Shown: one piece after another, positions 1 to 43,878 of the stretch
Numbering within the stretch: position 1 is the stretch's first letter
How the letters are laid out: each line of letters starts with the position of its first letter
Assembly (NCBI GenBank): GCA_030523205.1
Contig: JAUNJD010000002.1
Coordinates: 1 to 43,878 of the forward strand
Direction: 5' to 3'
Origin: Bacteroides sp.
GTDB lineage: Bacteria; Bacteroidota; Bacteroidia; Bacteroidales; Bacteroidaceae
DNA: 43,878 bases
Program-made: the position numbers and the translations under genes
Notes under the pieces: model-generated
What the model was told of the DNA's origin: nothing
The model's database searches: none
The model's input: only the letters and a program-made list of their open reading frames with translations

Positions 1-1
1 C

Positions 2-3000
2 GAAAGTGCCTATATTATTAATCTCGACAATCCGGTTGTAAGAAACTATCCACTGACAGTAATAAAACAGACTACCGGACTGACCACCAACATCAATGCT
101 ATTTACCGTGATACTGATGGCGACTTATGGTTCAGTCAGAATCGTAGGGGATTGGGAATCTATTCCCCACAGAATGAAACGGTGAGGCATTATAAGGAAT
201 TCCCTTCATTGGCAGGTTTGTCTGGACTCGTCAATCTCGTTTTTATTGGTTCTGTTTCGGCCGATCCTGACGGGGTATGGTTGGCTCCTGAGTATGCCCG
301 TCGCATATACGTTGTCAAGAAAAATAGGGACAGGAGTCTCTCTTTGCTAAAAGAGTATAATTTAGATGCTGTCAAAGCCGGAAATCCAGTAAGTATATAC
401 GATGATAAGCGAGGTAATATCTGGATAGCCACTACGGCAGGCTTAGTGTTAAAGCCCGCGTCGAGCGATAGCTTGCAGAACATATCCGTGGGTATCCATA
501 ATATGTCCGATATCACGGCTGATGATAAAGGAGATATTTGGATAAGCACTACTACCAATGGTGTCTATTGTTTTACTCCCCATTGTGATGCGAACGGGCA
601 ATGGTCGGCCTCCGAACTGAAACATCTCCATAAAGAAAACAGCCAATTGCCTAGCAACGATATCGAAACCATTTGTTCGGATACGGTAGAAAAGCGCATT
701 TGGATGGGATCCAAGGAAGGAGACGTCATTATATGCTATACCGACGGACTTCACATCAGGAATGCTACTAAAAATTCTAAAGGTATTATCAACGAAGGAA
801 TATTGCATTTGGTGACTGATAGCATTGGGCATATATGGGTAGGTACTAATAAGTGTATCATCGAATACAATCCTCGCAACAAAGGCAAAATGATATATAA
901 TGCAGGCAAGGATGTCATCGTCAATTCGTTTGCTAGAAATGCCTGTTGGTATGGAGGAGATGATTTTATCTTCTTTGGTGGAAACCGGGGTATTGTGCAG
1001 GTGTTCAACAATCCTAGTGTTAACGAGAATGCTGGAGTTGTACGCACCTTTGTCACAGATGTAAAAATAAACGGGGTGTCTATTCTCACAGGTTCGCTAC
1101 CCGATGAAGATTACACTTTGGATGCCGATAGGTTTACTTTGACTTTAGGGGCAGATGCCCATAACATTGAGTTTGATATTTCCGCCCGCAATTATAGCTA
1201 CCCGGATAAAGTGCTCTATGCCTATCGCATCAAGGGCATAGACGAAGATTGGGTGTACACCAATGGTGAAAGGCAGTTTGCCTACTATAATAGTCTGCCC
1301 AAAGGGAAGCATACACTCGAATTGAAGGCTACCGATGAAAACGGACTTTGGAGCGGCAGGATTGTTAGATATACGATTCTGAAGAAGCCCGCTTTCTACG
1401 AAACTTGGTGGGCTTATACCTTATATATATGTATATTTATCGGTGTACTTTACCTCGTTTACCGTTGGGTGAAGATGCGTATGGAGTTGCGGAGCGAATT
1501 GCGGATAGCCCAAATCGAAAAAGAAAAGTCAGAGGAACTGACCCAGGCCAAGTTGCGCTACTTTACCAATGTTTCGCACGATTTTCTTACACCTATTACA
1601 ATTGTTTCCTGCCTGATAGACGATGTGGAAATCACCTATCATAACCACATTCCTCAATTGGAAAGGATGCGTTCCAATCTTGGTAGGTTGAAACGGCTCA
1701 TACAGCAGGTATTGGATTTTCGTAAGATAGAGAATGGAAAGATGGAGCTGAAGATATCTTTGGGCGACTTGTCTTCTTTCTTATACGAACTTTGCAGTGC
1801 CAACTTCGAGCCTCTTATGGGGAAGAAACAGATTTTATTTGAATTCAACAATAGTGAGCTTCAATTGCCGGCTTATTTCGATGCTGATAAGCTGGAGAAG
1901 ATTGTGTTCAATCTACTTTCTAATGCTTATAAGTATACAGAGGAAGGCGGAAAAGTAACTCTTGCTCTCTCGCAGAAGCAAGAAGACGGACATACATACG
2001 CCACCATTGTTGTGAGCGATACCGGTCAAGGCATCCCTAAAGAACACTTGGCTAACATATTCGACCGATTCTTCACACTGAAGGAAAATGAGAGTATGGC
2101 AGAATCGAATGGAATAGGACTGTCTTTGGTCAAAGAATTGCTCGATTTGCATCATGCGACCATTGCCGTGCAGAGTGAAGTAGGGGTAGGTACCAAGTTT
2201 ACCATTGTATTGCCCATTGATAAGGACAGTTATGCGCCCGACGAATTGGTTTCGGCCGAACAAATGGCCGGTATGAAGCGATTGGAGCTGGAGGCAGTCA
2301 ATGTAGAGCCACAAGAAGGGAAGCTTATAGCCGAAAGCAATGAATTTACATCCCCTACCGATAATCGTTGTATGCTGATAGTAGAGGATAACGAGGAATT
2401 GCTCGACCTCATGTTCCATATCTTTTCGCGTCATCGTCAGGTGCTCATTGCGCATAACGGAATAGAGGCCTTGGCGGTGCTGGAGAAAACAGAAGTCGAT
2501 ATCATCATTAGTGATGTGATGATGCCCGAAATGGACGGGCTGGAGCTTTGTCGCCATTTGAAGGCAGACATAAAAGTCAGCCATATCCCTGTTATTCTTC
2601 TTACGGCTCGCAGCAGTGCTGACGATAGGGTAGAGTGCTATAAGGCCGGTGCCGATGGGTATATAGCCAAACCATTCGAGTTGAAAGTGCTGGAGGCTCG
2701 TGTCGAGAGCTTCCTCGTGCAGAAACGTGTGCGCCAAGAGGAGTTTCAAGCAGCCGAGAAGGCCGAACCCGAAAAACTTGAATTATCCAATATCGACCGT
2801 AACTTTATGGATAAGGTTGTTGCATATATCAACGACAACTTGGATAACAGCGAACTCGATGTCAATGAGCTTGCGGACAATCTATGTATGTCTAAATCTA
2901 CCCTTTACAGAAAAATTAAGTCTGTGACAAATCTTTCGCCTGTGGAGCTTATCCGAAATCTCCGTTTAAAACATGCCCACAAACTATTAAAAGAAGGTGG

Positions 3001-3112
3001 CTCGATTATGGATACAGCATTTGCTTGCGGTTTCTCTAATCCGAAATATTTCTCCACTTGTTTTAAAGAGCAGTTTGGTATATCACCCAAAGATTTTCAG
3101 AAGCAAGCATAA
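2..3112 (+). CDS. Hybrid two-component system sensor kinase/response regulator (beta-propeller sensor, Y_Y_Y, TM, HisKA, HATPase, REC, AraC HTH); 5'-truncated by the window
   Basis: Frame is open from nt 2. Propeller repeats (DDKRGNIWIAT, DDKGDIWIST), Y_Y_Y (YAYRIKGIDEDW), TM (WWAYTLYICIFIGVLYLVY), H-box FTNVSHDFLTP, N-box KIVFNLLSNAYKY, G-boxes DTGQGIP/GIGLS, receiver ISDVMMPEMDG, AraC C-terminus CGFSNPKYFSTCFKEQFGISP. Confidence 0.97.
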   Translation, partial: ESAYIINLDNPVVRNYPLTVIKQTTGLTTNINAIYRDTDGDLWFSQNRRGLGIYSPQNETVRHYKEFPSLAGLSGLVNLVFIGSVSADPDGVWLAPEYARRIYVVKKNRDRSLSLLKEYNLDAVKAGNPVSIYDDKRGNIWIATTAGLVLKPASSDSLQNISVGIHNMSDITADDKGDIWISTTTNGVYCFTPHCDANGQWSASELKHLHKENSQLPSNDIETICSDTVEKRIWMGSKEGDVIICYTDGLHIRNATKNSKGIINEGILHLVTDSIGHIWVGTNKCIIEYNPRNKGKMIYNAGKDVIVNSFARNACWYGGDDFIFFGGNRGIVQVFNNPSVNENAGVVRTFVTDVKINGVSILTGSLPDEDYTLDADRFTLTLGADAHNIEFDISARNYSYPDKVLYAYRIKGIDEDWVYTNGERQFAYYNSLPKGKHTLELKATDENGLWSGRIVRYTILKKPAFYETWWAYTLYICIFIGVLYLVYRWVKMRMELRSELRIAQIEKEKSEELTQAKLRYFTNVSHDFLTPITIVSCLIDDVEITYHNHIPQLERMRSNLGRLKRLIQQVLDFRKIENGKMELKISLGDLSSFLYELCSANFEPLMGKKQILFEFNNSELQLPAYFDADKLEKIVFNLLSNAYKYTEEGGKVTLALSQKQEDGHTYATIVVSDTGQGIPKEHLANIFDRFFTLKENESMAESNGIGLSLVKELLDLHHATIAVQSEVGVGTKFTIVLPIDKDSYAPDELVSAEQMAGMKRLELEAVNVEPQEGKLIAESNEFTSPTDNRCMLIVEDNEELLDLMFHIFSRHRQVLIAHNGIEALAVLEKTEVDIIISDVMMPEMDGLELCRHLKADIKVSHIPVILLTARSSADDRVECYKAGADGYIAKPFELKVLEARVESFLVQKRVRQEEFQAAEKAEPEKLELSNIDRNFMDKVVAYINDNLDNSELDVNELADNLCMSKSTLYRKIKSVTNLSPVELIRNLRLKHAHKLLKEGGSIMDTAFACGFSNPKYFSTCFKEQFGISPKDFQKQA

Positions 3113-3207
3113 ATTGGGGGAGGCCGTCCGAGAACTCATAAACTCACTTTGCTTTGCTTCCTAAATAGAACAAGGAGTAAATATTCGATACATCTTATCG
3201 AGAAAGC

Positions 3208-3272
3208 CCCAATCAGTCCCATATTGAACCCTATTCAGTATGGGACTGATTGGGTTAAGTATAGGACTGAAT
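3208..3272. repeat. 21-bp-stem inverted repeat plus a third partial copy (REP-like hairpin or possible terminator downstream of the HTCS)
   Basis: CCCAATCAGTCCCATATTGAA (3208-3228), loop CCCTA, TTCAGTATGGGACTGATTGGG (3234-3254); one G-U pair. Partial copy AAGTATAGGACTGAAT at 3257-3272. Confidence 0.75.
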
Positions 3273-3523
3273 CAATCCCTCTCCTTGCGTATTGATAATC
3301 AGTAAGTCATAAATGTTGAAAATCCGTTGTTAAATAGTAAAAAAGAATAGACAGCTTTGTGGCCAAGCTTGTCTGAAAACTAAATAAAGCTTTCAAAAAG
3401 GCATTTTATGGACGCGGATGGGGCAATTCAAAATTTGAAATTCAAAATGGATGCATTGGCTTTTAACTCCTAGTTCGGTGCATATTTCTTTTCTGTATCC
3501 CTAAATCGTTCAGTTAGTGGTGG

Positions 3524-3638
3524 TGAACGATTTCCAAACCTCAATGAATGATTCCTGAACCTAGGCTTATTTTGAACGATTAAGCGACTTGTATGAGTTA
3601 TTTCAGAACCTTTAACTTGGTATTTCCTTTCATCTTTG
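3524..3638 (+). promoter_or_regulatory. susC1 promoter: four TGAACGA-N7-ACCT-like boxes (two pairs at 21-bp period) and a Bacteroidetes -7 element; probable HTCS-binding sites
   Basis: Boxes at 3524 (TGAACGA tttccaa ACCT), 3545 (TGAATGA ttcctga ACCT), 3573 (TGAACGA ttaagcg ACTT) and 3594 (TGAGTTA tttcaga ACCT). CATCTTTG at 3631-3638 resembles TAnnTTTG. A ~21-bp direct-repeat period is typical of AraC-family sites. Confidence 0.7.
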
Positions 3639-3689
3639 CAATCGTAAACGAAGAAAAAAATCATTCATTAACCATAAATAAATCATATC

Positions 3690-6674
3690 ATGAAGAATAT
3701 GATCAATTTTCAAATCCTTTGTTTGGGTCTATCCACTACATCCGCTGCATGGAAGCTGCTTGCCTGCTGCTTCTTGTTGTTTTCTGTATCAGTAAAGGGG
3801 CAGACCAAGGAAAATGGCAGTCGGCCACGGCTGACCGACCAAGACATAATGATGCAGGAAATGAATCAAGATGGCGAACAACCCGACTTATTGAAGTGGA
3901 CTTTTCAGAACGAAGTGCGCCGCATTCATTTTCCTGTGCAGGTACTCGACACAATTGATGTGGACCAACTGAAAAAGACATCGTTCATCTCGTTGCAGCA
4001 ATGGCTCAAGGGACAGATGGCCGGTGTATATGTGCAGGAGCCGAATGGCGAACCCGGTTCGTTACAAAGTATGCTGATTAGGGGGACTTCGGTTCCCTTG
4101 TTCAGTAAGAACGATATCAATGGTGCACAGCCGGCCGTTTATATTAATGGTGTACCGGTGGCGCAAGACCGAAACTATTCGGCTGTTATCCAAAGCTCCG
4201 ACGTCAACCCATTAGGCACTGCAACCAATCTTTTTGCAGGTTTGCATCTCAACAACATTGTGAGCATGGAGGTTATCAAAGACCCCGTGAAGTTGGCTTT
4301 GCTGGGACCTACGGCTGCCAATGGAGCCATCTGGATTGTTACGAAAGAAGGCTTTTACGGAGGCAAACACGTGACATTGGATGCAGGTCTGTCGTTTGTA
4401 ACGCCTATGAATCGTGTAGATATGACCAATGCTGCCAGCGAACGTGCTTTCCGTGCCGACTTCTATCCTACGGTGAGTGCCGATGACCTTGACAATTACT
4501 TGCCTCAATGGTTGACAGACCGGAACGATGAGTATTTCTTTGGCCAGCCTACATGGGCCAACAACTATTATCAAAGTGCGGCTCAATACAACGTTAACCT
4601 TTCGATAGGTAGTGGTGGACGTACTGCTAACTATCTTTTCACAGTCGGAACCTCTACCAATGCGGGTGTGGCCGATGATACAGGTTACAATAAATACAAC
4701 TTGGGTTTCTACCTTAACTTGTTACCCTTCCGGGGAATGACAGTCAGCACCATGATTCAGGCTACTAAGGCAACGCGCAATCGTAATTCGAATATGCGCG
4801 ACCGTTATGCCGAGATAGCATACATGTCCGAACTCGTAACACCTATCGGCCCGACAGAAAAGGCTTATAGTAACTATCTGAAGTTGCTTGAGTCGGTTGA
4901 TGACGAAAATAATAATGCTGCCATTAACGGTGCTTTGCAGTTGGATTATGTATGGCATAATCTTAGGGCAAATGTAGGCGTGAAGTTTGATTATCAAACC
5001 AATGTTCGCCATGTGTTCTATCCTTCCACTCTCATGGAGTCGGTTAGTTATGCTTCCGACTATTCAGGCTACAACCGTCGTTTCATCGGTGAGGCCGGCT
5101 TAGGCTACGATTTCCAGTTGGGCTCACCTTATCACCGTTTGGCTGCCGATTGGCGTGGAACCATTCAGCAAGACCGTTATCACTATAACTATTCTCGCGG
5201 ATACGATGGAAGTGATGACAACAAGCCCACCACTAGCGGAGGCGATTATGAGATGTTGCGCTATCTTGACCAAGAGACCATACATCTGATGTCATCGGCC
5301 TTTTCACTCAATTACCAATATAAGAATCTGCTGAAGGCCAACGTCATTTTTCGTCAAGATGGCACATCGGCCGTGCAGAGCGACAGCCGATGGCTGCTGA
5401 CACCCGCAGTCGGCATAGAGCTCAATCTGAAATCCTTGTTGCTGAAAGATTCAAAACATCTGTCTGCGCTCAACCTTGCTTTGTCGTGGGCACGCATTGG
5501 CAGAGAGTTGGCTTCCGACCGCTATATGCAAGGTGCGCAATATACTACCGAGAATATAGGCTTCGGCTCTACTTCCCCTTTACTTTCCTCTTACAGCGGA
5601 TGGGCCACCCTTTCACGTCCTTATACCTACGGATGGATAGGTTATGGCATCGGTTGGCCTTATGCCGACAAGTTGGAGATGCGTTTGGACGGTGCTGCTT
5701 GGGGGGGACGTTTGGCATGGAATCTGGCTGCCTACATTAATACTGACAATGACTTGATGGTTCCTATGGCTATCATGCACGAAACTGGTTACGATTATCA
5801 ATGGTTGCAGGGCATGAAGATTGAAAACAGAGGTCTTGAACTGACATTGCAAGCCATGCCTGTTATGCAGAGTGCCGGATGGAAATGGAACATTGCCTTG
5901 AATTTGGCTTATAACCAAAACCGGTTGAAGGCTCTGCCCGGTGGAGCACAGGAAACCGAGATAGAAGGCAGATTGCTGAAGGTAGGTAAGTCGGTTGACC
6001 AGTTTTACGTACTGCTGAACAAAGGACGATATGAAACAGCCGATGAGATACCTGTTATTGATGGAAAACCGCTTAGTGTGAACGGAACGAGTTTGCAGGC
6101 CTTAGACCCCATTTGGGTAGATGCAGACGGTGACAACCGTATAACCGATGCCGATAAGGTGATGAAAGGAAATTCGCTTCCCCGTTGGACGGGTGGGTTT
6201 AGCACTACGTTGAGCTACAAACGCTGGGACCTTGCCTTACACTTGTTCTTTGCTTGGGGGCATGAAGCTATGAATCATCGGGCTTATCAGCGATACAACT
6301 TTGCTGTATTGGAAGGAACGGCTTCTCTTGATGCTGTTCACGAAATACATTTCTGGCAAAATGGCAATTTGCCTTTAGATTATCCGCGATACAACGTGTT
6401 GAGCGAGGTAAATCCCTATCGGGAAGACCAAGATTTATATATGGAAAGCTTGTCCTACGCCAAGTTGCGCACTGTAACCCTTGGCTACCGTATGCCCATA
6501 GGGAAGGGGAAAAAGCAAAAACAGCTGTACCTGTATCTGACGGGCAACAACCTGCTGACGATATCGGGCTTCAGTGGTGACGATCCCGAATTGGTGGATG
6601 TAGATGGTTACTATCGTGGATATGGGTTGAGAATGCCGTACTCTTTTACATTGGGTGCAAGATATAGCTTCTGA
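3690..6674 (+). CDS. susC: SusC/RagA-family TonB-dependent transporter 1 (atypical: no recognisable N-terminal extension or TonB box)
   Basis: Signal peptide; plug motifs LKGQMAGVYVQEPNGEPG, IRG and GPTAANGAIWIVTK; barrel motifs ENRGLEL, DADGDNRITDAD, GNSLPRWTGGF; C-terminal aromatic residue (RYSF); followed by susD. Confidence 0.93.
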   Translation: MKNMINFQILCLGLSTTSAAWKLLACCFLLFSVSVKGQTKENGSRPRLTDQDIMMQEMNQDGEQPDLLKWTFQNEVRRIHFPVQVLDTIDVDQLKKTSFISLQQWLKGQMAGVYVQEPNGEPGSLQSMLIRGTSVPLFSKNDINGAQPAVYINGVPVAQDRNYSAVIQSSDVNPLGTATNLFAGLHLNNIVSMEVIKDPVKLALLGPTAANGAIWIVTKEGFYGGKHVTLDAGLSFVTPMNRVDMTNAASERAFRADFYPTVSADDLDNYLPQWLTDRNDEYFFGQPTWANNYYQSAAQYNVNLSIGSGGRTANYLFTVGTSTNAGVADDTGYNKYNLGFYLNLLPFRGMTVSTMIQATKATRNRNSNMRDRYAEIAYMSELVTPIGPTEKAYSNYLKLLESVDDENNNAAINGALQLDYVWHNLRANVGVKFDYQTNVRHVFYPSTLMESVSYASDYSGYNRRFIGEAGLGYDFQLGSPYHRLAADWRGTIQQDRYHYNYSRGYDGSDDNKPTTSGGDYEMLRYLDQETIHLMSSAFSLNYQYKNLLKANVIFRQDGTSAVQSDSRWLLTPAVGIELNLKSLLLKDSKHLSALNLALSWARIGRELASDRYMQGAQYTTENIGFGSTSPLLSSYSGWATLSRPYTYGWIGYGIGWPYADKLEMRLDGAAWGGRLAWNLAAYINTDNDLMVPMAIMHETGYDYQWLQGMKIENRGLELTLQAMPVMQSAGWKWNIALNLAYNQNRLKALPGGAQETEIEGRLLKVGKSVDQFYVLLNKGRYETADEIPVIDGKPLSVNGTSLQALDPIWVDADGDNRITDADKVMKGNSLPRWTGGFSTTLSYKRWDLALHLFFAWGHEAMNHRAYQRYNFAVLEGTASLDAVHEIHFWQNGNLPLDYPRYNVLSEVNPYREDQDLYMESLSYAKLRTVTLGYRMPIGKGKKQKQLYLYLTGNNLLTISGFSGDDPELVDVDGYYRGYGLRMPYSFTLGARYSF

Positions 6675-6739
6675 TCTCAATACAAAAGTGGTAGCCACAC
6701 GAAACCAAATAAGAATAACTTTAAAATTAAATACATTGA

Positions 6740-8317
6740 ATGGATATGATGAACAAATGTTTGCATAGCATGAAGATTGCCTGTCTCCGGATGATGGTAA
6801 TCGTGACGCTGCTGTTCTCGGCTTCGGGATGCAACGACTTCTTTGACGTTGATTCTCGTCATGCTGCCAGCGAAGAACAGCAGTGGCAGACCATGGAGGA
6901 TACACGCGCCGCCTTAATGGGGGTGTATGGCTTGATGCGAGCCGCTTTAGCGGACAACAACACACATTGGGTGTGTGGCGAACTGCGTGGAGGTGACTTT
7001 ACTGTGGTAGAGCGTGCCGACCTGCAAGCCGTCGTAGACAATAATCTTAGTCTGAACATCGGCCTTGTAGAAGAGGTGGCCGACTGGCGACGGTTTTATG
7101 CCGTGATAAATGCTGCTGCTGTCTTTATGGAGAATGCGTCGCAGGTGGTGGAGAACGATCAGGCTTATTCTGAGTTGAATCTGCAATACGACTTGGCACA
7201 GGCACATGCACTCAGAGCTTTGGCCTATTTTTATATGGTACGCATTTGGGGGGATGTACCACTCATTACTTACTCGTACGATGACGGCAGTTTCCCCGAG
7301 GCCGGTCGTACCGACGCGCAAGATGTGCTGGCCTATGTGAAGGAGGAGCTGGTGAATGCGATGGATGATATTCCTTATCTGTTTGGCACCGATAATAATC
7401 TGTATTATCAGGAGGACGATTCAGAGTGGCAAGGAGTATTGCTCAACAAGCTATCGGTGGCGGCTATCCTGGCCCATGTATCTATGCTGATGGGTAACTA
7501 TTCGGATGCAGAGACGTACGCTACTTTCGTACTTGAGAATTATACGGAAATCGGAATTACCGAAGCTAGAAAGATAGTGCCGGTGGATGTCTTGGTGTCG
7601 TCAACAGGCTTCTTCCTAGGCTCGAATACTACTTATGCTCCCAATCGTTTGGTCGCTTTCAACTTCCTCGACGCTTCGAGTGAAACCACACAAGAAGGGC
7701 ATCTGGAACAGTGGACATTGGCTGACCCTTATGTACAGAAAACCGCTCCGGAGATATACGTGACTGCCGATACGCTGTTCAAGGCATTCGATGATACCGG
7801 CGACCAACGTTTCGGTATCGATACGACTACGGTCCAATATAACAATGTGTATGTAGACATGACATCATCACGGCCTCTTTTCAAGAAAATTTGTGTAGTT
7901 CAGGATGGGTCGGACGACACCAACGACTATGCGGTGTTTGGCTCTACACTCGTATTTACACGCATCGAAGAACTGATATTGCTTAGAGCCGAGGCTTTGG
8001 TGATGGAGAACAGGGCTGTGGAAGCCTTATTAGACCTTAATGAGATGCGCTCCGAACGCGGACTTACACAATTGTCCTATGTGAAAGACCTAGATTCGGA
8101 CAAGAATAAATTGATTGATGCCATCTTTGCCGAACGTCGGCGCGAACTTATGGGAGAGGGATGGCGTTGGTACGACCTGATACGTCGGCAAAAGCTATTG
8201 CAGGACGATTCCGACTTCTTGCAATTTATCAAAGAGGGCGGAGAATACTGGCCCATTGCACAATCAGTGCTCAAGGCCAATCCGAACATTACGCAGAATA
8301 AATATTGGAGTAATTAA
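6740..8317 (+). CDS. susD: SusD/RagB-family lipoprotein 1 (start may be 6746)
   Basis: Lipobox SASG-C followed by acidic NDFFDVD; AHALRALAYFYMVRIWGDVP; RIEELILLRAEA; ERRRELMGEGWRWYDLIR. Confidence 0.95.
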   Translation: MDMMNKCLHSMKIACLRMMVIVTLLFSASGCNDFFDVDSRHAASEEQQWQTMEDTRAALMGVYGLMRAALADNNTHWVCGELRGGDFTVVERADLQAVVDNNLSLNIGLVEEVADWRRFYAVINAAAVFMENASQVVENDQAYSELNLQYDLAQAHALRALAYFYMVRIWGDVPLITYSYDDGSFPEAGRTDAQDVLAYVKEELVNAMDDIPYLFGTDNNLYYQEDDSEWQGVLLNKLSVAAILAHVSMLMGNYSDAETYATFVLENYTEIGITEARKIVPVDVLVSSTGFFLGSNTTYAPNRLVAFNFLDASSETTQEGHLEQWTLADPYVQKTAPEIYVTADTLFKAFDDTGDQRFGIDTTTVQYNNVYVDMTSSRPLFKKICVVQDGSDDTNDYAVFGSTLVFTRIEELILLRAEALVMENRAVEALLDLNEMRSERGLTQLSYVKDLDSDKNKLIDAIFAERRRELMGEGWRWYDLIRRQKLLQDDSDFLQFIKEGGEYWPIAQSVLKANPNITQNKYWSN

Positions 8318-8336
8318 CACACAGACATCTTATCGT

Positions 8337-9137
8337 ATGAATAGTATGAAGAAAATGATGATATCTACTTTGTGCGCTGCCATCGCATGGGTTTTCATGG
8401 CTGCGGCGTGCAGCAAGTACGAGGTGGCGGAAGATACTGTTGTATCAACCGAGACCTATAATGGATCGGTGTTCGATTATCTGAAGGAGGATTTCAGCAG
8501 TGCAGGCATTACCTTTGATTCGCTTCTTTATCTGATTGGACAGAATGCTTATTTGGAGAAACTGTTGAGCTCTGATTCAGTCAATGTCACCCTGTTTGCC
8601 GTTCCTGATGCTTGTTTCGATTTAGCTTTCACTGCATTGAATGCCTACCGGCATAGTAATAACTTGGGCGATGACTTGGTTTTGGATGACTTTCTGATTG
8701 ATGCATTCACTTTGGTCGATACGGTGATTAATGATGCCGGGACTTCCTATGCAGATACGATGTACGTAAGCACTACCTATGATTATCGTGCACAACTCGA
8801 CTCATTGCTGAGCCGCTATGTGTTTGCCGAAGCAGTGACTACCGATTACATTATGGAGGAAGATGGAGCCGTTGAACTGGGAGAATATGCTTACGGACAC
8901 ACTATGCGTATGGAGGCTGATCGTGGATATGCATCTGGAGCTTCTGAACTGGGTTCGAAGTGGCTTAACCTTATTGAGATGAATGGTACTAAGTCGCAAT
9001 CGGAATGGATTACGTGTCGTACTATGACGACTGATGTAGAGACAACAAATGGAGTGGTACATATTGTGTCACCTCAACATGAGTTTGGTTTCAATGAAAT
9101 GACTATTAACTTTAAAGACTATGGAAATGAAGAATAA
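8337..9137 (+). CDS. Fasciclin-domain lipoprotein 1
   Basis: Start reassigned to ATG 8337 (or 8346), after the susD stop. Lipobox MAAA-C; FAS1 H1 motif VTLFAVPDACF and H2 motif TTNGVVHIV. Confidence 0.8.
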   Translation: MNSMKKMMISTLCAAIAWVFMAAACSKYEVAEDTVVSTETYNGSVFDYLKEDFSSAGITFDSLLYLIGQNAYLEKLLSSDSVNVTLFAVPDACFDLAFTALNAYRHSNNLGDDLVLDDFLIDAFTLVDTVINDAGTSYADTMYVSTTYDYRAQLDSLLSRYVFAEAVTTDYIMEEDGAVELGEYAYGHTMRMEADRGYASGASELGSKWLNLIEMNGTKSQSEWITCRTMTTDVETTNGVVHIVSPQHEFGFNEMTINFKDYGNEE

Positions 9138-10182
9138 ACGTATATGGTATGCAGGTATCCCAGGTTGTCTGGTGGGCATCTCCTTTGTAGGACAGGCTTG
9201 TGTGAGCGATTTCTTGCCCGATAGTTTGGATGCTTTTGACAAAGATGCCACCTTCTCAACCACAGTATTCGAACCTGTGTTGGGGCGCAACACTGTACTC
9301 TCAGAGGTGTTTAATCCGGGTAATTCCACATTGCCCCTCACGTTTACCATCACTCGCATTGAGGCTGCTGATGGCAGTGAGGCTCCTGAGTTGACCGATG
9401 TATTTCCGGTTAGAGTATGGAATACACCTTATTTGGGTACAGAGACCACTTTGGAGGAAATTGAGAAGAAGCGTTCTTACGAATATCGTACCTTGTTTGA
9501 AGTACGTGAGCATTCGGGCGATTTCGTTATGTGGGCTAATGCGTTGTCATCGTTTGTGAAGTGTGCGCCTGCCGAAGGATATGTGTTCGATGTCAAAGCA
9601 GAAAACTCCGGAGGCTATCAAGTGTATACCGACCTTCAGTTGATTCCCACTCGTGAGATGGATTATGAACCTAATACTACTGATGAGGAAACAGGTTTCA
9701 TAACAGATGATTACGTAACCCCAACTTCCGTAACCAATCTTTATGCCGAAGGCTCTTCAAGTTCGTTCAACTTGCTCGAAGAAGAGGATGTGCAGATTTA
9801 TTTTCGTCGCGATTATGATAATACCGATACGGAATACACGCTTACTTTCCGTTTCATGGAAGCTGATTATACTCCCATTAATCCTTCTAGATTCTCGAAT
9901 ACTGATTGGAATACATTGGTGCATGGTTTTGATATGGAAATGACCGATGAATATGTTCGCTATAAAGTAGCTTATCCCATACCGCTTAGCAATATGGTGA
10001 CCGATTATACAAATGAAGATGGCGATATGGCTTCGGTAAAGTTCTCGTACGACCGCCTCTTTTACAACAGTACCCGTATTACGGCATCCATCAATTTTGA
10101 ATTTGCCATTTATACCGAGGGGCATTGGGAGATTGTATTTGTGTTTGCCGGAGGTTCTCCCGACTTTAGCAATATTGAGTAA
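9121..10182 (+). CDS. Acidic lipoprotein, DUF5007-like (start may be 9127)
   Basis: Lipobox GQA-C followed by VSDFLPD. PVLGRNT and PVRVWNTPYLGTETTLEEIEKKR resemble DUF5007 proteins as recalled from tandem-SusC loci. Overlaps the upstream gene. Confidence 0.65.
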   Translation: MEMKNKRIWYAGIPGCLVGISFVGQACVSDFLPDSLDAFDKDATFSTTVFEPVLGRNTVLSEVFNPGNSTLPLTFTITRIEAADGSEAPELTDVFPVRVWNTPYLGTETTLEEIEKKRSYEYRTLFEVREHSGDFVMWANALSSFVKCAPAEGYVFDVKAENSGGYQVYTDLQLIPTREMDYEPNTTDEETGFITDDYVTPTSVTNLYAEGSSSSFNLLEEEDVQIYFRRDYDNTDTEYTLTFRFMEADYTPINPSRFSNTDWNTLVHGFDMEMTDEYVRYKVAYPIPLSNMVTDYTNEDGDMASVKFSYDRLFYNSTRITASINFEFAIYTEGHWEIVFVFAGGSPDFSNIE

Positions 10183-10210
10183 TTCTTTCTTTATTATTGA
10201 AAAATAGATT

Positions 10211-13200
10211 ATGATGAAACATAAATATATAATGGCGTTGGTATGCTTGCTGATGGTCTTGACAGCAATGCCTATATCCGCACAGCAGCCGCAAACGACG
10301 TCCCAATCGCGACGTGTAAAAATGGTGCAGATTGGTGGCGTTGTGAAAGAAAAAGGTGGAGCCGGACAGAGTTTGCCGGGTGTTTCTGTAGTTGTACGTC
10401 CTCAAAAAGGGGAGGTGTATATGCGATATGGTACTACTACCGACCTTGATGGAAATTTCTTGTTGAGTGTACCGGCCGGTAGTGTTGTACAGTTTTCGTG
10501 TATAGGTTTCGAACCTGTTACACAGAAAGTCACACAATATAACAAGAGTATGGTGGTGTATATGGAGGAGTCAGTGAATATGTTGAAAGAGACAGTGGTT
10601 ATCGGTTATCAGAATAAAAGTAAGGCGGACAATACATCGGCAGTGACAGTCATCGATGCTGAAGACTTGACACAGGCACCGGTATCAAACGTAATGGAGC
10701 TATTGCAAGGTCGTGTGGCCGGTTTGAACATTCAGATGAACAATGGTGCACCGGGTGCTTCAGGCTCATTTACGGTGCGTGGTATATCGGATATTTCAAT
10801 CACTACTGTATCAACATCGGATGGTGGTGAGGAGTATGTGCTTGGCTCGTCAGCGCCCCTGTTCGTTATTGATGGCATTCCGCAGGAAGATGTGGATGAG
10901 TTCGATTCAGAAGGGTTACTCTCCGGTTCGGGTGTCAGCCCGTTGGCGACACTTCCATTTGAAGATATTGCCGATATTCAGGTGCTGAAGGATGCTGCTG
11001 CTACTTCGCTTTATGGCTCGCGTGGCGCATACGGTGTAGTGCTGATTCACACAAAGAAGGGTAATTCTTCCAAACCACAGTTTGATTATTCGATGGACCT
11101 AAAAGTCAATTTGCCACCGCGTCTGCACGATGTGTTGGCTGGTCGTTTGGAGCGTTTGTCACGCATTAATCAGGTATTGGAGAATGATACTTCTAAATGG
11201 AACGGTTATTACGATATCCATAATAATCTGGCTTTATCGGATAGCTTGAACCCATATTTCAATAACAACACCGACTGGCAGGCCAACTTCTATCGTCGTA
11301 GTTGGGCGCAAACACACAATTTGGCAGTGAGTGGAGGAAACAAGAAGTTCAACTATAAAATTAATGGTAATTATTATACAGAGGATGGTATCATCAAGAG
11401 TACGGACTTCAGCCGCTATGGTTTGCGTACCAATATGGGATATTCACCTAACGACCGTTTCGAGATGTCGGTTAATGTTAATGCGACCCTCAATCTGACG
11501 GGTACTGGTAGTGGTAGTTCATTCTCTCAGAAAGGTGTAGCCTCGGCAGCTTCTGCTTCATCACTATTGCCGCCGCCATCGATGTATTCTGCTTCAAACG
11601 ACGCGCTTAGCGCACTCATGATTGAATCGGAAGCTACGAGTGTGAAGTATGAGGCAAGTGTAAACCTCCATTATAAGTTGCCATGGAACATTAGGTGGAG
11701 TGGTACTGCGGGGTATACATACTCTAATTCAGAGGAGGAGACGTTTACACCGGCAACGCTGAACGATAGCAAGGCTAAGATTTATGGAAAGAGCTCTAAT
11801 TCGTATCGAATGTATGGACGTACTAGCCTGTCATATAATACACGTATCAAAATGATAAGACTGGGATTGACGGTAGGGGCAGAAATCAGTTCGAATCGAT
11901 CGACCGGCAATTCCATTACCCTCAGTGGATTGGCTAGTGACTATCTGTGGGGGCCGGTAGGATATAGCAGTGGCAGTGGTACTGCTAGCACTAAGACGAG
12001 TGATAACACGATTTCGTTCTCGCTGGCACCTAGCTTCGGTATTGCCAACATGGGTGCAGGTGGCGATAAGTATATATTTAATCCCACTTTGCGTCCGGAG
12101 GCCAACTCAGCTTATGGTAGGGGAGTGAAATGGATTGTCAATCCGGGTTTGGGTTTCAAGTGGAATTATTACCTTGAGCCATTTATGAAGGCTGCCGCCG
12201 ACCGTTGGCTCGACTATGGAGCTATTCGTGTAAGTTGGGGACGTACTACCAAGTATAAGGCTGACCGATATGATGTATGGGGTACCTATGTGCTCGAAGA
12301 TGAAACCTACAACGGAAGTGCTATTACGCCCATTGACTTTGATAATATGCCTAACAACAATCTCGACCCTGTTACCACCACGCAATGGAACATTGGTACC
12401 GACCTCTATGTGTTCAATCGCAAGATTGTGTTTACGGCTGATGCTTACTATAAACAGGTGGATAATCAGTTGAGCAGCATAGAGTTGGCCGACCATAATG
12501 CTTTTGATAAGATACCTACCACCGATGTCAGTCTAGTGAACTATGGTCTGGAATTGGGGCTAAATCTCCGGCCGTTATCTACGCAAAGTCCCTTTGACCT
12601 CACTGTCATGATGAACTTGGCTATCAACAAAGATGTCATCACTAAGCTGCCCAACAGTGCACGTCAAATTATCAACGAAGGTGCTACCGTTGTGAACAAA
12701 CTTGGCTCGAATGCCTTGTCCAACTATCTGTATGTATATAAAGGTGTATATGCTACGGACGAAGATGTACCAGTCGATCCCAATACTGGTTTGCGTATGC
12801 GTGTCGGTTCTTCCACCGAGCCCGAAGCCTACTTCCGTGCCGGTGACCCCATCTGGGTAGACCTCAATGGAGACTATATCATTGATGAGAATGACAAGAT
12901 GATCGTAGGCAATTCACAGCCTCGTGTTACGGGTGGTCTTGCCATTAACTTGAAGTGGAAAAATTTTTCACTCTATACCAATTGCTCGTTTGTGTTGCGT
13001 CGCGACATTATCAATAAGGTGCTAGCCGATAATTTTGCCGCTTATAGCAACCCTAACGTCTCTATCAGCAGCATGGGAAGTAAGGCATCCTTGACCCCTA
13101 TTTCGGCATATAACTTCTGGACACCGGATAATATCCATGCTGATTACCCTAATCCTTATGATTATCTGCGGGCTGATATTATCGACCCATTTCGCGCAGA

Positions 13201-13453
13201 CCAAACCCTTTTCATGGAAGATGGTTCGTACTTCAAGATTAATGGCATTACCTTGTCTTATTCCTTCCCCAAGCGTTGGACAAAGTTTCTGCATATTAGA
13301 CATGGTCGCATTCGTTTGAACATGAACAATATTTATACCTTCTCCAACTATTCGGGCATCAATCCTGAGAATGTGAACAGTTTGGGGCAAGACACTTCCA
13401 GTGGATACCCTAGTAGCCGTTCTTTCTCAATGGGATTGACAATAGGATTTTAA
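10211..13453 (+). CDS. susC: SusC/RagA-family TonB-dependent transporter 2 (canonical, with N-terminal extension and TonB box)
   Basis: CarboxypepD_reg-like NTE (LPGVSVVV...GTTTDLDGNFLL...FSCIGF); TonB box LKETVVIGYQ; LQGRVAGL, PLFVIDG, LKDAAATSLYGSRGAYGVVLIHTKKG; C-terminal F. Confidence 0.97.
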   Translation: MMKHKYIMALVCLLMVLTAMPISAQQPQTTSQSRRVKMVQIGGVVKEKGGAGQSLPGVSVVVRPQKGEVYMRYGTTTDLDGNFLLSVPAGSVVQFSCIGFEPVTQKVTQYNKSMVVYMEESVNMLKETVVIGYQNKSKADNTSAVTVIDAEDLTQAPVSNVMELLQGRVAGLNIQMNNGAPGASGSFTVRGISDISITTVSTSDGGEEYVLGSSAPLFVIDGIPQEDVDEFDSEGLLSGSGVSPLATLPFEDIADIQVLKDAAATSLYGSRGAYGVVLIHTKKGNSSKPQFDYSMDLKVNLPPRLHDVLAGRLERLSRINQVLENDTSKWNGYYDIHNNLALSDSLNPYFNNNTDWQANFYRRSWAQTHNLAVSGGNKKFNYKINGNYYTEDGIIKSTDFSRYGLRTNMGYSPNDRFEMSVNVNATLNLTGTGSGSSFSQKGVASAASASSLLPPPSMYSASNDALSALMIESEATSVKYEASVNLHYKLPWNIRWSGTAGYTYSNSEEETFTPATLNDSKAKIYGKSSNSYRMYGRTSLSYNTRIKMIRLGLTVGAEISSNRSTGNSITLSGLASDYLWGPVGYSSGSGTASTKTSDNTISFSLAPSFGIANMGAGGDKYIFNPTLRPEANSAYGRGVKWIVNPGLGFKWNYYLEPFMKAAADRWLDYGAIRVSWGRTTKYKADRYDVWGTYVLEDETYNGSAITPIDFDNMPNNNLDPVTTTQWNIGTDLYVFNRKIVFTADAYYKQVDNQLSSIELADHNAFDKIPTTDVSLVNYGLELGLNLRPLSTQSPFDLTVMMNLAINKDVITKLPNSARQIINEGATVVNKLGSNALSNYLYVYKGVYATDEDVPVDPNTGLRMRVGSSTEPEAYFRAGDPIWVDLNGDYIIDENDKMIVGNSQPRVTGGLAINLKWKNFSLYTNCSFVLRRDIINKVLADNFAAYSNPNVSISSMGSKASLTPISAYNFWTPDNIHADYPNPYDYLRADIIDPFRADQTLFMEDGSYFKINGITLSYSFPKRWTKFLHIRHGRIRLNMNNIYTFSNYSGINPENVNSLGQDTSSGYPSSRSFSMGLTIGF

Positions 13454-13491
13454 ATTCAAGTAAACTGAAAATCTCAAAAAACTTAAGACTT

Positions 13492-15021
13492 ATGAAAAAT
13501 ATAATTATCCTTCTCTCTCTTCTCTTTTTTTTCAGCAGTTGCGATTCTCTGCTGAAGACTGAAAGTGATGAAGAACTCTCGGGTGATGAGTTCTGGGAAG
13601 ATGCTACTAGTAGTGACATTGAGTCGTATATTGGTAGTATGTACTATTACTTCCGTCAGGCCACTATGCAGGATGCTGCTTTTATCGTTTTTTCAGGCGA
13701 TTTGCGCTGTGCCCCCATTGCCACTACGTATTCTACGACTTCAAAGAGTTATATGTATATTGATTATCTTATCAATAACGATCTCAACGGGTTAAGAAGC
13801 ACTTACAGTGATGATGATTATCGGGGTGGTGCTATCACTCAGTGGAAAACCTTCTACATGGTGATTCAGGAAGCCAATATTCTGCTTGAAGAAATTTCCC
13901 GTCCTAATCTTACCGAGAATGAGGTAAGTCAGTACGAGGCTGAAGCCATCTTCATTCGCAGTTTGGCCTACTTCTTTTTGGTACGTAACTTTGGTGATGT
14001 GCCTTACTACACCAATGCTTACAATCAGACGTCTTTGTCCCGTACCGACATGGTCACTGTTTTACAAGCCCTTGCCGACGACCTTCAACAGACGCTTGAT
14101 GACGATCCTGACATGATTGCCTTGCCTTGGACTTATACTAGTCTGAGTAAGAAAGCTATACGTGCTTCTCGTGGAGCTGTCTATGCCTTGCTGATGCATA
14201 TCAATATGTGGCTTGCAGGGTTCGATTCTACCAATGCCTCCGAATATTATCAGAATGTGGTAGCCTGTGGCGAACAGTTGGTAGACAACAATAATGGTTC
14301 TTATTCCCTGCTCGATATCAATCAGAGCAGTACCATCTTTGCCGGTGGGTCGGACGAAAGCATCTTCGAGATTGTACAAAACCTTAGTTATGGTGACACG
14401 GGTGAGGTGTTTGATTCGGGTTGCATATATTCCAACTACGTGACATATTCCTGCTTTTCCGGTCGATCGGCTCCGTATGTATATTATACCTATGACTTCA
14501 TGACCGATGTATATCCCGTATCGGAAGCCGGTGATAAACGAGTTTCTCTTTGGTTCAACGAAAATGCCTACTCTACTTTGGCAACCGATTATAAAGAGGT
14601 CCTCAAGTTCGAAAACGTTGATACCTACGATGGCACAGTTACCTCTAATGCCGGAAACCAAATCGTGTTCCGATTGGCTGATGCATACCTGCTTTATGCA
14701 GAAGCCTTGGCTGAATTAGGAACAGATGATTCAAAGGCTTGTGAATTGCTCAATACGATTCGTAGCCGTGCGGGTGCCTCGGAAGTAGGAGTTTCTGGCG
14801 ACGATCTCAAGGATTACATCTACTGGGAACGTGTCCGTGAACTCATAGGTGAGGGGCATTACTTCTACGACCTTGTCCGTACCGGAAAGTTGTGCGACAG
14901 CAATTATTGCTACAATGCCATTACGCGTGCCGACTATAACGAAGGAGCATGGACTTGGCCTATCAGTAGTGATGCTTTGGAAAACAATACCAATATGACA
15001 CTCAATACTTATTGGGAATAA
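13492..15021 (+). CDS. susD: SusD/RagB-family lipoprotein 2
   Basis: Lipobox FSS-C; EAIFIRSLAYFFLVRNFGDVP; FRLADAYLLYAEA; ERVRELIGEGHYFYDLVR. Confidence 0.96.
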   Translation: MKNIIILLSLLFFFSSCDSLLKTESDEELSGDEFWEDATSSDIESYIGSMYYYFRQATMQDAAFIVFSGDLRCAPIATTYSTTSKSYMYIDYLINNDLNGLRSTYSDDDYRGGAITQWKTFYMVIQEANILLEEISRPNLTENEVSQYEAEAIFIRSLAYFFLVRNFGDVPYYTNAYNQTSLSRTDMVTVLQALADDLQQTLDDDPDMIALPWTYTSLSKKAIRASRGAVYALLMHINMWLAGFDSTNASEYYQNVVACGEQLVDNNNGSYSLLDINQSSTIFAGGSDESIFEIVQNLSYGDTGEVFDSGCIYSNYVTYSCFSGRSAPYVYYTYDFMTDVYPVSEAGDKRVSLWFNENAYSTLATDYKEVLKFENVDTYDGTVTSNAGNQIVFRLADAYLLYAEALAELGTDDSKACELLNTIRSRAGASEVGVSGDDLKDYIYWERVRELIGEGHYFYDLVRTGKLCDSNYCYNAITRADYNEGAWTWPISSDALENNTNMTLNTYWE

Positions 15022-15091
15022 AGGTATATAGAATGCTTTATCCAGTATTCTGTGTAATATACGAATCGTAAAACTGAAAAAATACTTAGAT

Positions 15092-15868
15092 ATGAAATCA
15101 ACATTAAAAGCCGTTCCGGCTCTTTTACTTGCCGCCTTCATGTCCGTCCTTATGAGCAACTGCCAGGATGACAGCTATCTGATAGATGGCGGTATCAGCA
15201 CCCCTAACTACGATGGTACCATTTGGGAATATCTCAATTCTCGCCCTGATTATTTCGAAACCCTCGTTAAGATTATCGAGATTGCTGATATGGTCGATGT
15301 GTTCGATTCGGAAGAGATAACCTTCTTTGCACCTACAGATTGGTCTATCAATGGAAGTGTAAACTACCTCAGCGAACGTCTCTATCGTTACTTGGGGGAA
15401 GATAGTATTTATGACCTCCGACAGATTCCTGCTGAGGTATGGAAAGAATACCTTTCCATGTATATTCTAAAAGGTTCCTATTTGCTGAATGACATACCTC
15501 AGATAGATACGACCAATATAGCGTCCTATTCAGGACAGGCTTATCTATCCTACGGAGGACGTTCCATGAATGCAGGTGTAGTTTATGCCGATGCCAGCGG
15601 AGTGAAATATGCAGGCTATCGCCAAATTATCTATTCCTATGTCAACGATTTTACTACTATGGATATGCAGAATGCTTACATAGCTACGTGTAATATTCAA
15701 CCTACTAATGGTGTCGTTCATGTCATTCGCTTTATTGACCATGCTTTTGGCTACTATTATACCGAGTTTGCGGCCAAAGCCATCAATGCTGGTATTATCC
15801 CTATTGAGGAGATAGGGATTGATAAGACCGAAGAGGAAGAATCAACCAATTCTACTGAGGAGGAATAG
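15092..15868 (+). CDS. Fasciclin-domain lipoprotein 2
   Basis: Lipobox MSN-C followed by QDD; FAS1 motifs ITFFAPTDWSI and IQPTNGVVHVI; acidic tail. Confidence 0.85.
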   Translation: MKSTLKAVPALLLAAFMSVLMSNCQDDSYLIDGGISTPNYDGTIWEYLNSRPDYFETLVKIIEIADMVDVFDSEEITFFAPTDWSINGSVNYLSERLYRYLGEDSIYDLRQIPAEVWKEYLSMYILKGSYLLNDIPQIDTTNIASYSGQAYLSYGGRSMNAGVVYADASGVKYAGYRQIIYSYVNDFTTMDMQNAYIATCNIQPTNGVVHVIRFIDHAFGYYYTEFAAKAINAGIIPIEEIGIDKTEEEESTNSTEEE

Positions 15869-15871
15869 TTT

Positions 15872-17590
15872 ATGAGGATGACCATATATAGCATATATTC
15901 GGCACTCAAGTTCAAGGCTTTGGTGCAGTTAACCTGTATCGTTGCAGTCTTTTCAGCCTGTGAATCGTTGGACAATTCTATCACTTCCGACCCTTATGGA
16001 GGTGGAAAGGAAGCCTTGGGTATCAAATTGTCTTCCGACTCTCCTTCGCCCGCTGACGGCTATCCCGGTGATACCATAGTCTTTTCCGGCAAGGGCTTTC
16101 TAGATTACTGCAATCCTGATGCCGATGAGTATGAGTTTACATTTTACATAGCCGATGTGGCAACTCCGATACAAGCTGCTACTGACACTACGCTCACTGT
16201 TGTAGTTCCCGAAAATGTATGTTCGGGTATAACTTGCCTGGTTATTGATAACCAAGTGTTCTATGGCCCTAACTTTCCCGTTTTGGGCAATGTGGAGGTG
16301 GACGAAGAATACGGTCTGTATGATGTTGGTACCGATGACATCATTTATGACTATTTGGAAAACTCTTATATCAGTGCTGACCATAACTATTATCTCGTGG
16401 GTGCATATACCTCCATTGGTGGAAGTTCTTTCTATGGTATAGGACTTGTAGATGAAGATGGTGATGTAGCCTCTAAAAATTCCACTTATTTCGACATATC
16501 AAAGGGGTTGCTGACTACCGATCTCAACTCGTCACCTTACATTCGTTCCATTTCTTATTTCGACGATGGGCAGATGCTTATATCTGGCAATTTTTCAGCC
16601 TATGAGTCAGACAATAACAGTAATGAGATAGATTTGGGCGATGTGATTTATGTGAATAACATAGCTGTGTTGGAACATACGGCTTTCCCTGATACAACGA
16701 ACTACTATTTTGAGGAAAACTATAATTCAAAGGGTTCGTTTGACCCCGTCGGGCTATCAACCTTCAATGGAGGAAGTAAACAGACTGTTTTACGTTCGTT
16801 CATCACAGACAATCAACAAGTAATAGCCGTGGGTAACCTTACCCAATATTGTACCAACGAGTATGCCAGCTATTATTCGCTTAGTGAGGAAGTTGTTACA
16901 CAGGTGGCTACGGTGATGCGTATGAATCGCGATGGTACACTTGACGAAACCTATCGCAGTGTCGATAATGGTTATATTGGAGTAGAAGGTGGCAGCGTTA
17001 ATGATGCCTATATGGATGAGAATGAAGGTATTGTATTGGTTGGTGATTTCACCTCTTTTGATGGAATAGATGCTCCGGGCATTGTCCGACTAGATGCCGA
17101 TGGCAATGTAGATGAGAACTTTTTGGCAAATATAGGTTCGGGGATAGATGGCGAAATTACTTCGGTTCGCTACAACGCTGCATTGGACAAAGCCGTGTTA
17201 GTAGGCAAATTCTCTACCTTCAACGGGCAAGCCATAGCACGTATAGCCATTATTAATGCTGACGGTACGCTTGACGAGACTTTTGTGCCTCTTGAGTTCG
17301 CCGGAGGCTATCCTAACTTTGCAAGTATTATAAATAAGGAAAAAGTCATTGTATCGGGAGCATTCACGACCTATGGTGCAGTACCCCGTCCGGGTTTCCT
17401 TATCCTTGATATGGATGGCACTGCTACACAGGCGTACAATGTATGTGGTACCTTCAGCGGTCAGTTGCAGCAAGTGGTTGAGGCTGAAACAAGCATAGGA
17501 GGTTATGGACTTCTACTGATGGGTGAAATCTCGCGTTTCAATGGTGATGATGCACACAATATTGTGATGCTGAGTGCCAACTTCGATTAG
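15872..17590 (+). CDS. Lipoprotein with IPT/TIG-like domain and delta-60 (DUF5122-type) beta-propeller repeats, DUF5008-like
   Basis: Lipobox FSA-C; PGDTIVFSGKGF...TDTTLTVVVPE (IPT-like); repeats VMRMNRDGTLDETY, IVRLDADGNVDENF, IAIINADGTLDETF with LVGDFTSFDG/LVGKFSTFNG. Confidence 0.75.
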   Translation: MRMTIYSIYSALKFKALVQLTCIVAVFSACESLDNSITSDPYGGGKEALGIKLSSDSPSPADGYPGDTIVFSGKGFLDYCNPDADEYEFTFYIADVATPIQAATDTTLTVVVPENVCSGITCLVIDNQVFYGPNFPVLGNVEVDEEYGLYDVGTDDIIYDYLENSYISADHNYYLVGAYTSIGGSSFYGIGLVDEDGDVASKNSTYFDISKGLLTTDLNSSPYIRSISYFDDGQMLISGNFSAYESDNNSNEIDLGDVIYVNNIAVLEHTAFPDTTNYYFEENYNSKGSFDPVGLSTFNGGSKQTVLRSFITDNQQVIAVGNLTQYCTNEYASYYSLSEEVVTQVATVMRMNRDGTLDETYRSVDNGYIGVEGGSVNDAYMDENEGIVLVGDFTSFDGIDAPGIVRLDADGNVDENFLANIGSGIDGEITSVRYNAALDKAVLVGKFSTFNGQAIARIAIINADGTLDETFVPLEFAGGYPNFASIINKEKVIVSGAFTTYGAVPRPGFLILDMDGTATQAYNVCGTFSGQLQQVVEAETSIGGYGLLLMGEISRFNGDDAHNIVMLSANFD

Positions 17591-17636
17591 TGAGATACGG
17601 ATAAACAAGGATTGATAATTCAAATATAATAATAAA

Positions 17637-19457
17637 ATGAAAACTTCTATATATACTTGGATATTTGCTCGGATCCTGAATGTGTTGGCAATTGGAGGTA
17701 TGATGTTGATGATGGCTTCCTGCAACGATGAGATGTATCAGGTGGAGCGAGGACCTTATCCTGAGCCGGGTAGCACAGCCATAGCTCAAGATAAAGTGCT
17801 TTGGGTTATTGTAGATGCTGCTGGTGGGCTTGCTGTACAACAGGCCATTAACAACAGTCAGGCACGCAATTTGCGTCGTATGTTGTCTCAGTCAATCTAT
17901 ACCTTCGATGGTTTGGCCAACAGAGACGAGAGCATTGTGGTGAACGATACAATCGGTTGGCAAGCCATTATGACAGGTACTACCGATACGGCTAATCAAG
18001 ACACTACGTTGCTGCAGCGCATGAAGCTTGCGGATGCTGACAGTCGGTCGGCTATTTGGGCAGCAAGTGAGATTTTCTATAATCTTTATGCGGCTGATGC
18101 CGATGTTGCCTATCAAGCTTCATCCGATTCAGAGGCGGTGTCGCTATTAGTATCGGCTCTGGCATCAGATGATGAGTTTCCTGATTTGGGTATCATTGAG
18201 CTGAATTTAGTGGAACAGGCTGGACGAAGTGCCGGATTCTATGAAGACGATAGTGAGAATGCTACCGATGAAGTATTGTCGGCTATCTCTACTGTCGATT
18301 CACAGATAGCTACAATTATTGCTGCACTCCAGTCTCGCGATAGTTACGACAAAGAGAACTGGGTGGTCATGATAACCTCTAATTATGGTGGCATACAAAG
18401 TAACGAAGGTAGCAATGTATACGAAATGAAGGACCGGAATATATTCTCCATGATATGGAGTGAGGACTTTGCGGCAGAATTACTGTCTGAACCTTCACAA
18501 AGCGATTTATATTACGATTATTATGTACCCCTTTTCTCAAACAACGGACTGAACTCAACCGCCTCTGTACGCAATGCAGATTTGTTTAATATTGATCCCG
18601 ATTCATCATATACGGTACAGTTCATGTTCCGTGAATTTTACACATCGGGCAATGGATTCGGTAATGCGTCGGGTGCACATACCATGGTGTCGAAGGCTGA
18701 TGGCGGAGCGAATAGTTGGTCGCAAGGATGGAAGGTATTGTGGCAAAGCAATAGCGTTCGCATCTATTGCAGTGCATTGAACAACTCCAGCCGACGTGTG
18801 ACGTTGAGCTCAGGAGTACGCCGTGATAACGATTGGCATGTGTTAACACTAGTGTTCGACCGTGAGAAGGCACATCTCTACACTTACCAAGATGGTGTAA
18901 GCGATGGACGTCAGGACGATTCTGAATTGAATTTGAGATTTGATTCACGGGGAGAACCTACTAGCGACAACCCACTTTCGATAGGTATGATTGCTAATTC
19001 CATAACTTCCGGAAATACTCGTTTTTCTATAACCAATCTGCAAATATACAATGTGGCGCTTCCCGAGGATTTCATTGTGGATAATTATTCACAGACTCAT
19101 TTGGAAGAGGTTCAAAATGAGTATTGGGATAATTTGATAGGTTATTGGCCAGCCGACCGGGAAGAAGATTTGTATTTCGGTACAGTTTATGATTATTCGC
19201 AATATGCTGAAGAACGCGATGGTAAGTCGGATATGGACATTACGGGCGAATGGAGCTCGTCGAGCTCTTGGACAATCGGCAGTAGCTTGAGCGATAATGC
19301 TACACCTTTGGCGGAAGATTCCTATTATCAATCGGTGATTAATACAGTAGATTTAGCCTATCAGACTTTTCTTTGGTTGGGCGTTTCGGTTAGCGATAGT
19401 TGGTCGTGGGAAGGTATTGCACGAACTTTACCGTATGAAACGTTGGATACCGACTGA
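17637..19457 (+). CDS. Lipoprotein with alkaline-phosphatase/NPP-like fold plus LamG domain (DUF4983-like); catalytic motifs degenerate
   Basis: Lipobox MAS-C; KVLWVIVDA...WQAIMTG...VDSQIATIIAAL...NWVVMITSNYGG (AP-superfamily pattern); LamG-like DNDWHVLTLVFDR...YQDG...LQIYNVAL. Confidence 0.7.
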   Translation: MKTSIYTWIFARILNVLAIGGMMLMMASCNDEMYQVERGPYPEPGSTAIAQDKVLWVIVDAAGGLAVQQAINNSQARNLRRMLSQSIYTFDGLANRDESIVVNDTIGWQAIMTGTTDTANQDTTLLQRMKLADADSRSAIWAASEIFYNLYAADADVAYQASSDSEAVSLLVSALASDDEFPDLGIIELNLVEQAGRSAGFYEDDSENATDEVLSAISTVDSQIATIIAALQSRDSYDKENWVVMITSNYGGIQSNEGSNVYEMKDRNIFSMIWSEDFAAELLSEPSQSDLYYDYYVPLFSNNGLNSTASVRNADLFNIDPDSSYTVQFMFREFYTSGNGFGNASGAHTMVSKADGGANSWSQGWKVLWQSNSVRIYCSALNNSSRRVTLSSGVRRDNDWHVLTLVFDREKAHLYTYQDGVSDGRQDDSELNLRFDSRGEPTSDNPLSIGMIANSITSGNTRFSITNLQIYNVALPEDFIVDNYSQTHLEEVQNEYWDNLIGYWPADREEDLYFGTVYDYSQYAEERDGKSDMDITGEWSSSSSWTIGSSLSDNATPLAEDSYYQSVINTVDLAYQTFLWLGVSVSDSWSWEGIARTLPYETLDTD

Positions 19458-19506
19458 TGAGAATGTTCATTACGATATTGTCTTTCATTAATGTAAAAGA
19501 GAATTT

Positions 19507-21693
19507 ATGAATAAAAATTTATTATATACAGCATTTGCCATTTTCGTTGTGGCAACTTCATTAGGTAGTTGCATCGACGTGGAATATACATACGAAGCCG
19601 AGAATGGCTTCGATGATAGATCTCAAGATTCGGCCAGTGTGACGGTGGATACGCTTCAGGGCATTGACGTAAGTATGTACGAGCAGGCACGTATTTTCCC
19701 CGGACTGGTGGATACGCTGACCGAGATGCGCATCGACACAATTGTTACGTTTGATTTGAGTAAGACATACGTAGATAACAGTTCCGCTGCTTTCGCACAG
19801 ATTTACGGTAGCGACGGACGCATCGAGTCATTGCCCCAACCTATTTATAGCACCGGTGTCTTTGCAGGGGCCGGCGAGCTTGTTACAATCGTGGTGCCCG
19901 ATGGCACATGGGGATTGACGGTGCAAGTCGGTATGCAGACCGATAACTTGGGTGACGGGGGGGCTTACTCGCGTGAACCTATTGTATATACACGCAAGAC
20001 ATTGTATCCCGGTTCAAATAGAGTGCGTTTCCCCTTGGGAGGTTACGTTTGGATTATCCGCGAACCCGATGTGACTGGTTCAGAGGTATGCCAGTTGGAG
20101 TTTCGGAACGTATATGCTGCTCCCGACTTCATCATGGATGTGACTGACCCTGATGGCTGGAAGCAACAAGTGCAAAACACGACGGTGCCATGGCTCGACA
20201 TACGTAGCAAGTATGTGGCCATGTCGGTGGACCGTACCCGGATGGAGAATTATATCACCATTGATTCTGATTTTGCTGACAACCTGAATGAGGTACTCCA
20301 TACTTGGGATTACTTTATGGAATATTACTATGCCGTCAGTGGACATACTCCTGATAATGAGAAGGTGGCAGACTGTATGCCCCCATTTCAGCAACGTTTT
20401 GTATTCGATGTTCAGTTGGTAGATAACTACGTGATGCACAACTTAAATGAGCAAGGGGTAATGATGATGAAAAATACCGCCTTTTACGATGACTTGCTGG
20501 AACTAACTACGGTTAAATATGGTGAGTCGGAAAATATTTATTTGGCGTTGCTCGACAGACTGACCGCGAATTACGTTCCTTATAGTTCTGATTGGACAAC
20601 GGCTTTTCAGAAAATACCCATCTTTCGTTTAGTAGAACAAACAGGATGCTTATCCGATAGAGAAGATTTTCTGATGAACTTCGAGGCGGCTCTTAGTTAT
20701 GCGTCGGCCGATAGTTCAAAGACCCTGAGTATCGATAGGTGGGTCAATTCTGGTGACTATGACGATTACGATGGATTCGATGAAGATATATTACGTCTGC
20801 TTGTAATGACGCAAATAGGCAAAATAGGTCTTGATATAGGTAACGAAGAATGGGAGTTCCATATTGATGTGTCTGAGGCATCGCGTGCTGCCTATCGGAC
20901 AACGAAGACTGATACTTATTATTTCCGTGCTCTTTGCGATTATTACAAGATTAATTTCACACCGTTGTACGATCATTGGGGCATTACGTTGGACGATGCC
21001 GACCGTGAATATGCATCGAATTATGAATTGCCGCCCCGTGAGTATTGGAAGATAAATCCCGCCAATACTTCGGATGTGTTTGCCAATGTCGATGACTACA
21101 ATAAGTCGAGCTTCCGCTATCGGCACAACCGTAGCAGTTGGGAAATCTGGGCTACCGAGAATAGCTATCGGTATGAGAATGACGACACTGAATATACGAG
21201 CGAGTCATCCTTTCACACAGCATCGTTGCTGCTCGACGGTGACATTACTACTTATTGGCATTCTTACTTGGATGAGAAAGACCGTGATAACCAGCAAGAT
21301 TCACCGTATGAGTTACCTTATTATATCCTAATCGATATGCAGGAGGCGCAGACGGTAGATGGTGTCTATTTTGGCAATGGACGAAACATACGATATGTGT
21401 CGGGGATTACGGTGCAATATACGTCGAATACCTCGGACATGAGCTTGGATGAAACTTCGGTGGAATGGATTGATGTATTGAGTATGAGGCAGACTCGTAC
21501 AACTGGTTTGAATAATGTAGTCTTCTACGATTTCGATCAGACAATATCGGCTCGCTACCTGCGTATAGTCATAACCGATGCGAATCTGTTGACATACGAC
21601 GAGAACGATGAAGATGCAGCAGTTGCATTCGAAACCTACCATAAGAACCGTAGGCAGAGCTTTTCCGAATTTGGTACTTATTATTATAAGTAA
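19507..21693 (+). CDS. M60-like peptidase homologue lipoprotein with C-terminal F5/8 (CBM32-like) domain; lacks HExxH
   Basis: Lipobox LGS-C; M60 N-domain pattern IYSTGVFAGAGELVTIVVP...LYPGSNRVRFPLGGYVWI, VPWLDIRS, RFVFDVQ; discoidin motifs LLDGDITTYWHS, PYYILIDM, ARYLRIVIT. No HExxH anywhere in the protein. Confidence 0.75.
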   Translation: MNKNLLYTAFAIFVVATSLGSCIDVEYTYEAENGFDDRSQDSASVTVDTLQGIDVSMYEQARIFPGLVDTLTEMRIDTIVTFDLSKTYVDNSSAAFAQIYGSDGRIESLPQPIYSTGVFAGAGELVTIVVPDGTWGLTVQVGMQTDNLGDGGAYSREPIVYTRKTLYPGSNRVRFPLGGYVWIIREPDVTGSEVCQLEFRNVYAAPDFIMDVTDPDGWKQQVQNTTVPWLDIRSKYVAMSVDRTRMENYITIDSDFADNLNEVLHTWDYFMEYYYAVSGHTPDNEKVADCMPPFQQRFVFDVQLVDNYVMHNLNEQGVMMMKNTAFYDDLLELTTVKYGESENIYLALLDRLTANYVPYSSDWTTAFQKIPIFRLVEQTGCLSDREDFLMNFEAALSYASADSSKTLSIDRWVNSGDYDDYDGFDEDILRLLVMTQIGKIGLDIGNEEWEFHIDVSEASRAAYRTTKTDTYYFRALCDYYKINFTPLYDHWGITLDDADREYASNYELPPREYWKINPANTSDVFANVDDYNKSSFRYRHNRSSWEIWATENSYRYENDDTEYTSESSFHTASLLLDGDITTYWHSYLDEKDRDNQQDSPYELPYYILIDMQEAQTVDGVYFGNGRNIRYVSGITVQYTSNTSDMSLDETSVEWIDVLSMRQTRTTGLNNVVFYDFDQTISARYLRIVITDANLLTYDENDEDAAVAFETYHKNRRQSFSEFGTYYYK

Positions 21694-21753
21694 TGTTGAT
21701 TTCAGAAACATACATAACGGTAGACTCTAACGAAGAAGTAACATCAATCATTA

Positions 21754-23538
21754 ATGAATAAGAATATGAAGAATCCGATACGACTATTAGTTTTACTTTG
21801 TGCATTGGCCCTGATGAGTGGCTTTATGTCATGTACGAAATACGATACGCCGGCGTCTGTAGCCATCGATGTGTTGGACAGCGATAGTACGGATACAGAA
21901 GTTGTCCGTAAAGTGTTATGGGTGAACATAGATGGAGCGGTAGGCTCTATTGTTCAGCAACTGACGTTGGAAGGTACATTGCCCAGTCTTCAGACGATGC
22001 TGAAACATAGCAAATACACATGGTTGGGGCAATCTGATGCTCGCGAGATAATAGATGAAGATGATGCGTCAAGTACGGCAGCCATTGCGCTTTCAAGTGG
22101 TGAGGGCGAAGACCCACTGACCTGGACTAGTATGCTGACGGGTATAAATTCCCGTTTGCATAATGTTAAGGATGAATCATACACGCCCGACTTCCCGCTT
22201 GATGACAATCCGGTGGAGCAGGAGGTAAACTACTTCCCAACCGTGATTGAGTATCTGACGGATGCAAATGCTACCTTACAGATTTCGTGCGTGACCCCTT
22301 GGCCTAACCTCAACCGTTATTTGGGTAGTGCCAATCTGGTGACTACGACCGAGTCTGACGAAGAAACTCTGGCCACCTTGCTTAGTCAGCTGGCTGAAGA
22401 TGATTATGACTTTATAATCACTAGTTTCAAGGGCGCACTCACATCGGGTGTGGATGGTGGATTCTCAATCGACAATACAACATATACTTCGGCATTGCAG
22501 GCGATAGATGGATACATTGGTCAGTTGCTTAGCGCTATTGAAGTACGCGAGAGTGCCGATTACGAAGATTGGCTGGTGATTGTAAGTTCCAATCATGGAG
22601 GTACGGTCGATGGTGGAGTAGGCGGCACTACCGATGAGGATCGCGATATATTCGGTTTGTTCTACTATTCTCACTACACAGAATATGAGATGCAGGGCGA
22701 GATTTTGGAAGCCACTTTGTTCGACGGCGATCTTTTGGCATCCGTACTCGATACGATGGCTAATTACGGGCTCAGCAATGCTTCGCTCTCGCTCGATTTC
22801 AATCTTCGTATGCTTCCGAAAGAGGATGGCAGCTATACGGGTAACAACTGGGACCGTATCTTGGGTAAAAGTGGTTGGGGTATTTCTCGACAGCGTTCAA
22901 CGGTGGTACTTCGTGCCAATGCCGATACCAATATTGAACAATCTGTTACCGGCGCAAACGATTCGAAGTGGCATAGTTTTTATTTCGGCTTTGGTACAGT
23001 GAGCGATGGGTCTCGACAGTTCTACTGTGCGTATGATGGTACGAGGTTGAAGTCTGCTCTTACTACTGGAGGTGTGTCGGGCCTTGATGCAGACAGTACC
23101 TATCTTTATATCGGTGCCGGAAACCTGCCTACTTCTTACTATGTGTCCTCACTTCGGGTCTATAATACGATTTTGGATGACGCCTATGTTGATGCCAATG
23201 CCAGTCGTTGGGATGAGATTCCGGCAAGCGACGCTTCATACTCTAGCCTGATAGGTGAGTGGGTGCTGACTTCCGAACATCTGGAGCAGGATAGTATTAT
23301 AGTCAATACTGTAGCCGGTATGCCTGATTTGCATTTCAACATGAAGCCTACTATTGATAGGTTGGCTAATACGCTACCCGATAAGGTCAAGAACGGAGAT
23401 TTAGTAATGGAGAATACCCTGATAGCTCCGCAGATTATCTATTGGCTGTGCGATGAATCGGCTATCGACAGTGTTTTGGAAGGATACAATTTCCTTTCCC
23501 TTTATTCTACTGAAGAACAGTGGAGAGATTATGAATGA
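21754..23538 (+). CDS. Second AP/NPP-fold plus LamG lipoprotein (paralogue of 17637-19457)
   Basis: Lipobox FMS-C; KVLWVNIDGA, WTSMLTG, IDGYIGQLLSAI, DWLVIVSSNHGG; LamG-like NDSKWHSF...LRVYNTIL. Confidence 0.7.
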   Translation: MNKNMKNPIRLLVLLCALALMSGFMSCTKYDTPASVAIDVLDSDSTDTEVVRKVLWVNIDGAVGSIVQQLTLEGTLPSLQTMLKHSKYTWLGQSDAREIIDEDDASSTAAIALSSGEGEDPLTWTSMLTGINSRLHNVKDESYTPDFPLDDNPVEQEVNYFPTVIEYLTDANATLQISCVTPWPNLNRYLGSANLVTTTESDEETLATLLSQLAEDDYDFIITSFKGALTSGVDGGFSIDNTTYTSALQAIDGYIGQLLSAIEVRESADYEDWLVIVSSNHGGTVDGGVGGTTDEDRDIFGLFYYSHYTEYEMQGEILEATLFDGDLLASVLDTMANYGLSNASLSLDFNLRMLPKEDGSYTGNNWDRILGKSGWGISRQRSTVVLRANADTNIEQSVTGANDSKWHSFYFGFGTVSDGSRQFYCAYDGTRLKSALTTGGVSGLDADSTYLYIGAGNLPTSYYVSSLRVYNTILDDAYVDANASRWDEIPASDASYSSLIGEWVLTSEHLEQDSIIVNTVAGMPDLHFNMKPTIDRLANTLPDKVKNGDLVMENTLIAPQIIYWLCDESAIDSVLEGYNFLSLYSTEEQWRDYE

Positions 23539-23553
23539 TGTAATGATAATGAT

Positions 23554-24570
23554 ATGATGCGATTTTTATTTATATGCCATTGTTTGTTTTCATGGCTGTT
23601 TATAGTGGGATGTGGCTCTTCATCGGACACTTATCCTTCTACAGAGGAGGAGATACTTGCGAGCATTGCTCGAGTTAACGACAAATGGCAGCAACAAGAT
23701 CCATCCTCGCTTTGTGTGGATTCTGCTGTTTACCACATAGGTAATATGGCAGCTTATCGGACTACGGGGAATGTCAACTACCTGCGCTACTCGCAAGTGT
23801 GGGCCGAACGCAATGCGTGGAAAGGTTGTCAATATGCCTATATCGACCTCTACAAGGCCTATCCGGAAGAACACAAGATAAGTGATTTATGTCGTTTGAT
23901 GGCTATGGAGCCTTCTGTATCCAAGGCGACTGACGAACGTCGGTTCTCTCAAGACGTTTCGATGTGGATGCCTGTATTGGTCGAGCTTTATGGAGTTACA
24001 GGCAATATTGCTTGCCTTGATCGTCTGCACAAGATGTTCGATGCCGCTTTGATTTCCCTTTACGATGTAGATACCTCGCTCTTTGTATGCAATAATAGTC
24101 GTATTCTGGCTTCAATGGCACTCGTGATTGAGCGATTGCCGTTGCGCGACGCATACAGAGAACGCTATCTACGGATATATTCATCTGTGGCTCGTGCGCT
24201 CTTTTCGCTACAACAGTCTGATGGACATTGGAATGCAAACATCAGTGAATCCGATTCTTTTTCTGTCACGGCCTTGATTGCTTTCAGCTATCTTTGGGGC
24301 ATTCGTCATGACCTTCTACCCGGTTCCGATTACACTGTTTCGGTTGCTCGTGCTTGGGCTTATCTCTCAGCATCGATGGATGCCATTGTACCCTTGCAGG
24401 CCGGAGATGCCGTTGTCCCATCTGAAGGTGTTGCGCCATTGTTTACCGACTTGACAGTAGGGTCTTACCTTTGGGTTGCTACCGAAATGCTGGAAACTTT
24501 GCGTACAAGCAATCGTTCGTCTGCTTTGTTAGCTTCTACTTTGCATCAAAAGTCGACTTCTTTGCAATAA
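23554..24570 (+). CDS. Degenerate GH105-like lipoprotein (probably inactive)
   Basis: Lipobox IVG-C. N-terminus aligns with the GH105 at 27488 (RVNDKWQ/RVNDYWQ, YHIGNMAAYRTTGN/YHTGNMEAYRLTGN, WAERNAWKG/WAEYNEWKG), but active-site segments are deleted or changed. Confidence 0.7.
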   Translation: MMRFLFICHCLFSWLFIVGCGSSSDTYPSTEEEILASIARVNDKWQQQDPSSLCVDSAVYHIGNMAAYRTTGNVNYLRYSQVWAERNAWKGCQYAYIDLYKAYPEEHKISDLCRLMAMEPSVSKATDERRFSQDVSMWMPVLVELYGVTGNIACLDRLHKMFDAALISLYDVDTSLFVCNNSRILASMALVIERLPLRDAYRERYLRIYSSVARALFSLQQSDGHWNANISESDSFSVTALIAFSYLWGIRHDLLPGSDYTVSVARAWAYLSASMDAIVPLQAGDAVVPSEGVAPLFTDLTVGSYLWVATEMLETLRTSNRSSALLASTLHQKSTSLQ

Positions 24571-24628
24571 TCGCAGACCCTTTTGACGGAATAATGGATT
24601 CTTTTCCGCTAAAAAGTACGGACTTTTG
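24555..24628 (+). promoter_or_regulatory. Candidate internal promoter for the hydrolase genes: three GAyyyTTT boxes at 21-bp period and a -7-like GACTTTTG
   Basis: GACTTCTTTG (24555), GACCCTTTTG (24576), GATTCTTTTC (24597); GACTTTTG at 24621-24628. Confidence 0.35.
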
Positions 24629-24678
24629 CGGCATCCTAGTGTGGGAGAATTAGTATAATCCATAATCTCAAAAAAACA

Positions 24679-27426
24679 ATGAATACCGTAATGAACATTA
24701 TTCGAAAAGCCTCTCTATGCGCGGCTCTGTTGTTTTCGCTCAGTATGCAGGCATCTGAACGAACATTAATTGCTGATGCGGGCATCAAAGATTCTACTGC
24801 CCAAACGACTTGCGTCGTAGGTACTACTCTTAACACTGCTCCTACGTTGCCTGCTACTGTCAATTGGGACGGCAAAGAAGTCCCCGTCAGTTGGCAGAAA
24901 GTCGATTCTTCAACTTTCAATACTCTCTATGCTAATACCGTAGTGAAGGGTACCGTGGTTATTGAAGGGAAGTCCACTGAGGTAGAAGCCTCTGTATGGA
25001 CTTTGCCCGAGAATCTGGTTTACTTGATAGATGCCGGTACTCTCTCCTCGGATCATTCCCCCATTTACCAGGCTGCACGTTCGCTTTGCGGTGATGCCCT
25101 GCTCAATGATGTTCCCGACCAAGTTTCCACTTCCACCACTTCTGGATGGGGCCACGAGCAGACAACTGTAGGCGATGGTAAACGTGTACATATTGACCAA
25201 GGCGACTCAAAGGACTGGGCTACCTCTTTCCTCAGCAAGACGCGCAACACACATCAGCCCTTAGCCTATCGCTTTACCTTGCCGGCAGGTACTTATCGCA
25301 TCACTGCGGCTTATGTACCCTGTCTCACTCTGACGTACAACAGTTGGTTGCGTGTAGATAATGCCCGCAAGTCATCGAAATCCGTGAAGACTGTTGCCAC
25401 GGACGACAAACGGCATCCCGCAGTATTCTCTACTTACAATTTGTCTTTGCGCAACTCCACTACTTTCACCTTCGAGACCGATAAGCTGACTGGTGAGGAG
25501 TGGGAGAATGTAAGCATCAGTCTTATCGCTGTCGAACGCATTGGTTCTAACCTCCCCATACCGCAGTTTTCAAGCACGAGCGGCGATTATTGGGACGGTC
25601 TGCAACTTAGCCTTACTCATAAAGACGCTTCGGCAACCATCCGTTATACAACCGATGGTAGTCGTCCCACAATCAATAGCCCGATTTACACTTCACCCCT
25701 GAACATCAATCATACTTGTCGGGTTAACGCAGTGGCTTGTTTGAATGGAGACATTAGTCCTGTGGCTACTTCCGATTACGTTCTTACCACTTGGGCGGTT
25801 GCCGCCACGCCATTCAAACTGCAAGGACAGACTTCTGTGAGCAATGTCAAACTCAATTGGGCCATTCGCACCAATGCCGCAAGCTATCGTATTTATCGTA
25901 ATCAGAAGCTCATTGGCACCACTATCGGTGACACTTTCGATGATTATGACCTTGTCACTCCGGCTACCTATACCTATCATGTGGAGGCACTCGATGCCCA
26001 AGGTAAAGTATTCAGTACCTCTGTGTCTCACGAGGTTCGCACTTTTAAGCCTACGGGCATACCTGCCGTTTACGATAACCTCATTGGTCAATACGTAGAT
26101 TCCAACCGTGTGTATACTCCTACGCCTATGAAGATAAAAGGTCGTTACTACACGTACCGCATCAGTCAGATAGAAAAAGACGTTGATGGGCAAATCCAAA
26201 AAGGGTGGCAAGTGACCGAAAGCCAATCGGCCACCGGTGCATCCGGCAGTTGGAGTACGCCCCGTGAGCTGGCTTTCTATCCCGGTGTGAAATTCGAAGG
26301 CAATGCCTTCCGCTATAACCCCTTGACAGGTAAGGTGGTGCTTTCTTCTCACTACGAAGACCAAAAAGGTTACACGGCTGCAAAAATCTATTTGGCGCAG
26401 ATTACTCCCGGAGGCGATATTGAAGTAGGCACCATGGCCCGTCCTTTAGGACACGATTCCCGCGACCAGTCTGTCTTTGTCGATGATGACAACACCGCTT
26501 ATCTGCTATCGGCTACCCGCACTAACAACGATATTAACATCTATCGTCTCGATTCCACTTGGACACGGCCTGTGGCATTGGTCAATACAGTCTTTATCGG
26601 CTGCCACCGCGAGACACCTACCATCGTTCGCCATCAGGACACCTACTACTTTTTCAGTTCGAAAGCTTCTGGTTGGTATCCCAGCCAGGCGATGTATGCT
26701 TCCGCCACTCGCCTCGATGGGGTATGGTCTTCGCTTCGCGAAATAGGGAACAGCTCAACTTTTGATGCACAAGTGAACAATGTACAACGTCGTGGTCTGG
26801 TGGACAAACCCACCTTTGGCTTATGGAGTTATCATTGGGGGGCACAACGTAAGTATAAGACTGTTGCCGGTAATTTCCCTCGCATCTCCATCATTTCCTT
26901 CAATGCAGGCTTTGCTTCGGCCGATTATTATCGCTACATTGAGTTCTATGATGACCTTGGCATGGTGCCCGTTCAGGCTGGTCGCAATCTCAGTTTGCTC
27001 GCATCGGTTACCGAGTCGGTAGGTAATGCCAGTGGAGTATCTCCGCTCTGCATCACGGATGGTGCCGATATGGCTTCATCTCCTTATTTCCAAGGAAGTA
27101 GTTATCCTTATTCGCTCACAGTTGACCTTAACAAACCATGTCAGCTTAGTGAAGTATGCCTGTCTACACGTTTAGTAAACGGTTCGGAGGCAGCTTATAA
27201 GTTCACTCTCGAAGGTAGTATAGATGGCATCAGTTATCAGACGATTTACGACGGGAGCGACAATTGGGCCGTAGGCTTTCTCATCCTGCCTTTGGAACAA
27301 ATGCAAGTTTTCCGCTACCTGCGCGTCAATGTACAGCGAGTGGTAAATGTGCATAGCGGAAGTGCTGCCAATTGGGCCGAAGGCCTTTATGAAATAGCTG
27401 TTTATGGAATGCCTGTCGATAAGTAG
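24679..27426 (+). CDS. Multidomain glycoside hydrolase: Ig-like (Big_4), beta-sandwich, chitobiase-C/Fn3-associated, Fn3, GH43_24-like catalytic domain, F5/8 (CBM32-like)
   Basis: SPI signal; LPATVNW..VPVSW; ATIRYTTDGSRPTINSPIY; YRIYRN..YTYHVEALD; GH43 motifs SRDQSVFVDDDNTAYLL, RETPTIV, SGWYPSQ, FDAQ; LTVDL...FRYLRVNV. Confidence 0.8.
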   Translation: MNTVMNIIRKASLCAALLFSLSMQASERTLIADAGIKDSTAQTTCVVGTTLNTAPTLPATVNWDGKEVPVSWQKVDSSTFNTLYANTVVKGTVVIEGKSTEVEASVWTLPENLVYLIDAGTLSSDHSPIYQAARSLCGDALLNDVPDQVSTSTTSGWGHEQTTVGDGKRVHIDQGDSKDWATSFLSKTRNTHQPLAYRFTLPAGTYRITAAYVPCLTLTYNSWLRVDNARKSSKSVKTVATDDKRHPAVFSTYNLSLRNSTTFTFETDKLTGEEWENVSISLIAVERIGSNLPIPQFSSTSGDYWDGLQLSLTHKDASATIRYTTDGSRPTINSPIYTSPLNINHTCRVNAVACLNGDISPVATSDYVLTTWAVAATPFKLQGQTSVSNVKLNWAIRTNAASYRIYRNQKLIGTTIGDTFDDYDLVTPATYTYHVEALDAQGKVFSTSVSHEVRTFKPTGIPAVYDNLIGQYVDSNRVYTPTPMKIKGRYYTYRISQIEKDVDGQIQKGWQVTESQSATGASGSWSTPRELAFYPGVKFEGNAFRYNPLTGKVVLSSHYEDQKGYTAAKIYLAQITPGGDIEVGTMARPLGHDSRDQSVFVDDDNTAYLLSATRTNNDINIYRLDSTWTRPVALVNTVFIGCHRETPTIVRHQDTYYFFSSKASGWYPSQAMYASATRLDGVWSSLREIGNSSTFDAQVNNVQRRGLVDKPTFGLWSYHWGAQRKYKTVAGNFPRISIISFNAGFASADYYRYIEFYDDLGMVPVQAGRNLSLLASVTESVGNASGVSPLCITDGADMASSPYFQGSSYPYSLTVDLNKPCQLSEVCLSTRLVNGSEAAYKFTLEGSIDGISYQTIYDGSDNWAVGFLILPLEQMQVFRYLRVNVQRVVNVHSGSAANWAEGLYEIAVYGMPVDK

Positions 27427-27487
27427 TATGATGCAGACTCAAAGCACATAATTCAGAGACTATTATTTGAAATATTTATTTATCCTT

Positions 27488-29815
27488 ATGAACAACAGAC
27501 GAATTATAACCTTGCAGATGCTTTGTTTCCTTATGGTTTCATGCATTACGCTTCCAGTATCGGCTGCCAAACGGAGCAATGAAGCCTCCGAAGTGCGAAC
27601 TATCATTCAGCGTGTCAACGACTATTGGCAAAGCCATCATTCGGCGAAAGCCTCGGCTTTTTGGGATAATGCCGCATACCACACTGGTAATATGGAGGCT
27701 TATCGTCTCACAGGCAATGATGCTTACCGAACTTACTCTGAAGATTGGGCTGAATATAACGAATGGAAAGGTGCTAAGAGTAACAACACTTCCTGCTGGA
27801 AACACACCTATGGTGAGACCGACGATTACGTGCTCTTTGGTGATTGGCAAATCTGTTTTCAGACCTACGTGGATCTTTACAACATCTTACCGGAGAATCG
27901 CAAAATATCTCGTGCGCGTAAAGTGATGGAGTACGAAATGGGTACTTCGCGCAACGACTATTGGTGGTGGGCCGATGGATTGTATATGGTGATGCCTGTC
28001 ATGACCAAACTTTATAAAGTGACTCAAAATTCACTCTATCTTGATAAGTTATATAAATATTTGCGCGTGGCGGATAGTCTGATGTATGATGTTGATGAAG
28101 GGCTTTATTTTCGCGATGCCAAGTATGTCTATCCCAAGCATTGTACGGTTAATGGAAAGAAAGACTTTTGGGCTCGTGGTGATGGATGGGTGTTGGCGGG
28201 TCTGGCCAAGGTGATAGCTGATCTTCCGATTGACTATCGCCATCGTTCCTTCTTCATTCAGAAGTTTCAGCACATGGCTCAAGCTGTGGCTGTCCTTCAG
28301 CGGCCGGAGGGTTATTGGACTCGTAGTCTGATGGATGCCGATCATGCGCCCGGTCCCGAGACCAGTGGTACGGCCTTCTTTATGTACGGTCTGATGTGGG
28401 GTGTCAATTACGGATTGCTTGCCGAGGCCGATTATATGCCCGTCATCAATCGGGCTTGGAACTACCTGAAGAATACAGCCTTGCAGAAAGACGGACGCAT
28501 CGGCTACGTGCAACCCATTGGCGAGAAAGCCATTCCGGGACAGATGATTGATGAGAAATCTACGGCCAACTTTGGTGTAGGTGCTTTCCTTTTGGCTGCT
28601 TGTGAGTATGTGCGCTATCTTGAAGCACCAGTCAATGCCGACCGTGCTTACTGGTGTCAGTTGCTCTACAATATGGCCAAACCTGTGCTTAGCCTTATGG
28701 CAGAAGGCCGGTTACAGCAAGAGATGGAAGTTGAGGTCAGTCCTTCGTGGGATGGCCGCGACAAGCGCGTCACCTATATGGAGACTTTCGGTCGCCTCAT
28801 GGCAGGTCTTGCTCCTTGGCTTTCGTTGCCCGACGATGATACGACTGAAGGCCGACAGCGTCTTGAACTACGCACTTGGGCTTTGAGTAGCTATGCCAAT
28901 GCTGTCAATCCTTCCAGTCCCGACTATTTGCTGTGGCGTGGTCACGGACAAGCTTTGGTTGATGCTGCCTACATAGCCGAGAGCTTTCTGCGTGGATTCG
29001 ATAGCTTGTGGATGCCGCTCGACTCGCTCACTAAGCAACGCTACATAGCCGAGTTCACCCAATTGCGTCGGGTCGATCCTCCTTACACCAATTGGTTGTT
29101 GTTCTCCTCCATTATCGAGAGCTTTTTGGCTAAATGTGGTCAGCCTCACGATGAGTTCCGCATCAATACGGCTATCCGCAAAACCGAAGAGTGGTATACA
29201 GGCGACGGTTGGTATGCCGATGGTCCGGAATTCAGTTTTGATTATTATAGTAGTTACGTTTTCCACCCCATGTATCTGGAAACGCTTCATGCCATGATGG
29301 ATGCCGGTTCTCGTACACGCATTGCTTATGCTGCTTATTATAGCCGTGCATTGCGCCGTACACAGAAGTACAGCCTTGTGTTGGAGCGGTTGATATCGCC
29401 TGAGGGCACTTTCCCCGTGTTTGGTCGTTCCATTCCTTATCGCTTGGCTACGATGCAGCCTTTGGCGTTGATGGCTTTGCAGGGTACGTTGCCTGCCGGT
29501 GTCGGTAATGGGCAGGTGCGTGCGGCGCTTACCTCGGTGATGCACCGTATGTTCGATGGCGTGGAGAATTTTAATTCAGGAGGCTTTCTTACTATTGGGT
29601 TTGTGGGGCGTCAGCCTAATGTGTCCGATTGGTATACAAACAATGGTAGCCTTTATATGACTTCTTTGGGTTTCTTGCCTTTAGGCTTGCCGGCTACTCA
29701 TCCTTTTTGGACCGATGCGGCTCAGCCTTGCACCAATGCAAAGGCCTGGGGGGCTCAGCCTTTCCCAAAGGATCATCATTGGGAAAATGGTACTAAATTG
29801 AAGGACTTATTTTAA
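27488..29815 (+). CDS. GH105 unsaturated glucuronyl hydrolase fused to DUF2264/GH154 beta-glucuronidase-like domain
   Basis: Start reassigned from TTG 27467 to ATG 27488. GH105 motifs WWWADGLYM, FWARGDGW, ETSGTAFF, FGVGAFLLAA; after ~nt 28620, DUF2264 motifs ETFGRLMAGLAPWL, QALVDAAY, NWLLF, YTGDGWYADG, DYYSSYVFHP, GRSIPYR, YTNNGSLY. Confidence 0.9.
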   Translation: MNNRRIITLQMLCFLMVSCITLPVSAAKRSNEASEVRTIIQRVNDYWQSHHSAKASAFWDNAAYHTGNMEAYRLTGNDAYRTYSEDWAEYNEWKGAKSNNTSCWKHTYGETDDYVLFGDWQICFQTYVDLYNILPENRKISRARKVMEYEMGTSRNDYWWWADGLYMVMPVMTKLYKVTQNSLYLDKLYKYLRVADSLMYDVDEGLYFRDAKYVYPKHCTVNGKKDFWARGDGWVLAGLAKVIADLPIDYRHRSFFIQKFQHMAQAVAVLQRPEGYWTRSLMDADHAPGPETSGTAFFMYGLMWGVNYGLLAEADYMPVINRAWNYLKNTALQKDGRIGYVQPIGEKAIPGQMIDEKSTANFGVGAFLLAACEYVRYLEAPVNADRAYWCQLLYNMAKPVLSLMAEGRLQQEMEVEVSPSWDGRDKRVTYMETFGRLMAGLAPWLSLPDDDTTEGRQRLELRTWALSSYANAVNPSSPDYLLWRGHGQALVDAAYIAESFLRGFDSLWMPLDSLTKQRYIAEFTQLRRVDPPYTNWLLFSSIIESFLAKCGQPHDEFRINTAIRKTEEWYTGDGWYADGPEFSFDYYSSYVFHPMYLETLHAMMDAGSRTRIAYAAYYSRALRRTQKYSLVLERLISPEGTFPVFGRSIPYRLATMQPLALMALQGTLPAGVGNGQVRAALTSVMHRMFDGVENFNSGGFLTIGFVGRQPNVSDWYTNNGSLYMTSLGFLPLGLPATHPFWTDAAQPCTNAKAWGAQPFPKDHHWENGTKLKDLF

Positions 29816-29839
29816 CAGACAGATAAATTCTTATATGTC

Positions 29840-29876
29840 CGTCGGCTATTCATTCATGAATGGCCGACGTTTTTTT
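29840..29876 (+). terminator. Rho-independent terminator ending the PUL transcript
   Basis: CGTCGGCTATTCA, loop TTCA, TGAATGGCCGACG, then T7; about 25 nt after the stop codon. Confidence 0.9.
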
Positions 29877-30060
29877 ATTTTCAACTTGAACTCGATATGA
29901 CGCAAAATCAAGATAGAACAAGGGAACGCAATTTTCAGCGAATTTAGCGAATCAATATCATCATTTGTCCGCTTCGTACCAGCTCTACTCCATGGAGTAT
30001 ACACACAGAAAATCATGGAAAATACGGAGAATGCACAGAGCTAGTATGAGATCAATAGCT

Positions 30061-30098
30061 AAAAAAGGTTTGAATATCTATCCCAGACATTCAAACCT
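30061..30098 (-). terminator. Rho-independent terminator on the minus strand
   Basis: Minus strand reads AGGTTTGAATGTCT, loop GGGAT, AGATATTCAAACCT, then a T run. The single mismatch forms a G-U pair only on the minus strand. Confidence 0.75.
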
Positions 30099-30370
30099 AA
30101 CTTTTTGCTCAATTAATCTAATCACATTTGTGTTTTTACTCTTTCTGTAACACGACTCAGATTGAAAATTGTTTAATTTAGCAGTGTGTATATGTCTCCG
30201 TCAACAATCTTTCTTCTTAAAAAGAAATTATACCTATTCAGAAAGAGAAAAAACTATTGTTATATTATAAAAAAAGATTAAAGTATTCAATCCTAAAAAC
30301 TTTATGTTATTCATAGAAAACAATCTTGTTTTTTGTATTTGAACATACACTTGTCATTCACTGGGAACAG
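30061..30370 (-). ncRNA. Candidate ~300-nt small RNA (or small-peptide mRNA)
   Basis: Bounded by a TACTTTTG -7 element with tandem regulator boxes upstream and a terminator downstream. The longest ATG ORF seen on this strand is 26 aa (30234-30314). Confidence 0.4.
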
Positions 30371-30372
30371 TA

Positions 30373-30438
30373 CAAAAGTAATGTTTAATGTACAGAATGA
30401 GGTACATACATCGTTCAATGAGGTCTGTTATTCGGTCA
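30373..30438 (-). promoter_or_regulatory. Minus-strand promoter with two TGAACGA-N7-ACCT boxes and a TAnnTTTG -7 element
   Basis: TGACCGA ataacag ACCT (30438-30421) and TGAACGA tgtatgt ACCT (30417-30400), 21-bp period. TACTTTTG (30380-30373) starts 37 bp after the start of the proximal box, the same spacing as at susC1. Confidence 0.7.
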
Positions 30439-30476
30439 TTGTAGGCATACATTGTGAACGAATGATTATTTCTGCC

Positions 30477-32054
30477 TTATCCTTCTTGTGGGATAATAAG
30501 GAAACTGAAACCAGCAGGGCCACCGCCACCGTTTTCCAATCGTACCAAGATGCGGTTCCATCCTTGGTCGAAGTGGAAAGGTTCGATGTGTTCATCTATG
30601 TTATACCAGCTTGTACCGGTGTCCTGCCATACGTCTTTTCCGTTAATCCATACCCGACCGCTATCATCAGTGCCGATAGCCACAAGCATGGTGGTCGCTT
30701 CGTCGAAGTATAGTTCGGTGTAAGCATAATAGGTTGAGTGTCCGGAGGTGACAGGTACCGTGTTGTGCATAGACTCACTTTGCATAAACTTCCAGCGTAA
30801 GGTTCCGTCCAGTTGCACCTCTTCGCCAATCATGTGGATAGGGTGCGAATCGGTTTCTTCCTTACCTACGCCTATCTGCCCGTCAGTATAGACTGCATCA
30901 AAGTCTATGGCAATTTCGGGTGGATGTACAATTGCGAAATCGTCGCGACCATAGTTCTCCCATGGTCCTATCATGTACCAAGTGTTGATATACAGCCATC
31001 CCTTTCGTTGGGCATTTTTGGCGAATCGTCTGCCCGGTAAGGCTTGCGCCTGTACCATTTCCTTGTCGAGCTGTGCACCGGCATAGACTGCATATGGTGT
31101 CTTCGGTACGTCGATGGGGATACCTTCGGTTCCACCTTCTCCCGCTGCCTCACCGGAACCATAGCCTACACCACTTCCTCCTCCAGCAGAGCCGCTATTG
31201 CCGCTGTTGCCGCTTCCGGCCGTACCGCCTCGACCAATCTGTCGTGGTTTCCCGAATAGGTTCTCCAGTCGGGTGGCTGCTAATCCGGCTTGTCGCATGG
31301 TTTGCCCCAGCAGATTGCGGTAGCGGTTCAAGTCGGCTGTACTCTTTACGCTTAATCCATTGCTGGCATTGCTTTGCGCCGTGCATTCCCATTCATTGCC
31401 TCTGCTTTGCATATTTATCAACTCGTCGAAGGTGGGCATACGTGTGGAACCTTGCTTCAAGGCATTGTACACTTCGGGAAAGGAAAGTCCCTTGGTGAGA
31501 ACCTGTTTGGCTGCGCTTACCGCTAAATGATTCTGCAATATCTCAGTTTCGTATGCGCGTAATTGTTCGTATATATCTTTTATCGGTGAGGCGTCAGTCA
31601 CCGTATGTCTTACTTGGGCTATAGCTCTTGCCTGTGACGTGTCATTGGCATCGCTGGGTGCTGAAGCGGGTAACTTCCGTCCTTCAACTTTTGTGAGCAG
31701 ATGATTTTTCCGGCTACGCATCTTTACGGCCATCTCGCGAAACCTATTTAACTCTTTGTTGAGGTTGCGGCGTACCAGTATTTCCGATTGTTTTACCAGC
31801 TGATCGGCATAGTTGGCAGGCAGTGCACGCCGAGCCTGCTCTTGTTTCAAACGTTCAGCGGCATTGCGCGTGATGGCTTGCCGAGGTTGCTGTTGTTGCT
31901 TGACGTTGGCGTCGGCTTTGGTTAGATTGATGCCCTCGTTGTTGGGTGTAGGCAGGCTGTTTAGGAAATAGGCTCCTGTGGCAAAGATTAGCAGCACTAC
32001 AGCCCAGGCGGCTACCGATACCCACCTATTGGGTTCTGTTGTAGTTTTCATCAT
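30477..32054 (-). CDS. Membrane-anchored protein with helical stalk, Gly/Ser linker and C-terminal PA14-like beta-sandwich; occupies the TonB position of the exbBD operon
   Basis: N-terminal TM WVSVAAWAVVLLIFATGAYFL; Q/R/K-rich helical region; linker GRGGTAGSGNSGNSGSAGGGSG; WYMIGPW...YAYTELY...IGTDDSGRVWING...GWNRILVRLEN. Overlaps exbD by 29 nt. Confidence 0.8.
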   Translation of the reverse strand: MMKTTTEPNRWVSVAAWAVVLLIFATGAYFLNSLPTPNNEGINLTKADANVKQQQQPRQAITRNAAERLKQEQARRALPANYADQLVKQSEILVRRNLNKELNRFREMAVKMRSRKNHLLTKVEGRKLPASAPSDANDTSQARAIAQVRHTVTDASPIKDIYEQLRAYETEILQNHLAVSAAKQVLTKGLSFPEVYNALKQGSTRMPTFDELINMQSRGNEWECTAQSNASNGLSVKSTADLNRYRNLLGQTMRQAGLAATRLENLFGKPRQIGRGGTAGSGNSGNSGSAGGGSGVGYGSGEAAGEGGTEGIPIDVPKTPYAVYAGAQLDKEMVQAQALPGRRFAKNAQRKGWLYINTWYMIGPWENYGRDDFAIVHPPEIAIDFDAVYTDGQIGVGKEETDSHPIHMIGEEVQLDGTLRWKFMQSESMHNTVPVTSGHSTYYAYTELYFDEATTMLVAIGTDDSGRVWINGKDVWQDTGTSWYNIDEHIEPFHFDQGWNRILVRLENGGGGPAGFSFLIIPQEG

Positions 32055-32454
32055 ACGTACGTATTCCTATATTGCTAAGGTTATAAAATTGACAAGCATC
32101 CATCACCTGTACCAATCGGCCGAAGGGTGTATCCTTGTCCATGTCGATGCGGATGCGCCGTTCAGGTTGGGTGATGCAGACGGTGCGCAGCTGTTCCATA
32201 AGAAAATTGGTGGTGCATGGCTGTCCGTCCCAGTAGAAGTTTCCTTCTGTGTCCAGTCCTACGATGGCCTGTTTGTCATCGGGCTTTAGTTTGGTGGCTG
32301 CTTCCGATGTGGGCAGGTTTACGTTGATATCGCGATTTTTCACTTTGGTCATGGTCGATACCAAGAAGAAAATCAGCAATAGGAACACGCAGTCTATCAG
32401 TGGAGACATCGAAATCTCCGGATCTTCGTCGTTATTGAATAAAGGCAGATTCAT
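32026..32454 (-). CDS. exbD: ExbD/TolR-family protein 2
   Basis: Start reassigned to ATG 32454 (MNLPLF). MSPLIDCVFLLLIFFLVST includes the essential TM Asp; NVNLPTS; IRIDMDKDTPFGRLVQVMD. Confidence 0.93.
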   Translation of the reverse strand: MNLPLFNNDEDPEISMSPLIDCVFLLLIFFLVSTMTKVKNRDINVNLPTSEAATKLKPDDKQAIVGLDTEGNFYWDGQPCTTNFLMEQLRTVCITQPERRIRIDMDKDTPFGRLVQVMDACQFYNLSNIGIRTYDENYNRTQ

Positions 32455-32896
32455 AAGGCTTACTTCCCATTCGGACCCGCGTGCGAGCGAATCCTTGTAT
32501 TTGACATCTATCAAAAATCTCGATTACTGTATTTACAGGAACCGTGCGATGAGCCGTCACGTCAATGGCCGTCTCTATTCCCCGGCTATTGCGGAGGTCG
32601 GCCAGAAAGCCGTTCAGGTCGGCGATGGGGCGATAAGTGCACTCACCACTGTAAGCATCGTGGCCTATCACCTCATACACATTCTTCTCCTCATCAACTG
32701 CTATGATTACAGCCTCTTCGCCCTGCTTGGTGGTGGAAAGGCTGCTGGTCATCGAAGGCAGCGTTAGTGGGATCTGCATCTCCCACTTTTTCATCATGGT
32801 GGTCACTAGAAAGAAGATGAGCAGCAGAAATACGCAATCAATCAGCGGAGACATCTGTATGTCCACTTTATCTTCATCGTCATATTTCAGTCTCAT
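32432..32896 (-). CDS. exbD: ExbD/TolR-family protein 1
   Basis: MSPLIDCVFLLLIFFLVTT includes the essential Asp; PLTLPS; ATGA overlap with the exbB stop. Confidence 0.93.
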   Translation of the reverse strand: MRLKYDDEDKVDIQMSPLIDCVFLLLIFFLVTTMMKKWEMQIPLTLPSMTSSLSTTKQGEEAVIIAVDEEKNVYEVIGHDAYSGECTYRPIADLNGFLADLRNSRGIETAIDVTAHRTVPVNTVIEIFDRCQIQGFARTRVRMGSKPYESAFIQ

Positions 32897-34386
32897 AGAT
32901 TATCCTCCTTTATTTCGGTGCGTTCGGCATCCTTGCCCTCATTCAATGGGCTGTTCTTTTCGAGATAGATTTGGGTGATTACTTTTTCTATCTCGACCTC
33001 TATCGTTGAGGCTAGCCGCTGAATGCGGTTCTTGATGAGGAAATAGAGTGCGATGGCGGGTACGGCTATAATCAAACCCGCTGCTGTGGTGATGAGTGCT
33101 TTCGAGATGGAGTCGGAGAGAATAGAAGGACCTCCTTCATCTCCATAGAGTGCTACCAGACCGAAGGCCTCGATCATACCTACCACGGTACCCAGCAGAC
33201 CAATGAGTGGCGAGAGCGATGAGATGACAGAAATGGGATAGATACGTGACAGATGGGTACGGATGTCACGTGCAGCAATGTCGCCGGCTGTCTGGCTTAC
33301 CGCTTCTCGCCCTGCATTGATATGCTCCAGAATGTAGGATAAGGCCGATGCCAAGGTTGATGGGTATTTGTGACAAGCATCAATTGCTCCTTGCAAGTCT
33401 TTTTGTGAGATGCAATTGTCTATGGCTTTGCATAGGGGCTTTGGTGCCAGTCGGGCAGCGCGTGAGGTGAAGATTCTCTGCAAGGCTATCACGAAGGCTA
33501 TGATTCCAAGGGCATATAGTGGATACATCATCAGACCACCTGCTTTTATCTGTGCTGCCCAGTCTATCTGTACTCCTTGAGGTTGTTCTTCGGTTTCGTC
33601 TTCTTCGTTTAGGTCGTCCAAGGTCATCTCGTTGCCTTCATCGTCAAGGGGGAGGGGAGTGGCAATCTCGCTTGGCGATACTTTGGGGGCATTGGCCAAA
33701 TCGTCCTGACTGCGTGCTAGAAATATTTCATCGAATCCGGCATCTCGACGTTGCGGGCATAGAAAGTCAATGCCTGTCAGTGTGAAGTCGCCAAAGTCTT
33801 TCCACAAGTCGCGCGTCACCACCATCCAGCCGCTGGGTGCTTCGGTGTCAATGCTCAATCCTTTGGTGATGAGCTGTTCGGAAGTGTCGTTCTTCTTCTT
33901 GCTGGCATTGGCTTTTTGCTCGTTTTTTGGTTTTCCGTCGCCTGCAATGTAGGTGAAGTCATACTTCTCTCCTTTGCTATTGCCTGCTTGAGGAGTGGCT
34001 TGTAGATGGATGCCTACTTGATTTCCACCCCATTTGACAAAGGCGAAACTTATGTATCGGTATTCCCCTGCTTTGGGATTTTCGCGGATGGGTATAGAGA
34101 GGCCGTTCATCTGTGCCGGACTCTTTGAGGCACTTACATAAATATAGTTGGGCGTATTCTTTGAATAACCGCCACTACGGACATATTTCCCTTCTTGTCC
34201 CCATGTAGTACCTTCGGGCATCTCTGTACTGAAGATTTCGAACAGTCCCTTGCTACTTTTTTTCACCGTTTGCACAGTGCTTTGAGCCGAAACTTGCGGA
34301 GCCATTAGCATGGTTGCCATGCATATTGCTGCCCATTTGTTTGCCATCTTTTTGGCGAAGCCAATTTTAGTCAGATTTCCATTCAT
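32893..34386 (-). CDS. exbB: ExbB/MotA/TolQ proton-channel protein with signal peptide and extra N-terminal periplasmic domain (start 34386 or 34347)
   Basis: GGLMMYPLYALGIIAFVIALQR; SPLIGLLGTVVGMIEAF; ISKALITTAAGLIIAVPA. Preceded by an SPI signal (QVSA-Q), a ~200-aa globular domain and an acidic linker. Confidence 0.92.
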   Translation of the reverse strand: MNGNLTKIGFAKKMANKWAAICMATMLMAPQVSAQSTVQTVKKSSKGLFEIFSTEMPEGTTWGQEGKYVRSGGYSKNTPNYIYVSASKSPAQMNGLSIPIRENPKAGEYRYISFAFVKWGGNQVGIHLQATPQAGNSKGEKYDFTYIAGDGKPKNEQKANASKKKNDTSEQLITKGLSIDTEAPSGWMVVTRDLWKDFGDFTLTGIDFLCPQRRDAGFDEIFLARSQDDLANAPKVSPSEIATPLPLDDEGNEMTLDDLNEEDETEEQPQGVQIDWAAQIKAGGLMMYPLYALGIIAFVIALQRIFTSRAARLAPKPLCKAIDNCISQKDLQGAIDACHKYPSTLASALSYILEHINAGREAVSQTAGDIAARDIRTHLSRIYPISVISSLSPLIGLLGTVVGMIEAFGLVALYGDEGGPSILSDSISKALITTAAGLIIAVPAIALYFLIKNRIQRLASTIEVEIEKVITQIYLEKNSPLNEGKDAERTEIKEDNL

Positions 34387-34522
34387 ATTAGAAACTTTTT
34401 TAATGATTATAAGTTTATAGATTATCAATTATTTATCTGCAACAAAATTCGTTTTTCTATTCGAAATTGAGTTACAGAATTCTGCTAATTGCGTTCAATT
34501 ATCGGCCTACTTGTGCTGACTG

Positions 34523-34560
34523 AGGTTCAAAAATCGTTCAGAAGGTATAGTATTCGTTCG
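34523..34560 (-). promoter_or_regulatory. Two TGAACGA-N7-ACCT boxes upstream of exbB
   Basis: CGAACGA atactat ACCT (34560-34543) and TGAACGA tttttga ACCT (34540-34523). The second matches the 3545 box at 15/18 positions. Confidence 0.65.
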
Positions 34561-34653
34561 TTTGTTCGTTTTTTATCTTATTAATAGCTGGTTTTGCATA
34601 TAAAGTGTTGTTTTTTGATGGATAAGACACCCCTTTTCTTGAATTGTTTTGCC

Positions 34654-34661
34654 TATTTTTG
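34654..34661 (+). promoter_or_regulatory. Bacteroidetes -7 promoter element for the GH43/flavodoxin genes
   Basis: TATTTTTG matches TAnnTTTG, about 47 nt upstream of ATG 34708. Confidence 0.5.
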
Positions 34662-34707
34662 TGAAGTGAAACTTACGATGTATAATTTTATAATGTAATT
34701 AAAGTGT

Positions 34708-35736
34708 ATGAAGAAAAAAAATTTGATTGGATTCATGTTGGCTGCTCTCTTGGGCGTCGTGTTTGGTGTCGAGTCATGTGAACAGAAGGCTGAAAAGACG
34801 ATTGTGCCCGGTGCCGTATGGAACGATACGGATGGCAATCCCATTAATGCGCATGGTGGCGGTTTGCTCTATCACGAGGGTGTCTATTATTGGTACGGAG
34901 AGTATAAGCAAGGCGAGACGGTGCTGCCTTCCTGGGCCACATGGGAATGCTACCGCACGGATGTGACTGGCGTCAGTTGCTATTCCTCTACCGATTTAGT
35001 GAACTGGACCTTCCGTGGCATTGTGCTCCCGGCTGTTAAGGATGATCCTGACCACGACCTTCACCCAAGCAAAGTGTTGGAGCGTCCCAAGGTGATTTAC
35101 AACAAGCATACCGGTAAATTTGTGATGTGGGCTCACGTAGAGAGTGCCGATTATAGCAAGGCTTGTGCAGGCGTGGCAGTAAGCGATTCGCCTACCGGCA
35201 TATTCTCCTATCTGGGCAGCTTCCGTCCCAACGATGCCATGAGCCGCGACCAGACACTTTTCGTGGATGATGACGGCCTGGCTTATCATTTTTATTCATC
35301 GGAAAACAATGAAACATTGTATATCAGTCAGCTTACCGACGACTATCTGCGCCCTAGCGGTCACTATACCCGCAACTTTATTAAGGAGAGTCGCGAAGCT
35401 CCGGCTGTGTTCAAGCATGAGGGCAAATACTATCTTCTGACTTCCGGATGTACCGGATGGGACCCCAATCAGGCCGAATTGGCGGTGGCCGATTCCATCA
35501 TGGGGCCGTGGACCACAATTGGCAATCCTTGTACGGGCGATGATGCATCAAATACGTTCCACGCACAAAGCACCTATGTGCAACCCGTGGTCGGAAAACC
35601 GAATTGCTACATCGCCATGTTCGACCGTTGGAACAAGACCGACTTGGCCGACTCTCGTTACGTATGGCTTCCTATGTCCTTCGTGGATGGGAAGATTACG
35701 ATTCCTTGGCAAGCAGAATGGAGCCTTCCGAAATAA
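34708..35736 (+). CDS. GH43 subfamily 24-like exo-beta-1,3-galactanase, predicted lipoprotein
   Basis: Lipobox-like VES-C; INAHGGG, YYWYGE, LERPKV, SRDQTLFVDDDG, REAPAVF, SGCTGWDPN, HAQST, DRW...RYVWLP. Confidence 0.9.
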   Translation: MKKKNLIGFMLAALLGVVFGVESCEQKAEKTIVPGAVWNDTDGNPINAHGGGLLYHEGVYYWYGEYKQGETVLPSWATWECYRTDVTGVSCYSSTDLVNWTFRGIVLPAVKDDPDHDLHPSKVLERPKVIYNKHTGKFVMWAHVESADYSKACAGVAVSDSPTGIFSYLGSFRPNDAMSRDQTLFVDDDGLAYHFYSSENNETLYISQLTDDYLRPSGHYTRNFIKESREAPAVFKHEGKYYLLTSGCTGWDPNQAELAVADSIMGPWTTIGNPCTGDDASNTFHAQSTYVQPVVGKPNCYIAMFDRWNKTDLADSRYVWLPMSFVDGKITIPWQAEWSLPK

Positions 35737-35771
35737 GATGATTTACCAATAACAATAAAAACAAAAAGACG

Positions 35772-36617
35772 ATGAAGTATTACGTATTATTAGCGTTGGC
35801 CATTGCGGCTATGACGGTTATGGTTGCCTGTGGCTCGAAAAAGCAGAACAGCGAAAAGGAGGTTGCCACCTCTCCGAAGTATTTGGTGCTTTACTACTCT
35901 CAGACGGGAACGACGAAGGCGGTTGCCGAAGAGTTGCAGCGGAAACTGGGTGCCGACATAGAAAGCATTGAGGCGGTAGAGCCATATAGCGGTACTTATG
36001 AACAGACGATAGAACGGAGCAAGAATGAACGTGAAACAGGGGTTACTCCTAAAGTGAATCCGTTGAAGTCTAACCTTGATGAATATGATGTGATATTCTT
36101 GGGCTATCCTGTATGGTTCGGTACGTATGCCCTTCCTATTGCCGGATTGATTAAGGATTGTGACTTCGCAGGGAAGAAGATTGTTCCCTTCTGCACTTTT
36201 GGCAGTGGCGGATTGGATGCCTCGGTGAAGGACCTGAAGGCTGCACTGCCGAAGGCCGACATCCTCAGCGGTTATGGAGTGCGGACGGCACGTTTGGCTG
36301 CCATGCCCAAAGAAGTGGACCGTTTCCTGAAGGAAAATAAGTATGTGGAAGGCGAAGTAGAGGCATTGCCCGACTACTCGGCACAGCAACCCGTGACAGA
36401 GGAGGAGAAAACCATCTTCGATGCCGCTTGCAGCAGCTATAAGTATCCGCTCGGTACGCCCGTCACTGTGGGTAAGCGCGTTACCGCCGACGGGACCGAC
36501 TACCTGTATGTCGTAAAAAGCAAGAATCCTGCCGGTGAGGAAGCTACTTGCACGATATATGTTACCGTTGGTAATGAGCAGGACGCCAAACCTGAGTTTA
36601 CGCAGGTGGTTAGATAA
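35772..36617 (+). CDS. Lipoprotein flavodoxin with C-terminal extension
   Basis: Lipobox MVA-C; FMN loop YYSQTGTTK; GYPVWFG; FCTFGSGG; extra ~90-aa C-terminal domain. Confidence 0.88.
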   Translation: MKYYVLLALAIAAMTVMVACGSKKQNSEKEVATSPKYLVLYYSQTGTTKAVAEELQRKLGADIESIEAVEPYSGTYEQTIERSKNERETGVTPKVNPLKSNLDEYDVIFLGYPVWFGTYALPIAGLIKDCDFAGKKIVPFCTFGSGGLDASVKDLKAALPKADILSGYGVRTARLAAMPKEVDRFLKENKYVEGEVEALPDYSAQQPVTEEEKTIFDAACSSYKYPLGTPVTVGKRVTADGTDYLYVVKSKNPAGEEATCTIYVTVGNEQDAKPEFTQVVR

Positions 36618-36645
36618 AGGTTTCCTTTTAGGCATTTCCGGCCAT

Positions 36646-38517
36646 TCAGCGTTTCCCGTACAGTTTGTCTATCAGGTCGGCCCGACCGATTCGTTTAAGT
36701 TCGCTGATGATGTTTCGGCGTTCTTCGGGCTTATACCAGAAGAAGAACTGACGTTGTGCCAGTTTCTCACGGGCTGTACGGGCACTGAATACCGGTTCGA
36801 GGGTGTAAGGATGAAACCCTGTGTACCATGCTTCGGTGGATACGGTCATCGGGGTAGGGGTGAAGTCCTGCACCTGCTCCAAGTGGAAATCCATACGTTT
36901 GGTGAGGACGGCCAGTTCGGCCATGTCTTCTTCGCGGCATCCCGGATGACTGGATATGAAGTAGGGGATGAGTTGCTGCCTCAGTCCTTCTTCGTGGTTG
37001 ATGCGGTCGAATATCTTCTTGAATTCGCCAAACTGGCTGAACGAAGGTTTGCGCATGATGCTGAGCACACGGTCGGAAGTGTGCTCAGGTGCTACCTTCA
37101 GTCGGCCGCTGACGTGGCGGGCAATCAGTTCGCGGGTGTACTCCTGCGTGTTGCGGTTGATGTTCGGGTCCTTGCTCTGATGTAGCAACAGGTCGTAGCG
37201 TACGCCGCTGCCGATGAATGATTTCTTGATGCCCGGCAAACTATCGACGGCATGATAGATGTCGAGCAGCGGACCGTGGTCGGTATTCAGGTTGGGGCAT
37301 ACGTTGGGATGGATGCACGAGGGACGTTTACACCTCTTGCAGGCTTCCAGGTTATTGCCGTGCATACGGTACATATTGGCACTGGGACCACCCAAGTCGC
37401 TCAGATATCCCTTGAAGTCGGGCAATTCCATGACGGCTTTTACCTCTTTCAATATGCTCTCCTTGCTGCGGCTCATGATGAACTTCCCTTGATGAGCCGA
37501 GATTGTACAGAAGGCGCAACCTCCGAAGCATCCACGATGGATGTTGACCGAGAACTTTATCATGTCGTAGGCCGGGATGCGTTTGCCTTTATACTTGGGA
37601 TGTGGCAGACGTGTATAGGGCAGGTCGAACGAGTGGTCCAGTTCAGCCTCGGTCAGTGGAGGATAAGGTGGATTGACCACCACGGTTTGCTTGCCCACCC
37701 GTTGTAAGATGCGCGAAGCTGCATATTTATTGCTCTCTTCTTCGATGTGTCGGAAGTTGGCGGCTTGTTTCTTCTTGTCCTTCAGGCATTCCTCGTGTGC
37801 GAAAAGCTGAATGTCGTCTTCGTGTGGCGTGACTTCTTTTGCAAGATATACCATCTGAGGAATGTCGGCTATCAGCTGCTTGAAGTCTGCGGCAGAAAGG
37901 TGCGTTTCGGTGCTTGCTTCCGTAGTGGTAGTCTCGGCCAAACATCTCTTCAGTCGGTTGGCCAATTCTACTATGGGCTTTTCTCCCATGCCGTATATCA
38001 ATGAGTCGGCACCGCTATCCACCAATATGCTGGGGCGTACGCGGTCTTGCCAATAGTCGTAATGCGTCAGCCGACGCATACTGGCCTCGATGCCTCCCAG
38101 CACAACGGGAACATCGGGAAATATCTTCTTCAGAATTTGGGTATATACGATGGTGGGGTATTCGGGACGCATATCCGGACGGGCATCCGGTGTATAGGCA
38201 TCATCGCTCCGCAGTCGTTTGTTGGCCGTATATTTGTTGACCATGCTGTCCATGCATCCGGGGCTGATGCCGAAGAAGAGCCGTGGGCGTCCCAATTTCT
38301 TGAAGTCCCTTAGGTCGTCTCTCCAGTTGGGTTGGGGCACGATGGCTATGCGCAGTCCTTCTGCTTCGAGGATGCGTCCGATGACGGCTGCCCCGAATGA
38401 CGGATGATCCACGTATGCGTCTCCGCTAAAGATAATGACATCCAATTCATCCCACCCGCGAAGCTCTACTTCTTTCTTGGTCGTGGGCAACCAATCTGTC
38501 AGCCGATATTCTTTCAT
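36646..38517 (-). CDS. ygiQ: YgiQ (UPF0313) family radical SAM protein
   Basis: Start reassigned to 38517 (MKEYRLTDWLP). GDAYVDHPSFG, GGIEASMRR, RGCFGGCAFC (CxxxCxxC), DLGGPSANMY, APEH, QVQDFTPTP. Confidence 0.95.
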   Translation of the reverse strand: MKEYRLTDWLPTTKKEVELRGWDELDVIIFSGDAYVDHPSFGAAVIGRILEAEGLRIAIVPQPNWRDDLRDFKKLGRPRLFFGISPGCMDSMVNKYTANKRLRSDDAYTPDARPDMRPEYPTIVYTQILKKIFPDVPVVLGGIEASMRRLTHYDYWQDRVRPSILVDSGADSLIYGMGEKPIVELANRLKRCLAETTTTEASTETHLSAADFKQLIADIPQMVYLAKEVTPHEDDIQLFAHEECLKDKKKQAANFRHIEEESNKYAASRILQRVGKQTVVVNPPYPPLTEAELDHSFDLPYTRLPHPKYKGKRIPAYDMIKFSVNIHRGCFGGCAFCTISAHQGKFIMSRSKESILKEVKAVMELPDFKGYLSDLGGPSANMYRMHGNNLEACKRCKRPSCIHPNVCPNLNTDHGPLLDIYHAVDSLPGIKKSFIGSGVRYDLLLHQSKDPNINRNTQEYTRELIARHVSGRLKVAPEHTSDRVLSIMRKPSFSQFGEFKKIFDRINHEEGLRQQLIPYFISSHPGCREEDMAELAVLTKRMDFHLEQVQDFTPTPMTVSTEAWYTGFHPYTLEPVFSARTAREKLAQRQFFFWYKPEERRNIISELKRIGRADLIDKLYGKR

Positions 38518-38536
38518 TATGCAGTGATACCGCTTT

Positions 38537-38749
38537 TCACACCACAAACTGCACACGCATCTGTTCGCCTTCGTAAATCTCGCGGAAGCCTATCTTCTGT
38601 TCGGCAAGATACTCTTTCAGGTCGTTGAAGGCTGCGGCATCATCCATGATGATTTCCAGTTTTTCTCCCTTGGAAGCCTCGCACAGAGCCTTTACGGCGG
38701 GTATCAGGGGGCTATAATGTTGTTGCCCGCACGTATTGATGGTTCTCAT
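38537..38749 (-). CDS. TusA/SirA-like small protein
   Basis: Start 38749 (MRTINTCG); TusA-like pattern NTCG...PLIPAVKAL...GEKLEIIMDD...DLKEYL; ATGA overlap with the upstream gene. Confidence 0.75.
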   Translation of the reverse strand: MRTINTCGQQHYSPLIPAVKALCEASKGEKLEIIMDDAAAFNDLKEYLAEQKIGFREIYEGEQMRVQFVV

Positions 38750-39051
38750 TTCTCGTCTTCCTCCGAAAGCCATGTCAGATATAGCTTGATGAGCTGCTGC
38801 AGGCCGAATGCTTTCATGTTGTTGTGGTAAATGACGTCGATGCAGAGGTCGAGCAGGTCTTTGCTGTTCTCTTCCTGAGCTGCGATGAGGGAGCGGATGT
38901 TCAGTTTCAGTTTGTCGAGCACGGTCTCGTCAACTATGCCATTGCTGTCGATGAGGTGACGGAAAAGCCCGTATCTTTCAATGGTTTCCAGATTCTCTTT
39001 CGAGACTTCTATGCTGCGTGTTCCGCTAGGGTTCGCTTGTATTGTGTACAT
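38746..39051 (-). CDS. Conserved hypothetical protein (Bacteroidales)
   Basis: 101-aa ORF with protein-like composition, coupled to the downstream gene and preceded by a -7 element. Confidence 0.8.
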   Translation of the reverse strand: MYTIQANPSGTRSIEVSKENLETIERYGLFRHLIDSNGIVDETVLDKLKLNIRSLIAAQEENSKDLLDLCIDVIYHNNMKAFGLQQLIKLYLTWLSEEDEK

Positions 39052-39093
39052 AATCGTTCTATATTTTTAGTAAGATGATAGATTCGTTTCGGG

Positions 39094-39101
39094 CAAAGAT
39101 A
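39094..39101 (-). promoter_or_regulatory. -7 promoter element TATCTTTG for the hypothetical-tusA-ygiQ operon
   Basis: CAAAGATA on the plus strand, about 43 nt upstream of the start at 39051. Confidence 0.6.
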
Positions 39102-39117
39102 ATTCTTTTCTTTCAAA

Positions 39118-39145
39118 TTATGAATTAAGGATTATGAATTTTGAG
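39118..39145. repeat. Degenerate heptamer tandem repeat (TTATGAA x4)
   Basis: TTATGAA TTAAGGA TTATGAA TTTTGAG. Confidence 0.45.
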
Positions 39146-39155
39146 TGAGGAACGG

Positions 39156-42080
39156 TTAATTGCTGAAGAATCGCAGGATGGAAGCCATGATGGCCGTCCG
39201 GTCTGCTTCCTCACCAATGCTTTCGAAGGGGAACCCCATAACGAACGTACGGTAGTCCGTGCCTCGGTAAGCAATGGCCGAAGAGGCTTGTCCGTCGGTA
39301 TAGAGCATGGACGAGAAAGCCGGTGATACGGGCATCAGACAGTCGGCCGAACTAACCATGTAGATCTGTTCGTTGGGCTGCTGCGGCAGGTTGAACGAGC
39401 GTCCCAATCCCTGTACGGACAGCTGGGCGGTGGAAGCTTGCAGGCTGCCTTCGTAGCGATACTTCAGTACATCCTGTGTGAACTGCCTTTCGGCTTGCGT
39501 ACCATTCATGTCGCTGCCCACGTAGGCACCGCTGACCAGCAGATTTCCTCCGGACCGGCAATAGGAAGTCAGTAGTTGCTGCATGGTCGGTGAGAACGTT
39601 TTGTAGTGTGTGTTTCGTGCCGGATTGTCGGAATTGTCATCTTTCTCCAGGCCAAGAATACAGTCCACTATCGGATAGGCTTCCAGCGAGATGTGTCCGC
39701 TTTCTACGGCTTCATTGCTGCATGATACGAAGCTATATCGGCCTGCTGCCTGTATGGCCTTGCCGTGGACGAAAGGATAGTCGAACGTATTGCCCGCTAT
39801 CTTCATACCTTCCAGCTCGTTGCCGCTTTCGCCCAGTGTCTTGCCTATGTTTTTCCGATTGAAATCGTGCTGATAGCCGCAGAACGAGAGGTCGTACAGA
39901 TAGGGTACGCCGATGTCTTGTCTCAGGTCAAAGCCCGACAGTTCAGTTGTATTGACTACGGCCGGTCCGCTGAGACGGTCGAACCCATTGATGATAAGCA
40001 CCCGGCTCTGTTCGCGCTTAGCTTTGTAGGCCGACAGCACTTCGGACGGAAAGCTCTCACCGCCTCGGTTGACGGCTGTTACTTTGAAGGAGTATAGGAT
40101 GCCCGGCTCTATCTTCAGTGTGTGAGACGTGCTGCTGACGCGGGTGCCGTTGTCAAATCCACCGCGCCCAATGCGTGTATATACGATGTATTCCCTTGGT
40201 TTGGCAGTAGGTTCCTGTGGATCGTCCGTGGCCTGCCAAGACAATTGCAGCGTATTTTTTTTCTTGCCGAATTCAATGGCAAAGTGGCTGACGGGTAACG
40301 GTTGCACCACGCAGTCTTGTCCGTGCTGATTGCATAGGAAGCGGAGGATGGACTTGTACAGCGAGCGTCCTACGGTGAACTTGAAGTTGGGGTCGTGTCC
40401 CAGCTGCATATCTGCAAAGTTCTGGTGCGACAGGAGTTCCACGATGGTCGAAGGCACGGCTGGTAGGCGGGTCTCGCTGTAATTGCGGTCCCACATACTG
40501 CGTCGGGTCCAGTTGATGCTGAATGTTGAGTTGATGTCGCGTTGCAATTGCGTCAGCGCGATGTCGGCAAGGTCGCGCGAGGCATGACGTTCGGTGCCGG
40601 CCGACAGCCATCCGTTGTTGAAGGCGGTGGTATAGATGCCCAAGGTACCTACGATGTGGTCTTCTTCGCTGAATCCGGCATCACTGTGCAGGGCCAGGCT
40701 CATTTCGAAGGGGATGCCCAGTCCCTTGTCCGAAGGGTTGAACACCGAACCGCCCGACAGATAGTTGAGGGTACGCGAACGGGCATTGATGTCGTCGGCA
40801 TAGTCGTTGTCGCCTTCCGGACGGCCATACACCTCCAAAGGCATACCGGCCCAATGGGACGAATACCGAGCACCCTCCAGGTAGCGTGGAAGGCCGCTGG
40901 TTTGTCCGTTGCGTGCCATGTTGCCCATGCCCCCGCCAAAGCGTACGGCATCGGCGCACACCACACCTTTCTCCTTGCTTTCATTGCTCAGCACCACCAT
41001 GCAATGGTCGTTCCGTCCTTTGTCAAACGAGAATGTGCCCAGATAGACCCATGTGCCGCCGCCTATCTGTTGATTCACCTTAAATTCCGTCACACCTCCG
41101 TTGTGGAATACCATGTATTTGGCATCGCTGACACTTTGGGGAGATGTCTGATAGGATACATAGACGGCATATTCTCCGGCCTCGGGCAGATAGGGCACCC
41201 ACTCGGCAAAGGCCTTGTCCTTCTTCTTTTCGGTGGGGGCAAAGCGGGCACTCCCCTCAAGGAACGGATTCTCACCGTCTTGGTACGTGCGCTTCTTCCA
41301 GGCAAAACCGGGCTGGTCGGTCTGCTCCCAGCGGGCCTTTCGGCTCCTAACGTCCAGATAGAGTGAACCGTTGCTGCCCTGTGCCTCCGGTGTGCCGTCG
41401 TTGTCTACAATGACTTCCTGTCGCTGAGTGTCGCGTTCGCGCGGAGTGAATACGTAGGCCCCTGCATTCTCCAGCATCGGGATGAGGTAGGGTAGTACGA
41501 ACGATTGTGTAAACTGGTCTTCGCTGGTGCAGAACAATCGCGGGCGTTGCCAGCCCCATTCCCCTTTTTTGTTGATGTAATACTTGCCATGACTTTGCCA
41601 AAGGGCAATGTGTCGTCCTTCCAGTCCGCGCGTCACCTCGTAGGGGCGTGATGCACGCTTCACCCACGGTGCACCGTTGTAGTCCAGCTTGCCGAACAGA
41701 CGGGCTTCGGCTTTCTTCCCTTTCCGATAGAGGTTGGGCACCAGCTCCTCGATGCTTTTCCCGTCGGCATATACCGTTAGATCGAAATAGTTGACGGGAC
41801 CCGGCAGTATTTGTTTCAGATACCTATATATACCCTCCACGGTCTCCGTCCGCAGCGGCTGATAGGCAAAACGGTCGCTGGCATAGATGGCCATCTTTTT
41901 CTTCTTAAAGTCGATGCGGAAGCTGTCCAACTTGCATTTCCCGATGTCGATGGATTGCGTGGTATAATCGTGGAAAAAAGTCTGCAAGCGCTCCTCCACA
42001 TTCTGTTCGATGTCTTGTGCATGAACCTTTCCCGTCCATGCGATAACGATTGCTATAAAGAGGCAGAAAAATCTTTTCAT
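39156..42080 (-). CDS. Secreted multidomain protein: Amidase_3-like (N-acetylmuramoyl-L-alanine amidase) domain with inserted golvesin/xanthan-lyase-type CBM, Fn3 and C-terminal domain
   Basis: SPI signal; HIALWQSHG, TSED, LENAGAYVFTPRE, LALHSDAG, STIVELLSH; CBM motif AGEYAVYVSY...VNQQIGGGTWVYLGTFSF...ADAVRF; Fn3 YSFKVTAVNRGGESFPS. Confidence 0.82.
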   Translation of the reverse strand: MKRFFCLFIAIVIAWTGKVHAQDIEQNVEERLQTFFHDYTTQSIDIGKCKLDSFRIDFKKKKMAIYASDRFAYQPLRTETVEGIYRYLKQILPGPVNYFDLTVYADGKSIEELVPNLYRKGKKAEARLFGKLDYNGAPWVKRASRPYEVTRGLEGRHIALWQSHGKYYINKKGEWGWQRPRLFCTSEDQFTQSFVLPYLIPMLENAGAYVFTPRERDTQRQEVIVDNDGTPEAQGSNGSLYLDVRSRKARWEQTDQPGFAWKKRTYQDGENPFLEGSARFAPTEKKKDKAFAEWVPYLPEAGEYAVYVSYQTSPQSVSDAKYMVFHNGGVTEFKVNQQIGGGTWVYLGTFSFDKGRNDHCMVVLSNESKEKGVVCADAVRFGGGMGNMARNGQTSGLPRYLEGARYSSHWAGMPLEVYGRPEGDNDYADDINARSRTLNYLSGGSVFNPSDKGLGIPFEMSLALHSDAGFSEEDHIVGTLGIYTTAFNNGWLSAGTERHASRDLADIALTQLQRDINSTFSINWTRRSMWDRNYSETRLPAVPSTIVELLSHQNFADMQLGHDPNFKFTVGRSLYKSILRFLCNQHGQDCVVQPLPVSHFAIEFGKKKNTLQLSWQATDDPQEPTAKPREYIVYTRIGRGGFDNGTRVSSTSHTLKIEPGILYSFKVTAVNRGGESFPSEVLSAYKAKREQSRVLIINGFDRLSGPAVVNTTELSGFDLRQDIGVPYLYDLSFCGYQHDFNRKNIGKTLGESGNELEGMKIAGNTFDYPFVHGKAIQAAGRYSFVSCSNEAVESGHISLEAYPIVDCILGLEKDDNSDNPARNTHYKTFSPTMQQLLTSYCRSGGNLLVSGAYVGSDMNGTQAERQFTQDVLKYRYEGSLQASTAQLSVQGLGRSFNLPQQPNEQIYMVSSADCLMPVSPAFSSMLYTDGQASSAIAYRGTDYRTFVMGFPFESIGEEADRTAIMASILRFFSN

Positions 42081-42105
42081 GAGTGATGTGTTATGGAAAT
42101 ATGGG

Positions 42106-42186
42106 GCAAAGATAATGCAAATCGAATGCAGAATCTCATGCTTGCATGAAAGATTGTGCTGAGATGCGGCTTATCTTTATGCAAAG
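42106..42186. repeat. ~75-bp imperfect hairpin element bounded by GCAAAG direct repeats; contains the -7 element (TATCTTTG, minus strand) upstream of the amidase gene
   Basis: AAAGATAA (42108-15) pairs with TTATCTTT (42171-78); AATCT with AGATT; TCATGC-TT-GCATGA core. GCAAAG at 42106 and 42181. Confidence 0.65.
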
Positions 42187-42235
42187 GTTATTAAAATTAG
42201 GAGTCTGCCTCCATAAAATGTCTGTTTGGTAGCGT

Positions 42236-43384
42236 TTAGTCGGAAGTCGATGTGGAAGCCTTGTCGAAGCAGGACAAATCCCATTCGTCGTACCAGCGGA
42301 GGATGAAACGATTGTTTTCGAACTCCACCGGTAGCCAGATGTAGCGTCCGTCGATAGCATCTTTCGGTCTCCAGCGGTCGCCCATGTAGATGATGGCATT
42401 CTGCTTTCCGGCTACGGGCAGGAAGAAGGTGCTTTGCGAATGGTAGGTGGTCTCCTTGTCGTCATCCACGCAAGGATTACCCAACTCGGTCCATGGCCCC
42501 CAGATGGAAGGTGCTACGGCAGAGCGAGCAGGATTGGGTGCCCAGCCGGTGCAGTCGGATCCCATGAAGTAGTACAGACCATCCTTTTTGAAGACCGCAG
42601 GAGCCTCCATGCGACGACCTGCGAAGGCACGGACATACTTGCCCGTGAAGTCGAGGAAGTCATCGGTCAGTTCGGCAATGTGAATGGTGCTGTTCGATTC
42701 GGACGAGCAGATGTGGTACGCCTTGCCGTCATCGTCGAGGAAGAGGGTCATGTCGCGCGAGTGCTGTCCCTTCTCGAAGTCGCGTCCGAGGGTGTTCACG
42801 GAGTCTGGATGCTCGGTGGGTTGCAGGTTGGAGCGTTCGGCGCGGTAGGCTTCGGCCACCGGTTGCTTGTGCAAGGGGAGCACATTGACGGGCCATGTCC
42901 GCGGTGTGGAACGGGTGGAACGCAGATAAGTGTAGGGGCCGGTCACCTTGTCGGCTTGCGCAATGCCTATCAGTGCGCCGCCATATCCTTTGCCCTTAGG
43001 CTCCAAGTGAAACCACATGACGAATTTCTTGGTCTTTGCGCAATACAGCACCTTGGGACGCTCCAGTATGCAACCCTTGGTGATATCCGACGTAGGGTCA
43101 TCGCTGACGGCCAAGGCAATGCCACGGTCAGTCCAGTTGTAGAGATCGGTGGACGAGTAGCAGTGCACACCCACTTGCGCACGGTTTCCCGCATCGCCTG
43201 CCACCTTGTGTTCGCCAAACCAGTAGTACGTACCTTCGTGGTAGAGTACCCCGCCACCATGAGCGTTGATGTGTACATCGTTGTTGTCCTTCCACAGCTC
43301 ACCGGGCTTGAAGGAGGGCTTGTCTTGAGCCATGGCACAGGAGACGCTGCATAGCATGGCAATCAGTAGCAATTTAATCTTCAT
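42236..43384 (-). CDS. GH43 subfamily 24-like exo-beta-1,3-galactanase, secreted (SPI)
   Basis: Start reassigned to 43384 (MKIKLLL...AMA-Q). INAHGGG, ILERPKV, SRDMTLF, MEAPAVF, CTGWAPN, YHSQST, DRW...RYIWLP. Confidence 0.92.
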   Translation of the reverse strand: MKIKLLLIAMLCSVSCAMAQDKPSFKPGELWKDNNDVHINAHGGGVLYHEGTYYWFGEHKVAGDAGNRAQVGVHCYSSTDLYNWTDRGIALAVSDDPTSDITKGCILERPKVLYCAKTKKFVMWFHLEPKGKGYGGALIGIAQADKVTGPYTYLRSTRSTPRTWPVNVLPLHKQPVAEAYRAERSNLQPTEHPDSVNTLGRDFEKGQHSRDMTLFLDDDGKAYHICSSESNSTIHIAELTDDFLDFTGKYVRAFAGRRMEAPAVFKKDGLYYFMGSDCTGWAPNPARSAVAPSIWGPWTELGNPCVDDDKETTYHSQSTFFLPVAGKQNAIIYMGDRWRPKDAIDGRYIWLPVEFENNRFILRWYDEWDLSCFDKASTSTSD

Positions 43385-43610
43385 ACGTTTCTGTTTTTTA
43401 GGTTTCGATATAAGGTTTATACGGACGAAGTTGAGAAGATACTTAGTGCGAATTGAAGAAAAAAACGGTGTACGCAAAATGTATATATAATAAGGAATAT
43501 AGTAAGATGTGTCCGGAAATTCATGATATACCTGAATGTATATTTTGATGGTGTTAGGACTATTTTTTTAGACAGATTGTAGATAATAATAAAGGTGTTG
43601 AACAAAAAAA

Positions 43611-43831
43611 TACTTCTCTTCGTAAGAGAAGTATTTTCGGGGGCAAATGTATGCAAATTATTGAAAATAAAGAAATAAAAACAGATGTTTTTTTGTTTTT
43701 ATCTAACTATTGGTTGCTTTTGATGAACATCTGTTGTTCAAATGTTACAATTGAATTAATTAAACTAACGTGGTTGTCAGCTACTTATGTTTGTTTTTTA
43801 CATACCTGTACTTCTCTTACGAAGAGAAATA
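43611..43831. other. Candidate invertible promoter segment: 23-bp inverted repeats flanking a -7 promoter element
   Basis: TACTTCTCTTCGTAAGAGAAGTA (43611-43633) and TACTTCTCTTACGAAGAGAAATA (43809-43831) are reverse complements at 22/23 positions. TACATTTG (minus, 43651-43644) lies inside and points toward the GH43 gene. Confidence 0.7.
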
Positions 43832-43878
43832 CCGTAAAAGAAGATGTAAATGCATCTATTTCAGCTTCTTCCGTTATG

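Follow-up and report, generated by a model that had tools for sequence, protein, structure and literature searches.

Import by PULs is assumed to be powered by a common, unlinked TonB-ExbBD system, and FusB of Pectobacterium, a TonB homologue with a protein substrate, is said to energise import in direct contact with the substrate. In Pollet et al. (bioRxiv 10.1101/2023.07.07.548152) the tonB genes of the Bacteroides thetaiotaomicron TonB set are dispersed. A related assemblage from PVC bacteria and Bacteroidetes is the vWA cassette, which in Williams-Jones et al. 2025 (PMC12204202) combines a TPR-encoding gene with one tolQ-like and two tolR-like genes and a vWA arm; the job of such extra ExbB/ExbD paralogues and non-TonB arms is left open in both sources. 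A close counterpart of the locus described here is the Bacteroides thetaiotaomicron PUL BT0262-90 (PUL5), of which BT0285-88 appear only as table rows, e.g. 'putative tolQ-type' and 'hypothetical' (PMC3243724, PMC8121099).

The window analyzed here, a 43,878-nucleotide stretch of a Bacteroides sp. contig (JAUNJD010000002.1), contains a PUL that matches BT0262-90 gene for gene. The order from the HTCS to BT0278 is the same and BT0285-88 correspond to a four-gene motor operon, which in the window runs opposite to the PUL and has other galactan enzymes on its flanks. With the Ton system this motor shares the ExbB channel, the ExbD aspartate, a TM-anchored periplasm-spanning partner and a probable role in glycan import; it differs in that its operon lacks a TonB_C domain and encodes a jelly-roll head, a helical stalk and a CBM-fused ExbB, and in that it lies inside, and is co-regulated with, one PUL, unlike the dispersed tonB genes. 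It has in common with the vWA cassette of PMC12204202 an exbB, two heterologous exbD genes and a non-TonB three-part arm, whereas its head is all-beta rather than vWA, the SHLS His is absent, the operon has no TPR gene and the ExbB is fused to a CBM; moreover, the motor type of the window has a known substrate and phenotype. The motor is a head-swapped variant of the ExbBD force-transducer cassettes and not a new motor class.

The motor operon and its conserved residues

The operon exbB-exbD1-exbD2-X consists of four overlapping genes, all on the minus strand (30477-34386). The exbB/tolQ-like gene (32893..34386; BT0285 by gene order) encodes 497 aa from the ATG at 34386, with a second possible start at 34347. 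It is followed by exbD1 (32432..32896; 154 aa, TM Asp20; BT0286), exbD2 (32026..32454; 142 aa, TM Asp21; BT0287 by gene order) and X (30477..32054; 525 aa; BT0288 by gene order), a membrane-anchored arm in the place of TonB. Pfam recovered MotA_ExbB once (PF01618, E 6e-21) and ExbD twice (PF02472). The overlaps proposed in the initial annotation are seen at each junction, as an ATGA between exbB and exbD1, 23 nt between exbD1 and exbD2, and 29 nt between exbD2 and X. Its claims of preserved channel motifs and of an essential TM Asp in both ExbDs are likewise borne out: GLLGTV and ALITTAAGL are present in ExbB, which has three TM helices (residues 284-302, 387-405 and 431-449); the channel Thr pair and kink Pro residues, whose counterparts in E. 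coli ExbB have their roles described in PMC12215075, are invariant in 95 ExbB relatives; and the TM Asp is invariant in 22/22 rows for ExbD1 and again for ExbD2. Judged from sequence, the proton-motor residues of all three proteins are intact. ExbD1 and ExbD2 are 30% identical to each other, and exbD2 retains 61-86% identity across three phyla. No members of the tolB or pal families were found among 24 window proteins and 60 neighbor proteins scanned, and a Tol-Pal identity was therefore rejected; a TPR gene was also absent from the 24 window proteins.

ExbB is approximately 270 residues longer than usual. The extension is made up of a signal-peptide-like start (as judged from its sequence), a periplasmic domain of CBM-like type and an acidic linker, none of which the initial annotation had mentioned. 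The domain is predicted to be a jelly roll of the CBM8/CBM29/CBM16-like fold (residues ~42-235; 33682..34263, minus strand; AlphaFold pLDDT 86.7), and structure comparison aligned it with CBM8 (7t7z; VIA Z 11.6, rmsd 3.0, 139 aligned; Foldseek E 1.3e-4) and CBM29 (VIA Z 10.2). Its Trp/Tyr residues are invariant, and it is present in 26/26 loci with a whole exbB and in none of 79 loci of the distant family. The modeled fold and conserved aromatics are those by which carbohydrate-binding modules are recognized. Together with the head of X, structure comparison places two separate CBM-fold domains within one motor.

The arm protein X

X possesses one TM helix (residues 12-30; 31965..32021), a helical stalk (residues 46-266; 31257..31919; AlphaFold), a Gly/Ser-rich flexible linker (residues 270-340; 31035..31247; low AlphaFold confidence over 270-341, pLDDT <50) with 42% Gly over residues 270-312, and a head of the PA14/GH2-type jelly-roll fold (30480..31034) with a GTDD motif at residues 461-464 (nt 30663-30674), all on the minus strand. 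These parts agree with the TonB-like topology and the terminal beta-sandwich with GTDD that had been read from the sequence. The reported want of a Pro-rich region also holds (4.5% Pro over residues 33-340); Bacteroides TonBs too lack the polyproline region, according to bioRxiv 10.1101/2023.07.07.548152. A TonB C-terminal domain had been said to be missing, and X indeed showed no Pfam match at E 0.01 and no NCBIfam match (NCBIfam returned nothing for P0011, P0012 and P0055 either); AlphaFold and Foldseek gave a PA14/GH2-type jelly roll and no ordinary TonB_C fold. TonB identity was rejected on the lack of a PF03544 match and on the all-beta sandwich of the head; the four PF03544 matches of the source genome sit on other contigs.

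The TM segment of X has no TonB-type His (S-x3-H), position +4 being Ala, Pro, Thr or Val in 66/67 rows, in agreement with the initial annotation. The 'SVAAW' given there is off register, the family motif being S16-W17-x-x-A20 (Ser in 58/67 and Trp in 64/67; Ala16 in the window copy). The full 7-residue D-box pattern occurs in 0/67 X rows, versus a shuffled mean of 0.5, and a weak G-x-hydrophobic-x-L trace follows the TM; in ExbB TM1 the Ser/Trp docking pair was not found on comparison with PMC12215075. These absences would count against the glycan-pulling model set out below; the TM His is, for its part, missing in two of the three motor-linked or TonB_C proteins inspected in the source genome. 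Among distant relatives of X, exbB and exbD lie directly upstream in 52/58 loci with room for them, and 41/103 retain S-x3-H followed by a T-x-M-x-F-D strand, which argues for descent of X from TonB-type arms. The X-type arm family comprises 550 clusters at E 1e-10.

PA14 lectins bind sugar through an Asp-cis-Asp calcium site. The all-beta head of X shares its fold with such lectins (MpPA14 6xac, RTX adhesin 6m8m) and with GH2 N-terminal sugar-binding domains: it aligned with a GH2 domain at VIA Z 10.6 (rmsd 2.8, 123 aligned), with 6m8m, below GH2 domains, at Z 8.7 (rmsd 3.2, 128 aligned), and with 6xac by Foldseek at E 2.4e-5. It differs from them in being 14-16% identical, under the Pfam cut-off and mounted on an inner-membrane motor arm. 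Pfam PA14 (PF07691) gave sub-threshold matches in 2/61 X relatives (16-17 bits versus a cut-off of 24), at profile positions 63-89, a stretch containing the Asp-Asp. GTDD is found in 67/67 close relatives and the Asp-Asp pair in these and in 118/149 distant sequences. Conservation within the protein peaks in the head (80%, versus a mean identity of 56% for the stalk over residues 70-268 and 24% for the TM), and a Planctomycetota bin still shows 69% identity there.

The associated PUL, its regulation and the B. thetaiotaomicron counterpart

The PUL core (152..23538, plus strand) has the gene order of BT0267-BT0278: HTCS, SusC1, SusD1, fasciclin, DUF5007, SusC2, SusD2, fasciclin, DUF5008, LamG, M60-like and phosphodiesterase/LamG-like. 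It is followed by a GH105-like protein, a GH43 galactanase-like protein and a GH105-DUF2264 fusion (23554..29815, plus strand). A further GH43 beta-1,3-galactanase-like gene (34708..35736, plus strand; 6eug E 1.7e-98; galactan 1,3-beta-galactosidase 7bys E 3e-56) diverges from exbB, with an upstream region common to both. The HTCS, tandem SusC/D, DUF5007/5008 and M60-like order and the beta-1,3-galactanases identify this as an arabinogalactan PUL of the BT0262-90 type. SusC2 has a canonical TonB box, and SusC1 has neither N-terminal extension nor TonB box in 9/9 copies inspected, including those of three PULs without the motor.

A predicted HTCS_Aga-1-type regulator box lies upstream of exbB (34519..34550, minus strand; core TGAACGATT at 34540-34532), and three copies of the same predicted box lie upstream of susC1 (3524..3581, plus strand). 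With a matrix trained on the susC1 sites only, the exbB box reached a score of 26.0, higher than any of the 831 control upstream regions; no box was found in 6/15 Bacteroidota and 6/6 PVC exbB upstream regions. In B. thetaiotaomicron, BT0285-88 are induced on arabinogalactan 17.2-, 16.5-, 21.4- and 22.4-fold, in the same column as BT0263-79 (PMC3243724 Table S1). Mutants in BT0288, the counterpart of X, score -3.03 and -2.59 on arabinogalactan (t -5.4, -5.3; PMC8121099 Table S2), the minimum among the table's 27 rows for arabinogalactan and the strongest arabinogalactan-specific defect in the table, alongside -1.9/-2.0 for SusC BT0268, -2.1/-2.2 for BT0272, a smaller -1.1 for HTCS BT0267, and defects of similar size to that of BT0288 for BT0275, BT0276 and BT0278. 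As BT0288 is the last gene of its operon and the next gene is on the opposite strand, a polar effect is unlikely. BT0285-87 have no rows in the phenotype table or elsewhere in the nine supplements of PMC8121099 searched, a point against the pulling model, as mutants lacking the motor ought to behave like those lacking X.

Phyletic distribution and linkage to PULs

The order exbB-exbD-exbD-X is kept in 27 of 33 genome loci from Bacteroidota, Lentisphaeria, Verrucomicrobia and Planctomycetota, and in two more the operon is broken by a contig edge within exbD1. The distribution is patchy, with signs of cross-phylum transfer. The copies in rumen Lentisphaeria are mostly amid unrelated genes, those in Bacteroides are flanked by IS, HU and VapE genes, and that of locus L028 is frameshifted. 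The proposed check of co-occurrence yielded an association in the window's genus, where X and the PUL marker DUF5007 are found in the same 7/170 genomes. In 16/20 Bacteroidota loci with examined surroundings PUL genes are near the operon, which directly precedes susC1 in loci L015 and L023. No full-length X or ExbB-domain match was found in the genomes of three DUF5007 PULs, where the fasciclin/DUF5007/DUF5008/LamG lipoprotein set occurs without the motor. Three operon-carrying PVC genomes (G604, G605 and G608, all incomplete bins) gave no match to the Plug domain of TonB receptors. These two sets speak against an obligate link of the motor to SusC. DUF5007 is present in 0/5 PVC carriers, and 2/5 gave no galactanase match. 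In a Phycisphaerales locus, from a genome without a Plug match, the operon is accompanied by GH51, GH35, a GH43 galactanase-like gene and an ABC transporter for sugars; because of this, and of the 69% head identity in the Planctomycetota bin, it seems to be the glycan, rather than SusC, that the ligand follows.

Functional implications

The initial annotation had proposed an energiser dedicated to the PUL in which a PA14-like arm takes the place of TonB, a view well supported by fold, co-occurrence, regulator box and the induction of and need for the B. thetaiotaomicron genes; the glycan binding and force transfer it included are putative. A role of the operon in arabinogalactan use is highly probable; the chance that this role consists in pulling on the glycan itself approaches even. 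The predicted PA14-type head would bind incoming galactan, with Asp463-Asp464 providing Ca-dependent sugar binding, and proton-driven movement of X would pull the galactan into the periplasm, where the predicted CBM domains on ExbB might hold the chain. Such a motor might be a 5:2 assembly in which ExbD1 and ExbD2 form a heterodimer. X might dock on ExbB via a co-diverged TM (S-W instead of S-x3-H) and reach the outer-membrane face with its stalk and linker, while SusC2 could still be opened by a housekeeping TonB. FusB would be a precedent for direct substrate contact; X differs in lacking TonB_C and in that its substrate would be a glycan. In its broadest form the proposal is tentative, and we rate it somewhat short of even: a second way for Bacteroidota and PVC bacteria to energise the uptake of glycans, in which a substrate-specific proton motor bypasses the TonB-box route and a lectin-tipped arm ratchets branched beta-1,3-galactan through the outer-membrane complex onto a ring of five ExbB CBM domains, the module being probably of PVC origin and having been incorporated into the regulon that gut Bacteroides use for arabinogalactan.

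Against glycan pulling, the PA14 match of X is one of predicted fold, and contacts between proteins are another role of jelly rolls. X might instead be a non-TonB energiser that acts on a protein, its head taking hold of SusC1 (which lacks a TonB box) from the periplasmic side, or of a PUL lipoprotein, and opening it. The strong conservation of the head would equally fit a protein interface, BT0268 is needed on arabinogalactan even though both the N-terminal extension and the TonB box are missing from SusC1, and the genus-wide exact co-occurrence of X and the tandem-SusC PUL and the position before susC1 in L015 and L023 point the same way. However, the box-less SusC1 also occurs in the three motor-less PULs, the intact operon occurs in the three Plug-less PVC bins, DUF5007 is missing from the PVC carriers and the ExbB CBM domain stays without explanation, so that engagement of SusC1, the other option of the initial annotation, is weakened and we consider this reading unlikely. 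Quite improbable is an inner-membrane periplasmic glycan trap, sensor or enzyme scaffold, in which proton flow would tune the complex without moving substrate across the outer membrane. Five ExbB CBM domains and the X head could enrich oligosaccharides in the vicinity of the HTCS or of inner-membrane carriers, L029 has an ABC transporter directly after X, classical docking motifs are missing and BT0285-87 are not in the phenotype table; yet such a device requires no periplasm-spanning stalk and linker, the proton-path residues are strictly conserved across three phyla and the defect of BT0288 exceeds that of the HTCS.

The comparable defects of BT0275, BT0276 and BT0278, and the giant PATR-repeat proteins encoded just upstream of exbB in L026 and L029, would suit a motor that exports or assembles the PUL's large surface complex of lipoproteins (fasciclin, DUF5007/5008 and M60-like) or, in PVC hosts, giant surface proteins. 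This has only a slim chance, as the same lipoprotein set occurs without the motor in three genomes and the carbohydrate-type folds are left unaccounted for. That the operon is a passenger co-transferred with the PUL, functionless or unrelated to it, could draw on the patchy distribution, signs of cross-phylum transfer, IS/HU/VapE flanks and frameshift noted above. It is very improbable, given that the operon is strongly conserved, is induced and carries the regulator box, and that the knockout phenotype is specific.

The locus ties a non-TonB motor to one named dietary fiber, arabinogalactan, for which a knockout phenotype already exists, overlooked, in a genetically tractable gut commensal; this makes it possible to test what a large, as yet unnamed family of arms does. 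The locus may account for the small number of Bacteroides able to grow on arabinogalactan, for the working of a SusC that has no TonB box, and for polysaccharide uptake by PVC bacteria in which TonB receptors are few or absent. The present analysis also corrects the public 'OmpH family' label of X: OmpH/Skp is a small soluble chaperone, and X, without an OmpH match in Pfam or NCBIfam, is a protein of 525 aa with a TM anchor.

Organization of the operon and its motor subunits

The minus strand of the window bears four overlapping genes, whose placement in the initial annotation is borne out by their coordinates: exbB (34386-32893; Pfam MotA_ExbB), exbD1 (32896-32432) and exbD2 (32454-32026), each with a Pfam ExbD domain, and X (32054-30477), which encodes a membrane-anchored arm in place of TonB and recovers no Pfam family. 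NCBIfam profiles for TolQ/ExbB and TolR/ExbD matched the motor genes below cut-off, and none matched X. The residues of the proton motor are intact, as had been claimed, with the channel threonines and kink prolines being invariant across 95 ExbB relatives and the transmembrane (TM) aspartate in 22/22 rows for ExbD1 and 22/22 for ExbD2. The TM segments of ExbD1 and ExbD2 (window 32026-32896) are nearly identical (MSPLIDCVFLLLIFFLV), with conserved cysteines, and ExbD2 identity is 61-86% across three phyla. The window spans all of contig C122 in its source genome, G000. As this genome has three more exbB/exbD loci and four TonB_C matches, all on other contigs, the window operon is an extra motor. 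Promoter scans, including one with the Bacteroides promoter pattern, stayed at chance level.

Upstream of TM1, ExbB possesses a signal-peptide-like start, a domain of ~195 residues and an acidic linker. This additional domain, not mentioned in the initial annotation, is present in 26/26 loci with a whole exbB. Its model shows a confident fold (pLDDT 86.7), which aligned with CBM8 over 139 residues (Z 11.6, rmsd 3.0). Further matches were to CBM29, CBM16, CBM30 and CBM11 and to a glucuronyl C5-epimerase domain (Z 10.3), and the ESM Atlas returned CBM30-like clusters. According to the available text of PMC12215075, the Ser34/Trp38 pair of Escherichia coli ExbB serves in TonB docking. TM1 of the operon's ExbB has no such pair, displaying a conserved Y-P-L-Y-x-x-G/A motif instead, and the TM motif of the X family, S16-W17-x-x-A20, is devoid of the histidine of SxxxH, as had been noted for X. 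Hence, the docking surfaces of X and ExbB appear to have changed jointly.

The arm and head of X

X has a single TM helix (residues 12-30). An AlphaFold model built from 67 relatives (mean pLDDT 76) predicts long helices (46-266), a disordered Gly-rich region (270-341) and an all-beta head. In structural comparison the predicted head matches sugar-binding domains: it aligns over 123 residues with GH2 N-terminal domains (Z 10.6, rmsd 2.8) and over 128 with the PA14 lectin 6m8m (Z 8.7, rmsd 3.2), and Foldseek gave a match to MpPA14 (E 2.4e-5). The earlier description of a PA14-like head with a GTDD motif thus stands, the motif being conserved in 67/67 close relatives; a DD pattern is found in 118/149 more distant representatives, with fragments accounting for many of the misses. 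In PA14-type domains the Asp-cis-Asp pair has a role in calcium binding. X would, we infer, dock on ExbB, bind calcium and sugar, and transmit force. Relative to the window X, the head has the highest mean identity at 80%, followed by the stalk with 56% and the TM with 24%.

The proposed lack of a TonB C-terminal domain agrees with the jelly-roll head and the missing Pfam and NCBIfam matches; TonB_C, vWA and OmpH structures are absent among the listed fold matches of X, which by itself gives no exclusion. The full D-box pattern, as defined in the available part of PMC10907165, occurs in 0/67 relatives. Since two of the three housekeeping TonBs inspected in G000 also lack the TM histidine, its loss in X is compatible with coupling to the motor. 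The 'OmpH family' label of X in public databases is supported by no profile. When the X sequence was compared with proteins of known structure, only beta-propellers and coiled coils came up, judged spurious, and weak helical-bundle matches to the stalk (Z 7.7-8.0), from a search with whole X rather than the stalk alone, were disregarded.

Linkage to the arabinogalactan-type PUL

The plus strand of the window carries a polysaccharide utilisation locus (PUL) in the order HTCS, SusC, SusD, fasciclin, DUF5007, SusC, SusD, fasciclin, DUF5008, LamG, M60-like and phosphodiesterase-like. Among solved structures, those matched by the flanking enzymes are beta-1,3-galactanases and related proteins. The gene order of the PUL is that of BT0267-BT0278 of Bacteroides thetaiotaomicron (PMC3243724 Table S1). 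Full-length X (after dropping three 71-residue head-only matches) and the PUL marker DUF5007 occur in the same seven of 170 genus genomes, on one shared contig in five, these genomes being non-independent kin. DUF5007 is also found in 4/5 further Bacteroidota carriers, one of which overlaps the genus set; the miss is a 1.6-Mb bin. PUL core or enzyme genes lie in the fetched DNA of 16/20 Bacteroidota loci, the other four being 3-11 kb contigs. The PUL occurs without the motor in 3/400 phylum genomes. As full-length X was missing from both random samples (400 genomes of the phylum, 380 of the order), these contribute only joint absence and the three motor-less PULs. The initial proposal of a PUL-dedicated motor is well supported, with a link that is non-obligate.

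An HTCS_Aga-1 site is predicted upstream of BT0268 in PMC3878776, whose supplement, in its available part, lacks BT0285 and BT0288. A matrix for this site (core TGAAYGATT) was derived from eight susC1-upstream sites, with 831 AT-rich G000 regions as controls. The site upstream of exbB scores 26.0, above all 831 controls, and the exbB-upstream score exceeds the 99th percentile in 9/15 Bacteroidota and 0/6 regions from PVC-group hosts (here Lentisphaeria, Verrucomicrobia and Planctomycetota). In the window, the divergent GH43 gene is another gene on which the box could act, but the box sits on the exbB strand and is retained in relatives without that gene.

Several further features were observed in these neighborhoods. 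Window 30390-30440, directly past the X stop codon, holds a box-like TGAACGATG together with a repeat of 21-bp period; they face no gene and are possibly a rearrangement relic. Three box copies at G000:C13:16700-16880, flanked by genes for a secreted protein and an HTCS-like protein, possibly mark a second regulon member or a related regulator. GH105-DUF2264 is a single fused ORF in the window (27467-29815), with separate genes downstream of X in Bacteroides loci such as L001 and L005, and a GH105/GH88-like lipoprotein with a partial domain match (23554-24570) looks degenerate. HU-like, VapE-like and LRR genes separate the PUL core from the operon in a Bacteroides locus (L002:2737-7530), with an additional IS in the genome G197.

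Published data from B. thetaiotaomicron

In L002 and G197 a gene for an LRR protein precedes exbB, exbD, exbD and X; after X come an outer-membrane gene on the opposite strand and a GH35, which matches PDB 6eon. A look-up of sequencing runs listed none for the operon. PMC3243724 Table S1 lists BT0284, BT0285 ('tolQ-type'), BT0286, BT0287 ('biopolymer transmembrane'), BT0288 and BT0290 (GH35), and by this correspondence of gene order we infer that X is BT0288. These genes are induced 17.0- (BT0284), 17.2- (BT0285), 16.5- (BT0286), 21.4- (BT0287), 22.4- (BT0288) and 93.7-fold (BT0290) in one condition only, in a column common to BT0263-79 that the PDF layout indicates to be arabinogalactan; the main text assigns BT0262-90 to this substrate. 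In the available part of PMC8121099 Table S2, which requires |t| > 5 for inclusion, the only two rows of BT0288 give the lowest fitness of 27 arabinogalactan rows (-3.03 and -2.59), with SusCs at about -2 and the HTCS at -1.1. BT0285-87 have no rows in nine supplements of that paper as available, the full fitness matrix lying outside this scope; their absence counts against a simple motor requirement, and may reflect a threshold effect, absent data or cross-talk with other motors.

The available part of the Pollet preprint counts five ExbB and eight ExbD homologues in this species and calls their roles open. A whole-word search found BT0285, BT0286, BT0287 and BT0288 in no main text within reach, subscription journals and bioRxiv supplements, which may discuss them, lying beyond it. 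Within the same reach no description of a CBM-ExbB/X motor was found, and the system is unmentioned in the available parts of PMC11036162, PMC6851124, PMC13543919, PMC12596196, PMC8406133 and bioRxiv 573055.

Phyletic distribution and descent

The four genes occur in order in 27/33 genome loci, including L022 (exbB cut) and L028 (X frameshifted); the remaining six comprise two cut inside exbD1, two ending just upstream, one rearranged bin and an exbB-exbD-X-like locus of Roseateles. Hosts include Bacteroides thetaiotaomicron, B. faecis, B. finegoldii, Paraprevotella, Sunxiuqinia, Salegentibacter and Sphingobacterium in Bacteroidota, and rumen Lentisphaeria, Haloferula and Phycisphaerales beyond. 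In trees the copies from Bacteroidota form one group with those of rumen Lentisphaeria (99/99 in one tree; 100/100 in another), and the Verrucomicrobia and Planctomycetota copies fall outside it. Transfer across phyla has probably occurred at least once, and a PVC origin is suggested, although the AU test did not reject PVC monophyly (p 0.056). L028 was excluded from the X and concatenated trees, and L022, L030, L032 and L033 from the AU-test trees and the tree with 100/100 support.

The wider X family comprises 550 clusters at E 1e-10. An N-terminal TM is present in 103/112 long representatives, and S-x3-H is kept in 41/103, followed in the consensus of distant relatives by T-x-M-x-F-D. Among 79 metagenome loci of such relatives, 58 have room upstream, and 52 of these 58 carry exbB and exbD there, which places X in a family of motor-linked arms. 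The ExbB CBM domain is found in 0/79 of these loci, and histidine loss and CBM fusion mark the X subfamily.

In L028:10001-11531 (a B. finegoldii record) X is split over three frames, by sequencing error or as a pseudogene. In L030:2587-4366 the N-terminal half of ExbB joins the X head directly in another frame, a deletion or misassembly. The 3.5-kb contig of L022 is labelled Clostridium, probably a binning error.

Potential functional mechanisms

The operon shares with the Ton system its motor mode of working, but is not itself a TonB system. The vWA-tipped cassette described in the available part of PMC12204202 is alike overall; the operon differs from it in its head and has no SHLS and no TPR gene. 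Given two carbohydrate-type folds in one motor, we tentatively favor direct action on glycan: X would bind a glycan chain on the periplasmic side of the outer membrane and be retracted by proton flow through ExbB-ExbD1/D2, and the predicted CBM-like domains of ExbB would hold the chain. The function of the operon is open to unusually direct testing. It is rather improbable that the complex is a trap, sensor or scaffold, quite improbable that the motor serves export or assembly, and highly improbable that the operon is a passenger.

Action of X on a protein partner such as SusC1, raised in the initial annotation, is unlikely. SusC2 carries a canonical TonB box as well as an N-terminal extension, so that a housekeeping TonB should open it. 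SusC1 (window 3690-6674) is missing both in 9/9 copies inspected; it is alike with or without the motor, and the idea that X opens it is therefore weakened, the comparison of SusC1 N-termini giving no discrimination. Mutants of its counterpart BT0268 are impaired on arabinogalactan despite the absent TonB box. The operon also occurs with no Plug match in three bins, two of Lentisphaeria and one of Phycisphaerales, though the bins are possibly incomplete, and DUF5007 is found in 0/5 PVC carriers. On the Phycisphaerales contig, GH51, GH35 and galactanase-like GH43 genes lie on one side of the operon and a sugar ABC transporter on the other. Thus, what is constant across hosts is galactan-type metabolism, not SusC, with the exceptions that rumen Lentisphaeria contexts are mixed and 2/5 PVC carriers have no galactanase match.

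The SusC-lacking, galactan-type Phycisphaerales loci L029:3-14621 and L054 hold GH51, GH35, GH43, LacI, a giant PATR-dockerin protein, a prepilin-type gene, the motor operon and the sugar ABC transporter. In an Akkermansiaceae bin (L026:1408-5979) exbB is preceded, as in L029, by a giant PATR-repeat protein.
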